Virus genome (UHGV): UHGV-0124609
Reading direction: 5' to 3' (one strand)
Length of the DNA stretch: 14,435 bases
Source of the DNA: a virus
Shown here: piece after piece, positions 1 through 14,435 of the stretch
How positions within the stretch are numbered: the first letter of the stretch is position 1
Layout of the letters: each line of letters opens with the position of its first letter
Notes under the pieces: generated by a model
Told to the model about the DNA's origin: nothing
Seen by the model: the letters and a program-made list of their open reading frames with translations, nothing else
Database searches by the model: none
Position numbers and translations under genes: made by a program

Positions 1-119
1 GGTACTTTGCCTAAGTACGCCATCTCTTCCATCAGGTGCGCACCGGACGGCGCACGTAACAGCCATAGCGCCTCCGTGTTATCCCGCCTGTCAACGGCGC
101 GGTAGAGTTGGTAAATCAT
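1..119 (-). CDS. possible N-terminal part of a leftward gene running off the left window edge (hypothetical protein); strand assignment uncertain
   Basis: ATG is the reverse complement of 117-119, preceded by a GAGGG SD-like (revcomp of 128-132, 8-nt spacer). The minus frame is open for 39 codons to the window edge (MIYQLYRAVDRRDNTEALWLL...). Plus-strand frames are also open here, so this could instead be the 3' end of a rightward gene. Confidence 0.25.
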   Translation of the reverse strand, partial: MIYQLYRAVDRRDNTEALWLLRAPSGAHLMEEMAYLGKV

Positions 120-137
120 ATTTCCGACCCTCAGTTA

Positions 138-157
138 AAGCGGCCCGAAGGCCGCCT
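138..157. terminator. GC-rich stem-loop (GCGGCC-CGAA-GGCCGC) between the stop of the 160-aa gene and the left-edge ORF; possible intrinsic terminator
   Basis: 6-bp perfect GC stem at 140-145/150-155 with a tetraloop; on the minus-strand RNA the loop reads UUCG and is followed by UUUAA. The U-tract is short, so efficiency is uncertain. Confidence 0.4.
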
Positions 158-161
158 ATAG

Positions 162-644
162 TTATTCTTCTTCGAAATACTTGTTCTTGATTGCCGTCAG
201 GCGTTCCAGGTACTCGGCCAGGTCTTCGTCTTTAATCGCGGTAATCTTCATCTTCTTACCGGTGAACTCTTCCAGCAGTTCGTCGGAATCATCACACGCG
301 GCATCGCTAGGACCTTCGTTAATCGCATCGTCGATAGCCTGAATCTGGCCACGAAGAGACTTGTAATCGACTTCTTCTTTCTCTTCTTCCGGCTCTGGCG
401 TCGGTTCCTCTACTTTAGCTTTACGCGGCTTGCGTTTTGGCTTCTCTTCTTCCGCCGGTTTGGTGTCAACGATGTCTTCACCTTCGACCGGGATTTCTTT
501 TGTTGTCTCGATTGTTGCGGTTTGTTCAACGACCCCGGCGACTAATGCAGTTTTTGCAACATTAACTTGTTTTGCACTGTTCGCAGCAATCAGTTCATGT
601 GCAACTACGAAACGTTCCAGTAATTTTAAAAATTGTTCTAACAT
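162..644 (-). CDS. hypothetical acidic protein (160 aa) with a Lys/Pro/Glu-rich low-complexity linker and acidic C-terminus (…KYFEEE)
   Basis: Complete ORF in the six-frame track; ATG (revcomp of 642-644) preceded by a strong SD GAGAGGAGAG (revcomp of 649-658); near-consensus sigma70-like promoter upstream. Translation has a structured N-terminal ~45 aa, then KPAEEEKPKRKPRKAKVEEPTPEPEEEKEE, then an acidic C-terminal domain. Confidence 0.8.
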   Translation of the reverse strand: MLEQFLKLLERFVVAHELIAANSAKQVNVAKTALVAGVVEQTATIETTKEIPVEGEDIVDTKPAEEEKPKRKPRKAKVEEPTPEPEEEKEEVDYKSLRGQIQAIDDAINEGPSDAACDDSDELLEEFTGKKMKITAIKDEDLAEYLERLTAIKNKYFEEE

Positions 645-675
645 TTGTTTCTCTCCTCTCGTTTGGTATGGGCTA

Positions 676-705
676 ACTATAATAGCTAACTATTCAGGTT
701 GTCAA
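676..705 (-). promoter_or_regulatory. sigma70-like promoter for the leftward 160-aa gene (TTGACA-N18-TATAGT)
   Basis: On the minus strand, -35 TTGACA is the revcomp of 700-705 and -10 TATAGT the revcomp of 676-681, with an 18-bp spacer; predicted start lies about 25 nt upstream of the ATG at 644. Confidence 0.55.
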
Positions 706-720
706 TGGGCTTTCCTAAAA

Positions 721-745
721 TAATTAATATGGTACTATTCACATA
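721..745 (+). promoter_or_regulatory. candidate promoter -10 region (TACTATTCAC) for the rightward HTH gene
   Basis: TACTAT at 733-738 followed by TCAC is the same -10/discriminator sequence found in two other rightward promoters (4158-4167, 5424-5433). No good -35 at 17-bp spacing here, so this may be activator-dependent or weak. Confidence 0.3.
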
Positions 746-769
746 TCAACTGACTAAGGAGTAATTGAC

Positions 770-985
770 ATGCAACCATCTGAACTAGGCATCCGTGTAG
801 AGCAACGCCGCAAAGAACTCGGCATCTCTCAACGCCGTCTGGCGGTCCTGGCTGGCGTTTCCCAGGGCGCGATTAATCAGCTGGCGCTCGGTGTAACTCA
901 GGACGTACGCCCGGCAACACTGTTCAAGCTGGCGGAAGTGCTGGAAGTAGACGCCAAGTGGCTGGCGTTCGGTGAAGGGGCTTAA
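770..985 (+). CDS. XRE-family (Cro/CI-type) helix-turn-helix transcriptional regulator, 71 aa
   Basis: ATG 770 with SD AAGGAG at 756-761 (8-nt spacer). Translation contains a classic HTH signature LGISQRRLAVLAGVSQGAINQLALG. It is the only rightward gene in a leftward block, diverging from the 160-aa gene. Confidence 0.85.
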   Translation: MQPSELGIRVEQRRKELGISQRRLAVLAGVSQGAINQLALGVTQDVRPATLFKLAEVLEVDAKWLAFGEGA

Positions 986-1000
986 GCCCCTTTCTTTTTA
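975..1000. terminator. intrinsic terminator: perfect 18-bp palindrome AAGGGGCTTAAGCCCCTT followed by a T-rich tract, between the convergent HTH and primase genes
   Basis: Palindrome at 975-992 (7-bp GC-rich stem, TTAA loop) followed by TCTTTTTA at 993-1000; overlaps the stop codon of the HTH gene. The T-tract is on the plus strand, so termination is mainly for the rightward transcript. Confidence 0.6.
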
Positions 1001-1001
1001 C

Positions 1002-3242
1002 CTATTCTAAATCCTCCTCTGTCACCACCAGCATTTCATTCGGCTCATATATCGTCTTTGGTCTTAATCTGTCACCCATCTTTTCCGGTATCCGGTAGGT
1101 GCCCGGTATAACTTCACCGTTAACATCGCACCCTAACATCAACTCACCGTCTTTCAGCATCTTCTCGAGATGATGGTTGGTTATGGCGTGGTCGCCCGAA
1201 TTCGCCACTATCTGCCGTTGTGTAAAACCTCGTCCGGTGTCGTCTGACTGTTGCAGGTCCTCCAGCGCGGCAAGTATTGATTCCTTACGCCCTTCATCCT
1301 TTCCACGTTTTACAGCGTTCTTTACGTTTTCTTTACCTTCTTTCGTCAGCCCTTCTTCCCGCTCTTTCTCCTCGTCAGTTTTGAACGGCTCGAAACCCCA
1401 CGGCATCAGCACAAGCGCCTTGTGCGGCTCAGGCAGGTCCAGGTTTACGATTGTGCCGTATTCCTCTGTGCTACCCAGGAACTCAACCGCACGGTACTCT
1501 TTCGGCGGTGGTGCTTCACGGAACTGTACCGACTCCAGCACCATGCCAACCGTCTTCTGTTGAGGCCCGTGCTTAAATTTAGAGTGGTATACGTTTATCT
1601 GACGGTCGGTAGCGCGTTCAATTGTCAGTTCCACGTCAACGCCCGCATACAGCGCGCCGCTGCCACGGGCTTTCTTTCCGCCCTTCGGTGTGTGGTGAAC
1701 AACACCTACCGCGGCTTTAGTCGCATCACGCACTTCTTTCAGGATGGCGATAACTTTACCCATACCGATTGCCGTTGATGAACTGTTCTCGTCAAACTTA
1801 TCAATCGTCAGGGCCAGGGTCTGGTTGAGGGTGTCAAACGCGACCATGCCGATAGGTTCATCGCCAGCGGTTTCACGCATTAACTTAATCAGGTTTTTCA
1901 GTTTTCCGACTTCGCCCATGTCGATGACATGTACATAATCTTTACCTTCCTCTCCGTATTTAGCCGCGAGTGCATCAATACGTGTGCGGGTAGCCGCGCC
2001 ACCCTCACCGTCGATATAGAAATGGTGACAGCGCTGGGTATCCGCCCCTGCGAAGCGATAGCCAGCGGCGCTAAGGTACATCACCCCCAGCGTATAGAAT
2101 GATTTGTACGTGCCAGATTCTCCGACGATATCCCAGATACAATCCGACGGCATGTACCCTTCTACGACGAAATCAGCCTTTACCGGTTCTGGTAATTCGT
2201 CCTCCTCGAAGTCCTCGTCGTCTTCCAGGTCGTCCAGGCTGCATGAAACGGATTCACGCGCACCCCATCCGATAGCCTCAGCCACTTCACTAAACGGCAG
2301 CCCGGTCGCGTCGCACGCATACTTCCACACCTCTTTCGGTGACATGCCTTCGGTTGCCGTAATGTCGGTGTCGTGAATCATGGTTACGTTCGGTGCTTCG
2401 TAGCCCTCTCGCGGGAAACACAGCAGGAAGTCGTCCGGCCGCGGTGTCGGGTCGCTGTAGTTTTCCGCATGTTCTGGTGTGGCGGGCATCTTAAGGCCGC
2501 GAGGTGTCATGACACCGCCGTACTCAAAAGCCAGTGCCTCGAACGCGTCTGTAAACGCGGTGCGCAGTTCTTCCGGTATCTGGTAATCCGATGCGCTGCT
2601 CACCTCGTAATCCGGGATGCCTTCCAGTAACTCATCCGGGTCAATCAGGTCGTTGCGACGCGACCAGATAACCTGAGAGCCAACCGGCGGCAGGTACATC
2701 GGTTGGGACAGAGTAAACCCGCTGCGGTCAGCGCCCATGCCTTTGAAGAAGTGCTCCAGCAATCCATGACGAACACGGATGATGTCGCCACCCTCAACAG
2801 GACTGGCCAGCGGCATGACGACACGAAAGCGCGGAGACTCATCGGTATGGGATGCCGTGGTATATAGGCACATCGCCTGGCGGCTGCGCTTAACCAGGCG
2901 CACAGCTTCCTGATACTCTTCCGGCGTTGCACTGTCGAAGTCCAGATACGCCAGCGACGATTTGCTTACAGACGCATCACAGCGATAGAAGAAGCCTTTA
3001 CGCGCTTGCTTAAAGTCGCCGGTTTCCAGGTCTTTTACGGTGCTGTGAGTAGAGTCGCACGCGGCGGTGATATATCCCGGCGCGGTCTTCGGGTTAATCC
3101 CGTCTCGGACAGAATCGAGCGGCTGGATTAACTCTTTCAGGTCGTCCAGTGTTGCCGTGTGTGTAGTTCTGACGTTTATATCCTTTTTCTCTGCTCGCGC
3201 GTTGCGGCGTGACCACGAGTAGGATAAAATTACATCGGACAT
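1002..3242 (-). CDS. putative replication primase/helicase (N-terminal primase-polymerase-like region plus a RecA/DnaB-like P-loop NTPase region), 746 aa
   Basis: Long complete ORF; ATG (revcomp of 3240-3242) preceded by SD GAAGGA with an 8-nt spacer. Translation contains a P-loop-like motif IVGESGTYKSFYTLG and a Walker B-like hydrophobic stretch ending in D (GMVAFDTLNQ), an acidic linker (DDLEDDEDFEEDELPE) and an acidic C-terminus (…VVTEEDLE). Family assignment is from motif pattern only. Confidence 0.85.
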   Translation of the reverse strand: MSDVILSYSWSRRNARAEKKDINVRTTHTATLDDLKELIQPLDSVRDGINPKTAPGYITAACDSTHSTVKDLETGDFKQARKGFFYRCDASVSKSSLAYLDFDSATPEEYQEAVRLVKRSRQAMCLYTTASHTDESPRFRVVMPLASPVEGGDIIRVRHGLLEHFFKGMGADRSGFTLSQPMYLPPVGSQVIWSRRNDLIDPDELLEGIPDYEVSSASDYQIPEELRTAFTDAFEALAFEYGGVMTPRGLKMPATPEHAENYSDPTPRPDDFLLCFPREGYEAPNVTMIHDTDITATEGMSPKEVWKYACDATGLPFSEVAEAIGWGARESVSCSLDDLEDDEDFEEDELPEPVKADFVVEGYMPSDCIWDIVGESGTYKSFYTLGVMYLSAAGYRFAGADTQRCHHFYIDGEGGAATRTRIDALAAKYGEEGKDYVHVIDMGEVGKLKNLIKLMRETAGDEPIGMVAFDTLNQTLALTIDKFDENSSSTAIGMGKVIAILKEVRDATKAAVGVVHHTPKGGKKARGSGALYAGVDVELTIERATDRQINVYHSKFKHGPQQKTVGMVLESVQFREAPPPKEYRAVEFLGSTEEYGTIVNLDLPEPHKALVLMPWGFEPFKTDEEKEREEGLTKEGKENVKNAVKRGKDEGRKESILAALEDLQQSDDTGRGFTQRQIVANSGDHAITNHHLEKMLKDGELMLGCDVNGEVIPGTYRIPEKMGDRLRPKTIYEPNEMLVVTEEDLE

Positions 3243-3299
3243 ATTATAATTCCTTCAGCAAGTAATTTGGCCTCGGCGCTCTAACGTCGGGGCTTTCTT

Positions 3300-3533
3300 T
3301 TATTCCAGGTCTTCTAAAGTAGCGGTCATTCCGCGAACTTCAGCGACAGCACTATATTTCCCGCCGACATTTTTCACGACACCGGATTTAACCAACACCT
3401 TCAATGACCCTTCAATGATGGCGGAACTATAGTACTTAAAATAACTGCGGCGCAAGTCGATAACACTGCACGACCCTTTTTTACGTGTTAATGAAACGAC
3501 CGCCGTAAATACGCGTGACTGGAACTCGGTCAT
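3300..3533 (-). CDS. hypothetical small protein (77 aa), possibly winged-helix DNA-binding; translationally coupled to the upstream AlpA-like gene
   Basis: Complete ORF whose start overlaps the stop of the upstream gene by 4 nt (ATGA). The assignment of a winged-helix fold is a weak guess from the pattern SLKVLVKSGVVKNVGGKYSAV. C-terminus …TATLEDLE resembles the primase C-terminus. Confidence 0.7.
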   Translation of the reverse strand: MTEFQSRVFTAVVSLTRKKGSCSVIDLRRSYFKYYSSAIIEGSLKVLVKSGVVKNVGGKYSAVAEVRGMTATLEDLE

Positions 3534-3700
3534 TTCACGTTCTCCTTAATCCACGCTTCCACTTTCTCCGGGTCAAACGTACCTGGCTGCCGGCGGCCCA
3601 TAATGCGGGTACAGCAATCAGGGAACTTCCCGCTCTTTAACCAGTTATTCAGCGTGCGACGAGTAACCCCGATGCGCTCTGCTACTTCATTCTGCGTCAT
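3530..3700 (-). CDS. AlpA-family-like HTH DNA-binding protein (phage transcriptional regulator/excisionase-like), 56 aa
   Basis: Translation MTQNEVAERIGVTRRTLNNWLKSGKFPDCCTRIMGRRQPGTFDPEKVEAWIKENVK matches the AlpA/HTH_17 pattern (HTH, then FP, then a conserved W). ATG at the revcomp of 3698-3700 has SD GAGGG with a 7-nt spacer; the ORF track's longer form starts at TTG 3727 with no SD. Confidence 0.8.
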   Translation of the reverse strand: MTQNEVAERIGVTRRTLNNWLKSGKFPDCCTRIMGRRQPGTFDPEKVEAWIKENVK

Positions 3701-3732
3701 TCTCAAACCCTCATTATCAGTTAACAAAATCG

Positions 3733-3761
3733 AGTATACATTGCGAATAATGGGAAATCAA
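3733..3761 (-). promoter_or_regulatory. sigma70-like promoter for the leftward AlpA/primase operon (TTGATT-N17-TATACT)
   Basis: On the minus strand, -35 TTGATT is the revcomp of 3756-3761 and -10 TATACT the revcomp of 3733-3738, with a 17-bp spacer; about 30 nt upstream of the ATG at 3700. Confidence 0.5.
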
Positions 3762-4041
3762 ACATAATCGCACCTATTGACATTATGAAAATCTTCGTTT
3801 AAGGTGCTTCTATATCTTAGTTACTTTGATTCTTGTTCACCTTGTAAACCCCGCCGAAAACGAGCGCCCAACGCGAAGTGTTAGGCGGCAGTTTACTGAA
3901 CATAAGAATTATCGTAACTTTCCTTCCTTAATATCTCCGGTTGCCCTGGGCAAGCTCTATTCTCATCGGCAGCATATCTCTTAAGTAACTGATTTTCTTA
4001 ATGTACCGTAGATTCACAACCGTAAAAATGTAACCCTTACC

Positions 4042-4065
4042 GGGCAGGCTTAAGGCCTGCCCTTT
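4042..4065 (+). other. stable stem-loop (GGGCAGGC-TTAAG-GCCTGCCC) followed by TTT within the non-coding region; possible terminator of a small transcript or structural element
   Basis: 8-bp perfect GC-rich stem at 4042-4049/4055-4062, 5-nt loop, then TTT at 4063-4065. No plus-strand ORF lies upstream of it. Confidence 0.3.
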
Positions 4066-4134
4066 AGTTACCAAGTAATAAGAATAAAGGCACAACCCTA
4101 CCTGAAGAATCACAACGGCAATGTAACTATTCTC

Positions 4135-4163
4135 TTGCACACCCCAACATAATAGGATACTAT
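4135..4163 (+). promoter_or_regulatory. promoter TTGCAC-N17-TACTAT driving the rightward early small-gene block
   Basis: -35 TTGCAC at 4135-4140, 17-bp spacer, -10 TACTAT at 4158-4163; identical hexamers and spacing recur at 5401-5429. The ATG at 4198 lies about 30 nt downstream. Confidence 0.5.
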
Positions 4164-4197
4164 TCACTTATCGAAACGAGACATAAGGAATTTAGAA

Positions 4198-4416
4198 ATG
4201 AACAAAGCGACCGCAAGCGTAGTTTCCGCAATCAAAGAAGTTTACGGCATCGATATTTCAGAGCGCGTAATCATCGGTAATAAGCGCAACTTCTTTACGT
4301 TCGACACCGACGGAATGGATGAAAATGATTTTATCAACGTACAACGTTTCGCTAATGATAGAGGGCTTCGTAACGAGCCTGCAGGTTACAAGAAATTCGC
4401 TATCTACTTTAAATAA
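4198..4416 (+). CDS. hypothetical protein, 72 aa
   Basis: Complete ORF; ATG 4198 preceded by a purine-rich leader (AACGAGACATAAGGAATTTAGAA); first gene downstream of the 4135-4163 promoter. Confidence 0.8.
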   Translation: MNKATASVVSAIKEVYGIDISERVIIGNKRNFFTFDTDGMDENDFINVQRFANDRGLRNEPAGYKKFAIYFK

Positions 4417-4434
4417 GACAGAGGAGTGATGGTT

Positions 4435-4623
4435 ATGTTTAAGAAGGGTCAGTTGGTCAAAGCTGTAAATAGCAATTATTTCATTGTTGAAAGCGAGTCT
4501 GCAGTTTTTCCGAGGGCTTATAGAGTAAGTTTTATACGGGAAAGATTAGGAGCGGTAACTTGGTTCCGTGAAGATGAGCTAACACTCATCGGCAACAATT
4601 TTAAATTCAAAGGGGCGAAGTGA
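4435..4623 (+). CDS. hypothetical protein, about 62 aa
   Basis: ORF 4426-4623 in the track; ATG 4435 is best placed relative to SD GAGGAG at 4421-4426 (8-nt spacer). Alternative in-frame starts are GTG 4426 and ATG 4429. Confidence 0.75.
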   Translation: MFKKGQLVKAVNSNYFIVESESAVFPRAYRVSFIRERLGAVTWFREDELTLIGNNFKFKGAK

Positions 4624-4877
4624 TGGAAGAATTAATTTGTATTGAATCTGGTCCAGATGTGCGGCATTGGTTTGTAAAAGGTAACAAGTATTCGTCAGGG
4701 GTATATTACGACGGCCGTCGATACGTTTTAGATGAAGACGGTGATGAATGGGACTTAGAGCAATCACATGGTGAAGCCTTTACCGTGAATTTCCTGGGCA
4801 CACCCGCCATAACATTCACAACGGCATCGAATCATGATGCTCGTGCCGATGACTCTGAGGGAGGTTGCCGTGGATAA
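4623..4877 (+). CDS. hypothetical protein, 84 aa
   Basis: ATG 4623 overlaps the upstream TGA stop (TGATG), indicating translational coupling; an AGGGG SD-like lies upstream. Confidence 0.75.
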   Translation: MEELICIESGPDVRHWFVKGNKYSSGVYYDGRRYVLDEDGDEWDLEQSHGEAFTVNFLGTPAITFTTASNHDARADDSEGGCRG

Positions 4878-4899
4878 TATTTTAATGGTGGAGGTTGAT

Positions 4900-5094
4900 A
4901 TGAGCCCGTATAACAAATTTCGCTTACGCCGTCTTGTTGGTGGTCTGCGCGCCGCCGAGTTTGGTGTTGAATGTTGGGAAAAGGCGAAATATACCCCATG
5001 GAAGTCGTGGCATTTGGTTCATGCTAAGGCGGTAGCACAGTACCGTGAGTACAAGTTAAACAGTTTCCTTAAGCACCACGGGGTTGAGTTATGA
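4900..5094 (+). CDS. hypothetical protein, 64 aa
   Basis: ATG 4900 with SD GGTGGAGG at 4887-4894 (5-nt spacer). In-frame alternative starts at GTG 4870 (SD GAGGGAGG), ATG 4885 and ATG 4834 cannot be excluded. Confidence 0.65.
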   Translation: MSPYNKFRLRRLVGGLRAAEFGVECWEKAKYTPWKSWHLVHAKAVAQYREYKLNSFLKHHGVEL

Positions 5095-5252
5095 GAGAAG
5101 CATTTGAACGGTGGGCCGTCGTAGAGGGTCTGCCGGTTAACAAGGGTTCGAAGAAAGAGTACCTGACCGTTAAGACACGTCTTGCGTGGCGGGCGTGGAA
5201 AGCTGGTGTGCAATTTCGTGCTGGTGTAACAGGTGGTGTAACAGGTCAATAG
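5091..5252 (+). CDS. small hypothetical protein, 53 aa (not in the ORF track)
   Basis: ATG 5091 overlaps the upstream stop (ATGA); frame open to TAG at 5250-5252. Translation MREAFERWAVVEGLPVNKGSKKEYLTVKTRLAWRAWKAGVQFRAGVTGGVTGQ; the C-terminal GVTGGVTG comes from a tandem repeat. Confidence 0.5.
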   Translation: MREAFERWAVVEGLPVNKGSKKEYLTVKTRLAWRAWKAGVQFRAGVTGGVTGQ

Positions 5253-5274
5253 GTTACTATTTGTCTTTGTGTCT

Positions 5275-5333
5275 TACGCTGCTACACAGCAGCGTACAAC
5301 TTTAACTTAGTGTCGTCAAAAGGCGACACTTTT
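5275..5333 (+). terminator. pair of stem-loops after the first early-gene block; the second is followed by TTT(T)
   Basis: Hairpin 1: 9-bp perfect stem at 5275-5283/5288-5296 with a 4-nt loop and no U-tract. Hairpin 2: 7-bp stem at 5309-5315/5324-5330 with an 8-nt loop, followed by TTT at 5331-5333. Confidence 0.35.
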
Positions 5334-5400
5334 CACCAAACGCAACAATCGAAGCGACTATTGCAGGAGATGCAACAATACAAACACCAATAAAATTTAC

Positions 5401-5429
5401 TTGCACACTGGGATAGAATAGACTACTAT
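5401..5429 (+). promoter_or_regulatory. promoter TTGCAC-N17-TACTAT with an AT-rich upstream element
   Basis: -35 TTGCAC at 5401-5406, 17-bp spacer, -10 TACTAT at 5424-5429; AT-rich CCAATAAAATTTAC immediately upstream; ATG at 5461 lies 32 nt downstream. Confidence 0.55.
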
Positions 5430-5460
5430 TCATTTACACGAACGAGAGGATAGACAGAAG

Positions 5461-5610
5461 ATGGTTACTTTGATGATTATGGAATTCGAAAACAGCGCTG
5501 CAACTTACCGCGAGATGACTATGGCGCAGGCGTACCATCTGGCATCAAACGGCAGCTTCTACAAGGCTCAAATCATCAATGAGTTCGGGGTAATTGACTA
5601 TGAATTTTAG
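5461..5610 (+). CDS. small hypothetical protein, 49 aa (not in the ORF track)
   Basis: ATG 5461 preceded by the leader AACGAGAGGATAGACAGAAG; frame open to TAG at 5608-5610; its 3' end overlaps the start of the next gene. Confidence 0.55.
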   Translation: MVTLMIMEFENSAATYREMTMAQAYHLASNGSFYKAQIINEFGVIDYEF

Positions 5611-5872
5611 AAGATACACCGTTACCGTTGATTTTGAGGGGCTGGATTTGCCCCTCCCCAACAACTACCGGTATATAACCCGTGACCGTTTCGGGTTTAT
5701 TCAGGGGTGGCGTAACAAGCCGACAGACACTGAGTTCGGGATGTCGGGTGGTGAAGAGTTGCCGATCACGTTCGGGCACCAAAGTAGTAACGAAGAGCTT
5801 AAAACTGTGATTCGTAAGTATCGTCGCCGGGGTAAAACTGAACTTATCGCAATAACAGGCGCTGTTGAATAA
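5600..5872 (+). CDS. hypothetical protein, 90 aa
   Basis: ORF 5594-5872 in the track (TTG); the first ATG is at 5600 with a GGGG SD-like upstream. Confidence 0.75.
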   Translation: MNFRRYTVTVDFEGLDLPLPNNYRYITRDRFGFIQGWRNKPTDTEFGMSGGEELPITFGHQSSNEELKTVIRKYRRRGKTELIAITGAVE

Positions 5873-5891
5873 ACGAGAGGAGAGACGGAAG

Positions 5892-6320
5892 ATGAGTAAC
5901 AAAAACGAAGTATTCGAGTACCTGATTGACCAGCTACGGCAGCAGGTAAATAAGAAAGATGTGACATCTTTCAATGTATCTGTGCAGATATCCGACCTTG
6001 ATGAGGTCAAGCAGGTAGTCCACAACCTACAGCAGCATATCGCAGGTAAGGATGACGAAATACGTGCGCTGAAAGACAGTTTACGGCAGCAGGTAAATAA
6101 CAACCAGTGCGAAGACCTGGCGCATGAGGTGCAGTCACTTAAGAATCAGTTACGTGATGCGTCGGCGCTGGTGGCTGAGTTGCAGAAAGAACTTGATGTC
6201 GCGAATAGCACCGTAGCTCGTTTGAGTAAAGAGGGGGTACAGAGGTGCAACCATGTTTGGTACAGGTACAACTTAGGCGGCTACACTAAGATGTGCCTTA
6301 AATGCGGGCTAAAGAAATGA
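5892..6320 (+). CDS. coiled-coil protein with a C-terminal Cys/His cluster (putative zinc ribbon), 142 aa
   Basis: ATG 5892 preceded by AACGAGAGGAGAGACGGAAG (the track's longer form starts at TTG 5865 inside the previous gene). Translation is heptad-like and Q/L/K/E-rich, with a repeated LRQQVN segment and C-terminal CNHVWYRYNLGGYTKMCLKCG. Confidence 0.8.
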   Translation: MSNKNEVFEYLIDQLRQQVNKKDVTSFNVSVQISDLDEVKQVVHNLQQHIAGKDDEIRALKDSLRQQVNNNQCEDLAHEVQSLKNQLRDASALVAELQKELDVANSTVARLSKEGVQRCNHVWYRYNLGGYTKMCLKCGLKK

Positions 6321-6520
6321 CCAGCATCTTATTTATCTGGGTACTGGCCGCGGGCCATATGCACCTAGCGGCAACAGAAACGTTTTACTCGATGGAGGCG
6401 TGCCAGTCAGCGGCACGCGCCGCGGAGAACGCGCACTTTCTGTTTCAGGGTGACAAGCCCAACGATTCAGAGGTACGCGCTATCTGCTCACCTAAGCGAC
6501 TTAGCAAACAGGAGAAGTGA
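6302..6520 (+). CDS. small protein with an N-terminal hydrophobic segment (signal peptide or membrane anchor), 72 aa
   Basis: ORF in the track; N-terminus MRAKEMTSILFIWVLAAGHMHLAA has a positively charged n-region followed by a hydrophobic stretch. Alternative start ATG 6317 overlaps the upstream stop (ATGA). Confidence 0.7.
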   Translation: MRAKEMTSILFIWVLAAGHMHLAATETFYSMEACQSAARAAENAHFLFQGDKPNDSEVRAICSPKRLSKQEK

Positions 6521-6522
6521 TT

Positions 6523-6774
6523 ATGGTTGTACGATATGACTTAACAGAAGATTTTGCGGGTACAGTAGATATAACGCCTGTCCCGGACTCGCATGAAGGA
6601 CGTTATGTAAGCTACGAAGATTACGCGAAACTCGAAGCCGAACTTCTGGAAATAAAAGCTGCAGCCCGTTGTCTTGTGCGAGAAGCGAGTAAGGTGTATA
6701 GCGATTATAGTGACGTTATAGCGCCTGAGTTTGTAGACCAGCAAACCATATACGAACTGGGCATTCTGCTATGA
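6523..6774 (+). CDS. hypothetical acidic protein, 83 aa
   Basis: ATG 6523 with SD AGGAG at 6510-6514 (8-nt spacer); the track's longer form starts at GTG 6517. Confidence 0.75.
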   Translation: MVVRYDLTEDFAGTVDITPVPDSHEGRYVSYEDYAKLEAELLEIKAAARCLVREASKVYSDYSDVIAPEFVDQQTIYELGILL

Positions 6775-7064
6775 GCCTCGCAACGGACATCCTGGAACGA
6801 AGCGGCCTTGCGCCGCTGGCACCGAGAGCTAAAACACGGATACACAAGCGTCGCCGTAACGCGCTGTACCCTGAGATTCAGGCCAGACGCAAAGCGGTAC
6901 GCGCCTGTGGATTCCAGAACGGGAAGGCTGTGAACCTCGGTGAGTTTAAAACGCAGGAGCGCGCTGCAATCGCTAATCGGTTATTTAATTACTGGAAATC
7001 GCTGGGATACGATGATATCCCGACGAAACCACAGAGGCGACAATACATCTGGCGTCATAAATAA
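6771..7064 (+). CDS. hypothetical basic protein, possibly DNA-binding (weak AP2-like pattern), 97 aa
   Basis: ATG 6771 overlaps the upstream stop (ATGA). Basic N-terminus (KTRIHKRRRN) and the segment GFQNGKAVNLGEFKTQERAAIANRLFNYWKSLGY are consistent with an AP2-like fold; this is a pattern guess only. Confidence 0.7.
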   Translation: MSLATDILERSGLAPLAPRAKTRIHKRRRNALYPEIQARRKAVRACGFQNGKAVNLGEFKTQERAAIANRLFNYWKSLGYDDIPTKPQRRQYIWRHK

Positions 7065-7139
7065 ACCGTTATTAGGATAATTCCTACCCGTGGTATCCTC
7101 CAGTTACTGCATACTTAATACGCACCTGGAGGATTCATC

Positions 7140-7448
7140 TTGGATAAATTTACTGAAACAGTGACGGGGTGGCTTCTCGCTGCCGCACTAGCCGGAGGGG
7201 TAATCGGGCTACGACAACATAAGTCCGTTATTTCAGGCCCAATAGACGGCTTCTGCTTTATTGCAACAGGCTTCACCTGCGCCGTATTTGGTGCACCTCT
7301 TGCGGCCCAATGGTTTGGCATCACGGGCGACCGTGAAATCGCAGGCCTGGGCTTCATTATCGCTATTCTCTGGATGCCTATCTATTCCCGCCTTTCTGGC
7401 ATCGTCGCCGGAGAATACATCGCACGTCGAGGAGGCCCGGATGAATGA
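7140..7448 (+). CDS. holin-like membrane protein (three predicted TM segments, charged C-terminus), 102 aa, TTG start
   Basis: TTG 7140 with SD GGAGGA at 7128-7133 (6-nt spacer) and no in-frame ATG nearby. Hydrophobic segments WLLAAALAGGVIGL, FCFIATGFTCAVFGAPLAAQWFGI and IAGLGFIIAILWMPIY; lies immediately upstream of the endolysin. Confidence 0.7.
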   Translation: MDKFTETVTGWLLAAALAGGVIGLRQHKSVISGPIDGFCFIATGFTCAVFGAPLAAQWFGITGDREIAGLGFIIAILWMPIYSRLSGIVAGEYIARRGGPDE

Positions 7449-7713
7449 GTTATTCTGGTTCGGCGGTATGCTGGCAATCGGAGGCACATCGCTGTTTAAT
7501 GTATACCACTCCAGCGTTGACGACGGACTATTTGGTAGGGTGCTCTATATCCTGACCGCTATTGTCTGTGCCGCCGGATGTATCCACCTGTTACAGGGCA
7601 GCATGTCGCCCACGCTGCCAGAGACATTAATCACATTAGTTGCGCTGCGTCAGATTCGCCAGGCGTGGCTGGCATACGGAGGACATAAGCGTGTCTCGAA
7701 ACATTTCAGATAA
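7441..7713 (+). CDS. second holin-like/antiholin-like membrane protein (at least two TM segments), 90 aa
   Basis: ATG 7441 with SD GGAGG at 7431-7435 (5-nt spacer), overlapping the upstream stop (ATGAATGA). Hydrophobic segments LFWFGGMLAIGGTSLF and VLYILTAIVCAAGCIHLL; basic C-terminus. The track's 7261-7713 ORF is an upstream extension in another gene's coding region. Confidence 0.7.
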   Translation: MNELFWFGGMLAIGGTSLFNVYHSSVDDGLFGRVLYILTAIVCAAGCIHLLQGSMSPTLPETLITLVALRQIRQAWLAYGGHKRVSKHFR

Positions 7714-8179
7714 TGGGCTGCATTTCACCGCCGCATTTGAGGGGTTCCGGGGAACTGCGTATCGCGCTACGCCGAACGAAAAGTACCTGACTATCGGGTA
7801 CGGTCACTACGGCCCAGACGTAACACCCGGTAAGACCATCACACCGGGGCAGGGCCTCCTGTTACTGAATCGCGATATGGCTAAGGCCGTGGCTGCGGGT
7901 GATGCAGCAGCGCACCATTCGCTGACACAGGCGCAGTTCGACGCGGTGTGTGACCTGGTCTATAACGCGGGTGCTGGTGTGATTGGGGTTAATACTGGCA
8001 CGGGTAAGGCGCTGCGTTCTGGTGATATTGCGACGCTGCGTGCTAAGCTGGCGCTGTTTATCAACCAGAACGGCAAACCGCTACTAGGCCTGCGTCGCCG
8101 TACTGCGGGTCGGCTGGCGCTGTTCGACGGTAAACCGTGGCAGGAGGCTGAGGCTATTGGGCGCGCGGTGAAAGGTTGA
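7691..8179 (+). CDS. endolysin, phage lysozyme (GH24 / T4-lysozyme-like family), about 162 aa
   Basis: Translation contains the family hallmarks FEGFRGTAY and TIGYGHYG. GTG 7691 has SD GGAGG at 7678-7682 (8-nt spacer); the track's form starts at TTG 7640 with no SD. The gene overlaps the preceding holin-like gene by 23 nt. Confidence 0.9.
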   Translation: MSRNISDNGLHFTAAFEGFRGTAYRATPNEKYLTIGYGHYGPDVTPGKTITPGQGLLLLNRDMAKAVAAGDAAAHHSLTQAQFDAVCDLVYNAGAGVIGVNTGTGKALRSGDIATLRAKLALFINQNGKPLLGLRRRTAGRLALFDGKPWQEAEAIGRAVKG

Positions 8180-8245
8180 CACCTAAGACCAATCCGACGA
8201 TACTTAAATCACCTCCTGCTCCATCCCTCTGCTCTCCAGTTTTAT

Positions 8246-8277
8246 CCCGGCCCTGACCCAGCCGGGATTTTTTTTTA
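8246..8277 (+). terminator. strong rho-independent terminator after the lysis cassette
   Basis: Stem CCCGGC/GCCGGG at 8246-8251/8261-8266 with a 9-nt loop, followed by ATTTTTTTTTAT. Confidence 0.75.
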
Positions 8278-8298
8278 TCTATTTTCTGTAATGACTAG

Positions 8299-8328
8299 TT
8301 GACTATTACCTACGACCCTACTATATTT
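8299..8328 (+). promoter_or_regulatory. sigma70-like promoter (TTGACT-N18-TATATT) for the 8361-10328 block
   Basis: -35 TTGACT at 8299-8304, -10 TATATT at 8323-8328; the AACGAGA leader motif at 8339-8345 and ATG 8361 follow. Confidence 0.5.
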
Positions 8329-8360
8329 ACTTCGCCGACAACGAGAACGGGGTAGAGAAG

Positions 8361-8510
8361 ATGAAAATCACAGATACCGAAGCATTCAAAGACGCACAAC
8401 TGATGGCACGCATCGCCGTTAGTAACCTGAGCAACAGCATTCCGGCGGACGCGTTCTGGTTCGCTGCGATGCAGACACTGAAAGCAGCTTATGCAGGAGA
8501 GAAGAAATGA
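8361..8510 (+). CDS. small hypothetical protein, 49 aa (not in the ORF track)
   Basis: ATG 8361 preceded by AACGAGAACGGGGTAGAGAAG; open to TGA at 8508-8510, overlapping the next start (ATGA). Translation MKITDTEAFKDAQLMARIAVSNLSNSIPADAFWFAAMQTLKAAYAGEKK. Confidence 0.55.
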   Translation: MKITDTEAFKDAQLMARIAVSNLSNSIPADAFWFAAMQTLKAAYAGEKK

Positions 8511-8704
8511 AAGTTAAAGCCACTAAAATTCTCTGGTTAGCCGCCCTTGACTATGTCACAGAGGGTAAAGTGTATGATGTATACAACCCGACAGCTACTG
8601 GTTTCGGTTATATAGACTCCGACGACGACTGCCATATTTTCATAGACTTTGGTAACGATGACGGTGATGGTTTCCACGGCGTTAAATGGGAGGTTGTAGA
8701 ATGA
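8507..8704 (+). CDS. hypothetical acidic protein, 65 aa
   Basis: Complete ORF in the track; its start overlaps the upstream stop and its stop overlaps the next start (ATGA at both ends). Confidence 0.75.
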   Translation: MKVKATKILWLAALDYVTEGKVYDVYNPTATGFGYIDSDDDCHIFIDFGNDDGDGFHGVKWEVVE

Positions 8705-8862
8705 GTGAACAAGGCCCAATAAACCAACCATTACGAGTAGGTCGTAAAGTCAACCACACCCCGTTCCCGACACGTGAGGAACTGATGAAACGCAACAGTT
8801 TTCCGGGGCCGGACAAGAACAAGTATCTAAATCGCATGTGGGGAGAGCGTAAAAATGACTGA
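8701..8862 (+). CDS. small hypothetical protein, 53 aa (not in the ORF track)
   Basis: ATG 8701 overlaps the upstream stop (ATGA); open to TGA at 8860-8862, overlapping the next gene by 8 nt. Translation MSEQGPINQPLRVGRKVNHTPFPTREELMKRNSFPGPDKNKYLNRMWGERKND. Confidence 0.55.
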   Translation: MSEQGPINQPLRVGRKVNHTPFPTREELMKRNSFPGPDKNKYLNRMWGERKND

Positions 8863-9079
8863 CCGAGACTATGAAAAGATGATGGTAGAGGCCGTTAACA
8901 GCGGCGTAGACATTAGCTACGTGATGCACGTCCTGAATACTAAAATCGCGGTAGCCGAGCAAATAGTTGAGTCGCTTTACGAGACACGCCGTGAACTAAT
9001 TAACCGCTTCAACCTGAACAAAGGTGGCACCAATGCCATCGACACCGACAAAATTCCGGACCTGAACCTGGAGGATTAA
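8855..9079 (+). CDS. hypothetical protein, 74 aa
   Basis: Complete ORF in the track; ATG 8855 preceded by the purine-rich GGGGAGAGCGTAAAA. Confidence 0.7.
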   Translation: MTDRDYEKMMVEAVNSGVDISYVMHVLNTKIAVAEQIVESLYETRRELINRFNLNKGGTNAIDTDKIPDLNLED

Positions 9080-9084
9080 CAAAA

Positions 9085-9384
9085 ATGAGTAGTAGCACAT
9101 TAGATAAAATTGAAAAAATGCAGGTCATCCTGCGAAATATGAAATCAGACATTAAGCGACAGGACCGGTTGAATTCAATAAACAGAATGGAACTAACTAC
9201 GAAGCAAGCGCAGAAGCGCAATGCTGAAGCGGCATGGATAGCAATGGAACAGATTAAGCGCCGTCATGAATTGCATGCCTTGTCTGTTGAGTTGGGGTTT
9301 GCAGAACGAAGGGATGATTATAGCGCAATAGAGTTAACTGACGGATGGCATTGCTTTACTTACAAACCAAGAGAGCCAGATTGA
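9085..9384 (+). CDS. hypothetical protein, 99 aa
   Basis: ATG 9085 with SD GGAGGA (CTGGAGGATTAACAAAAATG). Confidence 0.75.
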   Translation: MSSSTLDKIEKMQVILRNMKSDIKRQDRLNSINRMELTTKQAQKRNAEAAWIAMEQIKRRHELHALSVELGFAERRDDYSAIELTDGWHCFTYKPREPD

Positions 9385-9483
9385 GCCACAAGAAATTTGC
9401 AATTAGCCGTGAGCACGCCGCCGTAGTGGCCGACGATATACGAGAAACGGCGTGGCTTGGTGATGGGATAGTGGGGTGATTAT

Positions 9484-9654
9484 ATGTTCAGTGACATCAA
9501 CGCAGCAATAGAAGAAGCAATCTGGCGTCGCTACAACGGCGAACAGCAACGGCACTTCTGCCTGGTGCAACGGGGTAACATGATTGCTGTAGTGCAGGAC
9601 CGCGACAACAAATATCCGAATGCGATGTGGACAACGAGGAATTTCTTAGGATGA
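9484..9654 (+). CDS. small hypothetical protein, 56 aa (not in the ORF track)
   Basis: ATG 9484 preceded by GGGGTGA; open to TGA at 9652-9654, which overlaps the next start (ATGA). Translation MFSDINAAIEEAIWRRYNGEQQRHFCLVQRGNMIAVVQDRDNKYPNAMWTTRNFLG. Confidence 0.5.
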   Translation: MFSDINAAIEEAIWRRYNGEQQRHFCLVQRGNMIAVVQDRDNKYPNAMWTTRNFLG

Positions 9655-9887
9655 TTACCAGCATCCCAAACCTGATTAAAGAATACGGCACGATGGCCGA
9701 GACATGCCGACAAACCGGCATCAACGAAATGACGATTGCGAAGTACAGCAAAGACGTGAATTGCGAGCGCCACGTAATTTATAACAACCGTCTTATGACG
9801 CACGTTAAGACAAGTCCGGTGTTATTCACGCGCCGTGGTATCACTAAAACTGAGCAACGCATTGCTAAAGAGGAGAGCGGGGGATGA
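9651..9887 (+). CDS. hypothetical protein with a possible helix-turn-helix segment, 78 aa
   Basis: ATG 9651 coupled to the upstream stop; the track's form starts at GTG 9627. The segment MAETCRQTGINEMTIAKY looks HTH-like; this is a weak inference. Confidence 0.7.
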   Translation: MITSIPNLIKEYGTMAETCRQTGINEMTIAKYSKDVNCERHVIYNNRLMTHVKTSPVLFTRRGITKTEQRIAKEESGG

Positions 9888-10066
9888 TTGATATTTTGAA
9901 AGTTACAAATGCCGTTGGCTGCCTGGTGTTTTGGTTGGCGTTTCTCGGTGTGCTGATAAAACAACCGACTTTGTTTAACAGTCTTCCTAGTTATCTGTGG
10001 TGGCCTATGTTTTTAGGCATGGTTGTATCAGGCGTGGCGGGCATCCTTTTGTGGTTTTTCAAATGA
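9884..10066 (+). CDS. small integral membrane protein (two predicted TM segments), 60 aa
   Basis: ATG 9884 overlaps the upstream stop (ATGA), with SD AGGAGAG upstream. Hydrophobic segments AVGCLVFWLAFLGVLI and YLWWPMFLGMVVSGVAGILLWFF. Confidence 0.7.
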   Translation: MIDILKVTNAVGCLVFWLAFLGVLIKQPTLFNSLPSYLWWPMFLGMVVSGVAGILLWFFK

Positions 10067-10178
10067 GATTACTAATAATACCTAACGCCTGGGTTATCGC
10101 TGTAGCTAACGACCATTACGGTGGCGACGGTAAAAGAGCACAACGACACGGCCTATATAACTGATTGGAGAGTGAAAA

Positions 10179-10328
10179 ATGATTGAATTTGATGATGTTT
10201 TATTTGAGAAATATAACGGAAGGGTGTTTTTGACTGTGATGTACGGTGTTTACTCAAAGTCCTTTGACGGGTTTTCGAAAGCAGATTGTATAAATCAACT
10301 ACTATCGTGGGTCGCAAGACGCAAATAA
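10179..10328 (+). CDS. small hypothetical protein, 49 aa (not in the ORF track)
   Basis: ATG 10179 with SD GGAG at 10167-10170 (8-nt spacer); open to TAA at 10326-10328, immediately followed by a terminator. Confidence 0.5.
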   Translation: MIEFDDVLFEKYNGRVFLTVMYGVYSKSFDGFSKADCINQLLSWVARRK

Positions 10329-10337
10329 CCAATAACA

Positions 10338-10362
10338 AGCCCTCTACGGAGGGCTTTTCTGT
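10338..10362 (+). terminator. rho-independent terminator (AAGCCCTC-TACG-GAGGGCTT then TTCT)
   Basis: 8-bp perfect stem at 10338-10345/10350-10357, 4-nt loop, then a T-rich tail. Confidence 0.65.
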
Positions 10363-10389
10363 ACATCCCACCCAATCCACTTATATAAT
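10360..10389 (+). promoter_or_regulatory. candidate promoter for the packaging operon (TGTACA-N18-TATAAT)
   Basis: Consensus -10 TATAAT at 10384-10389; weak -35 TGTACA at 10360-10365. A palindrome follows immediately downstream. Confidence 0.4.
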
Positions 10390-10395
10390 CCCTTT

Positions 10396-10414
10396 AGACG
10401 CGTAGGGCGCGTCT
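10396..10414. promoter_or_regulatory. perfect inverted repeat AGACGCG-N5-CGCGTCT between the promoter and the terS start; candidate operator or 5'-UTR hairpin
   Basis: 7-bp arms at 10396-10402 and 10408-10414 with a 5-bp spacer; a third direct AGACGC half-site lies at 10432-10437. Confidence 0.4.
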
Positions 10415-10454
10415 GGTGCGCTCTGATGGTCAGACGCATATGCAAGGGGATTCT

Positions 10455-11000
10455 ATGAAGCTGAAACTCAAGCAGCCATCGCCAGAGGTGGTGCAAGCTG
10501 CACATGAAGAAGCTGTTAGCGCAAACCGTCGCCGTAAACGACCGCGCGGTAAACAGAGCCTTTATCAATCGTCCCGTAACTCCGCTGCGCTGTGGGACCC
10601 GGACTATTGCGACGAATTGATTAGTTTCTTTGACCGCACGTCATGGGAACTTGTGCCCACGTCTAAGGGTGACGAACGTCCGCTGATTCAGGATAAGCCA
10701 CCATCTCTGGCCCGCTTTGCCTTACACATCGGCGTCACTATCCCTATTATCAAGCTGTGGCTGCGTGAGATTCCCGCATTTGCAGAAGCCTGGGAGACCG
10801 CACAGGCGCTTGAAGAGGCGTACTTCACTGAGACCGGGGCCGCAGGCATCTCGGCTACGTTCGCTGCCGCGAAACTTGGCCTTGGCAAAGAGAAACCGGT
10901 TGAATCCACCGAAGAAACAGCACCAACCGAGATTATTTTTAGTGTTGCGGAGCCTGTAGGTAAAATCGTAACAACGAATATGGGCGAGGTAGAGGAATGA
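10455..11000 (+). CDS. terS: terminase small subunit (putative), 181 aa
   Basis: Lies immediately upstream of the large terminase subunit, with its stop overlapping the terL start (ATGA). The role is inferred from position, size and a basic N-terminus (RRRKRPRGK) ahead of an alpha-helical DNA-binding-like region. ATG 10455 has an AGGGGA SD-like upstream; the track's form starts at GTG 10416, and ATG 10440 is also in frame. Confidence 0.75.
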   Translation: MKLKLKQPSPEVVQAAHEEAVSANRRRKRPRGKQSLYQSSRNSAALWDPDYCDELISFFDRTSWELVPTSKGDERPLIQDKPPSLARFALHIGVTIPIIKLWLREIPAFAEAWETAQALEEAYFTETGAAGISATFAAAKLGLGKEKPVESTEETAPTEIIFSVAEPVGKIVTTNMGEVEE

Positions 11001-12247
11001 GTATTCAGCTATCCGCACCACAGGCACTGTTCCTGAATTGCGATAACAAATACAAAGCCTATGTTGGAGGCTTCGGAAGCGGCAAGACATTTGTCGGCTG
11101 TCTGGACCTGCTTACGTTTATGCTCAAGCACCCCGGTACGCGCCTGGGCTACTTCGGCCCGACCTATCCCGCCATCCGTGACATCTTCTACCCAACATTC
11201 GAGGAAGCGGCTAACCTGCTCGGCCTTGATGTGCTGGTTAAATCCGGCGACAAAGAAGTCGTGGTTACTCGCGGTAAGACGGTGCTCGGGACCGTTATCT
11301 GCCGCTCTATGGATAACCCCGGCTCGATTGTGGGTTTCAAAATCGCCGCAGCATGCGTGGATGAGCTGGACGTATTGAGTCGTGAGAAAGCTGAGCTGGC
11401 GTGGAACAAAATTGTGGCCCGTATGCGTCTGGTTATCCCAGGTGTAACTAACCACATCTCCGTTACCACGACGCCGGAAGGGTTCAAGTTCGTCTACGCC
11501 AAGTTCAAGGAGAACCCGACACCGAGTTACTCGATGGTGCAGGCTTCCACACATGAGAACGCGCGATTCCTGCCGCCGGATTACATTAGCTCGCTGACTG
11601 AGACTTACCCAGCACAGTTGATTAACGCGTATCTGAACGGTGAGTTCGTTAACCTGACCTCCGGCAGCGTGTATTACGCATACGACCGCCGTAAGCACCG
11701 CAGCAAAGAGACAATTCAACCGGGAGACACTTTGTACATCGGGCAGGACTTCAACGTTACGAAGAACGCCAGCGCTGTGTATGTGCAGCGTAAAGACGGC
11801 TGGCATGCGGTGGCTGAACTGAAAGGCCTGTTTGATACGCCAGACACCGTGCGCGTAATTACTGAGAAGTGGAAGTCACAAGGCCACCGCATCGTTGTTT
11901 ACCCGGACGCCAGCGGCAAGAACCGCAAGACAAACTCGGCATCAATCTCAGATATTGCATTACTCCAGCAGGCCGGGTTCGATGTTCGCGCTAAATCCGC
12001 CAACCCCCCGGTTAAAGACCGTGTTTTAGCGGTGAATACCGCGCTGGAAAAAGGTAAGCTGTGGGTTAATGACCACCTATGTCCTGAGATAGCGAAGACG
12101 CTGGAGCAGCAGGCATACGACGATAACGGAGAGCCAGCTAAAGACGGCGTCATTGACCATATGGCGGACGCTCTAGGCTATCCTGTAGTTTACGAGATGC
12201 CGGTGGTTAAACCAGTAATCAACATCCCGGTGACTTTCGCACTTTAA
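10997..12247 (+). CDS. terL: terminase large subunit (ATPase plus nuclease), 416 aa
   Basis: Walker A motif GGFGSGKT near the N-terminus and Walker B-like AAACVDELD; C-terminal half carries conserved Asp residues (IGQDFN, VYPDASG, DGVIDHMADAL) consistent with an RNase-H-like nuclease domain. Confidence 0.9.
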   Translation: MSIQLSAPQALFLNCDNKYKAYVGGFGSGKTFVGCLDLLTFMLKHPGTRLGYFGPTYPAIRDIFYPTFEEAANLLGLDVLVKSGDKEVVVTRGKTVLGTVICRSMDNPGSIVGFKIAAACVDELDVLSREKAELAWNKIVARMRLVIPGVTNHISVTTTPEGFKFVYAKFKENPTPSYSMVQASTHENARFLPPDYISSLTETYPAQLINAYLNGEFVNLTSGSVYYAYDRRKHRSKETIQPGDTLYIGQDFNVTKNASAVYVQRKDGWHAVAELKGLFDTPDTVRVITEKWKSQGHRIVVYPDASGKNRKTNSASISDIALLQQAGFDVRAKSANPPVKDRVLAVNTALEKGKLWVNDHLCPEIAKTLEQQAYDDNGEPAKDGVIDHMADALGYPVVYEMPVVKPVINIPVTFAL

Positions 12248-12259
12248 GAGGATTATTCA

Positions 12260-13741
12260 ATGTTAACTATGAACGGTCAGAATCAGGGTGTTAAGACCAA
12301 ACACCGGGAATGGCTGCATCACTTCGATAAATGGCAGAAGGTGCGACACGCCCTAGAGGGTGACCTTATTCGCTATCTCCGTAATGTTGGGAAGAACGAG
12401 CCTGACCCGGCCTACGCAGCACAGCGCCAGGAAGAATACGAGAACGGTGCTATTTGCTACAACTTCACTAAACGTACCCTGGCAGGGATGGTCGGTAGTG
12501 TCATGCGCAAAGACCCTGAGCAGATTATCCCACCTGAACTGGAGTACCTGTTACATAACGCTGATGGTTCCGGTGTCGGGCTGTGGCAGCACGCGCAGGA
12601 TACGCTGATGGAGATTGACTCAGTGGGTCGTGGCGGGTTGCTGGTGGACGCGCCGGAGACAGCCGCGGCAACTGCGGCAGAACAGAACGCAGGGTTATTA
12701 AACCCGGTCATCGCATTCTACACCGCAGAGAACATCATCAACTGGCGACTGACACGCATCGGTTCAGTTAACCGCGTGACGATGGTCGTGCTGCGTGAGG
12801 TATGGGAATACTCAGAACCGGGCGCAGAGTTCGAAACAAAGTTCGGCGAGCAATACCGTGTCCTTGACCTGATTGACGGTCGCTACCGTCAGCGCATTTA
12901 CCGCTTCGATGCCGAAGGTGGTGCTCAGGGTGGAGTAATCGAAATCTTCCCGAAACTAGGCGAACAGTTACGCGGCAAAATCCCGTTCACGTTCATTGGG
13001 GCGAGCAACAACGACGCCACTATCGACGATGCACCTTTGCTACCGTTGGCCGAGCTAAACATAGGGCACTTCAGAAATTCGGCTGATGTGGAAGAGGCCA
13101 GCTTTATAGTAGGCCAACCGACACTGTTCATTGCCCCCGGCGAGAATATGAGCATGGAGCAATGGAAAGAAGCCAACCCCCACGGCATCCGCATGGGGTC
13201 GCGTTCAGGGCATAACATCGGCTCCGGTGGCAATGCGTTTCTGGTTCAGGCGGCGGAAACTAACCTCGCCAAGCAGAACATGCTGGATAAAGAGAATCAG
13301 GCCATCCAGATTGGCGCGCAGCTTATTACTCCGACGCAGCAAATCACCGCAGAATCGGCCCGCCTGCAACGCGGCGCTGATACGTCAGTTATGGCGACAA
13401 TCGCACGTAACGTAAGCATGGCGTATACCGATGCATTGCGCTGGGTGGCTGCGATGCTTGGATTGCGCGAGGGAACAGAGATTGAGTTCAAACTGAACAT
13501 GGAGTTCTTCCTGCAGCCCATGACCGCTCAGGACCGTGCACAGTGGATGGCGGATATCAACGCTGGCCTGTTACCGGCTACTGCTTATTACGCGGCATTG
13601 CGTAAGGCGGGGGTGACTGACTGGACCGACGAGGATATCCAGAACGCTATCGAAGACGCGCCGCTGCCGTTAAGTGCTGTTACTCAGGTGGCAGGAGAGA
13701 TTCCGCAGTCGGCGCAGCAACAACAGGAAGCCGCCCAGTAG
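12260..13741 (+). CDS. putative portal protein, 493 aa
   Basis: Large ORF directly downstream of terL and upstream of a head-morphogenesis gene, which is the canonical order. ATG 12260 with SD AAGAGGA (7-nt spacer). The assignment rests on synteny and size; no specific motif was recognised. Confidence 0.7.
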   Translation: MLTMNGQNQGVKTKHREWLHHFDKWQKVRHALEGDLIRYLRNVGKNEPDPAYAAQRQEEYENGAICYNFTKRTLAGMVGSVMRKDPEQIIPPELEYLLHNADGSGVGLWQHAQDTLMEIDSVGRGGLLVDAPETAAATAAEQNAGLLNPVIAFYTAENIINWRLTRIGSVNRVTMVVLREVWEYSEPGAEFETKFGEQYRVLDLIDGRYRQRIYRFDAEGGAQGGVIEIFPKLGEQLRGKIPFTFIGASNNDATIDDAPLLPLAELNIGHFRNSADVEEASFIVGQPTLFIAPGENMSMEQWKEANPHGIRMGSRSGHNIGSGGNAFLVQAAETNLAKQNMLDKENQAIQIGAQLITPTQQITAESARLQRGADTSVMATIARNVSMAYTDALRWVAAMLGLREGTEIEFKLNMEFFLQPMTAQDRAQWMADINAGLLPATAYYAALRKAGVTDWTDEDIQNAIEDAPLPLSAVTQVAGEIPQSAQQQQEAAQ

Positions 13742-13754
13742 TAAGTTCACATAT

Positions 13755-13776
13755 AGCCCCGAAAGGGGCTTTCTTA
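13755..13776 (+). terminator. stem-loop AGCCCC-GAAA-GGGGCT followed by a T-rich tail after the portal gene; possible partial terminator or attenuator
   Basis: 6-bp GC stem at 13755-13760/13765-13770 with a GAAA tetraloop, then TTCTTAT. Confidence 0.45.
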
Positions 13777-13813
13777 TAGTATGCTATTAACTTTAGCACC
13801 ACAGGGTTTATCT

Positions 13814-14435
13814 ATGAGCTTACTTACATCCCTAATCAGCCACCAGATTTGGCTGCAACGCACCGCATCCGGTGAAGTGAAAGACCTCGCACCGTTCATT
13901 AAGGAGATGCGGGACGAAATCAAACGGCAGGTGCTGCTGTTTGGTGACGACGGGCGCAGCACTGCGCGACTGAATAAACTGTTACGCGACCTCGAAGAAG
14001 CACTGACAGGACTTACTGGTGACTGGCAAACAAAGCTGACAGAAGACCTCAAGGAACTGGCGGCGTATGAGGCCGAGTGGAACGCAAAGACCCTTACCGC
14101 CAACGTGAATGCGGAATTTGTTACACCTACCGCCGAACAGGTGTGGGCTGCCGCTGAGTTTCAACCCTTATCGTTAAGCGACAAGCCTGTTGACTTCACG
14201 AAGCTGATGTCGGGCTGGGGCGAAACCGAAGTCGCGCGCCTTGTAACCGGCGTTAAGATGGGCTTTGTACAAGGCCAAACCACACGGCAGATTGTTAAGA
14301 ATGTCGTAGGCGCTGGTGGCCTGGCCGACATCTCTGAACGTAACGCTGCGACGGTAATCCGCACCGCGCTATCTCACGTGTCCAACGAAGCCCGTAACGA
14401 GACGTACCGCCAGAACGACGACATCATCGAGAAAT
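13814..14435 (+). CDS. head morphogenesis / minor head protein (Mu gpF-like or SPP1 gp7-like), partial, continuing past the window end
   Basis: Frame open from ATG 13814 to the window edge (207 codons); an in-frame alternative ATG lies at 13781. Position after the portal gene and the alpha-helical N-terminus are consistent with the gpF-like family; this is not motif-confirmed. Confidence 0.75.
   Translation, partial: MSLLTSLISHQIWLQRTASGEVKDLAPFIKEMRDEIKRQVLLFGDDGRSTARLNKLLRDLEEALTGLTGDWQTKLTEDLKELAAYEAEWNAKTLTANVNAEFVTPTAEQVWAAAEFQPLSLSDKPVDFTKLMSGWGETEVARLVTGVKMGFVQGQTTRQIVKNVVGAGGLADISERNAATVIRTALSHVSNEARNETYRQNDDIIEK

What the first reader, a model, noticed from the sequence alone, without database searches (positions are those of the whole stretch)
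162..644. Highly expressed acidic, partly disordered 160-aa protein: candidate DNA mimic or host-takeover factor
The gene has a near-consensus promoter (TTGACA-N18-TATAGT) and a very strong SD (GAGAGGAGAG), so it is probably abundantly expressed early. The protein pairs a short structured N-terminus with a K/P/E-rich linker (KPAEEEKPKRKPRKAKVEEPTPEPEEEKEE) and an acidic C-terminal domain (DDAINEGPSDAACDDSDELLEEF…YFEEE). Strongly acidic small early proteins in phages are often DNA mimics that inhibit restriction or other DNA-binding host proteins; the basic KRKPRK patch could instead indicate nucleic-acid binding. Function is unknown.
Basis: inference. Interest (0 to 1): 0.5.

Follow-up and report, generated by a model that had tools for sequence, protein, structure and literature searches.

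The report
Abundant acidic early phage adaptor protein

Summary
The 160-aa ORF (162-644, minus strand) sits behind an 11/12 sigma-70 promoter and an AGGAG ribosome site. Its product has net charge -17. It is a helix (residues 2-23), a disordered K/P/E tether (24-93) and a confident three-helix bundle (94-158).

The window is a Kagunavirus (Guernseyvirinae) phage, and the protein is PHROG 3127, function unknown. It has no Pfam, NCBIfam, PDB-sequence or specific fold match.

In Guernseyvirinae, Dhillonvirus and a Serratia phage it occupies one position. It is the first protein-coding gene, or in two lineages the second, after the early promoter. A GC hairpin usually follows, then exonuclease, gp2.5-like SSB and DNA polymerase; the helicase-primase lies on the other side.

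The N-terminal helix stays 22/23 identical where neighbouring enzymes are only 27-57% identical. A Dhillonvirus homolog was one of four phage proteins detected in infected cells, alongside the SSB.

The anti-restriction reading fails: Kagunavirus Bas70 carries an 83%-identical copy yet plates at about 1e-5 on EcoKI and is also restricted by type II and III systems.

My best reading is a stoichiometric, flexible adaptor working at the replication/recombination machinery (confidence 0.38). The main rival is an inhibitor of a conserved host DNA-metabolism protein such as RecBCD. Partners are untested.

The parts
162..644 (-). CDS of the 160-aa protein ('X'; PHROG 3127 family). ATG at 644-642, TAA at 164-162.
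   Evidence: PHROG 3127 matches at E=8e-66 over the full length. 2467 homologs.
576..644 (-). Codons 1-23: N-terminal amphipathic helix MLEQFLKLLERFVVAHELIAANS, the most conserved element of the family.
   Evidence: AF2 helix 2-23. Mean pairwise identity is 73%, against 39% for the C-terminal domain and 27% for the linker. It is 22/23 identical in phages whose helicase-primase is 27% identical. Many synonymous differences show protein-level selection.
366..575 (-). Codons 24-93: intrinsically disordered polyampholyte linker. It includes the PVEGEDIVDTKP motif (residues 52-63).
   Evidence: pLDDT below 50. Length varies from 34 to 96 aa among relatives while composition is retained: K+R 12-30%, D+E 15-30%, P about 10%.
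414..443 (-). Codons 68-77: basic patch KPKRKPRKAK flanked by acidic runs. It recurs as EEKPKRKPR-like motifs across the family.
   Evidence: The gp2.5-like SSB tails of the same phages carry similar acidic-run plus PRKRRR patches.
165..365 (-). Codons 94-160: acidic three-helix-bundle C-terminal domain. Conserved positions are L97, R98, D114, D118, D121, L123 and D139; the C-terminal tip is KYFEEE.
   Evidence: AF2 helices 94-110, 114-128 and 139-158 with pLDDT above 90. Conserved columns. The domain is duplicated in tandem in some relatives (P0132, P0144). It matches only generic three-helix bundles.
651..660 (-). Shine-Dalgarno GAGAGGAGAG.
   Evidence: Read directly from the sequence. Conserved in close relatives.
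676..705 (-). Sigma-70 promoter: TTGACA (705-700), 18-nt spacer, TATAGT (681-676).
   Evidence: 11/12 matches. Positionally conserved in AH01, Shemara and 37P2.
672..694 (.). Operator-like repeats inside the promoter: GCTAACTAT at 672-680 and 685-693, and the palindrome-like AATAGCTAACTATT at 681-694. A related copy lies at 725-741 beside the divergent HTH gene.
   Evidence: The divergent 71-aa gene (770-985, plus strand) is an XRE/HTH_3 regulator. Binding is inferred, not tested.
138..157 (-). GC-rich hairpin with a UUCG loop (core stem GCGGCC/GGCCGC; RNAfold draws 8 pairs, the two outer ones weak), followed by TTTAA, starting 4 nt after the stop codon. It is a leaky terminator or an mRNA-stabilising element ahead of the replication genes.
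   Evidence: RNAfold. An equivalent hairpin plus short T run, with a different sequence, follows the homolog in 8 of 9 lineages examined. The strict terminator scan did not call it because the T run is short.
1..119 (-). Start (ATG 119-117) of the next gene of the operon, which runs off the window. It is the homolog of a 90-aa ORF that overlaps the start of the DUF2800/PD-(D/E)XK exonuclease gene in relatives.

Best explanation
X is an abundant, non-virion early protein that belongs to the replication/recombination gene module shared by Guernseyvirinae, Dhillonvirus and related small siphoviruses. I propose it acts stoichiometrically as a flexible adaptor, not as an enzyme.

Proposed mechanism, all inferred:
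- The near-invariant N-terminal amphipathic helix docks into a hydrophobic groove of a slowly evolving partner, or oligomerises.
- The 35-95-residue polyampholyte tether carries a KPKRKPR-type basic patch.
- The acidic three-helix-bundle head binds a basic surface. A candidate is the Arg-rich end of the phage's own gp2.5-like SSB tail.
- In this way X would link or regulate components of the phage replisome/recombination machinery, possibly together with a host DNA-metabolism protein.

What is shown: the gene, its expression signals, its three-part predicted structure, its strict linkage to the module, the extreme conservation of the helix, abundance of a homolog during infection, and full restriction sensitivity of phages that carry it.

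What is inferred: that it binds proteins at all, which partners it binds, and that it acts at the replisome.
For: 1. Synteny is invariant in every lineage examined: AAA_25 helicase-primase | regulator | X | small ORF(s) | DUF2800 PD-(D/E)XK exonuclease | Enc34-type (gp2.5-like) SSB | DNA polymerase A. This holds in Kagunavirus, Cornellvirus, Pantoea AH01, Klebsiella 37P2, Dhillonvirus HK578 and EE09, Serratia Smarc3 and two metagenomic contigs.
2. Counts of phage records with X track those with the helicase-primase. Examples are Salmonella 355 vs 359, Kagunavirus 11 vs 11, Serratia 5 vs 5 and Edwardsiella 4 vs 4. X therefore behaves as a core gene, not an accessory one.
3. In the EE09 proteome at 25 min, only four phage proteins were detected. 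Two of them were CDS56, which is the X homolog, and CDS61, the gp2.5-like SSB. CDS56 was not among the proteins the authors list from cell-free lysates (PMC10673088).
4. The strong promoter and SD, plus a positionally conserved hairpin that sets X apart from downstream enzyme genes, fit a protein needed in higher copy number than the enzymes.
5. The architecture is one helix, a disordered tether and a small helical bundle, with no catalytic fold. The bundle is duplicated in tandem in some members, as binding modules often are.
6. Both folded ends are under purifying selection while the linker drifts. That is the opposite of an arms-race interface.
7. The SSB tails of all nine X-bearing lineages alternate acidic runs with PRKRRR-type patches, and the X linker has a similar acidic-run plus KPKRKPR patch. 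This suggests a shared docking logic.
Against: No interaction has been tested or modelled, because the tools here cannot predict complexes.

The N-terminal helix is 22/23 identical where the helicase-primase is about 27%, the exonuclease about 56% and the SSB about 46% identical. This argues that its partner is not one of those proteins as a whole. It fits a host protein, or the best-conserved phage enzyme (DNA polymerase, 60-68% identical), at least as well.

Being at the head of the operon behind the early promoter and set apart by a hairpin is also typical of host-takeover genes.

The similarity between the X linker and the SSB tails is low-complexity and could be coincidental.

Synteny shows association, not function.
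Confidence: 0.38

Rival explanations
1. X is a host-directed inhibitor or hijacker. Its invariant N-terminal helix and acidic head would bind a conserved host DNA-metabolism or transcription protein. The most plausible target is RecBCD, making X a functional analogue of lambda Gam or T7 gp5.9, which are also encoded beside the exonuclease/annealase genes. Other candidates are H-NS/HU, SSB, the beta-clamp, Rho and RNA polymerase. X would protect or favour phage DNA replication.
For: It is the first gene (second in AH01 and Shemara) behind the strongest early promoter, abundant, acidic and non-enzymatic. The N-helix is far more conserved than the helicase-primase, exonuclease and SSB next to it in Guernseyvirinae infecting Escherichia, Salmonella, Klebsiella and Pantoea, as expected for a target conserved across Enterobacterales. 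X sits upstream of an exonuclease plus annealase-type SSB pair, like gam next to bet/exo. Both folded ends are under purifying selection, which fits a housekeeping target. BASEL reports variable sensitivity of Kagunavirus to the Old system; from my own background knowledge, Old responds to RecBCD inhibition.
Against: There is no similarity to Gam, gp5.9, Abc2 or any other solved inhibitor. The helix differs substantially in Dhillonvirus (10/23 identical), which infects the same host species as Kagunavirus. Chi sites are over-represented in the window, 4 against 0.42 expected, and the Bas73 genome has 10. That would be odd if RecBCD were fully inhibited, although oligonucleotide composition explains most of the genome-wide excess. 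Old sensitivity is variable among Kagunavirus phages; I confirmed X directly only in Bas70 and Bas73, with partial matches in Bas71, Bas72 and Bas76. The small ORF overlapping the exonuclease start is an equally good Gam-analogue candidate.
Confidence: 0.3
2. X is a transcription-level regulator of the early-left operon, in a lambda N-like position. As the first product of the early promoter it would modify host RNA polymerase or Rho, so that transcription reads through the hairpin that follows its gene into the replication genes. Alternatively it would shut off host transcription.
For: The layout parallels lambda PL-N-tL1. There are divergent promoters with a Cro-like XRE regulator and operator-like repeats, X comes first, and a positionally conserved terminator-like hairpin precedes the exonuclease, SSB and polymerase genes. 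X is largely disordered with short conserved motifs, as N is.
Against: X is acidic (pI 4.55) and has no arginine-rich RNA-binding motif. Its basic patch is Lys/Pro-rich and predicted to be non-helical. The hairpins have only 3-5 T residues and may simply be leaky or stabilising elements. In Shemara the next gene follows with no hairpin. Abundance comparable to the SSB late in the eclipse period is more than a regulator needs.
Confidence: 0.1
3. X is an Ocr/ArdA-type DNA mimic that blocks type I (or other) restriction enzymes.
For: It is acidic, early and abundant, with an acidic stripe (D114, D118, D121) on helix 2 of the bundle and an acidic C-terminus reminiscent of Ocr's.
Against: Bas70 carries an 83%-identical X. 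In the rows retrieved it is restricted about 1e-5 by EcoKI, 1e-3 by EcoCFT_I, and 1e-5 to 1e-6 by type II and III systems. Bas73 also carries X and plated about 1e-3 on EcoKI in the one row retrieved. BASEL describes Kagunavirus as highly sensitive to RM systems. There is no Pfam hit, including Ocr and ArdA models, and no PDB sequence or fold match. The charge density of -0.13 per residue is about half of what I recall for Ocr. X is a core gene linked to a replication module, not a variable counter-defence gene.
Confidence: 0.03

Closest known systems
PHROG 3127 / UniProt Q9T1Z8 '13.88 kDa late protein' of Salmonella phage MB78 (uncharacterised family)
   Same: Full-length HMM match at E=8e-66. 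The MB78 entry shares the linker motifs and the whole C-terminal domain. This is the family the gene belongs to.
   Different: The family has no assigned function. The name is only a label from an old database entry that annotation pipelines have propagated. The protein here is 18.0 kDa, and the MB78 entry lacks the conserved N-terminal helix. I found no evidence for 'late' expression.
T7 Ocr (gp0.3) and ArdA anti-restriction DNA mimics
   Same: Small, acidic and abundantly made from a strong early promoter.
   Different: No sequence or fold similarity. Half of X is disordered with a basic patch. Phages carrying X are fully restricted by type I, II and III systems.
Lambda Gam / T7 gp5.9 RecBCD inhibitors
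   Same: Small helical acidic proteins encoded next to the phage exonuclease and annealing-protein genes.
   Different: No detectable similarity. X is separated from the exonuclease by a hairpin and a further small ORF. The activity is untested. Chi sites are over-represented in the window.
Interaction logic of SSB tails (T7 gp2.5 and E. coli SSB: a disordered linker plus an acidic tip that recruits replisome partners)
   Same: A disordered charged tether ending in an acidic interaction element. X is co-abundant with the phage SSB, and its charged motifs resemble those in the SSB tail of the same phages.
   Different: X has no OB fold and no evidence of ssDNA binding. Its acidic element is a folded three-helix bundle rather than a short peptide. 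This is an analogy of mechanism, not membership.
Lambda N antiterminator
   Same: First gene after the early-left promoter, largely disordered with short functional motifs, followed by a terminator-like hairpin ahead of the recombination genes.
   Different: N is basic and binds RNA through an arginine-rich motif. X is acidic and has none.

Membership tests
PHROG 3127 (unknown function) | Significant full-length match to the family HMM | tested here: met
   E=8.2e-66; residues 1-160 align to profile positions 1-177 of 178.
Ocr / ArdA anti-restriction DNA mimics | Sequence or fold homology to Ocr or ArdA | tested here: not met
Ocr / ArdA anti-restriction DNA mimics | Protects the phage from type I restriction | tested here: not met
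   Published EOP data: Bas70, whose X is 83% identical, gives EOP about 1e-5 on EcoKI and about 1e-3 on EcoCFT_I. Bas73 gave about 1e-3 on EcoKI in the one row retrieved (PMC11990801 S1 data). This is phage-level evidence, not a test of the isolated protein.
Ocr / ArdA anti-restriction DNA mimics | Rigid, elongated, highly charged surface that imitates the phosphate spacing of B-DNA | tested here: inconclusive
   Net charge is -17 over 160 aa, and -9 over the 67-aa folded domain. The conserved D114, D118 and D121 lie on one helix face. Model coordinates could not be inspected, and the oligomeric state is unknown.
RecBCD inhibitors (Gam, gp5.9, Abc2) | Homology to a known inhibitor | tested here: not met
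   No Pfam, PDB-sequence or fold match.
RecBCD inhibitors (Gam, gp5.9, Abc2) | Encoded in the same operon as the phage exonuclease and annealing protein | tested here: met
   X precedes the DUF2800 PD-(D/E)XK exonuclease and the gp2.5-like SSB in all lineages examined.
RecBCD inhibitors (Gam, gp5.9, Abc2) | Binds and inhibits RecBCD | not testable with these tools
   This needs biochemical or genetic assays, such as plating of T4 gene 2 mutants or pull-down of RecBCD.
Lambda N-type antiterminators | Arginine-rich RNA-binding motif in a basic protein | tested here: not met
   pI 4.55. The only basic patch, KPKRKPRKAK, is Lys/Pro-rich and lies in the disordered segment.
Single-stranded DNA-binding proteins (gp2.5 / Enc34 type) | OB-fold core (Pfam Enc34_ssDNA-bd / DUF2815) | tested here: not met
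   No Pfam hit and an all-helical prediction. The module's true SSB is a separate gene.

The most novel reading that the evidence does not exclude
X could define a new class of phage 'hub' proteins. An invariant N-terminal helix would capture a conserved host DNA-metabolism protein, such as RecBCD or another nuclease or helicase. The acidic three-helix head and charged tether would hold it at the phage's own SSB-coated replication intermediates. X would then both neutralise a host threat and organise the replisome. That combination has not been described for Gam, gp5.9 or Ocr.
Probability: 0.15. Interest if true: 0.7.

Novelty: new member of a known kind. Interest (0 to 1): 0.33.

Why it matters
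The family is present in essentially all of the roughly 600 sequenced Guernseyvirinae, Dhillonvirus and related phages, always at the head of the replication operon. These include therapy candidates and BASEL model phages that grow on E. coli K-12. It appears to be one of the most abundant non-structural proteins of infection, yet nothing is known about it. Identifying its partners would fill a gap in how this widespread T7-like-SSB / PolA / primase-helicase module works, or reveal a new host-neutralising strategy. The negative result is also useful: this acidic early protein should not be annotated as an anti-restriction DNA mimic, and the inherited label '13.88 kDa late protein' is uninformative.

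Tried and rejected
- Pfam, NCBIfam and PDB sequence searches, with the single sequence and with a profile of the C-terminal domain, found nothing meaningful. The best PDB hit was a de novo designed helical protein at E=0.0013.
- Foldseek against BFVD returned only family members: MB78 Q9T1Z8, eiAU Gp46 and St162.
- A profile search with the C-terminal domain alone, looking for other domain contexts, returned only 15 truncated family members.
- P0142, an apparent fusion of the N-helix to a different C-terminus, sits on a 515-bp metagenome scaffold. I dismissed it as unreliable.
- The anti-Tmn protein of Dhillonvirus (PMC11846954) is a different, accessory protein with a beta-sheet.
- The Kagunavirus transcriptome paper (PMC12645636) does not state the temporal class of the homolog, gene 003, in the text or the tables held.
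- The literature search pairing Guernseyvirinae with RecBCD found nothing, and the Jerseyvirus/early-genes search returned only unrelated papers.
- Chi-site enrichment as a test of RecBCD inhibition was suggestive in the window. Genome-wide it is largely explained by oligonucleotide composition: 10 observed against 7.5 expected under an order-6 Markov model.
- Predicting complexes was not possible with the tools available.

Full report
**What is there.** The window is about 90% identical over its first 3.3 kb to Escherichia phages of the genus Kagunavirus, subfamily Guernseyvirinae.

Its promoter is TTGACA-N18-TATAGT at 705-676, an 11/12 consensus match. The promoter keeps its position in distant relatives. 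The ribosome-binding site GAGAGGAGAG lies at 660-651. The protein is 18.0 kDa, pI 4.55, net charge -17. It has a +4 Lys/Pro-rich patch at residues 63-78 flanked by acidic runs.

AlphaFold2, run with a 23-sequence alignment of diverse relatives, predicts three parts:
- a helix at residues 2-23, pLDDT about 76;
- disorder at residues 24-93, pLDDT below 50;
- a three-helix bundle at residues 94-158, pLDDT above 90.

One qualification: the protein is clearly acidic but not extreme. In a complete relative genome it ranks about 9th of 81 proteins by pI, although it has the highest negative charge per residue of any protein over 100 aa.

**Family and distribution.** The protein is a full-length member of PHROG 3127, function unknown. 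It has no Pfam or NCBIfam match and no PDB sequence match.

There are 2467 close homologs in the 5.8-billion-protein collection. They collapse to only about 32 clusters at 50% identity, so this is a narrow, phage-specific family.

Many phage records call it '13.88 kDa late protein'. That label traces to UniProt Q9T1Z8 of Salmonella phage MB78, a 123-aa entry that lacks the conserved N-terminus. It carries no functional information.

**Genomic context.** X sits in the same place in every lineage examined. These are Kagunavirus, Cornellvirus (Shemara), Pantoea phage AH01, Klebsiella phage 37P2, Dhillonvirus (HK578, EE09), Serratia phage Smarc3 and two metagenomic contigs.

On one side is an AAA_25 helicase-primase. 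A small regulator lies between it and X, transcribed divergently from X or convergently with the helicase-primase depending on the lineage. X is the first gene downstream of the early promoter, or the second where an extra small ORF intervenes. After X come one to four small ORFs, a DUF2800 PD-(D/E)XK exonuclease, an Enc34/gp2.5-type SSB and a family-A DNA polymerase.

Record counts by host genus for X match those for the helicase-primase. X is therefore a core gene of this replication/recombination module, not a variable accessory gene.

A GC-rich hairpin follows the stop codon directly (138-157; UUCG loop, core stem GCGGCC/GGCCGC, then TTTAA). Eight of nine lineages have a hairpin plus a short T run at the same place with unrelated sequence. 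This looks like a conserved leaky terminator or RNA-stabilising element. It would let X be made in excess over the downstream enzymes.

**Conservation pattern.** Among representatives that share 30-50% identity overall, mean pairwise identity differs sharply by region:
- N-terminal helix, 73%;
- bundle, 39%;
- linker, 27%. The linker varies from 34 to 96 residues but keeps its polyampholyte composition.

The helix is 22/23 identical between Kagunavirus and AH01 or Shemara. In the same comparisons the helicase-primase is about 27%, the exonuclease about 56% and the SSB about 46% identical. Synonymous differences are abundant in this stretch, so the constraint is on the peptide.

The helix is more diverged outside Guernseyvirinae: 15/23 in the Serratia phage and 10/23 in Dhillonvirus. 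R11, A15, E17 and A20 stay invariant.

Within Kagunavirus both folded ends are nearly invariant, and variation concentrates in the linker. Some relatives carry two bundles in tandem.

This is the signature of a binding protein with conserved partners. It is not the signature of an enzyme or of an arms-race interface.

**Expression evidence from the literature.** A proteomic study of E. coli infected with Dhillonvirus EE09 detected only four phage proteins at 25 min: CDS29, CDS40, CDS56 and CDS61 (PMC10673088). I translated the two replication-module genes. CDS56 is the X homolog, annotated with a spurious 60-residue N-terminal extension. CDS56 was not among the proteins the authors list from cell-free lysates. 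CDS61 is the gp2.5-like SSB.

A Kagunavirus transcriptome paper did not report the class of the homolog.

**Test of the anti-restriction / DNA-mimic reading.** The BASEL collection paper describes Kagunavirus isolates as highly sensitive to RM systems (PMC11990801). Its raw data for Bas70, in the rows retrieved, give these EOP values:

| System | Type | EOP |
|---|---|---|
| EcoKI (5 sites in the genome) | I | about 1e-5 |
| EcoCFT_I | I | about 1e-3 |
| EcoRI | II | about 1e-5 |
| EcoRV | II | about 1e-5 |
| EcoCFT_II | III | about 1e-6 |
| EcoPI | III | 5e-5 |

Bas70 encodes X at 83% identity, with an almost identical C-terminal domain. Bas73 also carries it and plated about 1e-3 on EcoKI in the one row retrieved.

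A phage making an effective Ocr-like mimic would not be restricted 100,000-fold by EcoKI. A mimic aimed at some other DNA-binding protein is not excluded.

**Most likely mechanism.** I favour a stoichiometric, flexible adaptor acting at the replication/recombination machinery (confidence 0.38). The N-helix would dock onto a conserved partner or oligomerise, and the acidic bundle would bind a basic surface.

One concrete candidate for that basic surface emerged. In all nine X-bearing lineages the gp2.5-like SSB ends in an unusual tail, not the purely acidic tail of T7 gp2.5. It alternates acidic runs with PRKRRR-type patches, for example DDLEDDEEDEAPRRERRRR. The X linker carries a similar acidic-run plus KPKRKPR patch. 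This is low-complexity similarity and only suggestive.

The main rival (0.30) is a host-directed inhibitor. The extreme conservation of the helix relative to neighbouring phage proteins favours a host target or the DNA polymerase. The position beside exonuclease and annealase recalls lambda Gam and T7 gp5.9.

Several points count against strong RecBCD inhibition:
- the helix differs between Kagunavirus and Dhillonvirus, which share a host species;
- Chi sites are over-represented in the window, 4 observed against 0.42 expected with 0 of 200 shuffles reaching 4;
- the Bas73 genome has 10, although an order-6 Markov model already expects 7.5.

A lambda N-like transcriptional role (0.10) fits the promoter-gene-hairpin layout but not the protein's chemistry.

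**Verdict.** The gene and its features are real and the description is accurate. The specific functional guess is wrong. The gene is a member of a catalogued but uncharacterised family, a conserved and abundant component of a widespread phage replication module. It is a worthwhile experimental target of moderate interest, not an anomaly.

Noticed in passing
window 672-741: Operator-like repeats lie in the divergent promoter region. GCTAACTAT occurs twice (672-680, 685-693) inside the spacer and -10 of the X promoter. A 17-nt repeat, TAATAGCTAACTATTCA (680-696), recurs as TAATATGGTACTATTCA (725-741) next to the divergent 71-aa XRE/HTH_3 gene (770-985). This looks like a Cro-type switch in a virulent phage.
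   Followed up: partly
window 1025, 6167, 12640, 14312; L010 (Bas73 whole genome): Chi (GCTGGTGG) occurs 4 times in 14.4 kb (0.42 expected; 0 of 200 shuffles reach 4). The Bas73 genome has 10 copies. In Bas73, Chi strand largely follows the coding strand: all four minus-strand copies lie in minus-strand replication-region genes. An order-6 Markov model already expects about 7.5, so composition or codon usage explains much of it.
   Followed up: partly
L001 878-1507, L004 6830-7537, L005-L008, L010-L012 (SSB genes of relatives; outside the window): The gp2.5/Enc34-type SSBs of all nine X-bearing lineages end in tails that alternate acidic runs with Arg/Lys-rich patches (e.g. ...DDEEDEAPRRERRRR; repeated DDDDEDDKPRKSKKSKRR in EE09). 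From what I recall, T7 gp2.5's tail is purely acidic, like the acidic Enc34 ORF6 C-terminus described in PMC5686142.
   Followed up: partly
L009 34845-35543 (Escherichia phage EE09 CDS56): The deposited CDS56 starts about 60 codons upstream of the conserved MFEQIVNLITRG start of the family, so it is probably mis-annotated. The authors used its proximity to a 'transposase' to argue that the phage is temperate, but the gene is the replication-module protein described here.
   Followed up: yes
window 974-994: A strong hairpin with a T run (GAAGGGGCTTAAGCCCCTTT + CTTTTT) lies between the convergent HTH regulator gene (ends 985) and the helicase-primase gene (ends 1002). It is a likely terminator, possibly bidirectional.
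   Followed up: no
window 3728-4197: A 470-bp region with no plausible gene (only short, likely spurious ORFs) lies between the leftward replication genes and the rightward block of small genes. It has weak direct repeats (AGATTCACAACCGTAA at 4010 and 4106) and two long-range inverted repeats. It may hold promoters or an origin.
   Followed up: no
annotation of homologs in public records: Annotation pipelines have propagated spurious names in this module. X is labelled '13.88 kDa late protein', the 90-aa downstream ORF 'phosphoheptose isomerase', and a 77-aa ORF 'putative uvsX-like' or 'replication protein'. For the two proteins I scanned (X and the 90-aa ORF), no domain search supports the name.
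   Followed up: partly

Follow-up and report, generated by a model that had tools for sequence, protein, structure and literature searches.

The best-described counterpart of the locus analysed here is the regulatory system of phage 434, whose operators are 14-bp dyads of the ACAAG-N4-CTTGT type in which the outermost adenine of the half-site is read by Gln28 of the regulator. HTH dimers of this kind read inverted repeats, not direct repeats. A second precedent is offered by C1 of phage P1 and by gp71 of mycobacteriophage L5 with its 'stoperators', where one small regulator acts on many dispersed short sites; these sites are asymmetric and maintain lysogeny, and those of L5 act within transcription units. 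Closer in sequence are the promoters predicted with PHIRE in Kagunavirus fBC-Eco01, whose genome paper (PMC9825357) and GenBank record list seven 20-mers as 'phage RNAP promoters'; the passages of the paper on these elements give the consensus tgAATAGTa-ccTATTat-T. The corresponding passage for VB_EcoS-Golestan (PMC7203180) gives seven PHIRE promoters, as a count only. The passages on these elements in both papers (PMC9825357, PMC7203180) contain no reference to dyad symmetry, to a sigma-70 frame or to a link with an HTH gene.

The window, that is, the whole stretch of 14,435 nucleotides that was analysed, belongs to a Kagunavirus (Guernseyvirinae), a lytic siphophage, and represents an E. coli phage. 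With its bases 1-3300, about 440 phage records were matched: E. coli Kagunaviruses rank highest, with about 91% identity, and Salmonella Jerseyviruses, which are also Guernseyvirinae, appear as more distant matches. As shown in Table 1, the genes for a 160-aa acidic protein and for a 71-aa HTH protein are divergently oriented around positions 645-769. The 160-aa protein gave no Pfam match; its homologues occupy the same position in all relatives compared and are labelled there as '13.88 kDa late protein', a label whose source is phage MB78. The terminator that ends the HTH transcript adjoins the convergent helicase-primase gene at its 3' end, and small rightward genes are found from 4198 onward. 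No Rfam family was matched over the whole window. Genes for CI, integrase or other lysogeny functions were absent among the annotated genes of the relatives examined, and the relevant passages of the fBC-Eco01 (PMC9825357) and VB_EcoS-Golestan (PMC7203180) genome papers likewise state that no lysogeny genes were found.

Table 1. Position and strand of the genes, promoter elements, repeats and palindromic sites considered in the window.
Feature	Position	Strand	Remark
160-aa acidic protein gene	162-644	-	ORF; predicted first gene driven by leftward promoter PL
9-mer repeat, copy 1	672-680	+	Complement of the leftward -10 box plus bases just downstream of the -10
PL -10 hexamer TATAGT	676-681	-	Invariant in 16/16 loci
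O_L, AATAG-CTAA-CTATT	681-694		Perfect 14-bp palindrome, candidate operator; fills PL spacer, centre near -18.5
9-mer repeat, copy 2	685-693	+	Inside O_L: last base of left arm, centre, 4 bases of right arm
PL -35 hexamer TTGACA	700-705	-	
O_R, AATAT-GGTA-CTATT	726-739		9/10, candidate autoregulatory operator; centre near -12.5
Extended -10 box TGgTACTAT, HTH promoter	730-738	+	Read from sequence
Ribosome-binding site AAGGAG of 71-aa HTH gene	756-761	+	
71-aa HTH_3 protein, 434-Cro-like	770-985	+	Candidate binder; ATG at 770
Intrinsic terminator	974-993	+	Ends single-gene HTH transcript
Helicase-primase gene	1002-3242	-	
77-aa ORF (ORF77)	3300-3533	-	
65-aa HTH_17 (excisionase-type) protein	3530-3727	-	Rival candidate binder
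Type A promoter TTGCAC(4135-4140)-17-TACTAT(4158-4163)	4135-4164	+	Upstream of ORF starting at 4198
Palindrome AATAG-GATA-CTATT	4151-4164		Perfect; in type A promoter 4135-4164
Palindrome AATAG-GTTA-CTATT	5248-5261		Perfect; at stop codon of ORF 5091-5252
Type A promoter TTGCAC(5401-5406)-17-TACTAT(5424-5429)	5401-5430	+	Upstream of ORF starting at 5461
Palindrome AATAG-ACTA-CTATT	5417-5430		Perfect; in type A promoter 5401-5430
Palindrome ACTAG-TTGA-CTATT	8294-8307		9/10; after endolysin terminator, upstream of small-gene block
Palindrome TATAG-TATG-CTATT	13775-13788		9/10, weak candidate; just after terminator, between two structural genes
AATAGCTAACTATT			Candidate operator DNA for dimer of 71-aa protein

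The initial annotation had described positions 645-769 as a divergent control region, and both promoters proved to be correctly placed. The leftward one, PL, matches 11 of 12 consensus positions with a spacer of 18 nt, as described, and is the best promoter-like site in bases 1-3300. On the other side, the rightward element TACTATTCAC reported at 733-742 is present, and its TACTAT (733-738) is preceded by TGg (730-732), so that an extended -10 box precedes the start codon of the HTH gene by 32 bp; no good -35 was found in the sequence of this promoter. The regions upstream of the HTH gene were compared in 16 loci chosen by BLAST of bases 600-800 at all identity levels, nine of them from Kagunaviruses (including the window and phage SZH-1, a close relative) and seven from Jerseyviruses. 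The columns invariant across both genera were AACTATAAT, CTAT, the CAA of the -35, the ribosome-binding site and the TACTATT of the HTH promoter, the last in all 16 loci, the intergenic DNA being otherwise about 70% identical. Kagunaviruses have TTGACA as the -35 of PL and Jerseyviruses have TTGCAT, and the spacer measures 17-18 nt.

The operator unit originally proposed for this region was a tandem repeat of the 9-mer GCTAACTAT. Both copies are exact and lie 13 bp apart, start to start, and the overlap of the first with the leftward -10 was confirmed in the sequence. They are the sole exact copies in the window, where the 9-mer is not recurrent, a single chance-level match being found besides them when one mismatch was allowed. 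As an exact 9-mer direct repeat appeared within 30 bp in about 2% of dinucleotide shuffles of positions 645-769, and anywhere in this region in about 4%, the repeat alone is only mildly unusual. When the 16 loci were compared, the two 9-mers matched each other at 9/9 positions only in the window and SZH-1, at 6-8/9 in the seven other Kagunaviruses and at 4-5/9 in the seven Jerseyviruses, which keep the same gene pair. Therefore, the tandem repeat is not a conserved unit, an outcome that the initial annotation itself had named as refuting its proposal, and its designation as the operator was abandoned.

The way in which the copies diverge is also informative. In the seven other Kagunaviruses, copy 2 usually has the form GCGAACTAT, and the first bases of copy 1 are ACT, GTT or TCT (AAG being also found among the relatives), followed by an invariant AACTAT, and the variable positions of the 9-mers are those common to neither the -10 box nor the palindrome described below. 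The exactness of the repeat in the window, its 13-bp period, its low frequency within 30 bp in shuffles and the contact of copy 1 with the -10 box would all suit an operator in which each direct copy is bound by one HTH subunit. This arrangement is nevertheless very improbable in view of the poor conservation of the 9-mers, of the location of their variable positions, of the preference of 434-type dimers for inverted repeats and of the absence of further 9-mer copies from the window, in which the palindrome recurs. The transcribed strand of PL reads AATAGTTAGC-TATT-ATAGTTAGCCC, in which the first ATAGTTAGC corresponds to the left arm and centre of the candidate operator and the second to the -10 box and the bases just downstream. 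The ATAG shared by both copies of ATAGTTAGC would be there because function forces it in each of them, and the TTAGC that follows matches between copies only in the window strain and SZH-1. The repeat may thus have originated from the resemblance of the palindrome arm (ATAG/CTAT) to the adjacent -10 core, the next five bases matching by coincidence.

The stronger signal in this region, missed by the initial annotation, is the palindrome AATAG-N4-CTATT. One perfect copy, O_L, lies within PL, and a second copy, O_R, covers the spacer and the extended -10 box of the HTH promoter and contains part of the TACTATTCAC element; a repeat search returned the same two sites as a longer pair, TAATAGCTAACTATTCA at 680-696 versus TAATATGGTACTATTCA at 725-741. 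The sole mismatch in O_R, a T instead of a G at 730, is also what supplies the TG of the extended -10 box, and looks like a trade of operator strength against promoter strength. When the window was searched with AATAGNNNNCTATT, exact matches were found at 681, 4151, 5248 and 5417 and one-mismatch matches at 726, 8294 and 13775, thus giving four exact (10/10) and three one-mismatch palindromes compared to 0.0 and 0.4 expected from block shuffles. At least four copies of any palindrome of the 5-4-5 form were obtained in none of 300 dinucleotide shuffles, and the AATAG palindrome itself had at least one exact copy in three of them and zero in the other 297. AATAG was also the top arm of all 5-4-5 palindromes in the window, in SZH-1 (seven copies) and in Jerseyvirus FSL SP-101 (five copies).

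The palindrome was conserved in the relatives to a degree that the 9-mers were not. O_L scored 9-10/10 in 16/16 loci, with a centre that varied between CTAA, CGAA, TGAA, TACT and TACC, and O_R was identical (9/10) in the nine Kagunavirus loci and reached 8/10 in the Jerseyviruses. Across loci, or at sites with 10/10 arms, the centres observed also included GATA, GTTA, ACTA, GGTA, TTAG and CAGA. At the genome level, seven exact and four near sites were counted in SZH-1 (44 kb), and five exact and three near sites in FSL SP-101, the expectation being about 0.1 exact and 1 near site in each case. Perfect copies in related genomes number 5-7 and are placed at sigma-70-like promoters, in two registers. 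Homologues of window sites could be located in them, namely that of the 5401-5430 promoter at 6135 of SZH-1 and those of the 8294-8307 site at 2718 of SZH-1 and 39122 of FSL SP-101. In an unbiased all-against-all 20-mer search of SZH-1, the palindrome family was the top non-terminator repeat, and all the exact sites of this phage lie 30-80 bp upstream of a non-structural gene or block, in the fitting orientation. The window site at 5248-5261 had no clear -35 and is followed by two strong hairpins.

Beyond these two genera, the motif was found at homologous promoters in Serratia phage Tsm2 (2+2 exact and near sites) and Enterobacter phage phiEap-2 (1+9), versus about 0.03 and 0.6-1 expected, and both phages keep the Cro-like gene. 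No palindrome site with zero or one mismatch was found in the Cornellvirus-type phages VSiA and PhiSTP2, in which the PL homologue is degenerate (AATAC-TAAA/TAAG-CTAAT, 8/10) and the helicase-primase gene is inverted and lies downstream of the HTH gene. In PhiSTP2, an all-against-all search for repeats of the PHIRE type returned only terminators and no other promoter-associated repeat.

With respect to the promoters, the palindrome occurs in two registers. In type A, represented by the promoters at 4135-4164 and 5401-5430 and by O_R at the HTH promoter, TTGCAC is followed after 10 nt by AATAGnnTACTATT, and the palindrome, centred near -12.5, extends over both the spacer and the -10 TACTAT. In type B, represented by PL and by two promoters of SZH-1 located upstream of an SSB-like gene and of the next replication block, TTGACA is followed after 4-5 nt by AATAGnnnnCTATT and then by ATAGT, in such a way that the spacer is taken up by the palindrome, which is centred near -18.5 and shares its final T with the start of TATAGT. 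This TTGACA-palindrome-ATAGT layout was detected at 13247 and 17051 of SZH-1, and in type B the characteristic flanks (at..ca) run the other way with respect to transcription. As the palindrome changes both its register and its orientation, it is a module separate from the promoter hexamers, and as both of its positions lie inside the core promoter, occlusion of the promoter is the mode of action to which they point. When the type B signature AATAGNNNNCTATTATAGT was sought in IMG/VR, at least 120 loci were obtained, many of them on contigs of 40-47 kb, like Guernseyvirinae genomes; the loci that are not on such contigs are presumed to be chance matches.

Another explanation for these arrangements would dispense with a dedicated binder, the motif being the core of paralogous promoters of the host RNA polymerase copied around the genome, with the left arm as a preferred spacer sequence and the symmetry as an incidental trait. 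In agreement with this, the right arm is largely a -10 box, PHIRE-type repeat searches return the motif as a 'promoter', and the type A promoters share not only the palindrome but also the flanks TTGCAC and TCA and the leader ATCGAAACGAGA. Part of the conservation of the right arm is indeed attributable to promoter function, because CTATT overlaps the -10-like TACTAT and TATAGT. The left arm is harder to account for in this way, as AATAG is 5/5 at every exact site while the sigma-70 spacer from -19 to -15 is not normally constrained, and the arms are fixed across genera while the spacer flanks diverge. Moreover, the type B promoters use the same 14-mer in inverted orientation and in another register, and the dyad of O_L is perfect despite the fact that the AACTAT of its plus strand is no -10 box in that direction. 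An explanation without a binder is consequently unlikely. Regarding the leader, the motif AACGAGAGGAG showed two exact copies and was not significant at two mismatches, so it was treated as a shared ribosome-binding context only. Symmetry of a bidirectional promoter was also considered as the cause of the dyad; this was discarded because, with a centre that is not palindromic, only one strand carries a -10-like hexamer.

The sites belong to the same sequence family as the PHIRE promoters of fBC-Eco01, whose consensus in the passages concerned contains AATAG...CTATT and whose element PP5 is the homologue of window positions 722-741, that is, of O_R (PMC9825357). In that paper and its GenBank record the elements are assigned to a phage-encoded RNA polymerase, and this listing is what speaks for such promoters; in the genomes compared here the assigned polymerase has no annotated gene, none being present among the 81 annotated features of SZH-1 or among the annotated genes of FSL SP-101, PhiSTP2 and Tsm2, and the assignment is contradicted for this reason. 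The label comes from the default reading of the PHIRE tool, which is not evidence, and each site lies inside a sigma-70-like -35/-10 frame. The probability left for promoters of a phage RNA polymerase is therefore close to nil. In contrast, that the palindrome is an operator to which a protein binds is strongly favoured by its symmetry, excess, conservation and position.

The 71-aa protein encoded next to O_R is the main candidate for this binding. It matched Pfam HTH_3 (PF01381) with an E-value of 2.3e-12 and 47.2 bits versus a cut-off of 23, and the best match to a solved structure obtained with phmmer against the PDB was 434 Cro, also of 71 aa (E 5.4e-7, residues 6-68). A single-sequence AF2 model (pLDDT 84) predicted a single domain of five helices (5-17, 21-28, 32-39, 48-57 and 62-66), for which Foldseek returned 2cro as the top match (TM 0.73-0.79). 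As with the protein, the candidate sites resemble those of 434 in being 14-bp dyads whose outer bases are conserved and whose centre is free, in overlapping early promoters including that of the regulator itself, and in being apparently graded, with one perfect copy and one of 9/10. At the start of its recognition helix (SQ...), the 71-aa protein keeps the Gln28 of 434. Gly or Ser stands in place of Gln29, and the half-sites likewise differ between the two systems in their second base; this combination is compatible with an assignment to the 434 Cro type, without being a proof of it.

There are also clear differences from 434. The half-site is AATAG and not ACAAG, two sites 45 bp apart are found at a divergent promoter pair in place of three tandem sites, and about ten sites are dispersed over the genome in place of two operator clusters. 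Furthermore, there is no CI partner, integrase or immunity region, and the phage family is strictly lytic. By analogy, the 71-aa protein and the palindrome may work like 434 Cro and its operators, but they would not be part of a lambdoid immunity switch, because CI and the features of lysogeny are absent. The dispersion of many copies of one site over the genome is reminiscent of P1 C1 and L5 gp71 and could provide a coordinated control of transcription units as in those systems, although the sites in this case are symmetric, lie inside core promoters and belong to a lytic phage without a lysogeny module.

Several observations do not fit easily with the Cro-like protein as the binder. Between Kagunaviruses and Jerseyviruses, this protein has an identity of only 51% and a different recognition helix (SQGAINQL vs. 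SQSLITHL), yet the core motif is the same in both genera. The same core is found in Tsm2 and phiEap-2 despite their different helices, and is absent from the Cornellvirus-type phages, which keep a Cro-like gene without a site of zero or one mismatch and whose helix (TQSAISHL) is close to that of the Jerseyviruses. Taken over all these phages, the comparison of helix and motif weighs neither for nor against the Cro-like protein. In addition, the genera in which the motif is richest are precisely the two that have a second small HTH protein, of 65 aa, in which Pfam detected an HTH_17 domain (E 2.9e-7) and nothing beyond the HTH. The palindrome could then be a real binding site for this excisionase- or MerR-like protein, which might repress transcription or else serve the weaker type A promoters as an activator bound in the spacer or as a loading factor; these promoters could need help because they match only 7/12 consensus positions. 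Its 87% identity between Kagunaviruses and Jerseyviruses is more in keeping with an identical core motif than the 51% of the Cro-like protein, its distribution (443 records, all from these two genera) coincides with that of the most abundant and perfect motifs, its own operon promoter (about 3761-3733, minus strand) is devoid of the palindrome, and its positional counterpart in Kagunavirus K1B4 belongs to a set of four 'early' genes.

Despite these coincidences, binding by the HTH_17 protein is an unlikely solution. Its gene was not detected by tblastn in Tsm2 (E up to 10) or in phiEap-2 (E up to 0.1), both of which keep the excess of the motif; ORF77 is missing from these two phages as well, and HTH_17 also from the Cornellvirus-type phages. 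An activation of the MerR type uses spacers of 19-20 nt, whereas the spacers here are of 17-18 nt and the 65-aa protein is devoid of a dimerisation and effector domain; a palindrome placed over the -10 or within such spacers fits occlusion instead of activation. Finally, the two sites nearest to any regulator gene flank the Cro-like gene and not that of HTH_17. A host transcription factor was also considered as the binder; to our knowledge, no E. coli or Salmonella factor has a site of the form AATAG-N4-CTATT. The palindrome is thus probably the binding site of the small 434-Cro-like repressor, and the original proposal of an operator for the HTH regulator stands as the best reading in what concerns a repressor site overlapping the leftward promoter and that of the regulator itself, with the palindrome and not the 9-mer as its unit.

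According to the model that we infer from these data, positions 645-769 would consist of back-to-back host sigma-70 promoters, each with one 14-bp dyad operator AATAG-N4-CTATT. PL would drive the 160-aa gene and then the replication and recombination genes beyond, and a dimer of the 71-aa protein would bind O_L and O_R and block the access of RNA polymerase. The perfect O_L would be filled first and the weaker O_R at a higher concentration, in such a way that the filling of O_R would limit the synthesis of the 71-aa protein itself. That this protein represses both PL and its own promoter as a Cro-like dimer seems reasonably likely, and less certain than the operator nature of the palindrome. 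As about ten other promoters carry the same operator, the 71-aa protein could be a general turn-down switch for non-structural genes, which would operate in a phage without a lysogeny module.

The only temporal data considered come from a coarse RNA-seq analysis of Kagunavirus K1B4, in which the Cro-like gene 004 (3386-3601) and the helicase-primase gene 005 are classified as 'middle', and gene 008, by its position the homologue of HTH_17, is among four 'early' genes. As the Cro-like gene is 'middle' in K1B4, the repressor would switch genes off later and not immediately after entry. Although the time points are too sparse to be relied on, this timing, together with the lack of a palindrome at the HTH_17 operon promoter, would be in keeping with a cascade, the Cro-like protein turning promoters down once an initial phase is over. 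In a less conventional variant, the palindrome would be read in turn by the early HTH_17 protein and then by the Cro-like protein.

The mechanism proposed is a familiar one, promoter occlusion of the Cro type, and the gain lies in annotation and tractability and not in a new principle. Regarding the record, at least one genome paper and a GenBank record call these sites promoters of a phage RNA polymerase, and this would be corrected. If true, the model would also supply parts for engineering, namely one small repressor, a 14-bp operator and a strong and a weak promoter chassis. Gene control in Kagunaviruses and Jerseyviruses is essentially uncharacterised, and these phages are popular for therapy and biocontrol of Salmonella and E. 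coli, so a correct model would provide a regulatory scheme for several hundred sequenced members of both genera. In its broadest form, which we regard as tentative and rather doubtful, the strictly lytic Guernseyvirinae would run their temporal programme with an 'orphan Cro', devoid of CI, that shuts down about ten promoters of the host RNA polymerase; one 14-bp palindrome placed in two promoter designs might then, through graded affinity, bring about both an ordered shut-off and the self-limitation of the regulator.

In the phages Shashou, XY1 and MET_P1_001_43 an inserted small gene separates the 160-aa gene from the control region, and the block of promoter and operator still adjoins the gene for the Cro-like HTH protein. 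The Cornellvirus-type phages PhiSTP2 and VSiA are without the palindrome regulon, and the spacer of their leftward promoter PL carries direct repeats, ACTAA-ACTAA or ACTAAGCTAA, in place of the AATAG-N4-CTATT palindrome. The helicase-primase gene is inverted in these two phages (loci L019 and L020, ~19,850-20,000), so that it and the HTH gene share one orientation.

The HTH gene is the single rightward gene within a long leftward replication cluster. The convergent helicase-primase gene ends in a stop codon that directly adjoins the HTH terminator (974-1002 region), and read-through from the left-running cluster would yield RNA antisense to the HTH transcript. At the head of the helicase-primase operon (3300-3727, minus strand) lie a 65-aa HTH_17 protein, whose homologues were confined to Kagunavirus and Jerseyvirus (443 records by tblastn), and an overlapping 77-aa ORF (ORF77), which had no Pfam match; of the five relatives in which ORF77 was looked for, the Kagunavirus and the Jerseyvirus have it. 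The gene at the HTH_17 position in the Kagunavirus K1B4 is an early gene according to the report on that phage. The divergent intergenic region 3728-4197 is unusually long (470 bp), and the leftward promoter inside it has no palindrome.

Features in the window and in three relatives (own locus coordinates)
Feature	Position	Strand	Context
Hairpin or terminator-like site	3865-3887	(-)	within intergenic 3728-4197
Hairpin or terminator-like site	4042-4062	(+)	within intergenic 3728-4197
Isolated half-site ACTATTCT	4126-4133		within intergenic 3728-4197
Exact tandem 12-mer GGTGTAACAGGT x2	5223-5246		immediately 5' of palindrome
Perfect palindrome	5248-5261		on stop codon of ORF 5091-5252
9/10 palindrome TATAGTATGCTATT	within 13755-13788		directly 3' of strong terminator, between two structural genes
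Shared leader/ribosome-binding context AACGAGAGGAG	653-663	(-)	5' of several start codons
as above	5441-5451	(+)
as above	5872-5882	(+)
Inserted gene, Shashou (L002)	1560-1709
Inserted gene, XY1 (L013)	1570-1797
Inserted gene, MET_P1_001_43 (L008)	1544-1801

The palindrome at 5248-5261, for which no counterpart was found in the close relative SZH-1, is followed by two strong hairpins (~5275-5296 and ~5309-5330) and then UUUU, with a folding z-score of -5.4, and an Rfam search of the whole window matched no family. This region could be a terminator pair with a stray operator, or it could give a short transcript of ~65-70 nt starting at TACTAT (5255-5260). One possible role for the late-region palindrome is that of an internal promoter or operator.

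The palindrome family has been labelled 'phage RNAP promoters' in GenBank OM272052.1 (34223-34242) and in PMC9825357 Table S2. No RNA polymerase gene is found among the annotated genes of these genomes, and the label is probably a mis-annotation inherited from the default reading of the PHIRE tool.

Besides the AACGAGAGGAG context, ATCGAAACGAGA 3' of the -10 box is also common to the type A promoters (palindrome across the spacer and the -10 box TACTAT), and this sequence sharing suggests that promoter-leader cassettes were duplicated as whole units.

Follow-up and report, generated by a model that had tools for sequence, protein, structure and literature searches.

A shared D-L-E end on replication proteins of a Kagunavirus phage as a putative replisome-docking peptide

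Two proteins encoded side by side in the window, i.e., the whole 14,435-nucleotide stretch of the virus genome UHGV-0124609 that was analysed, share an acidic C-terminal end that exceeds chance; the window is that of a Kagunavirus (Guernseyvirinae) phage of E. coli. Sequence comparison suggests, with a probability of about 0.6, that the ...(T/S)-E-(E/D)-D-L-E end functions as a short linear motif for docking, or 'replisome tag', read by one common receptor site. Several replication proteins of the lineage would expose this tag C-terminally on a flexible linker, and the tag would tether these clients to a single hub. In this phage the putative tag is carried by the primase-helicase, a DUF2800 PD-(D/E)XK exonuclease and a 77-aa winged-helix protein; related DDLED copies are found in an inter-domain linker of the primase and in the gp2.5-type SSB (DUF2815), within its acidic C-terminal segment. 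If the common receptor is confirmed, it would provide a simple sequence rule that tells which orphan phage genes belong to the replisome, a means to map the replisome architecture of the very common Kagunavirus and Jerseyvirus phages, which are used in therapy and biocontrol, and a possible reason that determines which replication modules are swapped between phages.

The shared C-terminal end and its conservation

The genes are organised on the minus strand in an operon with the order HTH_17 gene, 77-aa gene and primase-helicase gene. The first one (3530..3727, minus strand) encodes an HTH_17 (excisionase-like) DNA-binding protein (Pfam HTH_17, E 2.9e-7); its true start is likely the ATG at 3700, relatives of the protein are annotated with 56–62 residues, and its stop codon and the start codon of the 77-aa gene overlap in ATGA. 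The 77-aa gene (3300..3533, minus strand) is separated by a 57-nt gap from the gene of the 746-residue primase-helicase (1002..3242, minus strand). The latter protein ends in ...NEMLVVTEEDLE, with the final T-E-E-D-L-E (residues 741–746; 1005..1022, minus strand) encoded by ACA GAG GAG GAT TTA GAA TAG; the 77-aa protein ends in ...GMTATLEDLE, with the final T-L-E-D-L-E (residues 72–77; 3303..3320, minus strand) encoded by ACT TTA GAA GAC CTG GAA TAA. The stop codon directly follows the motif in both proteins. When the sequence was reread, both open reading frames and both tails were exactly as described in an earlier note on this DNA; likewise, the codons of the two tails differ and therefore the match is not a DNA duplication, as that note had claimed.

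The frequency of the motif was evaluated in the proteome of Jerseyvirus wksl3 (63 proteins), where [DE]DL[DE] appears four times, all of them in consecutive replication proteins; composition-preserving shuffles of this proteome yielded 1.06 occurrences. Copies located no more than one residue from the C-terminus are expected in 0.011 proteins per proteome and were observed in two (three if the GDLE end of the primase is included), and the probability of obtaining at least two terminal copies was 0 in 2000 shuffles. In Kagunavirus K1ind1, a DLE end is present in only 2 of the 47 annotated proteins, namely these two.

The tail of the primase-helicase, T-E-[EDGR]-D-L-E, is present in every locus and protein cluster examined of Kagunavirus and Jerseyvirus, with the exception of three odd clusters, of which one is a truncated fragment and the other two have another C-terminal domain. 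It is conserved with synonymous codon changes and variation of the stop codon, and it stays invariant where the winged-helix domain or the N-domain has been exchanged, and also where the entire helicase core has been (31% identity). The small protein ends in [LP]EDLE in Kagunavirus and Jerseyvirus, and a 91-aa variant that is 32% identical and has a linker 14 residues longer ends in S[HR]DLE; one or the other of these forms is found in three diverged subfamilies, and 3 of 30 full-length clusters deviate from them (EELE in two and EDLA in one). The earlier note had proposed to look for conservation of the terminal EDLE in orthologues, and D-L-E is indeed kept in both families across these genera, preceded by linkers that vary in sequence and length. 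The shared motif is real; nevertheless, its robust core is D-L-E-COOH, and the form T-x-EDLE, as originally described, is limited to close relatives. The primase-helicases of Cornellvirus, Eiauvirus and Dhillonvirus keep near-terminal D-L-x ends, and those found in other genera include ...EEDDLEN, ...NSDLED and ...DDDLKD; a mycobacteriophage relative of the helicase does not have a D-L-x tail. Salmonella phage GE_vB_HIL was left out of the comparison, its record being unverified and full of frameshifts. As judged from these alignments, the tail is conserved under purifying selection; within Kagunavirus, the primase tail may be invariant in part because of recombination joints rather than selection.

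It is very improbable that the tail lacks a specific function and is the result of chance, of hitch-hiking at recombination joints, of a charged cap that protects from proteases, or of a DNA or RNA constraint imposed by hairpins. This reading would agree with the fact that acidic ends are common in replication proteins, and that the primase gene closes with ~50 nt that form a conserved block beside exchanged cassettes, being 76–86% identical where the upstream domain has been exchanged. It would also agree with the presence of an A-tract and a GC hairpin after the stop codons of both the primase-helicase and the 77-aa gene. One hairpin (974..993, plus strand) is located directly past the stop codon of the primase-helicase gene and is terminator-like for the convergent repressor-like gene at 770–985 on the plus strand; the other is GC-rich (3269..3294, plus strand), lies inside the 57-nt gap and looks like a terminator for the antisense (plus) strand only. 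However, the exonuclease tail described below is found in a different downstream context without a hairpin, and the codons differ, hence a DNA-level cause was discarded. The result of the shuffles, the conservation across genera despite divergent flanks and synonymous codon changes, and the co-variation of the tails in unrelated lineages also argue for a function, as does the retention of the hydrophobic Leu, which a charged cap would not need.

The net charge of the tails is -4 for TEEDLE and -3 for LEDLE, and the linkers that precede them are mixed or basic (KMGDRLRPKTIYEPNEMLVV and RGMTAT). Glu is the terminal residue, the single hydrophobic residue is Leu at position -2, and there is no C-terminal Phe. 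The consensus of the SSB C-terminal tip is DDDIPF, an acidic run ending in Pro-Phe-COOH, and the β-clamp-binding consensus is QL[SD]LF or QLxLxL-like. The first pattern is absent from both proteins, which end in EDLE-COOH, and the second is absent from ...TEEDLE and ...LEDLE, which lack Gln and also a second or third hydrophobic position. A search for earlier mentions of the shared tail in the literature retrieved genome announcements only.

The primase-helicase and the small winged-helix protein

The primase-helicase corresponds to phrog_3228, 'replicative helicase-primase' (E 3.9e-301). According to Pfam and the AF2 model, it is formed by a poorly modelled N-terminal domain, an AAA_25/RepA-like helicase core, a C-terminal winged helix, a linker and the EDLE tail. 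The core (RepA/DnaB-like; residues 352–522; 1677..2189, minus strand) matches PF13481 with an E value of 2.4e-17 and a score of 63.6 bits versus a gathering cut-off of 27. The N-domain showed weak PHROG primase matches alone (E about 4e-11) and no Pfam or PDB sequence match, and searches of PDB sequences with the primase and with the primase profile gave nothing useful. The winged helix (about residues 650–720; 1083..1295, minus strand) was delimited from the AF2 model, the mosaic identity profile and the alignment; it shows helices at residues 675–682 and 689–697 and a wing of strands at 702–717 (pLDDT 76–86), and the identity profile revealed that it is swapped as a cassette among Kagunaviruses. 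This domain is acidic (pI 4.75, residues 656–720) and may not bind an origin; the non-coding stretches were scanned for origin-like iterons that could serve the winged-helix proteins, and only short repeats of two or three copies, maybe due to chance, were detected.

The linker that joins the winged helix to the tag (residues 721–740; 1023..1082, minus strand) is predicted to be disordered, with AF2 pLDDT values below 50 for residues 722–743, a prediction that is weakly supported given that the full-length model is poor (mean pLDDT 52) and unfit for a fold search. In the 77-aa protein, the pLDDT drops from more than 90 in the winged helix to 60–68 in the tail (residues 61–77, means of 10-residue blocks). 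From these models, both tails are probably placed on flexible segments past folded domains. A second DDLE(D) copy is found in the primase-helicase, within an acidic inter-domain linker with the sequence S-L-D-D-L-E-D-D-E-D-F-E-E-D-E-L (residues 335–350; 2193..2240, minus strand). D338 and L339 of this linker are invariant across 18 diverse primase-helicases, and the Jerseyvirus protein shows ...DEEDLDDEE at this position.

The 77-aa protein belongs to phrog_5169 (E 1.1e-39), a family currently labelled 'UvsX-like', which is a mislabel, or 'hypothetical', and for which the present analysis offers a concrete and testable proposal of function. It consists of a basic winged helix (residues 3–66, pI 9.9), a short linker and the tag. 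The AF2 model (pLDDT 86.8) shows helices at residues 3–19, 24–30 and 37–50 and strands at 53–56 and 59–66, in agreement with a winged-helix topology; this basic winged helix probably binds DNA. Foldseek retrieved only generic winged-helix matches (TM 0.6–0.7 and probability about 1, with an E value of just 1e-2), including the N-terminal domains of LexA and MotA, the winged helix of RPA32, IclR and MarR. No Pfam match and no enzymatic domain were detected, and the profile of the family gave nothing useful against PDB sequences. A HMMER search against 1.8 billion representatives and a word-indexed search revealed only the family itself and fragments; a 1340-aa repeat protein considered as a distant homologue turned out to be a spurious match. 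The possibility that the 77-aa protein duplicates the primase winged helix as a separate protein was also rejected: BLASTP yielded only a 7-residue chance match, and HHalign gave a probability of 2.3%, over 12 columns, between the small-protein family and the C-terminal region of the primase, so that the tails are independent acquisitions.

The slot occupied by the 77-aa gene is variable, and sister phages have unrelated, untagged genes or nothing in this place, with the primase tail staying invariant. According to these comparisons, the 77-aa protein does not belong to the core replication proteins and is dispensable in sister phages. It could be an optional add-on client whose tag would plug into the same receptor site as that of the other carriers, acting either as an adaptor between DNA and the replisome or as a competitor of the other clients; both roles fit alike.

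A precedent for a small protein of this kind is found in the satellite phage P4, where Cnr regulates the C-terminal winged-helix domain of the α primase-helicase. The P4 gene order is ORF106 (cnr) followed by α, and cnr acts in copy-number control; in both cases the gene of a small protein lies directly upstream of that of a multidomain primase-helicase that ends in a winged helix. By analogy, the 77-aa protein could plausibly be a modulator of the primase-helicase in the style of Cnr. Nevertheless, the two systems have no sequence relationship, Cnr and α have no common tail, and the α helicase belongs to a different family; homology of the 77-aa protein with Cnr (DUF5375) was discarded with an HHalign probability of 0.2% against P4 ORF106. 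It is unlikely, although worth considering, that the 77-aa protein is a decoy whose tag competes with the primase-helicase and the exonuclease for the receptor, limiting or timing replication as Cnr does. The location of the gene in the same operon, as that of cnr in P4, its dispensability, and a tagged product without an enzymatic domain would agree with this role; against it are the lack of Cnr homology and of a tail common to Cnr and α, and a basic winged helix that suggests DNA binding too, so that an adaptor fits at least equally. In addition, this role represents a sub-variant of the docking-tag explanation rather than a true alternative to it.

The acidic tails of T7 gp2.5 and of bacterial SSBs are known DNA mimics that fold on their own protein. 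A similar autoinhibition could be considered here, in which each acidic tail folds onto the DNA-binding surface of its own protein and the likeness of the tails reflects convergence on an acidic end plus one hydrophobic residue. In the 77-aa protein, the acidic tail could fold back on the winged-helix core, which is basic, and competition between tail and DNA has been described for gp2.5 (PMC12339929) and Enc34 ORF6 (PMC5686142). However, the winged helix beside the primase tail is acidic, neither tail was confidently docked by AF2, and three unrelated folds all retain precisely D-L-E, a tail that in other lineages changes jointly across the proteins. For these reasons we regard autoinhibition as rather improbable, and it would be compatible with a receptor in trans, given that T7 has both.

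Further carriers and the tails of other phage lineages

Additional copies of the motif were found on the same contig, outside the window. The DUF2800 PD-(D/E)XK exonuclease, encoded just beyond it, ends in ...QVSEEDLE. Among some 50 exonucleases of Kagunavirus and Jerseyvirus, nearly all close with [ST]-x-[ED]-D-L-E, either exactly or with one residue changed, and more distant exonucleases retain [ST]-D-E-D-L-x; the K1H exonuclease deviates with EEDSE (L to S). The gene of the T7 gp2.5-type SSB (DUF2815) adjoins those of the exonuclease and PolA, and the protein carries the segment ...TDDLEDEDEEEDE at 16–17 residues from the C-terminus; a basic ...PRRERRRR end comes after the motif, which is thus not terminal. 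Long acidic runs are present in the SSB and in the internal linker of the primase, and this linker is closely similar to the SSB segment.

DUF2815 proteins are experimentally established as T7-type SSBs with an acidic tail, and in Enterobacter phage Enc34 an unstructured acidic C-terminal segment of ORF6 modulates DNA binding (PMC5686142). The phage analysed here likewise encodes a DUF2815 protein; the Enc34 study covers the SSB tail alone and does not mention that the primase, exonuclease and helicase of the same genomes bear the same terminal peptide. Other lineages that possess the DUF2800/DUF2815/PolA module follow the same principle with other peptides. In the related Chi-like phage YSD1 (Chivirus), the peptide WDDEV is shared by four proteins: the tails are EWDDEV in the primase, AWDDEDDDEV in the exonuclease, EWEDEV in the SSB and VWDDEE in the SNF2 helicase. 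Likewise, the exonuclease and the SSB carry AEDDFDKL and AEDDFDEL... in Staphylococcus Triavirus, and MDDFDDLD and DDDFDELEDD... in a Rhodobacter phage. In T7, gp4 ends in ...DTDF and gp2.5 in ...DGDF, and the gp6 exonuclease has no such tail. The peptide takes the form EDLE in this phage, WDDEV in Chi-like phages, DDFD-x-L in some phages of Staphylococcus and Rhodobacter and D-x-D-F in T7. It co-varies among the proteins inside each phage lineage; a crude permutation test of the similarity within versus between lineages gave P = 0.003, with few lineages that are not independent.

From these data, it could be tentatively proposed, with odds well short of even, that in phages with a DUF2800 exonuclease, a gp2.5-type SSB and PolA, a lineage-specific C-terminal 'tail code' marks every client of one replisome hub site, probably on the polymerase. 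If this is true, the last few residues of an uncharacterised protein, e.g., the 77-aa protein, would tell its membership in the replisome, and the code would co-evolve with its receptor, becoming a compatibility barrier to the exchange of replication genes between phages. As for the claim that a shared tail implies a shared partner, conservation, the probably flexible context of the tails, further carriers and co-variation give it strong comparative support, but the tail is not of the strict T7 or SSB type.

The D-L-x tail is found only in enterobacterial phages (Escherichia, Salmonella and Edwardsiella hosts), with a weaker version, FDDLS, in the exonuclease of a Serratia phage. This distribution, together with the mycobacteriophage helicase relative that lacks the tail, would be expected if an Enterobacterales protein (a replication, recombination or proteolysis factor) read the tag, and the phage proteins hijacked this host factor. 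We give this explanation little likelihood, since the phage has its own nearly complete replisome, formed by PolA, primase-helicase, SSB, exonuclease and SNF2 helicase, and the tail matches neither the SSB-Ct nor the β-clamp consensus. Moreover, analogous lineage-specific tails and the same module exist in phages of Gram-positive and α-proteobacterial hosts, which a co-evolving receptor encoded by the phage would fit better.

Comparison with known systems and candidate hubs

It is textbook knowledge that shared tails tether the T7 helicase and SSB to the polymerase, a feature that is usually regarded as peculiar to T7. The tails of gp4 and gp2.5 dock on basic patches of gp5 (PMC12593628; PMC12339929). 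Both phages have a minimal replisome in which the polymerase is of family A, primase and helicase are fused and the SSB is of the gp2.5 type, and in both, different replisome proteins share a short acidic end with one hydrophobic anchor on a flexible segment. In T7 and here the same peptide is found on the primase-helicase and the SSB, although the SSB copy in this phage is sub-terminal, 16–17 residues from the end, and is followed by a basic stretch. In contrast with the C-terminal Phe of T7, E-D-L-E has its Leu at -2 and closes with Glu, and the strongly acidic stretch comprises about 5–6 residues versus about 17–26, although the SSB and the internal linker of the primase do have long acidic runs. 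Other differences are the presence of the tag on a PD-(D/E)XK exonuclease and a small winged-helix accessory protein, the AAA_25/RepA-like helicase, a polymerase only distantly related to solved family-A polymerases, and a receptor that is putative here, the T7 tails being docked on gp5. The comparisons made here suggest that the T7 principle recurs with a different peptide, on more proteins and in lineage-specific forms, in several unrelated phage groups.

Short peptides read by a hub are also known from the tip of the E. coli SSB (DDDIPF), the bacterial clamp peptides (QL[SD]LF) and PIP boxes; the C-terminal tails of T4 gp43, gp33 and gp55 bind the gp45 clamp, and the EEVD-COOH tails of Hsp70 and Hsp90 are read by TPR clamps. 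As in these systems, unrelated clients carry here one short terminal peptide, which a single hub site would read. EEVD and EDLE follow the same pattern, acidic-acidic-aliphatic-acidic-COOH; no clamp, TPR protein or protein that binds the SSB tip was identified in the phage. The SSB system is different in that one tail has many receptors, whereas here one tail is on many proteins.

The favoured candidate for the hub is the family-A DNA polymerase of the phage, although we put its chances somewhat below even. It is a distant family-A enzyme, whose best PDB match has an E value of 3.5e-8 over about 90 residues, a similarity too low to locate on it the basic patches of T7. Alternative candidates are the gp2.5-type SSB through its basic DNA-binding cleft, a host protein, or a conserved 160-aa acidic protein (phrog_3127; 162..644, minus strand) that is syntenic with the primase-helicase in five genera. 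A search of the latter against PDB sequences gave nothing useful. Its acidic end, KYFEEE, had been listed together with the two tails described above; it is present and conserved, but it represents a different motif, [YF][YF]-E-x-E-[ED], which ends a conserved helical domain.

The tails of the primase-helicase and the 77-aa protein

The 14.4-kb window comes from an E. coli siphovirus of the genus Kagunavirus (subfamily Guernseyvirinae); its left 3.8 kb show ~91% identity to many Escherichia phages and 80–90% to hundreds of Salmonella Jerseyvirus genomes, and IMG/VR contig 3300045988_019110 is identical to it. The products of two minus-strand genes, a 746-aa primase-helicase (1002-3242) and a 77-aa protein (3300-3533), had been noted to share an acidic C-terminus. 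Both ends are exactly as the earlier note gave them, i.e., ...NEMLVVTEEDLE and ...GMTATLEDLE, and the codons are indeed unlike (GAG GAG GAT TTA GAA in the primase gene, GAA GAC CTG GAA in the other). As judged from sequence, the two proteins are unrelated except for the tail: BLASTP detected no similarity between them and HHalign gave a probability of 2.3%. In Kagunavirus K1ind1 only these two of the 47 annotated proteins end in DLE. The proteome of Jerseyvirus wksl3 (63 proteins) has four copies of [DE]DL[DE], every one in consecutive replication proteins, against 1.06 occurrences expected from shuffled proteins; for copies at most one residue from the C-terminus the expectation is 0.011 proteins per proteome, and at least two such proteins were observed, a number that none of 2000 shuffles reached.

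The tail is conserved among orthologues of both proteins. All Kagunavirus and Jerseyvirus loci examined, and 116/119 full-length protein clusters, have T-E-[EDGR]-D-L-E at the end of the primase; its tail codons vary synonymously among relatives, and all three stop codons are used. The small protein ends in [LP]EDLE in the same two genera, following a linker that varies (RGMTAT, KGSQAT, KCSRAT, KCPPAS), and a 91-aa variant of the same PHROG (32% identity, E 2e-38), with a linker 14 residues longer, ends in S[HR]DLE. From this variant and from the linker variation, the pattern T-x-EDLE proposed in the earlier note holds for close relatives only, and the invariant core shared beyond them is D-L-E-COOH. 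A near-terminal D-L-x is retained by more distant primase-helicases of Cornellvirus (...SEEDDLEN), Eiauvirus (...ATNSDLED) and Dhillonvirus (...ATDDDLKD), and is absent from one mycobacteriophage relative. The record of Salmonella phage GE_vB_HIL (MG969408.1) is labelled UNVERIFIED and has the primase-helicase in at least five frames, so that it is unfit for comparative work.

Exchange of domains and genes around the tails

The designation primase/helicase-like was well founded as regards the helicase (Pfam AAA_25, E 2.4e-17; phrog_3228, E 3.9e-301) but less so for a primase N-domain, which gave weak PHROG matches only. The full-length AF2 model is poor (pLDDT 52); within it, residues ~650-720 form a confident winged helix (pLDDT 76-86), after which comes a low-confidence stretch at 722-743. 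This gene is a mosaic, as seen at 1005-1300 against three comparison loci (L003, L004 and L037): the winged-helix cassette, the N-domain and even the entire helicase core are exchangeable between phages, and the last ~50 nt, encoding linker and tail, are conserved despite these exchanges. DNA identity to K1H falls from >90% to 20-54% over the C-terminal winged-helix cassette and recovers in the last ~50 nt and the region downstream. In SCS44 identity is only 31% over the whole helicase core but almost complete over the last 24 residues. Since the domains are swapped and the tail is kept, it is unlikely, from these comparisons, that one of the exchanged primase domains would be the partner of the tail. 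A further copy of the motif, SLDDLEDDEDFEEDE, lies in the inter-domain linker of the primase and matches a segment of the SSB described below; its D338 and L339 are invariant in 18 diverse homologues.

The 77-aa protein belongs to phrog_5169 and has no match in Pfam or NCBIfam; a HMMER scan of 1.8 billion representatives found relatives within its own family only. AF2 predicts a confident winged helix (pLDDT 87) followed by a lower-confidence tail (pLDDT 60-68), and Foldseek returned generic winged-helix matches only. This winged helix is basic (pI 9.9); that of the primase is acidic (pI 4.75). GenBank records name the protein 'putative UvsX-like protein', 'replication protein' or 'serine protein kinase', and '13.88 kDa late protein' is found on neighbouring genes; none of these names was supported by our searches, and 'UvsX-like' is wrong for a protein of only 77 aa. 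Within the gene, CCTTCAATGA is perfectly repeated, directly and in tandem, with 11-nt spacing (3398-3418); the repeat encodes ...IIEGSLKV... on the coding strand and probably arose by chance.

The slot that holds this gene (3243-3530), between the HTH_17 gene (3530-3727, minus strand) and the primase-helicase, takes variable cassettes, as comparison with loci L003-L033 and L037 shows. In sister Kagunaviruses it contains the 77-aa gene, the 91-aa variant, an unrelated 96-aa gene (MKGVIFHDKEND...), a 149-aa gene whose product also seems to have a winged helix at its end, a 70-aa and 42-aa pair, or nothing. The tail is missing from all the alternatives to the 77-aa and 91-aa genes, and in every one of these cases the primase tail is unchanged; therefore, the primase does not need the small protein. 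The Cnr/alpha pair of P4 is only an architectural analogue of the 77-aa protein and primase-helicase, with neither homology nor a shared tail.

Further carriers of the motif and other lineages

The motif extends to two other proteins of the same contig. The same replication module includes a gene for a DUF2800 PD-(D/E)XK exonuclease, which starts ~136 nt past the left edge of the window and whose product ends in ...KRPEWNQVSEEDLE. Of ~50 sampled Kagunavirus and Jerseyvirus exonucleases, nearly all have as their end [ST]-x-[ED]-D-L-E or a form that departs from it by one residue (e.g., TEDDLEA, TEEDL), and relatives at 43-56% identity retain [ST]-D-E-D-L-x. The neighbouring DUF2815 protein contains, sub-terminally, ...STDDLEDEDEEEDEAPRRERRRR; experiments have identified proteins of this family as acidic-tailed SSBs of the T7 gp2.5 type (PMC5686142). 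The codons are unlike among all copies of the motif, i.e., the primase tail and internal copy, the 77-aa protein, the exonuclease and the SSB.

Other lineages show their own matching ends. In the Chi-like Salmonella phage YSD1 (Chivirus; locus L136, 936-10742) four replication proteins finish in W-[DE]-D-E-[VE]: the P4-type primase (...EWDDEV), the DUF2800 exonuclease (...AWDDEDDDEV), the DUF2815 SSB (...EWEDEV) and the SNF2 helicase (...VWDDEE). A 138-aa YSD1 protein ends in ...EEDDV, and translation of the reverse primer with which Enc34 ORF6 was cloned (PMC5686142) gives ...WDEDEV as the end of that SSB. Exonuclease and SSB carry ...AEDDFDKL and ...AEDDFDELDTDDEDFL in a Staphylococcus Triavirus, and ...MDDFDDLD and ...DDDFDELEDD... 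in a Rhodobacter phage; primase and exonuclease end in ...SDLED and ...DDDLVD in Eiauvirus, and T7 gp4 and gp2.5 in ...DTDF and ...DGDF. In a crude permutation test on nine lineages, which are few and not independent of one another, exonuclease tails resembled partner tails more closely within a lineage than between lineages (P = 0.003).

A probable docking tag and its candidate receptor

The best-supported reading is that ...EDLE is a docking tag of this lineage for one shared receptor. In this respect the suggestion that a shared tail means a shared partner gained from the further tagged proteins and from the tails that match within lineages; the partner itself, and with it every statement on the receptor, is something we infer. 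In T7, gp4 and gp2.5 bind through their acidic tails to basic patches on the polymerase, gp5, and this docking keeps the replisome together (PMC12593628, PMC12339929). The window's phage has the same minimal set as T7, a family-A polymerase, a fused primase-helicase and a gp2.5-type SSB, with an exonuclease and a SNF2 helicase in addition. The tag would work like the T7 tails, but it is much shorter than these or SSB tails and lacks the C-terminal aromatic residue that defines both; it matches neither the SSB-Ct (DDDIPF) nor the beta-clamp (QL[SD]LF) consensus. Literature searches on these phages and on the DUF2800/DUF2815 modules gave no prior description of a shared tail.

By analogy with T7 we favour the polymerase as the receptor, also because it belongs to the core components and lacks the tag (C-terminus ...AEGAEMKRYAK). 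A third argument comes from the record of Escherichia phage K1ind1 (NC_041897.1, 27511-30658). Relative to K1H, SCS44 and wksl3, the C-terminal ~55 residues of the exonuclease, tail included, the entire SSB gene and the first ~30-50 PolA codons are missing from it, and the primase and small-protein tails are kept. Either a viable phage has lost this stretch naturally, or the assembly or annotation is at fault. The basic cleft of the SSB, absent from this record, is a possible receptor, as is a host factor. With the polymerase or another hub, a single site would read the ...EDLE presented by the primase-helicase, the exonuclease and the 77-aa protein. The latter would be an optional client, its basic winged helix probably binding DNA and its tag plugging it into the hub, where it could act as an adaptor or a competitor.

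Another possible receptor is the syntenic 160-aa protein (162-644, minus strand; phrog_3127, pI 4.55), a candidate hub or client. Its gene adjoins the primase-helicase in Kagunavirus, Jerseyvirus, Cornellvirus, Eiauvirus and Dhillonvirus. The acidic end attributed to it, KYFEEE, is present and, across five genera, conserved as [YF][YF]-E-x-E-[ED], but differs from the EDLE tag; it closes a conserved acidic helical C-domain, preceded by a conserved N-terminal helix (MLEQFLKLLERFVVAHELIAAN) and a disordered middle that contains the basic motif KPKRKPRKAK. Serratia, Staphylococcus, Streptococcus and Chi-like phages encode, upstream of DUF2800, small acidic proteins whose C-terminal helices are similar.

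To the right, 4198-14435 holds numerous short plus-strand ORFs without assigned function in the ORF list, which also gives an endolysin-like ORF (7640-8179), the terminase large subunit (10997-12247) and the portal gene (12260-13741). Both tagged genes of the window are followed 3' by an A-tract and a GC-rich hairpin. These hairpins (974-993 and 3269-3294) score as intrinsic terminators on the opposite, plus strand only. The first fits the convergent Cro/CI-like, repressor-like gene at 770-985; the second, between the 77-aa and primase genes with no plus-strand gene upstream, may stop antisense transcripts or be an RNA element of the operon.

Follow-up and report, generated by a model that had tools for sequence, protein, structure and literature searches.

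A conserved, gene-less transcription unit predicted in the divergent control region of Guernseyvirinae phages

Introduction

In phage lambda, the host-type promoter pR′ directs synthesis of the 6S RNA, a gene-less RNA of approximately 200–250 nt that ends at the intrinsic terminator tR′, ahead of the lysis and virion genes. Read-through depends on Q bound in the promoter spacer, and no need for a conserved fold in the lambda leader RNA is known. The put RNA of phage HK022 is a cis-acting antiterminator of approximately 70 nt, made up of two adjacent hairpins. The RNase III sites of the T7 early leader system lie between genes on polycistronic mRNA and measure approximately 60 nt, and the plasmid origins of ColE1 (RNA II) and RSF1010 (ssiA/ssiB) use RNA or hairpins. 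The loading of Q at lambda pR′ has been summarised (PMC7969949). In Pseudomonas aeruginosa, AlpA-dependent promoters are followed by leader terminators at +54 (alpB) and at +26 and +247 (PA0807) (PMC7969949; PMC9371919).

Here we analysed a 14,435-nt stretch of DNA (the window) from a lytic siphovirus of E. coli that belongs to the genus Kagunavirus (Guernseyvirinae); all results on the region described below are computational. Replication genes run leftward, and early, lysis and most virion genes rightward, from a non-coding gap that is the sole point of divergent transcription. An original prediction had proposed this gap as a replication origin or a small RNA locus. We find that its content is best read as a conserved non-coding RNA or leader with a putative regulatory role, namely a gene-less unit that runs from a promoter, P1, to a terminator-like hairpin (Table 1).

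Like lambda pR′-6S-tR′, the P1 unit would comprise a short gene-less RNA and a terminator, followed by a long block of genes in the same direction. In contrast to lambda, compensatory changes preserve the fold of the P1 RNA, a Q-like protein was not identified, and a second promoter, P2, follows directly, with early rather than late genes next. As with put, two predicted hairpins would be transcribed just after an early promoter and before terminator-like hairpins, without protein-coding capacity. However, the hairpins of the P1 unit are 101 nt and 32 nt long with a 21-nt pyrimidine-rich linker between them, there is no sequence similarity between the two, and antitermination in the P1 unit is putative. 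Strong host promoter(s), a long untranslated stretch and an irregular hairpin whose internal loop is asymmetric are shared with the T7 early leader, whereas RNase III cleavage of the P1 unit is putative and the T7 sites are short and intergenic. As at the ColE1 and RSF1010 origins, the replication genes have as their neighbour a predicted structured transcript driven by a strong promoter, or candidate hairpins specific to one strand; yet the gap has neither iterons nor a second hairpin on the opposite strand. Lastly, it shares with the AlpA systems a small HTH gene beside a promoter whose untranslated leader carries a terminator, here a terminator-like hairpin at approximately +230 from the predicted P1 start, and a long operon. 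Unlike AlpA, the 56-aa HTH protein encoded here is of HTH_17 type only, and no conserved element was evident in the P1 spacer apart from TTCGT adjoining the −10.

Results and Discussion

The gap had originally been given a left limit of 3728, which has to be moved. Translation of the HTH gene (3530–3700) begins not at TTG 3727 but at ATG 3700, which GAGGG precedes by 7 nt and which is also the start annotated in relatives; the true gap is therefore 3701–4197. Its identity is 90–95% in Kagunavirus and 75–90% in Salmonella Jerseyvirus, and its conservation is equal to or greater than that of the flanking genes. Against the Jerseyvirus SE2, the non-coding parts are 74–90% identical compared with 68–85% for the flanking genes, and the rightward early genes have no match at the DNA level. 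The gap is matched by 448 phage records, and the unit is common to hundreds of related phages; the predicted P1 unit is found once per genome in UTEC10. A near-identity search of complete E. coli genomes gave no match, so that an origin from a prophage or from the host itself is rejected. When 185,579 species genomes and the JGI/ENA metagenomes were scanned for exact patterns, the only matches were Guernseyvirinae-like contigs, chance matches and one contig of a Bacteroidota assembly that carried Jerseyvirus DNA, probably through contamination. Our search of the literature on Guernseyvirinae phages found no experimental study of gene regulation, nor any transcriptome, origin or small-RNA data, and the gap RNA was not noted in it.

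Table 1. Features of the gap and their positions in the window.
Feature	Position	Strand	Basis
PL, sigma-70 promoter, TTGATT-17 nt-TATACT	3733–3761	−	scan and conservation
P1, sigma-70 promoter, TTGACA (3777–3782), 17 nt, TAAGGT (3800–3805)	3777–3805	+	conserved hexamers
Predicted P1 transcript, ~257 nt, non-coding	3812–4068	+	no conserved ORF, fold
SL1, irregular hairpin, 101 nt	3819–3919	+	fold and compensatory changes
Upper part of SL1, hypervariable	3850–3890	+	sequence comparison
Pyrimidine tract UUCCUUCCUUAA, between SL1 and SL2	3920–3931	+	anti-Shine-Dalgarno-like
SL2, hairpin UUGCC-C-UGGG...CUCA-UC-GGCAG	3941–3972	+	conserved pairing
Module A, exchangeable 3′ module	3996–4070	+	comparison of relatives
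Direct repeat copy 1, AGATTCACAACCGTAA	4010–4025	+	two-copy repeat
Terminator-like hairpin and UUUAGUU, proposed 3′ end of P1 unit	4042–4069 (stem 4042–4062)	+	scan, conservation
Direct repeat copy 2, AGAATCACAACGGCAA, just upstream of P2	4106–4121	+	two-copy repeat
P2, CTTGCAC-N17-TACTATTCA...AACGAGA	4134–4181	+	repeated phage promoter family

The absence of a convincing ORF from the gap, as originally claimed, is borne out. Only two ORFs reach 40 aa, at 3826–3984 (plus strand, TTG start, 52 aa) and 3928–4167 (minus strand, GTG start, 79 aa), and these are intact in 4/27 and 2/27 non-redundant relatives, respectively. Any other ORF of at least 20 aa is at best kept in 10/27, and length differences of +7, −3, +8, +9 and +4/+5 nt among relatives disrupt the reading frames. 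A small ORF conserved in relatives was thus looked for and not found, and the ORFs of the gap have no match in Pfam or PHROG. An unannotated small protein gene could still be argued from scattered annotations, such as a 106-aa ORF on the minus strand in Bas73 and short ORFs in Kenya-K2 and VT223, and from a 10-codon ORF (4001–4033) kept in Jerseyviruses. However, the latter is not preceded by a Shine-Dalgarno sequence, and with the broken frames and absent family matches we consider such a gene extremely improbable. Scans for tRNA and tmRNA found none, and the window matched no Rfam 15 family at the gathering threshold. The best sub-threshold match was Hrs12 (23.8 bits; threshold, 70), in which only the terminator was involved.

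Two promoters, PL and P1, stand back-to-back at the left of the gap with 15 bp between them. PL, which had been proposed originally, was found by our scan and heads the operon encoding the HTH protein, a 77-aa protein and the primase-helicase. Its −35 hexamer (33/33 distinct sequences), 17-nt spacer (31/31) and −10 hexamer (30/31) are all conserved. P1 is a rightward promoter that the original prediction overlooked and that scores under the threshold of the scan, and it is kept in 31/33 distinct sequences (−35 TTGACA, 31/33; spacer of 17 nt, 31/32; −10 TAAGGT or TAAGTT, 31/33). Its −35 matches the consensus at 6/6 positions and its −10 at 3/6 only, with A2 and T6 kept. The sequence of the spacer varies, and differs between genera save for TTCGT adjoining the −10. 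A promoter has been annotated independently at P1 in the record of phage Jersey (KF148055), the gap of fBC-Eco01 has an annotated, predicted host promoter in the corresponding place, and K1H and Bas75 retain a strong rightward promoter there. Transcription from P1 would start near 3812.

The rightward promoter of the original prediction, P2 (TTGCAC, 17 nt, TACTAT at 4135–4163), is likewise conserved, although with 7/12 matches to the consensus it was not reported by the scan. It belongs to a family of repeated motifs of ~35–48 nt with an operator-like dyad (AATAG-N4-CTATT), further copies of which lie at 5396–5447 and ~8299–8346 in the window, and is the predicted promoter of the first rightward genes. 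The −10 core TACTATTCA occurs in 6 copies in phage UTEC10, and the motif was also detected by PHIRE in fBC-Eco01, which has 7 copies (PMC9825357). Each of the other two full P2-family promoters in the window has a terminator hairpin ~35–65 nt before it, the further terminators of the rightward arm lying at ~5311–5332 and 8242–8266. A candidate promoter precedes terS at 10360–10389.

The whole predicted P1 RNA folds with an MFE of −71.2 kcal/mol (z = −4.19 versus shuffles). Its 5′ domain begins with SL1, which has an invariant basal stem (AGUUAC/GUAACU), a conserved 5′ bulge (CCUU) and the conserved helices GUUCA/UGAAC and GUAAA/UUUAC, and for which z ranges from −2.7 to −7.3 in six lineages. 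The consensus pairs of SL1 are 99.6% paired in a sequence-based alignment, compared with 31–53% when the partners are slid, and compensatory changes occur at several pairs. Across a model-based alignment of the RNA, both partners differ in 17 pairs, whereas shuffles give 12.5 ± 1.4 (0/500 reach 17) and slid partners 2–7. Moreover, there is a paired insertion, with a U in the 5′ arm matched by an A in the 3′ arm (GUUCA/UGAAC versus GUUUCA/UGAAAC). The upper part of SL1 shows at least 7 unrelated helix sequences among 23 distinct sequences, all of them complementary; these include CCGCC/GGCGG, CGCUUAA/UUAAGCG, CUUAGCG/CGUUAAG, UGUUUAACCC/GGGUUAAACA and CCGCUUGA/UUAAGCGG. The lower helices are nearly invariant and therefore only weakly informative on structure.

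Downstream of SL1, the variants of the pyrimidine tract are nearly all pyrimidine-only (CCUUCCUUA, CCUCCCUAA, CCCUCCUUA and others); the tract may bind an RNA or protein partner. Pairing partners sought for this linker in the whole genomes of UTEC10 and SE2 were no better than those of shuffled queries. SL2 has 11 pairs, 98.6–98.9% paired, four of which change on one side only, via G-U. We preferred the longer SL2 to a shorter hairpin (3941–3953) because a U-to-C change at the first position breaks the short form and improves the long one. A boxA-like GCUCUAUUC after SL2, which reads GCUAUAUUC in many Jerseyviruses, was considered too distant from the boxA consensus.

Consensus folds of three sequence sets are more stable on the plus than on the minus strand (−13.2 vs −9.3, −26.7 vs −20.7 and −43.8 vs −36.5 kcal/mol), and neither the all-sequence nor the Kagunavirus consensus fold recovered a minus-strand equivalent of SL2. 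For SL1, 5/6 lineages have the better z-score on the plus strand, though that strand as single-stranded DNA would give the same result. The G-U evidence for the plus strand is equally compatible with a hairpin in single-stranded DNA. K1H and Bas75 have unrelated sequence where the 5′ domain would be, and the covariance model R1 found no match and no demonstrable shared fold in either. In both, the type of 5′ domain switches together with the replication-gene module and with the promoter and HTH module.

At the 3′ side, module A is replaced in other phages by a module B, a module C or A plus C, and the 5′ domain is retained where the terminator module is swapped (B) or missing (C only). The stem-loop with a T tail that had been noted near 4042–4065 is present. 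It comprises 9 pairs (7 G-C) with a loop of 3 and the tail TTTAGTTACC, lies ~230 nt downstream of P1, and is the second-best terminator-like site of the 14.4-kb window. In Jerseyviruses it shows one compensatory pair (C-G to U-A), its equivalent in fBC-Eco01 is annotated as a terminator, and GUAAC at 4030 and GUUAC at 4067 are able to lengthen its stem. Since the two other full P2-family copies follow terminator hairpins, 4042–4068 most likely ends the gene-less P1 unit. The U tract after the hairpin (UUUAGUUA) has 5 U in 8, with a longest run of 3. Module C has no U tract.

These data bear on the two forms that a regulatory RNA could take. We give roughly even chances to the P1 product being a discrete, early-made regulatory non-coding RNA with the 5′ domain as its working part. 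The small-RNA half of the original prediction gains from the conserved P1 upstream, the absence of a conserved ORF, the compensatory helices and the hairpin in terminator position; set against it are the short U tract (UUUAGUU) and the 3/6 match of the P1 −10. Moreover, in Jerseyviruses with module C only (L026–L029 and others), which lack a U-tract terminator, the RNA would run into P2 and the genes, and for these a leader fits better than a discrete small RNA.

A cis-acting leader, in which P1 serves the rightward arm and the 5′ domain, acting on the transcript that carries it or on the polymerase making that transcript, sets read-through of the hairpin at 4042 and of later terminators or serves as an RNase III processing or stability element, appears doubtful overall, though it is an alternative of some weight. 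The mechanism of read-through could be attenuation or processive antitermination, with the RNA acting by itself or with a phage protein that loads at P1. The element lies directly between a promoter and terminator-like hairpins at the head of a long rightward arm with more terminators, it stays when the terminator module is exchanged or absent, and in C-only phages P1 transcripts would meet no stop before the genes. However, P2 follows directly and the later units, including possibly that of terS, each have their own promoter, such that read-through from P1 is not needed. In size and layout, the two hairpins and their linker also differ from put. A leader is further favoured by K1H and Bas75, where a change of 5′ domain type accompanies that of the promoter and HTH module, and a precedent exists in AlpA of P. 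aeruginosa, a small HTH protein that loads at a promoter to bypass leader terminators up to ~+247 (PMC7969949). Against this, the expected place of an AlpA- or Q-type site, the P1 spacer, is poorly conserved between genera, and the HTH protein matches neither the Phage_AlpA family nor the solved AlpA. The original prediction had named it AlpA, an identity for which we find no support: it matches HTH_17 (excisionase family) only (E = 2e-7), Phage_AlpA (PF05930) does not appear even when E values up to 10 are allowed, NCBIfam places an excisionase domain in it under the cut-off, and the solved AlpA chain in the PDB gave no match.

The repeated words noted originally are all present, within 1 nt of where they had been placed: GTAAC at 3914, 3985, 4030 and 4123, ACCGTA at 4005 and 4019, and CACAAC at 4015, 4091 and 4111. 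Together with GTTAC at 3820 and 4067, GTAAC occurs 6 times in 330 bp, compared with ~1.1 expected from its density in the window. Four of these six words are helix arms (3820 with 3914, 4030 with 4067), and that at 3985 reads GTATC in most relatives. The ACCGTA and CACAAC words belong to an imperfect direct repeat (81% identical), both copies of which are conserved in relatives with module A. An inverted repeat (3780–3793/3991–4004, 93% complementary) is not conserved in Jerseyviruses and was taken as chance.

A replication origin, in which the hairpins act in DNA to load the primase-helicase, for instance as single-strand initiation sites on the strand displaced by P1 transcription, or in which P1 transcripts prime DNA synthesis like those of transcription-dependent origins, is in our judgement unlikely. 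The gap adjoins the replication operon and, as the sole divergence point, coincides with the minimum of the cumulative GC skew; however, that minimum is expected from gene orientation alone. The 5′ domain covaries with the replication genes in K1H and Bas75, as an origin would with its initiator. An invariant base with a variable tip is also reminiscent of primase recognition hairpins such as RSF1010 ssiA/ssiB, and plus-strand G-T pairs fit single-stranded DNA. The helicase domain of the primase-helicase is AAA_25, presumably the family of the RSF1010 RepA helicase; the protein has no match among PDB sequences. On the other side, the gap contains no tandem repeats or iterons, only two-copy short repeat families, and no DnaA box (TTWTNCACA), the sole match in the window being at 1219. 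TGTTCACC, the iteron motif of the P4 origin, occurs exactly once in the gap (3834) and once outside it, a count at chance level. The gap is indeed AT-rich as first described (GC 0.40–0.43 vs ~0.50), but mildly so, and its GC is no lower than that of the adjacent coding DNA to ~4650, so that AT-richness does not mark it. Moreover, the fixed-geometry promoter immediately before the hairpins and the U tract that follows the last of them are characteristic of an RNA. The origin half of the original prediction gains no support, four of the six GTAAC/GTTAC words being helix arms. Taken together, the original interpretation, origin or small RNA, is partly supported, through its small-RNA half.

Under another reading, the gap has no function beyond its promoters and operators: conserved blocks, among them AGTTACTT and AAGTAACT at a distance of 95 bp, would be DNA sites for the phage HTH regulators, and the P1 RNA a by-product. 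In its favour, the SL1 basal stem is invariant in both arms, either of which comes close to a palindrome (AAGTWACTT). There is also the enrichment of GTWAC words, genes for two HTH regulators lie near the gap, and the P2 family has its operator-like dyad. However, protein sites do not explain the compensatory changes, the paired insertion or the self-complementary SL1 tips of at least seven kinds, nor do they explain an SL2 that appears specific to the plus strand. We hold this account to be highly unlikely.

Returning to the discrete regulatory RNA, we propose that PL fires leftward and that P1 fires rightward to yield the gene-less unit. Transcription from P1 would stop at 4068, and P2 would restart it for the first rightward genes. 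SL1 and SL2 may keep the pyrimidine tract exposed for a partner, which could be a purine-rich RNA, for example ribosome-binding sites, or a protein, and the P1 RNA would then act in trans. We also considered that the 5′ domain is a self-sufficient RNA device acting on the host expression machinery, which we think rather improbable. In one version the nascent 5′ domain would render the P1 polymerase resistant to the terminators of the rightward arm, in the manner of put with an unrelated fold. In the other, the anti-Shine-Dalgarno-like tract would compete with ribosomes for ribosome-binding sites. Under either, the hypervariable SL1 tip would be neutral or an arms-race surface.

Conclusions

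Few phages are isolated on E. coli and Salmonella as often as the Guernseyvirinae (Kagunavirus, Jerseyvirus), which find use in phage therapy, in preparations for food safety and as small synthetic-biology chassis. Our analysis provides a concrete map of their single control region, consisting of PL, P1, a predicted gene-less structured RNA unit, its putative terminator and the P2 family. In genome annotations the conserved RNA has been left blank or covered by spurious small ORFs. If this RNA is regulatory, it would offer experimenters and engineers a cheap, direct target; if it is instead an origin element, it would be equally relevant to rebooting or minimising these genomes.

Genomic setting of the gap

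By a distant DNA search, the window belongs to Kagunavirus, a genus of Guernseyvirinae whose members are small, lytic siphoviruses infecting E. coli. Among annotated records, phage vB_EcoS_UTEC10 came closest (94% identity across 3502-4457), and none of 5,426 complete E. coli genomes matched the window. The non-coding control region studied here (the gap) had been placed at 3728-4197; its right end held, and its left end moves out to 3701 since the HTH gene on that side starts at ATG 3700. That gene, at first called AlpA, matches only the general HTH_17/excisionase family, with no Phage_AlpA (PF05930) and no solved-AlpA match. Small early genes start at 4198. The first of them (4198-4416, PHROG 7673) is confined to the lineage of the window, UTEC10 and the related sequences L005 and L010; in K1ind1, Bas73 and most others, the rightward promoter P2 is followed directly by a conserved gene starting MFKKGQL (ATG 4435 in the window).

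On the full UTEC10 map, the two genome arms diverge nowhere but in the gap: the replication genes point one way, the early and lysis genes and almost all virion genes the other. It is matched by 448 phage records. Parts of it are 74-90% identical to Jerseyvirus SE2, compared with 68-85% for the flanking genes, and the rightward early genes have no DNA match whatever to SE2. The AT-richness reported for the gap is real (GC 0.40-0.43), yet runs on into coding DNA to about 4650.

Features in and around the gap
Feature	Position	Strand	Remarks
HTH protein, 56 aa	3530-3700	minus	HTH_17/excisionase type; left of gap
77-aa protein	left of gap	minus	PHROG 5169
Primase-helicase, 746 aa	left of gap	minus	
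P1	TTGACA 3777-3782, 17 nt, TAAGGT 3800-3805	plus	missed in the original prediction; 15 bp from leftward promoter PL
SL1	3819-3919		invariant basal stem AGUUAC/GUAACU; conserved 5′ bulge CCUU
Pyrimidine tract	3920-3931		UUCCUUCCUUAA; between SL1 and SL2
SL2	3941-3972		11 pairs kept in 98.6-98.9% of cells
Module A			27/36 sequences including the window; hairpin at 4042
Module B			L007, L010, K1H; long hairpin, then UUUU
Module C			7 Jerseyviruses; hairpin CUUGCC-UUAC-GGCAAG without U tract
P2 family	4134-4181 and 5396-5447		CTTGCAC-N17-TACTATTCA...AACGAGA
P2 family, looser copy	about 8299-8346		
P2 family, -10 part alone	733-741		ahead of Cro-like gene

Promoters

The alignment of relatives contained two promoter-type blocks with conserved hexamers at a fixed distance and a variable spacer. 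One is the leftward promoter PL, as originally predicted, and the other is the rightward promoter P1. In P1 the -35 is TTGACA in 31/33 distinct sequences, the -10 is TAAGGT or TAAGTT (also 31/33) and the spacer is 17 nt in 31/32. A promoter is annotated at this exact place in the curated phage Jersey record, and the fBC-Eco01 record runs across its gap from a predicted host promoter through a terminator to a 'phage promoter'. Phages K1H and Bas75 keep a strong rightward promoter at the P1 place although the sequence downstream is unrelated.

The second rightward promoter, reported at 4135-4163, matches consensus at only 7 of 12 positions and was missed by the promoter scan, yet its sequence class, the P2 family, is clearly real. 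In UTEC10 the -10 core TACTATTCA is present at six sites, and the authors of fBC-Eco01 found the same motif in seven copies using PHIRE (PMC9825357). Three of the six UTEC10 copies precede opposite-strand 'moron' genes within the virion arm. An operator-like dyad, AATAG-N4-CTATT, lies over the -10 of the family. Because one copy (733-741) precedes a Cro-like repressor gene (770-985), there is a hint that this repressor shuts off early promoters and autoregulates. Elsewhere, a hairpin (10337-10356), a good sigma-70 match (TGTACA-18 nt-TATAAT, 10360-10389) and a second hairpin together occupy 10337-10415, directly ahead of the small terminase gene; this is a candidate for a late promoter whose leader is structured.

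A conserved fold downstream of P1

The predicted P1 RNA would start near 3812 and end in the U tract (4063-4069), a length of ~257 nt; it folds with z = -4.19. We aligned 34 distinct 5′ domains (3806-3995; alignment A1), whose consensus comprises two hairpins, SL1 and SL2. The SL1 helix GUUCA/UGAAC carries an extra, inserted base pair in Jerseyviruses (GUUUCA/UGAAAC), and the fifth pair of its helix GUAAA/UUUAC can be G-C, A-U or U-A. Towards the tip, SL1 sequences are entirely different from lineage to lineage with complementarity always kept, examples being CCGCC/GGCGG, CGCUUAA/UUAAGCG, UGUUUAACCC/GGGUUAAACA, CCGCUUGA/UUAAGCGG, CCGCUU/AAGCGG, CGCUUA/UAAGCG and CUUAGCG/CGUUAAG. Folded by itself, SL1 gave z-scores of -2.7 to -7.3 in six lineages. 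Four pairs of SL2 vary, solely via G-U. On A1, 99.6% of cells were paired, against 31-53% with partners slid. A second alignment (A2), built with covariance model R1, held 17 both-side pair changes, against 12.5 +/- 1.4 in shuffles (0/500 reached 17) and 2-7 with slid partners; A2 leans towards the model, and we therefore place more weight on the upper-helix variants of SL1.

In each of three sequence sets the plus-strand consensus fold was the stabler one (-13.2 against -9.3, -26.7 against -20.7, and -43.8 against -36.5 kcal/mol), SL2 was not recovered in the minus-strand consensus of either all sequences or Kagunavirus, and the SL1 z-score was better on the plus strand in five of six lineages. 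The compensated fold of the 5′ domain is probably on the plus strand. This bias fits an RNA from P1; taken alone, it fits plus-strand single-stranded DNA equally.

Variants of the pyrimidine tract are almost exclusively C/U; one, CCCUCCUUA, contains CCUCCUUA, which we take to be the 3′ end of 16S rRNA. Partners for this linker in two whole phage genomes did not rise above shuffled controls, so any target would be host-encoded or form no simple duplex. Model R1 detected a single copy in each genome but gave no hit in K1H or Bas75, and no Rfam family matched the P1 unit. In the Kagunaviruses K1H (L030 1110-1500) and Bas75 (L031 1222-1500) unrelated sequence replaces the 5′ domain, with long hairpins kept along with the strong promoter and a CCUCC-type pyrimidine motif retained (ACCCUCCUUCA; CAACUCCUCCC). 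One contig of the Taishania pollutisoli genome assembly (Bacteroidota; NZ_JACVEL010000022.1, L083) also has a 5′ domain of Jerseyvirus type, with the very sequence seen in Salmonella phages, most likely because the assembly is contaminated.

Coding potential

The original prediction saw no convincing ORF in the gap, and this is borne out: its 79-aa minus-strand ORF is intact in 2 of 27 non-redundant relatives, a 52-aa plus-strand ORF in 4, and the best of all ORFs of at least 20 aa in 10. Neither the 52-aa nor the 79-aa ORF matched Pfam or PHROGs, the short ORFs annotated here by some records are mutually inconsistent, and lengths of the 5′ domain differ among lineages by +7, -3, +8, +9 and +4/+5 nt. 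A 10-codon ORF (MYRRFTTVKM, 4001-4033) without a Shine-Dalgarno sequence stops 8 nt ahead of the terminator stem; Jerseyviruses keep it in the form MCRRFATVKM, or, where 1 nt is deleted, with 12 codons. DNA conservation may have preserved it by chance, but an attenuator's leader peptide would lie at just this position.

Terminator-like hairpin, modules and repeated words

Among terminator-like sites in the window, the hairpin at 4042-4062 ranks second; it lies 73 nt upstream of P2. The remaining two full promoters of the P2 family in this DNA lie ~35-65 nt downstream of a terminator hairpin (5311-5332 before 5396; 8242-8266 before 8299). Given this arrangement and its rank, the hairpin is the most likely end of the P1 unit, apparently the only unit without a gene. 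The strongest terminator-like hairpin of the window, at 3269-3294 (+), has 10 pairs then TTCTTTTATT; it falls within the leftward operon, where it separates the 77-aa gene from that of the primase-helicase, and is antisense to the operon.

Beyond ~3995, relatives carry one of three unrelated modules, or A and C in tandem in some Jerseyviruses, with junctions at GTAACTGA-like words. These 3′ modules assort freely; the 5′ domain travels together with the promoters, HTH gene and replication genes that form the left module. In K1H a 5′ domain peculiar to this phage is joined to module B, and in Bas75 another such domain is joined to module A.

The sequence features originally listed were all found in the window, with four corrections. 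ACCGTA lies at 4005 and at 4019 rather than 4018, and CACAAC at 4015, 4091 and 4111; both words are parts of one imperfect direct repeat of 16-27 nt. Six words read GTAAC or GTTAC: those at 3820 and 3914 form the arms of the SL1 base, those at 4030 and 4067 lie on either side of the terminator, where they are able to pair, 3985 reads GTATC in most relatives and 4123 falls within a conserved block upstream of P2. A short tandem repeat, GGTGTAACAGGT GGTGTAACAGGT (5214-5246, at the end of ORF 5091-5252), adds to the local GTAAC excess.

Function of the P1 unit

The gap was originally read as either an origin or a small RNA locus. Of the origin features open to a sequence test we found none in it: no tandem repeats, no DnaA box and no direct-repeat array, and TGTTCACC, which we take to be the P4 iteron, occurs once, at chance level. 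The cumulative GC-skew minimum near 4200 is expected at any transcription divergence. Two observations speak for a replication origin, an unlikely rival: the type of 5′ domain switches in step with the replication module, and primase recognition hairpins likewise have a fixed base and a free tip.

Computation shows a site resembling a promoter and kept across relatives, a conserved fold with compensatory changes, probably on the plus strand, the lack of any ORF, an end resembling a terminator, and the architecture of a unit. Host RNA polymerase would fire P1 early, and in module-A phages most transcripts would stop at 4068, the 5′ domain being the working part of the RNA. We favour, at about even confidence, a discrete regulatory RNA as the product. 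Its closest rival, a cis-acting leader setting read-through, seems to us rather unlikely; the chief reason to entertain it is that module-C phages lack a terminator. A precedent exists in P. aeruginosa AlpA, a small HTH protein that gets past leader terminators (PMC7969949); the window also encodes a small HTH protein, but one not detectably AlpA.

The promoters and terminator were already software predictions in two database records, and the P2 motif was published as a PHIRE motif. The conserved gene-less unit and its fold had no description in Rfam or in the literature searched, which lay largely outside subscription journals. On sequence evidence, we predict that the P1 unit encodes a structured phage RNA, either a non-coding RNA or a leader.

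Follow-up and report, generated by a model that had tools for sequence, protein, structure and literature searches.

A 14-bp palindrome overlapping sigma-70-type promoters of a Kagunavirus/Jerseyvirus-type phage, and a Cro-like protein as its candidate reader

The DNA analysed here (14,435 nucleotides, hereafter the window) comes from a lytic siphophage of the Kagunavirus/Jerseyvirus type, subfamily Guernseyvirinae, as judged from its similarity to known genomes. Kagunavirus-type Escherichia phages were ∼90% identical to it, and Salmonella Jerseyvirus phages were more distant; both sets of relatives are lytic siphophages of ∼43 kb. The window was compared with four complete genomes (CR01, Jersey, K1G and the Cornellvirus FSL SP-031) and with 75 IMG/VR loci, each taken in as encoding a relative of the HTH_3 protein of the window. 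A search against Rfam at gathering thresholds yielded no RNA family match in the window. The gene of the HTH_3 protein and the elements of the two rightward promoters studied, named after their first position, are as follows.

770-985, plus strand: gene of an HTH_3 (XRE-family) protein of 71 aa (Pfam HTH_3, E 2e-12), candidate binder of the palindrome described below
4042-4062, plus strand: intrinsic terminator at the end of the unit preceding P4135 (stem of 9 pairs, including 7 G-C, then a T-run)
4135-4163, plus strand: class I promoter P4135 (-35 TTGCAC at 4135-4140, 17-bp spacer, -10 TACTAT at 4158-4163; direct reading, exact pattern match)
4175-4181 and again 5441-5447, plus strand: conserved leader block AACGAGA, belonging to a shared promoter-plus-leader cassette
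5275-5296 and 5309-5330, plus strand: two 9-bp hairpins forming a terminator-like boundary upstream of P5401, with a U-run after the second
5401-5429, plus strand: class I promoter P5401 (-35 TTGCAC at 5401-5406, 17-bp spacer, -10 TACTAT at 5424-5429)

An earlier note on this DNA had taken P4135 and P5401 for sigma-70-type promoters at the heads of transcription units, and the elements found around them agree with that reading. TTGCAC-N17-TACTAT, present twice, matches the consensus at four of the six positions of each hexamer, the hexamers lie within the 16 to 18 bp expected of each other, and the -10 has an A at position 2 and a T at position 6. Each promoter heads a block of small rightward ORFs, with terminator-like hairpins upstream (−29.9 kcal/mol and a fold z-score of −5.1 for the region 5275-5330) and a ribosome-binding site plus an ATG downstream (at 4198 for P4135 and 5461 for P5401). 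Both are thus host-type sigma-70 promoters; judging from the position of the -10, transcription would likely start at the A at 4170 in P4135 and probably at the A at 5436 in P5401. Orthologues identical to P4135 are carried by K1G and CR01, and in the Jersey record the orthologue was annotated as a promoter by the depositors. Orthologues of P5401, which were anchored on the downstream DUF7170 gene, were recovered at only 6 loci because the gene downstream varies.

The note had further proposed that the two promoters share an extended -10 continuing into a TCA discriminator, with partial copies elsewhere, and direct reading found all of its coordinates correct (TTGCAC, the 17-bp spacers, TACTATTCAC or TACTATTCAT, and the copies at 733-742, 689-695 and 4126-4132). 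The spacer is followed by TACTATTCAC at 4158-4167 in P4135 and by TACTATTCAT at 5424-5433 in P5401; TACTATTCA recurs at 733-741 (TACTATTCAC at 733-742), and the ACTATTC at 689-695 lies within AACTATTCA (688-696). The pattern TTGCAC-N17-TACTATTCA was matched exactly at 4135-4166 and 5401-5432, and no third match appeared in the window even at 3 mismatches, a level at which this 32-nt pattern has a chance mean of 0.35 and at which 2 matches were reached in 8 of 200 shuffles. The genome-wide motif count suggested in the note gave 3 matches in K1G and 5 in CR01 (2 mismatches or fewer), compared with 0.02 and 0.07 expected, respectively (numbers reached in 0 of 100 shuffles), an outcome that speaks for the observation. 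The 9-mer TACTATTCA by itself was weak evidence, with 6 matches at up to 1 mismatch versus 2.46 expected. The lone ACTATTC at 4126-4132 is indeed present, but it is not separable from chance, because a 7-mer would turn up ∼1.8 times by chance when the two strands of 14.4 kb are counted.

When P4135 and P5401 were compared position by position, 32 of 32 positions were identical within the functional blocks (-35 plus 2, both arms of the palindrome described below, -10 plus CA, TTA, and AACGAGA), and only 2 of 15 between the blocks. With such a distribution, the likeness of the two promoters is attributable to selection and not to recent duplication. As a separate signal the leader AACGAGAGGAGAGA was weak (3 matches versus 0.89 expected) and consisted mostly of the Shine-Dalgarno region.

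The conserved unit turned out to be other than an extended -10 with its discriminator. TACTATTCA forms the right-hand half of AATAG-N4-CTATT, a palindrome of 14 bp that with its flanks extends to 16 to 18 bp (ATAATAG-N4-CTATTCA). The TCA following the -10 is confined to Kagunavirus; Jersey-type phages have TACTATTAC there, with TAC in place of TCA. Moreover, the bases that separate the -10 from the likely start are A/T-rich (TCACTT in P4135 and TCATTT in P5401), not GC-rich. A TGn extension of the -10 was found only at the promoter of the HTH_3 gene, P4135 and P5401 reading ggaTACTAT and gacTACTAT, respectively. Six clear copies of the palindrome are present in the window (cores starting at 681, 726, 4151, 5248, 5417 and 8294), none of which is assigned to a strand.

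680-695 (core 681-694), no strand: palindrome TAATAG-CTAA-CTATTC in the spacer of a leftward promoter, about -25 to -12; includes the ACTATTC at 689-695
725-740 (core 726-739), no strand: palindrome TAATAT-GGTA-CTATTC, with one arm mismatch, over the -10 of the HTH_3 gene promoter
4150-4165 (core 4151-4164), no strand: palindrome TAATAG-GATA-CTATTC, about -19 to -6 of P4135
5247-5262 (core 5248-5261), no strand: palindrome CAATAG-GTTA-CTATTT, without a promoter of its own, at the end of ORF 5091-5252
5416-5431 (core 5417-5430), no strand: perfect 16-bp palindrome GAATAG-ACTA-CTATTC, covering the spacer and the -10 of P5401
8294-8307 (8293-8308 with flanks), no strand: one-mismatch palindrome ACTAG-TTGA-CTATT, over the -35 of a class III promoter

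The enrichment of this element was pronounced. At up to 1 mismatch, and with each strand counted separately, AATAGNNNNCTATTC was matched 10 times in the window (6 loci) versus 0.20 expected, and none of 200 shuffles reached 10. Exact AATAG-N4-CTATT occurred 4 times in the window, 9 times in CR01, 6 times in K1G and 4 times in Jersey, compared with 0.02 to 0.07 expected, and 0 times in the complete genome of the Cornellvirus SP-031. Non-coding DNA makes up 12.6% of the window, yet it holds all seven of the sites found at up to 1 mismatch. In Jersey, 4 of 7 palindrome sites fall within promoters annotated by the depositors, which are sigma-70-like. The phage group carries about ten such sites per genome (about 9 to 14 operators, if that is what they are), scattered over the genome.

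The conservation of the element was assessed by aligning the region upstream of the HTH_3 gene in 37 distinct Kagunavirus-type sequences, with the gene instead of the motif as anchor. Both arms of the 681 palindrome, AATAG and CTATT, were invariant in all 37, while the 4-bp centre took six forms (CTAA, CGAA, TGAA, CAAA, CTAG and CGAG) and the 3 to 5 nt between the palindrome and the -35 were variable, with indels. The copies at 733 and 689, which the earlier note had placed in the same system as P4135 and P5401, both lie within palindromes (726 and 681, respectively) and do belong to it. The lack of a -35 matching the copy at 733 was likewise borne out; the explanation lies in a TGn extended -10, aTGgTACTAT. 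This element, TGgTACTAT at 730-738, is conserved in the Kagunavirus group, and its TG arises from the left-arm mismatch of the palindrome (AATAT for AATAG, the T together with the next G), so that a -35 is dispensable. The copy at 5248 is located 169 bp upstream of the 5417 site and is kept at that position in Kagunavirus-type loci.

The palindrome occupies three different positions on promoters, its start preceding that of the -10 by 7, 13 or 28 nt, which defines promoter classes I, II and III. In class I, TTGCAC-N10-[AATAG-NN-TA-CTATT], it covers the spacer and the -10 (about -19 to -6), with the -10 TACTAT inside the right half of the palindrome and, in P4135 and P5401, the left arm in the spacer. 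P4135, P5401, the HTH_3 gene promoter and extra minus-strand copies in CR01 belong to this class. In class II, TTGACA-N4/5-[AATAG-N4-CTATT]ATAGT, which comprises the leftward promoters of the replication region, both arms lie within the spacer (about -25 to -12), and in class III the palindrome lies over the -35 (about -40 to -27). One promoter of each of the latter two classes was found in the window.

676-705, minus strand: class II leftward promoter (TTGACA at 705-700, 18-bp spacer, TATAGT at 681-676), driving the 160-aa gene 644-162
8293-8327, plus strand: class III promoter (TTGACT at 8299-8304, 17-bp spacer, TATATT at 8322-8327)

The class II promoter, TTGACA-N18-TATAGT, matches the consensus at 11 of 12 positions, which makes it the best promoter-like site in the window, and it is conserved in all relatives. 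TTGACT-N17-TATATT of class III matches at 10 of 12, and its Jersey orthologue is an annotated promoter. In Kagunavirus and Jerseyvirus phages, an operator-like palindrome accompanies the majority of early and middle promoters. In all three positions it overlaps the core promoter between about -40 and -6, the promoterless copy at 5248 being the exception, and it occurs in either orientation with respect to the gene that follows. Among the promoters of the window that are free of it are the one running from 3761 to 3733 (HTH_17 and helicase-primase genes) and TGTACA-N18-TATAAT at 10360-10389, upstream of the terminase genes.

In their hexamers, 17 to 18 bp apart in classes I to III, and in the TGgTACTAT without a -35 of the HTH_3 gene, these promoters resemble ordinary sigma-70 promoters; they differ from them in being conserved past the hexamers, in bases not read by sigma-70. 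It could be argued that no further factor is involved, the phage merely using preferred sigma-70 promoters whose likeness goes back to a promoter-plus-leader cassette, either inherited from a common ancestor or duplicated. As sigma-70 elements both hexamers are acceptable, whole cassettes do recur, including the leader AACGAGA and three near-identical extra copies in CR01, and the class I -10 includes bases of the right arm; because part of that arm doubles as the -10, conservation in class I is due in part to sigma-70. Nevertheless, ten specified bases are kept in the spacer in two-fold symmetric form, and they stand at three positions relative to the hexamers. Since sigma-70 reads no spacer bases, an invariant symmetric 10-base signal located there needs another reader. 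In addition, the copy at 5248 has no promoter, the positions between blocks have been randomised (2 of 15 identical), and the class I promoters of Jersey-type phages differ in the -35 (TTGACA, TGGCGC or TGGCAC) but not in the palindrome. We therefore regard an explanation without any further factor as improbable. The proposal of the earlier note that the promoters form one regulatory class, under a constraint beyond sigma-70, is upheld by the symmetric element in the spacer and by its three positions, and the palindrome is very probably an operator bound by a protein. A role as a cruciform or in RNA was discarded by reasoning, given arms of only 5 bp and an element lying upstream of the presumed starts.

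The repeat itself is already known from PHIRE analyses. The consensus tgAATAGTa-ccTATTat-T was reported in the Kagunavirus fBC-Eco01 (PMC9825357), where its seven copies were ascribed to a phage RNA polymerase, and TAATAGTACCCTATTATGTT was reported in the Jersey-like phage SGP-C (PMC8790156), where it was termed a phage-specific regulatory element. Both are the same sequence as the palindrome, at 7 or more copies per genome. Seven PHIRE promoters were also described in phage Golestan (PMC7203180), in a main text that does not print their sequence. The symmetry, the three positions and the link to an HTH gene are mentioned in none of PMC9825357, PMC8790156 and PMC7203180. Recognition by a phage-encoded RNA polymerase or sigma factor is very improbable indeed, in spite of the published assignment: none of the four complete records (CR01, Jersey, K1G and SP-031) has such a gene annotated, the motif reads as a palindrome, is found facing either way with respect to the gene that follows, and always stands in an ordinary -35/-10 frame.

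A candidate reader is encoded next to two of the sites. The palindromes 681 and 726 lie in the divergent control region of the HTH_3 gene and flank its promoter, one being located in the leftward promoter and the other over the gene's own -10. The closest PDB sequence match of the 770-985 protein was phage 434 Cro (E 5e-7). An AlphaFold2 single-sequence model (pLDDT 84) had five helices, and Foldseek with this model returned 434 Cro (2cro) as the top match (TM 0.73 to 0.79, 40% identity), followed by the 434 repressor, SinR, HipB, P22 c2 and controller proteins of restriction-modification systems. The PHROG families of the protein are annotated as transcriptional repressor or regulator. A small HTH_3 protein of the Cro/repressor fold is therefore encoded beside its candidate sites, and all loci bearing the palindrome encode it. 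The divergently encoded 160-aa protein, which is acidic, of low complexity and without a Pfam family, was rejected as a binder.

In the 14-bp operators of 434 Cro, the protein contacts the outer 5 base pairs on either side and leaves the central 4 uncontacted. The palindrome resembles them in that it is two-fold symmetric over 14 bp and keeps its outer bases constant around 4 central bp that vary (5+4+5), a format that emerged from an alignment not selected on the motif. The protein resembles 434 Cro in being a single-domain HTH protein of 71 aa for which 434 Cro is the best PDB match by both sequence and fold, and in both systems sites overlap core promoter elements and sit in the divergent control region of the regulator. 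The systems differ in that a CI partner, an integrase and a tandem OR1-OR2-OR3 array are all missing from the phage studied here, whose two control-region sites lie 45 bp apart; that its operators would number about 9 to 14 and are scattered over the genome, those of 434 being clustered in two control regions; that the half-site is AATAG instead of ACAA and the recognition helix SQGAINQ instead of QQSIQL; and that the group is described as strictly lytic. Neither a CI-type repressor with a C-terminal domain nor integration genes of a lambdoid immunity system were found in the four complete records.

Similarity to other HTH_3 systems was more partial. P22 c2 and the lambdoid repressors share the fold and have palindromic operators over promoters, and in the P22 half-site ATTTAAG a G stands three bases from the centre, as it does in the palindrome, which we take as a lead only. 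The P22 operators are 18 bp long, unlike those proposed here, and the 71-aa protein lacks the C-terminal domain of c2, which serves in oligomerisation and cleavage. The controller proteins C.AhdI, C.BclI and C.Esp1396I, small HTH_3 dimers of the kind found among the fold matches, act on short palindromes (C-boxes) over promoters and, once DNA has entered a new cell, work as timing switches set by their own concentration, to which the HTH_3 system may be likened. However, they control one operon, activate as well as repress, and are not regulators of phage early genes.

The comparison among genera bears on the identity of the binder. The HTH_3 recognition helix is SQGAINQ in 36 of 37 Kagunavirus-type sequences (SQSAINQ in the remaining one, L033), where AATAG is preceded by T or G; Jersey-type phages have SQSLITH and always TAATAG, with weak sites in the control region of their HTH_3 gene (AATCG-N4-CTATT plus one half-site). 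The Cornellvirus type has TQSAISH and no AATAG palindrome, and carries instead AATAC-N4-CTAAT at the same positions of orthologous promoters, an element that is barely symmetric, was found at 2 to 4 promoters and had 2 exact sites; no other strong recurrent palindrome was found in SP-031 besides terminator stems. Helix and site thus appear to change together across genera, the Cornellvirus part of this statement resting on very few sites. Against binding by the HTH_3 protein, 4 of 7 helix positions differ between the window and Jersey-type phages, and the AATAG core is unchanged.

If the palindrome is an operator, its binder might instead be the HTH_17 protein (3530-3727), another phage protein or a host factor. 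HTH_17 was found only in Kagunavirus and Jerseyvirus (443 records) and is absent from SP-031, the complete Cornellvirus genome tested, which is also the distribution of the palindrome. Its versions in the window and in Jersey share 83% identity, compared with 51% for the HTH_3 protein. Its promoter (3761 to 3733) carries no palindrome, so that early, unregulated synthesis of HTH_17 is possible. The sole transcriptome study found for the phage group (PMC12645636), which gives gene-level data only, lists four early genes including an HTH gene, which might be that of HTH_17. HTH_17 had no PDB sequence match, and its recognition helix is variable within the group (TRRTLNNW, TRQTINNW or SPMTLNRW), where the palindrome is constant. 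Furthermore, two Kagunavirus-type loci (L024 and L031) have unrelated genes in its place (a 149-aa gene and a 47-aa gene) and keep all the usual palindromes, on account of which we downgraded HTH_17 as the binder. To our knowledge, proteins of the HTH_17/excisionase type are not typically dimeric readers of short palindromes, and we know of no host factor with an AATAG-N4-CTATT consensus. A binder other than the HTH_3 protein is accordingly considered unlikely; given an operator, the location of the gene and the changes in the helix suggest that the 770-985 protein is probably what binds it. Should it do so, the effect would very probably be repression.

Taken together, the reading that we prefer, at a probability of about 50%, is that operators of the Cro-like 770-985 protein overlap sigma-70 promoters and that this protein turns off the early and middle transcription units. 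Host RNA polymerase would initiate at the palindrome-bearing promoters early in infection, and the Cro-like protein, itself made from an operator-bearing promoter, would then accumulate. As a dimer it would sit on palindromes such as ATAATAGGATACTATTCA and obstruct RNA polymerase, a blockade expected because all promoter palindromes lie at about -40 to -6. The early blocks of small genes and the leftward replication-gene units would thereby be limited or shut off, and the protein would also turn down its own promoter, which would amount to autoregulation. Promoters without a palindrome, such as those at 3761 to 3733 and 10360-10389, would escape. Such a scheme would represent a Cro-like shut-off in a phage without a lysogeny module. 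Neither mapped transcription starts nor operator-binding data for Kagunavirus and Jerseyvirus were found in the literature searched, which also held nothing usable on MB78 promoters or on Cro-like regulators of virulent phages.

Control of sigma-70 promoters by a Cro-type protein is of a known kind, and the spread of the sites over the genome of a lytic phage group is a modest twist on it. Phages of E. coli and Salmonella are isolated for therapy and food biocontrol, and Kagunavirus and Jerseyvirus rank with those isolated most often. For them the scheme offers a testable regulatory map, which sets out the promoters that form one class, specifies a 14-bp site and names a regulator as the candidate. 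The published assignment of the repeat to a phage RNA polymerase is corrected by it. For safety annotation, the gene that pipelines flag as 'repressor' in these genomes looks like that of a Cro-type lytic regulator and not like a sign of a temperate lifestyle. In phage engineering, the promoters together with the operator might find use as compact regulated parts.

A broader version of the Cro-like scheme, which we put forward tentatively and regard as rather doubtful, would have one 434-Cro-like protein, acting on ∼10 operators at three positions, set the timing of most early and middle transcription in a whole strictly lytic subfamily, a genome-wide 'Cro regulon' without lysogeny, with the cassettes serving in addition as exchange joints for small early genes. 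That the terminator-promoter-leader cassettes are mainly recombination joints for such genes, like the PeSL of T4-type phages, is a distinct proposal; it is compatible with an operator and, taken as the main explanation, has a low probability. The T4 PeSL likewise repeat a terminator hairpin and an early promoter at the edges of variable blocks of small early genes, a resemblance only. The early blocks are mosaic, with BLAST matches to positions 3700-6000 split into 2 to 7 pieces at 45 to 73% query cover, the gene right after each promoter differs among relatives, and in CR01 small inserted genes are accompanied by extra copies of the cassette. Recombination at the cassettes leaves the two-fold symmetry and the three positions of the palindrome unexplained, and in the single junction examined, the presence or absence of the gene 4198-4416, the breakpoint fell at a 5-bp AGACA microhomology and not at the promoter.

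On the strand opposite each class I promoter, in which the palindrome AATAG-N4-CTATT (a putative operator) overlaps the spacer and the -10 element, there was a weak look-alike, TCGATA-N17-TATGTT (window 4151-4185, minus strand), of the class II promoters, which carry the palindrome inside the spacer. A single oriented 18-bp core, ATAATAG-N4-CTATTCA, is thus common to class I and class II and serves in opposite directions in the two.

A leader block was also repeated in the window:

650-663 (minus strand), 4175-4181, 5441-5454, 5872-5885 and 8341-8347: leader block AACGAGA(GGAGAGA)

The block recurred 3' of promoters of classes I, II and III (the palindrome lies over the -35 element in the last of these) and once at an internal ribosome-binding site. 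Most of the block is the Shine-Dalgarno region; at P4135, the class I promoter of one rightward early block, the Shine-Dalgarno sequence differs, yet the AACGAGA part is retained.

Phage CR01 contained three extra, nearly identical class I promoter-plus-leader cassettes, which head small leftward genes inside the structural-gene module:

CR01 83-114, minus strand: first extra cassette
CR01 9833-9864, minus strand: second extra cassette
CR01 43460-43491, minus strand: third extra cassette

In the window, a one-mismatch palindrome, TATAG-TATG-CTATT (13775-13788), lay just 3' of the portal-gene terminator (13755-13770).

Since the equivalent position in CR01 is occupied by an inserted gene that points leftward and has a class I promoter, this palindrome may be a remnant.

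The window's first early gene (4198-4416) was absent in K1G (window 4170-4440 versus K1G 37075-37100), where the junction falls at 5 bp of microhomology (AGACA) between the leader and the ribosome-binding site of the next gene, a small example of gene gain and loss in the early blocks. In two Kagunavirus-type contigs (L024 3624-4209 and L031 12559-13144), the HTH_17 gene and a 77-aa gene, the neighbour of helicase-primase, were replaced with genes of 149 aa and 47 aa, the latter containing a CxxC...CxxC motif.

Upstream of P4135 lies a non-coding stretch:

3777-3805, plus strand: candidate promoter TTGACA-N17-TAAGGT, the Jersey orthologue of which is annotated as a promoter
3887-3865, minus strand: terminator-like hairpin

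The roughly 250 nt downstream of the candidate promoter, up to the terminator at 4042-4062, are non-coding. The stretch (3777-4072) showed an unusually stable fold (-73.3 kcal/mol; z-score, -4.3) and had no match in Rfam; its plus strand may encode a small RNA.

Two repeats were found further downstream:

5223-5262 region: 12-bp tandem repeat GGTGTAACAGGT x2, at the end of ORF 5091-5252
5341-5378: ACTATTGC between two copies of GCAACAAT, upstream of the class I promoter P5401

The tandem repeat directly adjoins a promoterless palindrome (5248-5261), and this arrangement was also found in Jersey-type loci.

Follow-up and report, generated by a model that had tools for sequence, protein, structure and literature searches.

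Ip9 belongs to the polymorphic internal-protein locus of T-even phages, which is flanked by gene 57B and the tRNA cluster; to our knowledge, no study has characterised Ip9 itself. When phages carry an AP2 domain, it is usually as a fusion with HNH homing endonucleases. Small ORFs that are closely packed and coupled in translation are a feature of other accessory or "moron" regions, such as the nin region of lambda, the class I early genes of T7 and the small-ORF arms of T1-like phages, all of which are mosaic among close relatives. Ip9 shares its gene class with T4 Ip1 (IPI*), Ip2 and Ip3 (PMC12373910, PMC3012670), small, compact proteins (mature IPI* has 76 residues) that are non-essential, differ between related phages, and are injected and active at the very start of infection. 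Each of the three inhibits a variant of GmrSD, a type IV restriction enzyme (PMC12373910), and internal proteins are described as diverse defence proteins whose sole shared feature is their targeting sequence (PMC3012670).

The window analysed here, the whole 14,435-nucleotide stretch of UHGV virus genome UHGV-0124609, is a segment of a Kagunavirus (Guernseyvirinae) genome and shares ~90% identity with many E. coli phages of known sequence. An earlier note had described a run of small genes across positions 4198-7064. That run is real, on a single strand, with all products below 150 aa (the longest has 142 aa), and it does lie between the replication and lysis modules, with minus-strand helicase-primase and HTH genes on one side and holin-holin-endolysin genes on the other. 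Start/stop overlaps can be read from the sequence at all five junctions claimed to have them: TGATG (1 nt) at 4623, ATGA at 5091, 6317 and 6771, and 11 nt at 5600. The remaining junctions are gaps of 2-22 nt. The count of about 13 ORFs was too high: there are 11 genes, all with CDS-annotated homologues in relatives, and a search of the 208-nt gap at 5253-5460 for additional ORFs found no credible one. The genes and associated elements are:

4042-4062, plus strand: terminator-like GC-rich hairpin upstream of P1 (9-pair stem with 7 GC pairs, then TTTAGTT)
4135-4163, plus strand: P1, promoter-like TTGCAC-N17-TACTAT with conserved leader TCACTTATCGAAACGAGACA (motif repeat and conservation)
4184-4420, plus strand: g1 cassette, 237 bp, GACA on both flanks (alignment of relatives)
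4198-4416, plus strand: g1, 72 aa, Ip9-like domain without capsid-targeting sequence (tblastn, alignments, phrog_7673)
4435-4623, plus strand: g2, 62 aa, basic, pI 10.0, phrog_12538 (homologue records, loci comparison)
4623-4877, plus strand: g3, 84 aa, acidic, pI 4.4, mosaic (loci comparison)
4900-5094, plus strand: g4, 64 aa, basic (GGAGG 5 nt upstream; start fits homologues of 192-195 bp)
5091-5252, plus strand: g5, 53 aa, basic, phrog_15836, last gene of the first unit (ATGA overlap with g4)
5275-5334, plus strand: pair of stable hairpins at 5275-5296 and 5309-5330, with UUUU after the second (folding)
5401-5429, plus strand: P2, second TTGCAC-N17-TACTAT, leader TCATTTACACGAACGAGAGGA (motif repeat and conservation)
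5461-5610, plus strand: g6, 49 aa, DUF7170, upstream partner of g7 (PF23776)
5600-5872, plus strand: g7, 90 aa, 11-nt overlap with g6 (loci comparison, records)
5892-6320, plus strand: g8, 142 aa, phrog_6094 (records, alignment of relatives)
6317-6520, plus strand: g9, 67 aa, N-terminal hydrophobic segment, phrog_3766 (records, loci comparison)
6523-6774, plus strand: g10, 83 aa, acidic, pI 4.2, sporadic/mosaic distribution (loci comparison)
6771-7064, plus strand: g11, 97 aa, pI 11.2 (profile search, AF2, Foldseek, synteny)
7095-7134, plus strand: 9-bp hairpin pairing the holin Shine-Dalgarno CUGGAGGAU (z = -3.2; 0/200 shuffles fold as well)

As had been claimed, enzymatic motifs are absent from all block proteins; none matches a housekeeping or structural family either (Pfam, NCBIfam, PHROGs, PADLOC). 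Nonetheless, the view that none could be assigned needs correction: g1 carries the Ip9 domain, and the DNA-binding domain of g11 is a divergent one of AP2 type. Of 739 matching phage records, the best covers no more than 80% of the block; a typical record covers 50-65%, in 7-10 pieces. Such strong mosaicism is the signature of accessory genes. The block is an ordinary, highly shuffled accessory region of a known E. coli phage group, with a few modest new leads.

The block had been said to be driven by TTGCAC-N17-TACTAT promoters. The motif is indeed present at 4135 and 5401, and is conserved, but it agrees with the sigma-70 consensus at only 7/12 positions. These are the only two matches in the window (0 expected from 200 shuffles), and the likeness of P1 and P2 continues into the leader sequence. 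Furthermore, both sites keep the motif in 10/10 related kagunavirus loci, with a varying first gene behind it. A generic promoter scan listed neither P1 nor P2. Given this omission and the partial sigma-70 match, we infer promoter function from conservation and position.

The description of the block as a single unit is not borne out, as the strong hairpins at 5275-5296 and 5309-5334 divide it. Together they have an MFE of -40.5 kcal/mol (z = -4.77; 0/200 shuffles fold as well), and phage Shashou has an annotated terminator at the equivalent place. The second, 5309-5334, is likely the intrinsic terminator of the P1 unit. We propose that P1 would drive g1-g5, with transcription ending at 5309-5334, and that P2 would drive g6-g11, probably running on into the genes for holin and endolysin. 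The hairpin at 4042-4062 would keep transcription of the intergenic control region from reaching the block. The block would thus comprise two host-RNA-polymerase units in a variable accessory arm where rightward transcription begins, and its conserved sequences of promoter and leader, with the short linkers at gene ends, apparently act as recombination junctions for cassette exchange. On balance, and with some reserve, we favour this reading as a whole: a two-unit accessory arm that combines intrinsic genes (g8, g9 and g11) with mobile cassettes.

The g1 cassette is inserted between the P1 leader and the g2 ribosome-binding site. The 237-bp insertion is present in the window and in Bas70, whose g1 is 94% identical, and is cleanly absent from aligned Shashou, Bas76 and BUCT825; g1 was found in 3/10 relatives. 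By tblastn, g1 is 49-58% identical over its full length to Ip9 of RB15, RB32 and other T-even phages. The alignment spans all 72 residues, with E-values down to 7e-24, and shared motifs include GNKRNFF, RFAND(K/R)GLR and GYKK(F/Y)AIY. An N-terminal leader, mostly matching MKT(Y/F)xEFIxE, is present in 17/17 aligned myovirus homologues, and the kagunavirus versions in the alignments all begin past it. Consistent with this, the match of g1 to phrog_7673, "internal head protein" (E = 4.3e-27), is confined to profile positions 20-90. The AF2 model is compact and of high confidence (pLDDT 93.5).

What might g1 do? An Ip9 effector domain without a capsid-targeting leader would imply a protein made from the first promoter-proximal position, rather than injected. 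Such a protein would bind and block a host nuclease, most plausibly a modification-dependent enzyme (type IV, GmrSD/BrxU-like). Against this reading, those T4 internal proteins whose targets are known act on glucosyl-hmC-specific enzymes, and we know of no glucosyl-hmC DNA in kagunaviruses. Kagunaviruses encode DNA methyltransferases (Bas70 annotation; PMC12645636); hence, their DNA could be a type IV substrate.

Downstream of the cassette, g2 has 84 records, all from Kagunavirus, at 37-90% identity. In 10/10 loci with a ~90% identical backbone it is only 43-52% identical, and it is the first or second gene behind P1 in every relative examined. Judged from these comparisons, g2 is a genus-specific, hypervariable gene. 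Wide sharing of g3 is limited to its C-terminal ~18 residues, and g4 is found in 5/10 relatives sampled.

In the second unit, g6 matches PF23776 above the Pfam cut-off (E = 1.3e-18) and is 65-69% identical in Hanrivervirus and Jedunavirus phages; g7 has 126 records, Drexlerviridae among them. The two genes are co-present in 5/10 loci and co-absent from the other five, and the overlapping pair recurs in JakobBernoulli, aalborv and a Klebsiella Jedunavirus. Hence, g6-g7 is a predicted translationally overlapped two-gene module common to several phage families, including T1-like phages.

In the g8 protein, the N-terminus is conserved and is followed by a coiled coil, whose length varies, and a single C-terminal C-x-H-x-W...C-x-x-C-G module; relatives of g8 differ by coiled-coil indels and have one or two Cys/His modules. 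The C-terminal module looks zinc-binding and zinc-ribbon-like. All 317 records of g8 are of Guernseyvirinae type. No block protein gave an accepted match to characterised nin, Ocr, Gam, ArdA or Gp5.9 proteins; a Gp5.9-like hit for g8 (E = 0.0019 over 28 coiled-coil residues) was judged a composition artefact. The g9 protein has 475 records and is 77-95% identical in 10/10 loci; it is probably a small membrane protein, a location suggested by its sequence.

The last gene, g11 (494 records), encodes an N-terminal MSLATDIL motif, then a basic linker, then an AP2-type domain that is divergent and shortened. Profile search of the family gives the same order, with an MSLATDIL-type motif in which D6 is invariant preceding an AP2-like core of pattern GV..W.A....K..LG.F.T.ERA.IA. 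One profile-search match, P0074, is a true multi-AP2 protein (Pfam 6.9e-33); g11 itself falls below the Pfam AP2 threshold. Searched against the PDB, the family profile finds AP2 proteins only (7wq5 at 2.1e-5, 7et4 at 5e-3). Foldseek places AP2 domains among the top matches of the g11 model, e.g., 1gcc with probability 0.82, at E-values that are all >0.1. Three relatives at 33-44% identity still directly precede two holin-sized genes and a lysozyme gene. Together, these observations indicate that g11 is a predicted divergent AP2-type DNA-binding protein, core to the subfamily and always adjoining the lysis cassette. It would act as a transcriptional regulator of the lysis or late genes downstream, although common ancestry, instead of a functional link, could also account for the synteny.

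The earlier note had proposed host-takeover and anti-defence functions for the block. That proposal suits the mosaic part, where g1 is homologous to the internal-protein class, but not g8, g9 and g11, which are conserved Guernseyvirinae-wide. In its broadest form it would make the whole block, conserved genes included, a counter-defence or host-takeover set. The proteins are indeed small, without family match and tightly packed behind promoter-like sequences, and the mosaicism and the Ip9 homology of g1 also point that way. We nonetheless consider this distinctly unlikely. Genes found in 317, 475 and 494 phage records, from hosts that include Escherichia, Salmonella and Klebsiella among others, are unlikely to be host-specific counter-defence genes, and g11 is AP2-type and held beside lysis genes. 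Moreover, BASEL kagunaviruses with most block genes are highly sensitive to restriction-modification systems (PMC11990801), which argues against broad anti-RM activity; RM-sensitive Bas70 carries the 94%-identical g1 together with g4-g7, g9 and g11. From their distribution, g8, g9 and g11 most likely serve the phage's own programme. Anti-defence activity is plausible only in the swappable cassettes (g1, g6-g7 and g2); these form a mobile or fast-diverging class of candidates for host takeover or counter-defence, which also includes the sporadic or mosaic g3, g4, g5 and g10. It is extremely unlikely that g1 is instead a true internal head protein that is packaged into the capsid and then injected. 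Bas70_0057 and SHAK7858_0056 are so annotated, from the same PHROG; however, g1 lacks the leader that defines T-even internal proteins, the Bas70 annotation lists a scaffold and a major head protein and no T4-type prohead protease, and g1 stands first behind P1 in the non-structural arm and is present in only 3/10 relatives.

A different assignment would place unit 2 (g6-g11) in the lysis or late programme, rather than among early accessory genes, with g9 and g11 acting alongside the holins and endolysin. We looked for a terminator between g11 and the holin gene and found none; because the hairpin at 7095-7134 lacks a U-tract, the P2 transcript probably runs on into the lysis genes. Sequestration of the holin ribosome-binding site in that hairpin, the persistence of g11-lysis synteny in distant relatives, and the hydrophobic segment and subfamily-core status of g9 favour this assignment. 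So does the lysozyme gene being "middle" in the sole Kagunavirus time-course RNA-seq study, in which 42/57 genes are "middle" and the block is not resolved (PMC12645636). However, g6-g7 and g10 are sporadic cassettes, the identity of the P1 and P2 sequences suggests co-regulation of both units, and Bas70 encodes spanins elsewhere, so that no lysis function is obviously missing. We therefore judge the assignment unlikely. Still less likely is that the 11 ORFs include some that arose by chance or are remnants in decay. Although g4 has no family match in any library searched, and g3, g5 and g10 are only partially conserved, all 11 have length-matched homologues annotated as CDSs in related phages, and each begins with ATG, preceded by a purine-rich ribosome-binding site or coupled through an overlap. 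Minus-strand ORFs in the block area, such as the tested example at 3928-4167, have no family match.

The two-unit accessory arm differs from the described systems in specific ways. Ip9 (RB15 CAA84463, RB32 YP_803082) has the same domain over the full length of g1, but the first 18 residues of the 90-aa forms, among them the MKTYQEFISE signal for capsid targeting and cleavage, are missing from g1, which is housed in a siphovirus, in a 237-bp cassette directly behind a promoter-like element. The g11 family profile matches the AP2/ERF domain (PF00847; 7wq5 WRINKLED1, 7et4 TEM1, 1gcc AtERF1). In contrast to that domain, g11 lacks the first strand (two strands and a helix in the AF2 model, versus three strands), scores below the Pfam threshold, and is stand-alone, without a nuclease domain; it adds the invariant MSLATDIL motif and a conserved DIP.KP tail, and is fixed beside the lysis cassette. 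As in T1-like arms, cassettes cross phage families, g6-g7 being common to the block and Drexlerviridae.

The best lead in the block of small genes at window 4198–7064 is its first gene, g1, a homologue of the T-even internal (head) protein Ip9 without the N-terminal leader. By megablast, the window matched 480 phage records, the best being Escherichia phages of the genus Kagunavirus (subfamily Guernseyvirinae) at ~90% identity; these best Kagunavirus matches cover only 67–82% of the window, split over 10–19 pieces. Gene models were obtained by reading the sequence directly and comparing lengths with those of annotated relatives.

Layout of the window in and around the block
1002–3242, minus strand: helicase-primase, a single 746-aa ORF
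3300–3533, minus strand: small gene
3530–3727, minus strand: HTH gene
between the HTH gene and the block: intergenic control region, 470 nt
4198–4416, plus strand: g1, 72 aa
4435–4623, plus strand: g2, 62 aa
4623–4877, plus strand: g3, 84 aa
4900–5094, plus strand: g4, 64 aa
5091–5252, plus strand: g5, 53 aa
5461–5610, plus strand: g6, 49 aa
5600–5872, plus strand: g7, 90 aa
5892–6320, plus strand: g8, 142 aa
6317–6520, plus strand: g9, 67 aa
6523–6774, plus strand: g10, 83 aa
6771–7064, plus strand: g11, 97 aa
7140–7448 and 7441–7713, directly after the block: two holins
7640–8179: endolysin
beyond the endolysin: a second run of small ORFs, then terminase and portal

The earlier note described about 13 small ORFs with heavily coupled junctions. 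The run of small same-strand genes stands, and the number becomes 11, from sequence reading and the relatives' annotations; a further ORF was sought in the 208-nt gap at 5253–5460, and none was credible. The five start/stop overlaps that had been named are all exact (1, 4, 11, 4 and 4 nt), and the remaining junctions are four gaps of 2–22 nt and the one gap of 208 nt. With stop and start codons overlapping or abutting, the block has the organization of a translationally coupled operon, and the initial observation was largely right. In the related phage CR01 (locus L001, 2097–4353), the annotation breaks the helicase-primase into two parts separated by a 255-bp ORF, where the window has one ORF; a frameshift, an insertion or faulty assembly may explain the split.

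The TTGCAC-N17-TACTAT elements to which expression of the block had been attributed are present as exact copies at 4135 (P1) and 5401 (P2). The motif occurs nowhere else in the window and in none of 200 shuffles. The similarity between P1 and P2 continues into the leader, and both are kept at equivalent places in all ten related loci that we fetched. They match the sigma-70 consensus at 3/6 and 4/6 positions (7/12), with a 17-nt spacer, and are absent from the list given by a generic promoter scan. We infer that they function as promoters because of their duplication, conservation and position. In the related loci, the gene directly behind P1 is g1 or g2, and that behind P2 is g6, g8 or an unrelated gene. 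Since the first downstream gene varies behind fixed elements, each promoter-leader appears to be a fixed junction with variable cargo.

The block does not form a single unit. Its 208-nt gap contains two stable hairpins (5275–5296 and 5309–5330), the second followed by UUUU at 5331–5334, and the interval 5250–5400 folds with z = -4.77, a value that none of 200 shuffles equals. The element at 5309–5334, a GC-rich hairpin and then a U-tract, has the form of an intrinsic terminator, and a terminator is annotated at the equivalent place in phage Shashou. Hence, the block divides into two units, P1 with g1–g5 and P2 with g6–g11. Between g11 and the holin, a search for a U-tract terminator found none, the only structure there being a 9-bp hairpin at 7095–7140 (AUCCUCCAG...CUGGAGGAU). 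This hairpin pairs the Shine-Dalgarno sequence of the first holin, whose start codon is TTG at 7140, and may time lysis through holin translation. Given the lack of a U-tract terminator before the holin, the P2 unit is probably continuous with the lysis genes, which makes the label “early” uncertain for the block. In the one published RNA-seq time course of a Kagunavirus (vB_Eco_K1B4), which did not resolve the block itself, 4 of 57 genes were early and 42 were middle; the text of that paper names a single early gene, for an HTH protein (PMC12645636). Rfam and tRNA scans of the window gave no matches to RNA elements. Upstream of the block, the plus strand of the intergenic region at 3741–4062 has a rightward promoter-like site (3741–3768) and a strong terminator-like hairpin (4042–4062), ~290 nt apart. 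There is no consistent ORF between these positions, and the relatives' annotations disagree, some placing small ORFs on one strand or the other and some placing none; the region may encode a small RNA or a leader transcript.

Conservation differs sharply from gene to gene. Window 4100–7100 matches 739 records, the best covering 80% of it and typical kagunaviruses 50–65% in 7–10 pieces. Among ten relatives, g9 and g11 are found in all (77–95% identity), as is g5 (78–97% identity over 77–100% of its length), with a C-terminal end that differs in most. All ten also have g2, at just 43–52% identity. By comparison, g1 is present in three, g4 in five, g6 and g7 jointly in five, and g10 at full length in two and in part in four, while g3 and g8 have chimeric sequences. 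Over its last ~10 residues (5220–5252), g5 departs from most relatives (compared with locus L002, 5848–6195). In BUCT825 and others, g5 is followed by a DUF551 gene; the window lacks this gene, which suggests that a stretch ending in the terminator region was deleted or replaced. A gene for a ~146-aa HslV-like protease lies between the g11 homologue and the holin in many relatives, namely CR01, BUCT825, Shashou, NTEC3 and VIPECOTPH05A (8484–8924 in locus L001, 7900–8340 in L002, 4395–4832 in L003), and is absent from the window (7064–7140), Bas70, Bas76 and XY1. Some records encountered are probable database labelling errors. SHAK7858 (locus L005, OR594183.1) is placed in Autographiviridae/Kayfunavirus under the name 'vB_EcoM', yet is collinear with kagunaviruses, and 13 'Campylobacter phage' records of 47–50 kb (including match records H115–H117: MG065641, MG065643, MG065681) have a T1-like g7 homologue and the look of a coliphage-type genome.

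Scans against Pfam, NCBIfam, PHROGs and PADLOC returned only DUF7170 (g6), PHROG families of unknown function and coiled-coil matches of g8. The g8 matches to YabA, SMC, JetC and a Gp5.9-like protein (28 residues) were rejected as compositional coiled-coil artefacts. Such artefacts (JetC, LmuB, PbeC; E at least 6.5e-5) were also all that PADLOC gave for g8 in a scan of ten proteins (all but g5), the other nine having no match. PDB sequence searches with g1, g2, g7, g8, g10 and g11 gave nothing significant. Nonetheless, the view that none of the genes is assignable has to be revised, as two of them, g1 and g11, can be given a family.

Among the other genes, g6 matches DUF7170 (PF23776) at 67.2 bits against a cut-off of 27 (E = 1.3e-18); our literature search found no paper mentioning DUF7170. 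It overlaps g7 by 11 nt, and in each relative the two are both present or both absent. The overlapping pair also occurs in Drexlerviridae (JakobBernoulli, aalborv) and in a Klebsiella Jedunavirus, with 65–69% identity for g6 and 46–79% for g7. This distribution marks g6–g7 as a putative mobile two-gene module. The 317 records of g8 are of Guernseyvirinae type; the N-terminus is invariant, the coiled coil has indels, and the C-x-H-x-W...C-x-x-C-G module is present once or twice. For g9, found in 475 records and with a hydrophobic segment at its N-terminus, a spanin reading was rejected because the Bas70 annotation has Rz-like spanins at another place. g2 occurs only in Kagunavirus and diverges strongly (37–90% identity). 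The products of g3 and g10 are acidic and those of g4 and g5 basic; none of these four had an informative match in family-library or sequence searches.

What is the likely role of g11? Its product has a pI of 11.2, with matches in 494 phage records across Guernseyvirinae, and 70 proteins were retrieved when 1.84 billion representative proteins were searched by profile. Most members of the family are 100–140 aa long; they start with an MSLATDIL-type motif that is highly conserved (D6 invariant), then have a basic linker, and the core pattern is GV..W.A...K..LG.F.T.ERA.IA.RLY..W...G..DIP.KP. The profile matches a multi-domain protein, P0074, at E = 8.3e-11, which Pfam scores as AP2 at 6.9e-33, and has only two matches in the PDB, both AP2: WRINKLED1 (7wq5_A, 2.1e-5) and TEM1 (7et4_A, 5.1e-3). 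These matches indicate profile-level homology of the family to bona fide AP2 proteins. Individually, g11 matches nothing in Pfam at E ≤ 0.1, and so lies below the gathering threshold of PF00847, and its relative P0062 reaches 16.7 bits against a cut-off of 33.3 (E = 0.009). The AF2 model of g11, confident for residues 43–77 only, has strands at 43–49 and 52–59 and a helix at 62–77 (pLDDT 83–92), whereas the AP2 domain is a three-stranded antiparallel sheet on one helix; the first strand is lacking in the model. Foldseek found no PDB match below E = 0.1, and the weak matches above that value include the AP2 structures 1gcc, 7et5, 7wq5, 3igm and 5wx9. Three relatives of g11, at 33–44% identity, are followed immediately by two genes of holin size and one for a lysozyme, and the genes farther upstream are unrelated; in two further relatives the lysis synteny is uninformative or different. 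Shared ancestry could also account for this synteny. We propose that g11 is a DNA-binding regulator linked to lysis or late genes, and its family a testable candidate for such regulation in a phage group that attracts interest for therapy and synthetic biology.

The identity of g1 is clearer than its function. It matches phrog_7673, “internal head protein”, at E = 4.3e-27, and by tblastn it matches 171 phage records, 13 at 60% identity or more and 158 below; those sampled from the first group are kagunaviruses, and those from the second are T-even phages in which the gene is ip9. The match to Ip9 is full length, at 49–58% identity (tblastn E 1e-18 to 7e-24), and argues that g1 is homologous to the mature domain of this named internal protein. 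The first description of ip9 placed it in RB15, at the polymorphic internal-protein locus; in RB32 the gene lies between 57B and tRNA genes. All 17 aligned myovirus homologues have an N-terminal leader, in most cases matching MKT(Y/F)xEFIxE, which is the capsid targeting sequence and the sole feature common to internal proteins (PMC3012670, PMC12373910). The first residue of g1 aligns to Ip9 position 19, and all kagunavirus versions start just past the leader. In a DNA alignment the g1 cassette, 237 bp long, is cleanly inserted, brings its own ribosome-binding site and is flanked by GACA; it separates the P1 leader from the ribosome-binding site of g2. Its AlphaFold model is a compact alpha-beta-beta-alpha-beta-beta domain (pLDDT 93.5), in which we found no structural similarity to IPI*, the mature form of T4 Ip1. 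In OLB35, a T-even 'ip7 protein' (locus L015, 1366–1596; P0141) resembles the Ip9/g1 domain in its C-terminal half only, at 75% identity over residues 41–72, which points to domain shuffling among internal proteins. The 121-kb Escherichia phage Av-05 (locus L014, KM190144.1), classified in Vequintavirinae, has at 1456–1716 an Ip9 homologue with a full MKTFNEFISE leader; hence, the leader-bearing form is not restricted to records labelled T-even.

Since g1 encodes a siphovirus protein without the targeting leader, the label “internal head protein” (as for Bas70_0057) is probably a misnomer. T4 Ip1, Ip2 and Ip3 each block a GmrSD variant, and the likeness of g1 to these inhibitors is one of shared gene class alone (PMC12373910). 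Our working hypothesis, by analogy with them, is that g1 would be a nuclease inhibitor made right after entry. Two points that count against it are that Ip9, to our knowledge, has never been characterised, and that we know of no hmC in Kagunavirus DNA. A further one is that Bas70 carries g1 yet is highly RM-sensitive (PMC11990801). Kagunaviruses do encode DNA methyltransferases (PMC12645636), and this provides a rationale for a type IV inhibitor.

The interpretation of the block as a site of host-takeover and anti-defence genes was partly right, in that the region is accessory and mosaic and gave no match to housekeeping families. About a quarter of its genes (three of eleven) are conserved subfamily genes and probably serve the phage's own programme, which leaves a few cassettes as candidates for counter-defence; an anti-defence role, argued by analogy, would be confined to these. 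The block as a whole fits what phage biologists expect, and the value lies in sorting its genes; the same region is already present in hundreds of sequenced Guernseyvirinae, annotated as “hypothetical proteins”. After the endolysin, window 8176–10400 has a second block of small same-strand ORFs, preceded by near-consensus sigma-70 sites (TTGACA-N17-GATACT at 8176 and TTGACT-N17-TATATT at 8299), and is at least as promising for undescribed functions.

A joint reading, which we offer tentatively and consider doubtful as a whole, is that the Ip9 domain moved between T-even phages and Kagunavirus with a change of delivery. T-even Ip9, with its capsid-targeting leader, would be injected; kagunavirus g1 would have lost the leader and be expressed from the first position after a conserved promoter. 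A second counter-defence cassette, shared across phage families, would be the overlapping g6–g7 pair, and g11 would be an AP2-type regulator of lysis or late genes. Should Ip9/g1 inhibit a nuclease, modification-dependent (GmrSD/BrxU-type) or other, it would be a counter-defence module workable in either delivery mode. As a leaderless form, g1 offers a simple way into the function of an uncharacterised T-even internal protein. T-even internal proteins have an N-terminal targeting sequence that is cleaved by the prohead protease, and g1 is made without it; and whereas T-even ip genes sit at the 57B-to-tRNA locus, g1 lies behind P1, in the non-structural arm of Kagunavirus.

Follow-up and report, generated by a model that had tools for sequence, protein, structure and literature searches.

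A recurrent AACGAGA heptamer in the short leaders of predicted early promoters of a Kagunavirus relative

The window, by which we mean the whole stretch of 14,435 nt of viral DNA (from UHGV-0124609) that was analysed, shares about 90% identity with coliphages of the genus Kagunavirus, among them Bas70 and K1ind1; these are Guernseyvirinae siphoviruses with genomes of about 43 kb, and Salmonella Jerseyviruses are more remote relatives. It holds the end of a leftward replication operon, a divergent regulatory region and a primase-helicase gene, together with three rightward blocks of small genes (the lysis cassette included) and then the terminase, portal and head genes. The holin-like gene at 7140-7448 has an apparent TTG start with a GGAGGA ribosome site 6 nt before it, and the endolysin gene at 7691-8179 starts at a GTG within the preceding gene; both arrangements are ordinary for these phages. 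A small early protein encoded at 9651-9887 is NinH-like. On the two strands of the window, the heptamer AACGAGA occurs in six exact copies:

4175..4181, plus strand: at about +6..+12 of the predicted P4135 transcript, with ATG 4198 lying 23 nt on
5441..5447, plus strand: at about +6..+12 of the predicted P5400 transcript, with ATG 5461 lying 20 nt on
5872..5878, plus strand: a copy without a promoter, overlapping the TAA of the preceding ORF, with ATG 5892 lying 20 nt on
8340..8346, plus strand: at about +7..+13 of the predicted P8299 transcript, with ATG 8361 lying 21 nt on
657..663, minus strand: at about +7..+13 from the predicted leftward replication-operon promoter, 19 nt before ATG 644 of gene 162..644(-)
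14396-14402: within the coding sequence of the head-morphogenesis gene, the sole copy away from start codons

Six copies compare with 2.08 expected, and at least six were seen in 4/200 shuffles. Five of the six lie 19-23 nt before a start codon, within -23..-13, and AACGAGA is the top enriched 7-mer in the region -35..-1 of the 32 curated gene starts of the window (5/6 copies; binomial p = 2e-7, or about 3e-3 once corrected for all 7-mers), which bears out the observation of an earlier note on this DNA that the heptamer recurs shortly upstream of start codons. That note had reported four start-proximal copies. All four exist, and the coordinates given for three of them (4175-4181, 5441-5447 and 5872-5878, before ATG 4198, 5461 and 5892) are exact; the copy before ATG 8361 lies at 8340-8346 rather than at 8339-8345, and the minus-strand copy at 663-657 had been missed. 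Its list of related copies fared worse, as matches with one mismatch are at chance level (52 against 40.4 expected, with at least 52 in 9/200 shuffles): the sequence placed at 9446-9456, ACGAGAAACGG, is really at 9440-9450, six bases off, the one at 9633, AACGAGGA, is an ordinary GAGGA ribosome site within the upstream ORF, and AACGAGC at 3859 is part of a hairpin in non-coding sequence. The coding copy at 14396-14402 corresponds to the codons AAC GAG AC(N), for Asn-Glu-Thr, kept as such in every relative, and is thus unrelated to the leader motif. When the window was searched for an antisense partner, the plus-strand TCTCGTT found was the minus-strand leader copy itself, with no other.

AACGAGA precedes 4 of about 8 promoter-proximal first genes against 1/24 internal genes, the latter being the gene behind the 5872 copy (Fisher p of about 0.009, computed by hand, with the promoter-proximal class assigned by hand on the 32-gene list), so the motif goes with operon starts rather than with ribosome sites generally. 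About half of the promoters are marked in this way, those that lack the heptamer being P720, the leftward promoter at 3761 and the late promoter at 10360. The repeat is real and non-random. Four copies lie just downstream of the following sigma-70-type promoters:

4135..4163, plus strand: P4135, TTGCAC-17-TACTAT, matching the consensus at 7/12 positions, predicted start A4170
5401..5429, plus strand: P5400, TTGCAC-17-TACTAT, 7/12, a paralogue of P4135, predicted start A5436
8299..8327, plus strand: P8299, TTGACT-17-TATATT, 10/12 to consensus, predicted start near 8334
676..705, minus strand: P705(-), TTGACA-18-TATAGT, 11/12 to consensus, predicted start A669

In all four, the -35 and -10 elements upstream of the heptamer are 17 +/- 1 bp apart and the heptamer starts 11 or 12 nt past the -10 hexamer. 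P4135 and P5400 match the consensus poorly, yet the essential TTG and TAnnnT bases are retained and both promoters are conserved among related phages. Counting from the -10, the seventh base is A in 3/4 window promoters (G in the window's P8299), in the consensus of all four promoter families, and also in the Jersey and Sazh promoters examined. Placing the start at this base gives predicted transcripts that begin AUCGA-, ACACG-, GCCGAC- (AUCGAC- in relatives) and AUACCA-, each followed by AACGAGA, with starts inferred to within a possible error of about 2 nt and predicted leaders of 25-28 nt. The earlier note had placed three copies in the first bases of transcripts; this applies to four, at a predicted offset of about +6/+7 to +12/+13. 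Its suggestion of a conserved transcript 5' end is borne out for the leader, as the heptamer is found 11-12 nt past the -10 in four families and in 122 unique contexts from 65 loci, and fails for the end itself, because the heptamer would lie 5-6 nt inside the transcript. The Kagunavirus genome and transcriptome (PMC12645636) papers that we found contain no start-site mapping and do not mention the heptamer.

Several other features surround these promoters. An inverted repeat, (G)AATAG-N4-CTATT(C), overlaps the spacer and -10 at 4151-4164, 5416-5431 and 681-695; it is present at P4135, P5400 and the divergent P705(-)/P720 pair, and in related loci as well, and is absent from P8299. The repeat has the look of an operator, and the likeliest protein to bind it is the Cro/CI-type HTH_3 protein encoded at 770-985. 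For phage fBC-Eco01, PHIRE reported the same consensus (tgAATAGTa-ccTATTat-T, 7 copies) and it was credited to a phage-encoded RNA polymerase, an enzyme that these phages do not appear to encode. Terminator-like hairpins stand 50-70 nt upstream of P4135 (4042-4062), P5400 (5309-5333, a weak one, its stem being 7 bp and its T run short) and P8299 (8244-8277, an 8-bp GC-rich stem followed by T9, passed over by the terminator scan on account of its 9-nt loop), with none at P705(-), so that the right arm is laid out as units of terminator, promoter, leader and gene block; the hairpins themselves fall outside the conserved promoter-leader block. A further promoter-like sequence, TTGACA-17-TAAGGT (3776-3804), faces about 260 nt without a convincing ORF. 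This stretch (within 3776-4070), which has the strong intrinsic terminator 4042-4062 at its end, folds at -71.2 kcal/mol (z = -4.06; 0/200 shuffles as good). As a candidate for a structured non-coding RNA, flanked by the leftward regulator genes on one side and P4135 on the other, it has no match in Rfam.

To follow the leaders through the family we used 65 Guernseyvirinae loci (Kagunavirus and Jerseyvirus, 1.12 Mb in all), from which orthologous promoters were fetched by their upstream halves only, to avoid selecting for the heptamer. These loci hold 243 unique AACGAGA contexts, of which 122 lie 11-12 nt past the -10 of a promoter of the pattern TTGNNN-N16-18-TANNNT; in the 114/122 with a downstream ATG the distance from the -10 is 11-12 nt (sd 0.5) and that from heptamer to ATG is 16-23 nt (sd 1.9). 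Across the cassette from the -35 to the Shine-Dalgarno (SD) sequence, per-site non-consensus is about 1-5%, except between the -35 and the -10 of P705, where it reaches up to 15%. The heptamer departs from AACGAGA in 21/108 unique orthologous sequences, in 20 of them by one substitution, mostly a transition, with AACGGGA, AACAAGA, AGCGAGA, GACGAGA and AACGAAA among the natural variants, and within promoter families purifying selection on the heptamer was found to be no stronger than on the adjoining bases. The comparison of related leaders called for by the earlier note therefore shows conservation of the whole block from promoter to SD and none of the heptamer beyond its surroundings; that the promoter-to-ATG cassette is the conserved unit had escaped that note. 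The motif is absent from Cornellvirus, and the Jersey/SETP3 leftward promoter has AAACAGGAGA in the heptamer's place.

Between promoter families the pattern is different in kind. The spacers of P8299 and P705(-) share 2-3 identities in 17 with that of P4135, whereas the heptamer and its offset are identical, and a 14-nt leader block, AACGAGAGGAGAGA, is common to P705(-) and P5400 despite unrelated spacers and early transcribed sequences. An identical 7-mer behind unrelated spacers calls either for selection or for several copying events that each broke exactly at the heptamer.

The leaders are also distinctive in composition. The heptamer abuts the AGGAG/GGAG core on its 5' side, with the ATG 16-23 nt away, and is missing from 23/24 internal ribosome sites. 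SD pairing begins 0-4 nt 3' of the heptamer and includes at most its last base, the best duplex beginning at that base or 2-4 nt past it; complementarity of the heptamer itself to the anti-SD was looked for and is absent. SD strength does not set these leaders apart: the pairing energy is -7.3 kcal/mol for the genes behind them and -7.4 kcal/mol for the other 27. Of the extended ribosome-binding element suggested earlier, then, what survives is adjacency, 0-4 nt 5' of an SD of average strength, in a loose sense of the term. Pairing of the heptamer with the 3' tail of 16S rRNA upstream of the SD is impossible, as the 16S rRNA ends there. The purine fraction is 0.81 in heptamer leaders against 0.62 before other genes (p = 3e-4). 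We rejected the idea that their ribosome sites are more accessible, since the opening energies of 4.9 and 6.6 kcal/mol, calculated with a few untranscribed bases included, do not differ significantly (p = 0.18). Folded from the predicted start, the leaders have minimum free energies of -2.7 to -7.3 kcal/mol with mostly positive z-scores and the heptamer unpaired, and are essentially unstructured. A search of Rfam returned no family at or near any AACGAGA copy, even at E<=1.

The 5872 copy, which has no promoter, is best understood together with the 5441 copy, because the two belong to a longer repeat:

5441..5463, plus strand: left copy of the leader repeat, 23 nt, AACGAGAGGATAGACAGAAGATG
5872..5894, plus strand: right copy of the leader repeat, AACGAGAGGAGAGACGGAAGATG, identical to the left copy at 21/23 positions

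These repeats flank a two-gene insert at 5461-5872 (genes 5461-5610, encoding a DUF7170 protein, and 5600-5872). The same insert with flanking leader repeats is found in the window and in six related loci (L001, L006, L022, L043 and L064 among them), and other relatives have P5400 fused straight to the gene whose start codon here is at 5892. The number of different genes found behind a cassette is at least 13 for P5400, 6 for P705(-), 5 for P8299 and 4 for P4135; those that follow P5400 in different phages are small and unrelated, and the junction at which the genes are swapped is the start codon. In these comparisons the start codon acts as a mosaic junction for accessory early genes, and the 5872 copy is a recombinational duplicate of the 5441 leader, also unrecognized as such by the earlier note; a mosaic joint at the start codon and an insert bounded by leader copies explain why this copy has no promoter. 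The two-gene module is a clear case of an indel produced by recombination of leader copies. There is no sign of gene conversion between the leader copies within a genome, as those of L022 and L064 carry different variants.

Outside the family, we scanned IMG/VR, with Guernseyvirinae excluded, for the pattern TTGAC-N17-19-TANNNT-N11-12-heptamer and scored matches that are then followed by an ATG and ORF. Among the matches listed, AACGAGA was followed in this way in 25/100 cases, against 10/109 for the control AGACAGA and 7/109 for AAGCAGA; this apparent excess was undone by a third control that keeps the GAGA end, ACAGAGA (37/116 among the matches listed), and we rejected AACGAGA as a general phage signal. 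Because ACAGAGA did as well, the signal outside Guernseyvirinae is one of GAGA-type purine runs beside ribosome sites. Citrobacter phage Sazh (L325; T1-like, Drexlerviridae) has two promoter-proximal AACGAGA copies. Its short leaders at 29653, 30782 and 1506 read TATAAT-gcagacatacc-AACGAGAggatgaccaaATG, TGgTATACT-acacgcatcaaca-AACGAGAgagaggaaataaaaATG and ...catcgaaacgaAACGAGGaaaacacaATG, respectively, and similar leaders in this phage indicate that short GAGA-rich leaders are not limited to Guernseyvirinae.

We compared these leaders with well-known early promoters, a comparison that is post hoc and involves three T7 and T5 promoters of our own choosing. The T5 promoter P_N25, upstream of gene D2, reads TATAAT-agattc-ATAAATTTGAGAGAGGAGTTAAAT-ATG, with a 24-nt leader and an A start 7 nt past the -10, and its +9..+18 sequence is GAGAGAGGAG, where the P5400 consensus has a predicted +9..+18 of GAGAGGAGAG. 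In this strong promoter for the host RNA polymerase, one purine run serves as both the initial transcribed sequence and the SD region; the four leaders studied here likewise have purine-rich early sequence that merges with the SD and are shorter than about 30 nt. P_N25 differs in having ATAAATTT ahead of the purine run, in place of the A-Y-M-N-A-AAC found here, and in lacking AACGAGA, and no homology was detectable between its promoter core and those of the phage studied.

The transcripts of T7 A1 and A3 start ATCGAGAGGG / ATCGAGAGGGAC and ATGAAACGACAG, respectively, and the family consensus leaders here start ATCGAAACGAGAC, ACAC(A/G)AACGAGAGG, ATCGACAACGAGA and ATACCAAACGAGAGG; in a MAFFT alignment the early sequences of N25, A1 and A3 align with AACGAGAG. 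P4135 and T7 A1 have TAGGATACT around the -10 in common (window 4153-4181 against NC_001604 484-510), and both transcripts start ATCGA... (T7 A1, TAGGATACTtacagccATCGAGAGGGAC), a likeness that could reflect convergence of strong early promoters or old common ancestry. The T7 A promoters differ in that their leaders are hundreds of nucleotides long (gene 0.3 starts at 925), which leaves the early transcribed sequence outside any ribosome site, and in A1 the CGAGAG block lies about 5 nt nearer the start than in the leaders here. Purine-rich initial transcribed sequences of N25 and A1 aid promoter escape and pyrimidine-rich 'anti' versions impair it, the A1 sequence allowing easy escape on several promoters (PMC12464699); escape is also helped by GG and GA near +6 and slowed by Y-G steps (PMC5961368), and the heptamer holds one CG step.

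A second parallel is with the PeSL elements of T4-type phages, which combine a promoter and a stem-loop terminator in a mobile regulatory cassette; the promoter is a strong sigma-70-like early one, and copies are repeated amid small non-essential genes and recombine, so that genes are shuffled, gained and lost (Arbiol et al. 2010, PMC2839356; Comeau et al. 2014, PMC4122927). Here too, repeated early cassettes flank variable small genes, an indel is bounded by leader copies, and three of the four cassettes come after a terminator-like hairpin. The differences are that the unit here consists of promoter, leader and ribosome site, with the hairpin separate and upstream, and that PeSL elements belong to T4-type phages, whereas the phage studied here is a Guernseyvirinae siphovirus.

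Considering position, conservation pattern, duplication and analogy, on which our ranking of the possible readings rests, we favour with moderate confidence the view that AACGAGA is the 5' part of a short, purine-rich, unstructured leader in a sigma-70-type promoter-leader cassette of Kagunavirus and Jerseyvirus. Host RNA polymerase would start at the A 7 nt past the -10 hexamer and transcribe the heptamer as about +6 to +13, running into the SD sequence of the first gene. The purine-rich non-template early sequence may favour promoter escape, as described for T5 N25 and T7 A1, and the pairing-poor 5' flank of the RNA may keep the ribosome site open whatever gene follows. The cassette, or its leader part, would be copied and recombined between promoters and genes, with the start codon as the mosaic junction, and the exact heptamer would be shared mainly through this copying and recombination. 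Purine-richness alone leaves the invariant AAC in four families unexplained, and either copying or a specific reader is needed; most likely the exact sequence is kept by cassette copying together with the generic constraints of being purine-rich and avoiding pairing, and not by a dedicated reader. Against this leader-cassette reading are the CG step in the heptamer, since Y-G steps can slow escape (PMC5961368), the 7/12 consensus match of P4135 and P5400, the non-significant difference in opening cost (p = 0.18) and the average SD strength.

Considerably less probable is that the heptamer itself does nothing and is a frozen piece of a cassette spread by duplication and recombination among early regions, retained for no other reason than its place inside a working promoter and ribosome site. 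This would fit with a heptamer that varies within families as much as its flanks (21/108 sequences departing from AACGAGA), with P4135 and P5400 being clear paralogues and a leader duplication being seen at 5872, with Cornellvirus lacking the motif and Jersey/SETP3 having AAACAGGAGA in the same place, and with the control ACAGAGA equalling AACGAGA in other phages among the matches listed. It is harder to square with an identical 7-mer and offset behind unrelated spacers, which call for copying with an exact breakpoint or for selection. A frozen heptamer overlaps largely with the favoured reading, the sole difference being whether the sequence matters.

Unlikely, in our judgement, is a sequence-specific element that co-regulates the four operons, acting through the DNA past the start or through the nascent or mature RNA. 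Candidate readers would be the HTH_17 (Xis/AlpA-like) protein encoded at 3533-3700(-), the HTH_3 protein at 770-985 or a host factor, and candidate modes a roadblock repressor, a Q/AlpA-like antiterminator loader or a translational repressor. An identical 7-mer at a fixed offset from otherwise differing promoters is what such an element would produce, the phage does encode small DNA-binding proteins, and the mark distinguishes about half of the promoters from P720, the leftward 3761 and the late 10360 promoters. Yet the heptamer lacks both palindromic symmetry and a conserved partner site, natural single-base variants of it are frequent, and the palindrome AATAG-N4-CTATT over the -10 is instead the obvious operator for an HTH protein. 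The sigma-70-dependent pause and Q loading of the lambda PR' type require a -10-like TAnnnT on the non-template strand of the early transcribed region. Reading the four family consensus leaders from the start to the heptamer (ATCGAAACGAGA, ACACAAACGAGA, ATCGACAACGAGA and ATACCAAACGAGA) revealed no such element and no hexamer with A2 and T6, which speaks against a specific element of this type. We also doubt the narrower version, in which a phage factor reads AACGAGA, by Q/AlpA-like loading of the HTH_17 protein or as a RegA-type translational repressor, and switches the four early operons together; a dedicated phage factor is made less likely by the promoterless copy and by the presence of copies in a T1-like phage with few proteins in common. 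Were it true, Guernseyvirinae would have a regulon marked by a promoter-proximal transcribed motif.

Very improbable is the earlier suggestion of an RNA-processing or decay site, at which RNase E, RNase III or another nuclease would define the 5' ends of first cistrons. Such a site might be expected to recur just before ribosome sites, including, as the 5872 copy does, inside a polycistronic transcript. For 4/5 copies, however, the predicted primary 5' end is 5-6 nt away and cleavage would gain little. The unstructured leaders exclude an RNase III substrate; RNase E sites are A/U-rich single-stranded segments, which the heptamer does not resemble as it has no U; and there is no Rfam match. That a purine-rich heptamer came to lie near ribosome sites by chance, as the weak raw count (6 against 2.1; 4/200 shuffles) and the one-mismatch copies at chance level might suggest, is hardly credible and is effectively refuted by the 5/6 copies within -23..-13 (p = 2e-7), the same offset from the -10 and the conservation of orthologous sites in dozens of phages.

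The AACGAGA cassette is lineage-specific and of modest interest, with no new mechanism apparent. Promoters in these genomes are annotated inconsistently, and the neighbouring palindrome was once mistaken for a phage-polymerase promoter (PMC9825357). If the leader-cassette reading is right, the motif would show where four early transcription units begin in the genomes of Kagunavirus and Jerseyvirus, phages that are frequent candidates for therapy. The cassette could likewise offer a compact, context-independent promoter and ribosome-site part for engineering. For the phages themselves, the stretch from promoter to ATG would be a joint for swapping small accessory early genes, and thus a siphovirus counterpart of the T4 PeSL idea.

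Follow-up and report, generated by a model that had tools for sequence, protein, structure and literature searches.

The lysis genes of phage lambda (S105/S107, R and Rz/Rz1) are a natural point of departure for describing the locus considered here, which, as far as roles can be predicted, shares with them a holin with antiholin control, a cytoplasmic endolysin and a two-component spanin, together with the class I-like topology of a protein with three transmembrane domains (TMDs), the product of the first lysis gene (gene 1). The differences are substantial, however: the putative antiholin has a gene to itself here, whereas in lambda it arises from a dual-start gene; in place of lambda's transglycosylase there is a GH24 muramidase; and the spanin genes of the relatives are overlapped, unlinked, and ~8 kb away, whereas those of lambda are embedded. 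Another system to be considered is that of T4 (t, e, and pseT.3/pseT.2), which provides a precedent for unclustered lysis genes, a property that Kongari et al. (2018) attributed to T4-like phages (PMC6139136). The T4 proteins are nevertheless unrelated to those described here, the T4 holin having a single TMD and the T4 antiholins, RI and RIII, acting quite differently.

The closest described systems are those of Schulenberg (MK931438; PMC6763661), Shashou (GenBank MK931440), and Golestan (PMC7203180). The description of Schulenberg reports a holin/antiholin pair and an endolysin that are genetically separate from overlapping spanins (PMC6763661), and in Golestan, the holins are ORF66/67, the endolysin is ORF68, and the spanins are ORF7/8 (PMC7203180). 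In the record of Shashou, the gene at the position of gene 1 is 309 nt long, starts with TTG, and is labelled "holin/antiholin class I, 3 TMD, N-out C-in" (a TMHMM topology); the gene at the position of the second lysis gene (gene 2) encodes 93 aa and is labelled "antiholin/holin class II, 2 TMD" (TMHMM finds two TMDs); and a terminator feature follows the endolysin gene (MK931440). The spanins of such phages belong to the overlapped family that Kongari et al. defined as "Jersey" and that includes those of K1G, K1H, and K1ind1-3 (PMC6139136); this family is carried by all the complete relatives of the DNA studied here.

That DNA, hereafter the window, is the whole of a 14,435-bp metagenome contig (ENA ERZ1311641 NODE_877_length_14435). 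Its lysis genes have the same order, sizes, and start codons as those of Shashou, Schulenberg, and Golestan, and are likewise followed by a terminator after the endolysin gene, with only point differences from these three phages, in which the spanins are encoded elsewhere, amid the head genes. Shashou and some others have, just upstream of the holin, a gene for an HslV-like protease, which the contig does not have. The layout of a lysis cassette with distal spanins is, in other words, already known, having been published for Schulenberg and annotated in GenBank for Shashou, and it is therefore an ordinary, previously described feature. A Jersey-family pair is not present in the window, which ends upstream of the place where it would be expected (see below, "The distal spanin locus").

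The contig and its lysis cassette

By megablast, the window belongs with Kagunavirus (Guernseyvirinae), siphophages that infect E. coli and Salmonella and that make up a very common group, often put forward for use in phage therapy and biocontrol. Nucleotide identity is ~88-91% across 74-82% of the window in comparisons with CR01, BUCT825, Ro145clw, XY1, and other Kagunavirus genomes, and synteny with these genomes extends from the primase-helicase to the portal. The genes of the window succeed one another as primase-helicase (on the minus strand), small plus-strand genes, lysis cassette, small genes, terminase, portal, and the start of head morphogenesis. By this identity and synteny, the window is part of the genome of a Kagunavirus (Guernseyvirinae) phage. 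Over the lysis cassette, nucleotide identity is ~91% with XY1 and ~90-92% with other close relatives such as Bas74, and the three lysis proteins are 94-97% identical to their counterparts in Bas74, CR01, and Ro145clw. The features on which the analysis bears are collected in Table 1.

Table 1. Coordinates of the lysis cassette, its signals, and neighbouring features in the window
Feature	Position	Strand	Description
Shine-Dalgarno of gene 1	7128..7133	+	GGAGGA, 6 nt before the TTG; read from the sequence
Gene 1, holin-like	TTG 7140 to TGA 7448	+	102 aa; three hydrophobic helices, class I-like
Shine-Dalgarno of gene 2	7429-7435	+	GAGGAGG, 5 nt upstream of the ATG
Gene 2, holin-like	ATG 7441 to TAA 7713	+	90 aa; overlaps gene 1 by 8 nt (ATGAATGA)
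Shine-Dalgarno of endolysin	7678-7683	+	GGAGGA, 7 nt upstream of the GTG
Endolysin, GH24 muramidase	GTG 7691 to TGA 8179	+	162 aa, soluble; overlaps gene 2 by 23 nt
Intrinsic terminator at the end of the cassette	8244..8276	+	stem 8244-8251/8261-8268, 9-nt loop, nine T at 8268-8276
Sigma-70-like promoter match	8299..8327	+	TTGACT, 17 nt, TATATT; 10/12 consensus positions; just 3' of the terminator
Head-morphogenesis gene (Mu F-like)	13814..14435	+	phrog_241, E = 1.7e-77; interrupted by the contig end

An earlier note on this DNA had read the cassette as two membrane proteins and a lysozyme, and comparison with protein families bears this out: gene 1 falls in phrog_2359 ("holin", E = 3.8e-29), gene 2 in phrog_2508 ("holin", E = 5.1e-33), and the endolysin matches PF00959 over residues 15-138 with 88.2 bits (cut-off 22.3). 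Searches of Pfam and NCBIfam with the proteins of gene 1 and gene 2 returned no family match for either. The two genes occur together ahead of the endolysin gene in 41 Kagunavirus-like loci, gene 2 being much diverged in Jerseyvirus-like loci, and the gene order is kept throughout the subfamily, where the holins fall to 22-40% identity and the endolysin is still ~76% identical. Taken with the distal spanins of the relatives, we consider it very probable (about 0.9) that this cassette represents the first, conserved half of a Kagunavirus siphophage's split lysis system.

The endolysin is the best characterized of the three proteins through its homologues. It is ~92% identical to the engineered protein of the crystal structure 8HP8 in the PDB, "Endolysin mtEC340M" (E = 1.5e-95), whose parent, EC340 from the E. 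coli phage PBEC131, has 162 aa and is active in a zymogram (PMC8886149). With EC340 and mtEC340M it shares the format of a 162-aa single-domain PF00959 muramidase and the N-terminus VSRNIS...; it differs from mtEC340M, which itself contains seven designed changes, by ~13 substitutions. An alignment with the PDB homologues matches the conserved FEG motif, with Glu17, and the TIG motif, with Thr34, and the position of the homologues' "DD" is occupied in it by Arg25-Ala26, inside a loop that is two residues longer and that contains Glu30. A search for a SAR or signal sequence in the endolysin found none, there being no 17-aa window with a mean Kyte-Doolittle hydropathy of 1.3. Having no hydrophobic N-terminus, the endolysin is classed as cytoplasmic and holin-dependent and not as a SAR endolysin.

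Start codons, overlaps, and the terminator

The starts given in Table 1 for gene 1, gene 2, and the endolysin, along with the overlaps between the genes, are those that had been proposed in the earlier note; every coordinate was recovered, and the same three starts are chosen by independent gene callers and in GenBank records. The start columns of the relatives agree. In an alignment of 60 of them, the codon at the start of gene 1 is TTG in 35, which are Kagunavirus-like, and ATG or GTG in ~16 that are more distant and in which the start is still visible; the block around this start, ACCTGGAGGATTCATCTTG, is identical in 33 of the 60. In the endolysin column of the same alignment, GTG is found in 38 relatives and ATG in ~20 more distant ones. 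Such an interchange of TTG, GTG, and ATG at a single column is the pattern expected of a real start. For the endolysin, moreover, a non-ATG start is unavoidable, since no ATG occurs in frame before a point well within the Pfam lysozyme domain, past the FEG motif.

A more ambitious proposal of the earlier note was that weak starts and overlaps tune the stoichiometry of the lysis proteins. What speaks for it is the enrichment of non-ATG starts among lysis genes: gene 1 and the endolysin are the only genes with such starts among the 26 called on the contig (hypergeometric p ~0.009), and three of the eight found among the 77 CDS of the curated Shashou genome belong to the class I holin, the endolysin, and the o-spanin (p ~0.007). 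More generally, in Kagunavirus, these three of the five lysis genes begin with TTG or GTG behind strong Shine-Dalgarno sites, whereas ~93% of the other genes begin with ATG. What speaks against it is that Jerseyvirus-like relatives use ATG or GTG and that the overlap between gene 2 and the endolysin has been lost in several relatives to insertions, which include an HNH homing endonuclease. Such tuning of the stoichiometry is weakly supported. Translation of the holin and the endolysin is probably reduced by their weak TTG and GTG starts, an effect that is not conserved across the subfamily. It is rather unlikely that the non-ATG starts of the Kagunavirus lysis genes constitute a translational throttle, selected for the timing of lysis and for the relative amounts of the proteins, which would then have been lost or compensated in the Jerseyvirus branch.

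The terminator that had been claimed to follow the cassette is confirmed by folding and by conservation. The 8-bp stem contains six G-C pairs, and the hairpin has a folding energy of -13.8 kcal/mol (z = -3.5) that none of 200 shuffled sequences equals; it is kept in the relatives, some of which have altered stem sequences that still pair. A consensus scan missed this terminator because the loop limit of the scan was 8 nt, one less than the loop found here. The promoter match beyond it may correspond to a site where transcription restarts for the downstream small genes and the packaging genes; this candidate is a match to the consensus only, and such sites are not more numerous in the region than is expected from shuffled sequences.

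Predicted roles of the two membrane proteins

The hydropathy of the gene 1 product has peaks at residues ~8-24, 38-54, and 67-83, and its AlphaFold2 model has helices at 3-29, 34-62, and 65-97. In the gene 2 product, hydropathy reveals one strong TMD (~30-52) and a weak, glycine-rich N-terminal helix (~4-22), and the model has helices at 2-25, 30-53, and 59-85, the third of which is amphipathic and ends in the basic tail GGHKRVSKHFR. Both models were made from single sequences with low confidence (pLDDT 62-65) and were used for helix boundaries only. With its 102 aa, three TMDs, charged C-terminus, and location two genes upstream of the endolysin, the gene 1 product has the sequence characteristics of a class I holin; the charged tail in question, EYIARRGGPDE, is net acidic rather than net basic.

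Three genes, apparently coupled in translation and followed by an intrinsic terminator, thus encode a pair of small membrane proteins and a soluble muramidase of family GH24. How such a cassette might work can be proposed as follows. The muramidase, since it has no export signal, would be expected to build up in the cytoplasm until the three-TMD product of gene 1, acting as a canonical large-hole holin, freed it at a programmed time. The product of gene 2 would modulate this timing as an antiholin or as a co-holin, and the outer membrane would finally be disrupted by distal spanins of the Jersey family, encoded outside the contig. That gene 1 is the holin is a prediction towards which we lean somewhat; a search of the literature found no experimental test of the holin or the antiholin of this family.

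It is also quite possible that the roles are reversed, the gene 2 product forming the holes and the three-TMD product of gene 1 acting as the antiholin. Holins typically carry a basic tail on the cytoplasmic side, and the tail of gene 2 is basic and that of gene 1 is not, which would fit gene 2 as the holin. The CPT annotators of Shashou, for their part, deliberately kept both options in the labels "holin/antiholin class I" and "antiholin/holin class II" (MK931440). This reversal has to contend with the solubility of the endolysin, which implies the need for a large-hole holin, and with the first helix of gene 2, which is only weakly hydrophobic. S68 of phage 21, which of the two-TMD holins with a weak, glycine-rich first TMD has been studied best, makes pinholes that cannot release a soluble endolysin.

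Two-component holins have been described for some Bacillus and mycobacteriophage cassettes, and the products of gene 1 and gene 2 might likewise be obligate partners, neither of which is an inhibitor. The two genes are indeed always paired, in the same order and directly upstream of the endolysin, even where identity is as low as 22-40%, and their 8-nt overlap suggests that their translation is coupled; a holin/antiholin pair, however, would be expected to show just as conserved a linkage, and we regard an obligate partnership as unlikely. The two-helix layout of gene 2, with its glycine-rich first helix, could also call to mind a pinholin working with a SAR endolysin, a system that would be less dependent on a large-hole holin. 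This idea is scarcely credible: the endolysin, as translated from its GTG, has no hydrophobic segment at its N-terminus, nor is the in-frame extension from TTG 7640 (MRCVRFARRGWHTEDIS...) hydrophobic, and it is for want of such a segment that a pinholin/SAR system is rejected here.

The distal spanin locus

The earlier note had remarked that no Rz/Rz1-like pair is present in the window, and none was found by a lipobox scan or by tblastn. The scan, made in six frames over the window, yielded no credible spanin and only two implausible ORFs, at 12498-12608 (plus strand, embedded in the portal gene) and at 8434-8327 (minus strand); both are 35-36 aa long and resemble no known spanin, and each was rejected because of a poor signal region and the lack of a partner with an N-terminal TMD. 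A 60-aa protein with two TMDs (9884-10066, "AVGC"), assigned to a PHROG family of unknown function, was considered as a unimolecular spanin and rejected because its n- and h-regions are too weak and a periplasmic domain is missing. A tblastn search with the i- and o-spanins of relatives gave no match in the window or in its sibling contigs, and the other small ORFs of the window have no lysis-related PHROG match.

The same kind of search readily finds both spanins in CR01, Ro145clw, XY1, and Bas74. In Bas74, the i-spanin (L001:5486-5872) consists of an N-terminal TMD followed by a glutamine-rich helical periplasmic domain, and the o-spanin (L001:5718-5981, from GTG 5718 in the +1 frame) reads MKSLSTLKRLVAACALLTLSAC, which is followed by a proline-rich stretch; the ORF of the o-spanin runs past the stop of the i-spanin, which is the overlapped architecture. 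The relatives' spanins, which have 128 aa in the case of the i-spanin and 87 aa in that of the lipobox o-spanin, with a 155-nt overlap between their genes, match Rz-like families of PHROG (E = 4.8e-57 and 4.1e-31). An overlapping lipobox ORF is present at all of 47 i-spanin loci, and 644 phage records contain a recognizable o-spanin.

The position of this pair is as regular as its structure. It begins 1.9-2.6 kb past the portal stop in CR01, Ro145clw, XY1, Bas74, and Shashou, and the order in the relatives is head morphogenesis, an Ig-like decoration gene, variable small genes, i-spanin/o-spanin, and scaffold. Among the IMG/VR contigs of >=40 kb whose endolysin is >=86% identical to that of the window, the i-spanin lies 7.6-10 kb downstream, on the same strand, in 28 out of 28. 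The 3' end of the window, in comparison, lies 694 nt past the portal stop and ~6.5 kb past the midpoint of the endolysin gene, so that the corresponding locus would fall beyond it; the head-morphogenesis gene that is interrupted there likewise indicates that the window stops upstream of the position of the relatives' pair. Sibling contigs with an identical second holin, L004/L089 (28 kb, and with an identical portal too) and L091, both end before the spanin locus, as does L006, which came from the look-up of identical portals and second holins. In view of the constant position in the 28 relatives, the absence of spanins from the window most likely reflects where the contig ends.

The earlier note had allowed that the spanins might be elsewhere in the genome, and this fits all the complete relatives, which have the pair at a distance. 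Two of its other suggestions have fared less well. The layout, which it called unusual, is a conserved and published arrangement in the Guernseyvirinae (PMC6763661; PMC6139136; MK931440), and the replacement of spanins by another mechanism finds no support, every complete close relative examined having a spanin pair. One could imagine a phage that truly had no spanins and that breached the outer membrane otherwise, for example, with a cationic "disruptin" like gp28 of phiKT or through a membrane activity associated with the endolysin. There is indeed no spanin in the 14.4 kb available, and phages of this kind exist, ~15% having no spanin gene according to a passage in a preprint (bioRxiv 10.1101/515445). 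We nevertheless judge this very improbable here, given that the contig ends before the syntenic locus, that the pair is found in every complete close relative examined, that the small ORFs of the window offer no lysis-related PHROG match that might stand in for it, and that Kongari et al. (2018) counted the Guernseyvirinae among the spanin-bearing phages and not among the spanin-less ones (PMC6139136). A distal pair of the Jersey family outside the contig remains the preferred reading. More broadly, the call of a "missing spanin" on a partial contig can simply mirror the end of an assembly, and the case has little wider import beyond correct annotation.

Annotation of the o-spanin gene is itself variable: many GenBank records of Kagunavirus-type phages give this protein as a truncation of 47-48 aa that does not include the lipobox.

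Junction insertions and start codons in the lysis cassette

The boundary between holin-2 and the endolysin is interrupted in some relatives, in which either a gene for an HNH-type homing endonuclease or else a small ORF sits precisely at this junction. In L065, one of the relatives compared, the opening codons of the endolysin (VSRNISDNE...) remain joined to the inserted DNA, with an ATG serving as the new endolysin start; comparable extra DNA is present in Bas74 and in five other loci (see the table). It follows that the 23-nt overlap between holin-2 and the endolysin is dispensable.

Non-ATG starts are enriched in the lysis genes, both in the window, where they occur in two of the three lysis genes versus none of the other 23 genes, and in the curated genome of Shashou (3/5 versus 5/72). 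In residues 17–39 of the endolysin, the glutamate of the FEG motif and the threonine of the TIG motif are retained, while Arg-Ala occupies the position at which PDB homologues show "DD", in a loop that is two residues longer and includes Glu30. The orthologous endolysin EC340 is active nonetheless.

The region preceding the spanins

The region extending from the portal and head-decoration genes to the spanins is variable among the relatives compared: depending on the relative, its minus strand carries a gene for an N6/N4 methyltransferase or for a sliding-clamp-like protein, or else small ORFs. The window, L004/L089, and L091 are three metagenome contigs that end before or within this variable spot, and a fourth, L006, likewise terminates ahead of the spanins. 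That the spanins were never assembled together with the cassette may be explained by where these contigs break off.

In several GenBank records, the o-spanin is given as a protein of 47–48 aa starting at an internal ATG (MQPPCKLAQ...), a version with neither signal peptide nor lipobox. The full ORF encodes 87 aa (MKSLSTLKRLVAACALLTLSAC...), and its start codon is a GTG located 120 nt before the annotated ATG; this GTG, which is also the start used in the curated Shashou record, is common to 35 of the 45 loci scored.

Genes flanking the cassette

Downstream of the cassette terminator lie a predicted N-like antiterminator gene and a NinH-like gene. The former is encoded beside this terminator, a strong one, and beside a site resembling a promoter, which hints that the late genes are under antitermination control. 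A conserved 60-aa protein encoded directly upstream of the terminase genes is not spanin-like. Around 0.6 kb upstream of the cassette, a 67-aa protein has a signal-peptide-like N-terminus (MTSILFIWVLAAGHMHLAA...) and lacks a lipobox.

Coordinates of the features discussed
Feature	Source	Coordinates	Remark
Junction insert	L065	1121-1510	
Extra junction DNA	Bas74 (L001)	40332-40436	
Extra junction DNA	L025, L037, L057, L058, L063		
Variable spot	L004/L089	18100-18885	minus strand
Variable spot	L091	6322-7074; 8693-9693	minus strand
Variable spot	Shashou (L088)	3357-3878	minus strand
o-spanin	Bas74 (L001)	5718-5981	
o-spanin	XY1 (L003)	2868-3014	
o-spanin	Ro145clw (L087)	41397-41543	
Non-ATG lysis starts	window	7140; 7691	
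Non-ATG lysis starts	Shashou (L088)	6058; 41160; 41720	
Endolysin	window	7691-8179	
Promoter-like site	window	8299-8327	
N-like antiterminator	window	9085-9384	precomputed Pfam match, PF26859 (Phage_N_antitermin)
NinH-like gene	window	9651-9887	
60-aa protein	window	9884-10066	two hydrophobic helices; phrog_10956, unknown function
67-aa protein	window	6317-6520	phrog_3766, unknown function

Follow-up and report, generated by a model that had tools for sequence, protein, structure and literature searches.

A palindrome in front of the terminase genes of a Kagunavirus very probably encodes the first hairpin of a conserved two-hairpin leader RNA

The window analysed here, that is, the whole 14,435-nucleotide stretch of UHGV virus genome UHGV-0124609, belongs to a Kagunavirus (Guernseyvirinae), a lytic siphovirus of E. 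coli. A megablast search with positions 9800–11200 matched 178 phage records at 80–95% identity, and the 141-nt intergenic query 10330–10470 matched 373 records, at 95–99% identity in Kagunavirus and about 72–78% in Jerseyvirus. Rightward small genes span the region from ~4198 to 10328, and are followed by terS, terL, and a portal-type gene, which together form an operon of about 3.3 kb. A hairpin located behind the portal-type gene is likely the 3′ end of this operon. Elsewhere in the window, at 770–985, the phage encodes an HTH_3 protein. The genes and terminators that frame the locus are as follows:

10337–10361, + strand: intrinsic terminator ending the upstream (early/middle) block of genes, with stem AAGCCCTC / GAGGGCTT, a TACG loop, and a TTTTC tail
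10455–11000, + strand: terS, small terminase subunit, 181 aa from ATG 10455, assigned by phrog_3064 ‘terminase’ (E = 1e-72) and by the annotations of relatives
10997–12247, + strand: terL, large terminase subunit, with Terminase_6N and Terminase_6C matches
12260–13741, + strand: portal-type structural gene, with a DUF4055 match
13755–13776, + strand: terminator-like hairpin AGCCCCGAAAGGGGCT, then TTCTT, behind the portal-type gene

The stem of the upstream terminator covaries among relatives (e.g. AGCCCGC/GCGGGCT). The consensus scan gave this terminator on the minus strand only, and the plus-strand reading is based on the TTTTC tail seen in the sequence.

The initial annotation of this DNA had drawn attention to a TATAAT at 10384–10389, an inverted repeat AGACGCG-TAGGG-CGCGTCT at 10396–10414, and another AGACGC at 10432–10437, all 5′ of terS. 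These positions are right and the repeat is perfect, with 7-bp arms AGACGCG (10396–10402) and CGCGTCT (10408–10414) separated by the 5-nt spacer TAGGG. By itself, the palindrome is unremarkable with respect to chance. Perfect hairpins with 7-bp arms and loops of 3–8 nt occur 16 times as a raw count (~11 distinct places), as compared with ~6 expected per 14.4-kb window from first-order Markov simulations. It had also been proposed that further AGACGCG sites be sought; the window contains four, against 2.7 expected, which is no enrichment, and AGACGC occurs 12 times. What does exceed chance is the conservation and covariation of the palindrome among relatives.

The sequence directly behind the terminator of the upstream block predicts a sigma-70-type promoter for the terS operon, and the palindrome begins where transcription from this promoter would be expected to start. 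The reported inverted repeat is here called H1, and a second hairpin, H2, follows it:

10360–10365, + strand: −35-like hexamer TGTACA, 18 nt 5′ of the −10, 10/12 consensus matches
10384–10389, + strand: −10 hexamer TATAAT of the predicted terS (packaging-operon) promoter, from the sequence and a consensus scan
10396, + strand: predicted transcription start A10396, seventh base after the −10 and first base of H1, from promoter geometry
10396–10414, + strand: H1, AGACGCG / CGCGTCT with loop TAGGG, from the inverted repeat, fold, and covariation
10416–10439, + strand: H2, GTGCG-C-TCTGA / TCAGA-CGCAT with loop TGG, from the fold, 6/10 pairs compensatory

All lineages examined have TA[T/C]AAT as their −10, even those whose TerS is only ~28–33% identical, while the spacer and flanks diverge. 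In the Dhillonvirus version it is an extended −10, TGTTATAAT. Kaguna- and Jersey-type sequences also keep TTTTCTGTACA, again with a diverging spacer. The −35 element TGTACA is a poor one. The gap between the −10 and H1 measures 5–10 nt across all lineages, reaching 10 nt in L063. Since A10396, the first base of H1, is the seventh one behind the −10, H1 is predicted to be 5′-terminal in the promoter-initiated transcript. The literature that we found on Kagunavirus, Jerseyvirus, and Guernseyvirinae deals with packaging mode only, and we did not find in it a mapped transcription start, promoter, or pac coordinates.

H1 and H2 are separated by a single base, G10415. The AGACGC at 10432–10437 lies in the 3′ arm of H2, whose apex GATGGTC occupies 10425–10431. 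An 80-nt RNA starting at 10396 is predicted to fold into H1 and H2 with the ribosome-binding site open (−28.4 kcal/mol, z = −2.75), so that in the predicted fold the first 44 nt of the transcript are taken up by the two hairpins, and the Shine–Dalgarno sequence (SD, 10444–10449) and the AUG (10455) are single-stranded. We also considered an alternative pairing between the 3′ arms of H1 and H2, which would suggest an attenuator, and rejected it, as it is not conserved in Jerseyvirus. An Rfam 15 cmscan of 10200–10600, on both strands and up to E = 10, found nothing overlapping 10396–10439; elsewhere in that interval there were only weak chance matches (≤ 18.7 bits, against gathering scores of 33–55).

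The second hairpin bears on where terS begins. Three in-frame starts are candidates, GTG 10416, ATG 10440, and ATG 10455, and only the last, with the SD AAGGGG (10444–10449), is kept in relatives. In close relatives, the position of ATG 10440 holds AAG or ACG. As for GTG 10416, some distant relatives have it in another frame, and in others the ORF that it begins is merely a short one. From these comparisons, the true start of terS is most likely ATG 10455. This has a consequence for annotation, as many GenBank records begin terS at a GTG or ATG inside H2 and conservation favours the downstream ATG. An upstream ORF, or an N-terminal extension, starting at GTG 10416 or at the apex ATG 10426 was discarded, since neither its frame nor its stop position is conserved. 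The invariance of GAUGGUC extends to third codon positions, which points to a nucleic-acid rather than a peptide constraint.

We then compared the locus among relatives. In 24 distinct Kaguna/Jersey sequences, pairing holds in 99.3% of the cells, and changes on one side only always give G-U pairs on the plus strand. Jerseyvirus H2 has ATACGC in place of AGACGC, and its facing arm has TATGA where the window has TCTGA, so that a C-G pair is exchanged for A-U. A TerS protein search yielded homologs at 57–61% identity, whose contigs were examined, and a tblastn search against phage genomes extended the set to TerS relatives of ~28–34% identity in Dhillonvirus, Eiauvirus, and the GRNsp27/St162 group. 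The order of parts is the same in all distant relatives: terminator, TA[T/C]AAT, 5–10 nt, H1, 1–5 nt, H2, SD, and ATG. This layout is shared by Jerseyvirus, the GRNsp27/St162 group, Dhillonvirus, and Eiauvirus, with a homologous terS down to ~28–33% protein identity. One of the relatives, L055, carries a 10-bp AGACGCGTCT that is absent from the window.

Within this fixed layout, the stems turn over and the pairing is kept. H1 stems among relatives include AGTCGCUC/GGGCGACU, GCCCCC/GGGGGC, AGAUGGC/GCCGUCU, GGCGGGCC/GGUCCGCC, and GAGGUGCGC/GCGCGUCUC, the last of which has two adjacent wobble pairs; the GRNsp27-type H1 requires two adjacent G-U/U-G pairs. The inner stem of H2 appears as UCUGA, UAUGA, GCCGA, GGAGA, UGGA, or CAGG, and its partner matches each time. 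The loops behave differently. Fifteen of the 16 lineages examined share the same H2 apex, GA-YGG-UC, the exception being L063 with GG-UGG-CC, and the H1 loop is YAGGG in most lineages.

A covariance model trained on Kaguna and Jersey sequences only had its top match just 5′ of terS in L064, L065, L066, L068, L069 (Dhillonvirus), L070 (Eiauvirus), and L071–73, with E-values at these distant loci ranging from 5e-11 to 0.05; the match in L063 was weak. In an alignment of 15 sequences, 96.8% of cells are paired and 12 of 17 pairs are compensatory, with 29 extra pair types, this alignment having been fitted to the model structure. None of 500 shuffles of the alignment reached any of five measures, and controls with a slid partner were 24–50% paired, although the lineages are related and the shuffle statistics thus overstate independence. 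Alignments made with MAFFT alone agree, with 6/10 compensatory pairs in H2 and 2/7, plus G-U pairs, in H1. The plus-strand RNA is more stable than the minus-strand RNA in 14 of 16 sequences (means of −19.8 versus −16.8 kcal/mol), and the minus-strand RNA, which folds less well, was discarded as the functional form. These comparisons of sequences indicate that the structure is selected on one strand, namely the sense strand. Altogether, we consider it highly probable that the palindrome is H1 of a conserved two-hairpin leader acting at the RNA level. Of the roles proposed initially, a 5′-UTR hairpin controlling the packaging operon is the one favoured by the covarying hairpins, their plus-strand G-U pairs, and their start at the predicted +1 of a conserved promoter.

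The same turnover weighs on another of the initial proposals, that of a DNA operator in which the palindrome, with its centre near +10, would bind a dimeric regulator of late genes and AGACGC 10432 would serve as an auxiliary half-site. The dyad is perfect, its position relative to the predicted +1 resembles that of lacO1, and the phage has the HTH_3 protein mentioned above (770–985). Against this, pairing is kept among relatives and half-site sequences are not: AGTCGC, GCCCCC, GGCGGGC, AGATGGC, and others take their place. The half-sites are unequal in L057, the spacer of L056 is 1 nt shorter, and G-T replacements are present in several relatives. The supposed third half-site turns out to be the 3′ arm of the independently covarying H2, reading ATACGC in Jerseyvirus and unrelated sequences further out. 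Neither a second palindrome nor a second copy of the two-hairpin element was found in the window or in the whole 42-kb genome of L055, in searches allowing up to 3 mismatches and with the covariance model. The early and other promoters of the phage use a different dyad, ATAGT-N4-CTAT. A dimeric DNA-binding protein is disfavoured because the arms turn over with their complementarity kept, and because of the G-U pairs, the shorter loop of L056, and the unequal half-sites of L057, and we regard such an operator as very improbable.

The same arm turnover, G-U pairs, and irregularities of L056 and L057 also speak against double-stranded DNA recognition in general, and hence against the third proposal, in which the region is or overlaps pac, TerS recognises the DNA (e.g. 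a GATGGTC core), and headful packaging begins with a cut close by. Several observations would fit a pac site, including the position directly 5′ of terS, the single copy, and the co-occurrence with the TerS family. TerS residues 47–126, which look like a helix-turn-helix from their sequence, are the part kept in distant relatives. Recognition of double-stranded DNA leaves unexplained the 12 of 17 covarying pairs with full arm turnover, as well as the G-T ‘pairs’, which are A-C on the other strand. Cruciform extrusion is unlikely, arms of 7–10 bp being too short for stable cruciforms. Moreover, the phased repeats typical of TerS sites were not found at the locus, where the 7-nt GATGGTC core alone is invariant. 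With regard to packaging itself, Jerseyvirus K47 has been described as using P1-like headful packaging with pac initiation (PMC10783031), which fits a pac site, and PhageTerm analysis of Kagunavirus fBC-Eco01 gave no obvious termini (PMC9825357), which counts against it. We also considered whether physical genome ends lie at the palindrome. GenBank records near the site begin either with the annotated CDS of terS itself or at a point 10 or 50 nt 5′ of it, and we rejected this idea because the records that start or end at ~10412–10415 or ~10444 follow annotation convention. Among metagenome contigs with an exact match to H1, 0 of 36 start or end at the palindrome. Overall, a pac site at this position seems to us improbable.

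Returning to the leader RNA, a third helix may form if the RNA extends upstream of the predicted +1. We refer to this putative closing helix as P1, and its strands are:

10383–10395, + strand: 5′ strand of P1 (putative closing helix, anti-SD), ATATAATCCCTTT, overlapping the −10 and the discriminator, from folds
10444–10456, + strand: 3′ strand of P1, comprising the SD AAGGGG, the spacer, and the start of the AUG, AAGGGGATTCTAT, from complementarity and folds

Segment 10383–10395 (AUAUAAUCCCUUU) is 85% complementary to 10444–10456 (AAGGGGAUUCUAU), and the predicted −10 (10384–10389) sits within it. As the 5′ strand lies upstream of the predicted +1, it would be present in read-through RNA only. 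When the upstream segment is included, the minimum-free-energy structure becomes a three-way junction in which both the SD and the AUG are buried (−53.3 kcal/mol, z = −4.0), and the consensus fold agrees with it. The duplex between the −10 region and the ribosome-binding site is stronger than in shuffled sequences (p ≤ 0.05) for 9 of the 16 lineages, and in L055 it comprises 15 contiguous bp (−17.9 kcal/mol). Mean predicted accessibility of the ribosome-binding site is 0.36 in the long RNA versus 0.63 in the RNA starting at +1. The natural 30-nt extension lowers accessibility as compared with composition-matched shuffled extensions in 13 of 15 lineages (mean of 0.38 versus 0.51; Wilcoxon p ~0.001, the lineages not being independent). 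For eiAU, L057, and the GRNsp27 group, P1 is either weak or missing, and the CCCT portion of its 5′ strand is variable within Kagunavirus.

The reading that best accounts for these sequence comparisons and predicted folds is that 10396–10439 would be transcribed into the structured 5′ leader of the terS-terL-portal mRNA. Transcription would start at A10396 from the TGTACA-18 nt-TATAAT promoter, giving an mRNA in which H1 forms a 5′-terminal stem-loop without unpaired 5′ nucleotides. Such a stem-loop could block the 5′-end-dependent decay initiated by RppH and RNase E and stabilise the packaging mRNA, in an ompA-like manner, and in this mRNA the ribosome-binding site would stay open. If polymerase instead read through the upstream terminator, 10383–10395 would be transcribed and could pair with the SD/AUG region at 10444–10456; P1 would then close a three-way junction around H1 and H2, hiding the ribosome-binding site, and terminase would be translated from promoter-initiated RNA only. 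We infer the transcription start, the stability effect, and the translational gating, and in our judgement this mechanism, with 5′ hairpin protection in the promoter-initiated mRNA and hiding of the ribosome-binding site in read-through RNA, has an even chance of being correct.

Stabilisation is not expected to be the whole story, because a pure stabiliser needs no conserved loops, and both YAGGG and GA-YGG-UC are conserved. The invariance of its GA-YGG-UC apex suggests that H2 probably also binds a partner. Taken further, the H2 apex and the H1 loop could constitute an RNA operator for a specific factor, the stems merely presenting the loops; candidate factors are TerS, in an autogenous control of terminase synthesis, or RNA polymerase, as with HK022 put. 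The apex and loops are kept where the stems have turned over completely and TerS is only ~30% identical, and the element is co-inherited with the terS family. Its two stem-loops begin within a few nucleotides of +1, as in HK022 putL, where base-pairing begins at +3 of the PL transcript (PMC9378689). On the other side, the element has no sequence or structure similarity to put, and the covariance model finds nothing relevant in the 40.7-kb HK022 genome. It is 44 nt long as compared with ~73 nt for put, and an operon of ~3.3 kb ending at a terminator-like hairpin has little evident need for processive antitermination. Nor does the sequence name a binding partner for the loops. We also examined a CsrA-type site, which we rejected: CsrA sites carry a GGA motif, and the loops lack GGA. 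On balance, we think it rather unlikely that the element is an RNA operator of this kind, and a still smaller likelihood attaches to the more specific proposal that the packaging machinery or RNA polymerase recognises its invariant loops (YAGGG, GA-YGG-UC), either through TerS binding its own leader or through put-like reprogramming of the polymerase. If true, this last proposal would apply across Guernseyvirinae, Dhillonvirus, and Eiauvirus. Its TerS version would couple terminase synthesis to packaging, and in its put-like version a compact RNA would reprogramme the host polymerase for late transcription. Only if the partner that reads the loops were terminase or RNA polymerase would there be a surprise at the level of mechanism.

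The leader reading turns an isolated palindrome into a defined RNA element made up of an anti-SD strand embedded in the promoter, a 5′-terminal hairpin, and another hairpin whose apex is invariant. By record counts, there are 373 of the Kaguna/Jersey type and 154 of the Dhillonvirus type (at ≥ 90% identity), and the element is thus present in hundreds of sequenced phages of E. coli and Salmonella that belong to collections for therapy and biocontrol. It matches no family in Rfam 15, and we did not find a description of it in the literature. The functional kinds to which we assign it, 5′ protective hairpins and promoter-dependent gating of a ribosome-binding site, are already known; what is new is the architecture, with the promoter forming part of a predicted three-way junction whose loops are invariant, and its breadth across Guernseyvirinae, Dhillonvirus, and Eiauvirus.

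Four known systems are the closest to this element. SPP1 pac and lambda cos are found just 5′ of the small-terminase gene, and are read as double-stranded DNA through conserved, often repeated boxes. The element described here shares with them its place directly 5′ of terS, its single occurrence per genome, and its inverted repeats, and differs from them in that its arms turn over while complementarity, including G-U pairs, is kept. HK022 put RNAs make RNA polymerase resistant to pausing and termination via the β′ zinc-binding domain. Like putL and putR, the element is predicted to be a cis-acting phage RNA of two stem-loops. However, put is ~73 nt long, has bulged stems and a triple helix, and is present twice per genome (PMC9378689), whereas the present element is 44 nt long and single-copy, and precedes a short operon.

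The leader resembles the 5′ UTR of ompA in having two hairpins followed by an open ribosome-binding site, and in that the transcript, as predicted, opens directly with the first hairpin. In ompA, work by Emory, Bouvet and Belasco from 1992 and by Arnold, Yu and Belasco from 1998 reportedly showed that the 5′-terminal hairpin hp1, a second hairpin, and a single-stranded ribosome-binding site stabilise the mRNA against RNase E and RppH. An ompA-like role is also in keeping with the −10-to-hairpin gap, which is held at 5–10 nt in all lineages here. There is no sequence homology between the two leaders, which differ in length (59 nt here versus 133 nt in ompA), and unlike in ompA, the conserved loops suggest an additional specific interaction.

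Finally, the predicted gating has its closest counterpart in the T4 genes e (lysozyme), soc, 49, and I-TevI, whose ribosome-binding site is sequestered in early read-through RNA and freed in RNA from the late promoter, this promoter being embedded in the 5′ strand of the sequestering stem (PMC3014915). As in these genes, the segment predicted to pair with the SD/AUG (10383–10395) overlaps the promoter, and would be absent from promoter-initiated RNA and present in read-through RNA; the gene that would be gated likewise acts late, and its early expression would do harm. The differences are that the promoter here is sigma-70-like, whereas T4 uses a gp55 late promoter, and that instead of a simple stem the two strands lie ~50 nt apart and enclose two conserved hairpins in a three-way junction. 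In addition, an intrinsic terminator already precedes the promoter, and the predicted helix could be detected in some lineages but not in others. If the gating is true, T4-style promoter-dependent translation would also time terminase production in sigma-70-dependent siphophages.

Two of the genomes compared are mosaics. Salmonella phage SGP009 (L056) and SE126_1PISJ (L057) carry, in the region of about 330-430, a Jerseyvirus-type leader and terS behind a Kagunavirus-type promoter and spacer, and in both the junction falls between the -10 element and H1, the palindromic first hairpin. The H1 loop of SGP009 is shorter by 1 nt.

We also compared the 5' base of the second hairpin, H2, in the window (10416-10457) and in five related loci (L064, L065, L068, L069 and L071). 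An RUG codon lies at this base (GTG 10416 in the window), 6-9 nt downstream of the Shine-Dalgarno-like H1 loop (AGGG), and many GenBank records annotate terS from GTG 10416, which yields a protein of 194 aa. The RUG is not in the terS frame in L064 and L065, and in GRNsp27, WFI and L068 it opens an ORF of 8-9 codons that stops just upstream of the terS Shine-Dalgarno sequence. As read from these sequences, either terS starts may be misannotated or a short upstream ORF may be coupled to terS. A second candidate, the 10-codon ORF from the AUG in the H2 apex (10426-10458), whose TGA overlaps the terS ATG as ATGA, was rejected because the arrangement is not kept in relatives: in Jerseyvirus this ORF ends after 5 codons.

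Outside the terS leader, the early region of the 42-kb relative vB_EcoS-Ro145clw (L055) contains a perfect 10-bp palindrome made of the H1 half-site, AGACGCGTCT (30030-30039). It is probably a coincidence, since it is absent from the window. The two-hairpin covariance model gave a weak match in the same genome (31382-31423; 17 bits, E = 0.06), which falls within an annotated CDS and has GATGGTC at 31407. The exact H1 palindrome was found in a metagenome/WGS contig (JAEHJW020001854.1) of 87.5 kb, about twice a Kagunavirus genome, which may represent a concatemer-type assembly or another genomic context for the palindrome.

A different dyad, ATAGT-N4-CTAT, occurs five times in the window against about 0.5 expected by simple counting, always between genes in promoter-like settings; the terS promoter does not contain it.

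Copies of ATAGT-N4-CTAT in the window and features 3' of the portal gene
682-693, ATAGT-N4-CTAT
4152-4163, ATAGT-N4-CTAT
5249-5260, ATAGT-N4-CTAT
5418-5429, ATAGT-N4-CTAT
from 13755, terminator-like hairpin, 3' of the portal gene
13776-13787, ATAGT-N4-CTAT, between this hairpin and the next head gene
13815, ATG start of that head gene (SPP1 gp7 family)

Judging from the succession of portal gene end, hairpin, dyad and new gene start (13755-13830), terS-terL-portal looks like a separate operon of ~3.3 kb rather than the front of a single long late transcript. The dyad, frequently extended to AATAGT...CTATT and present in at least 10 copies in vB_EcoS-Ro145clw, could be an operator or a promoter element, on which the HTH_3 protein encoded at 770-985 may act, and the motif agrees with the PHIRE 'phage promoter' consensus of Kagunavirus fBC-Eco01 (PMC9825357).
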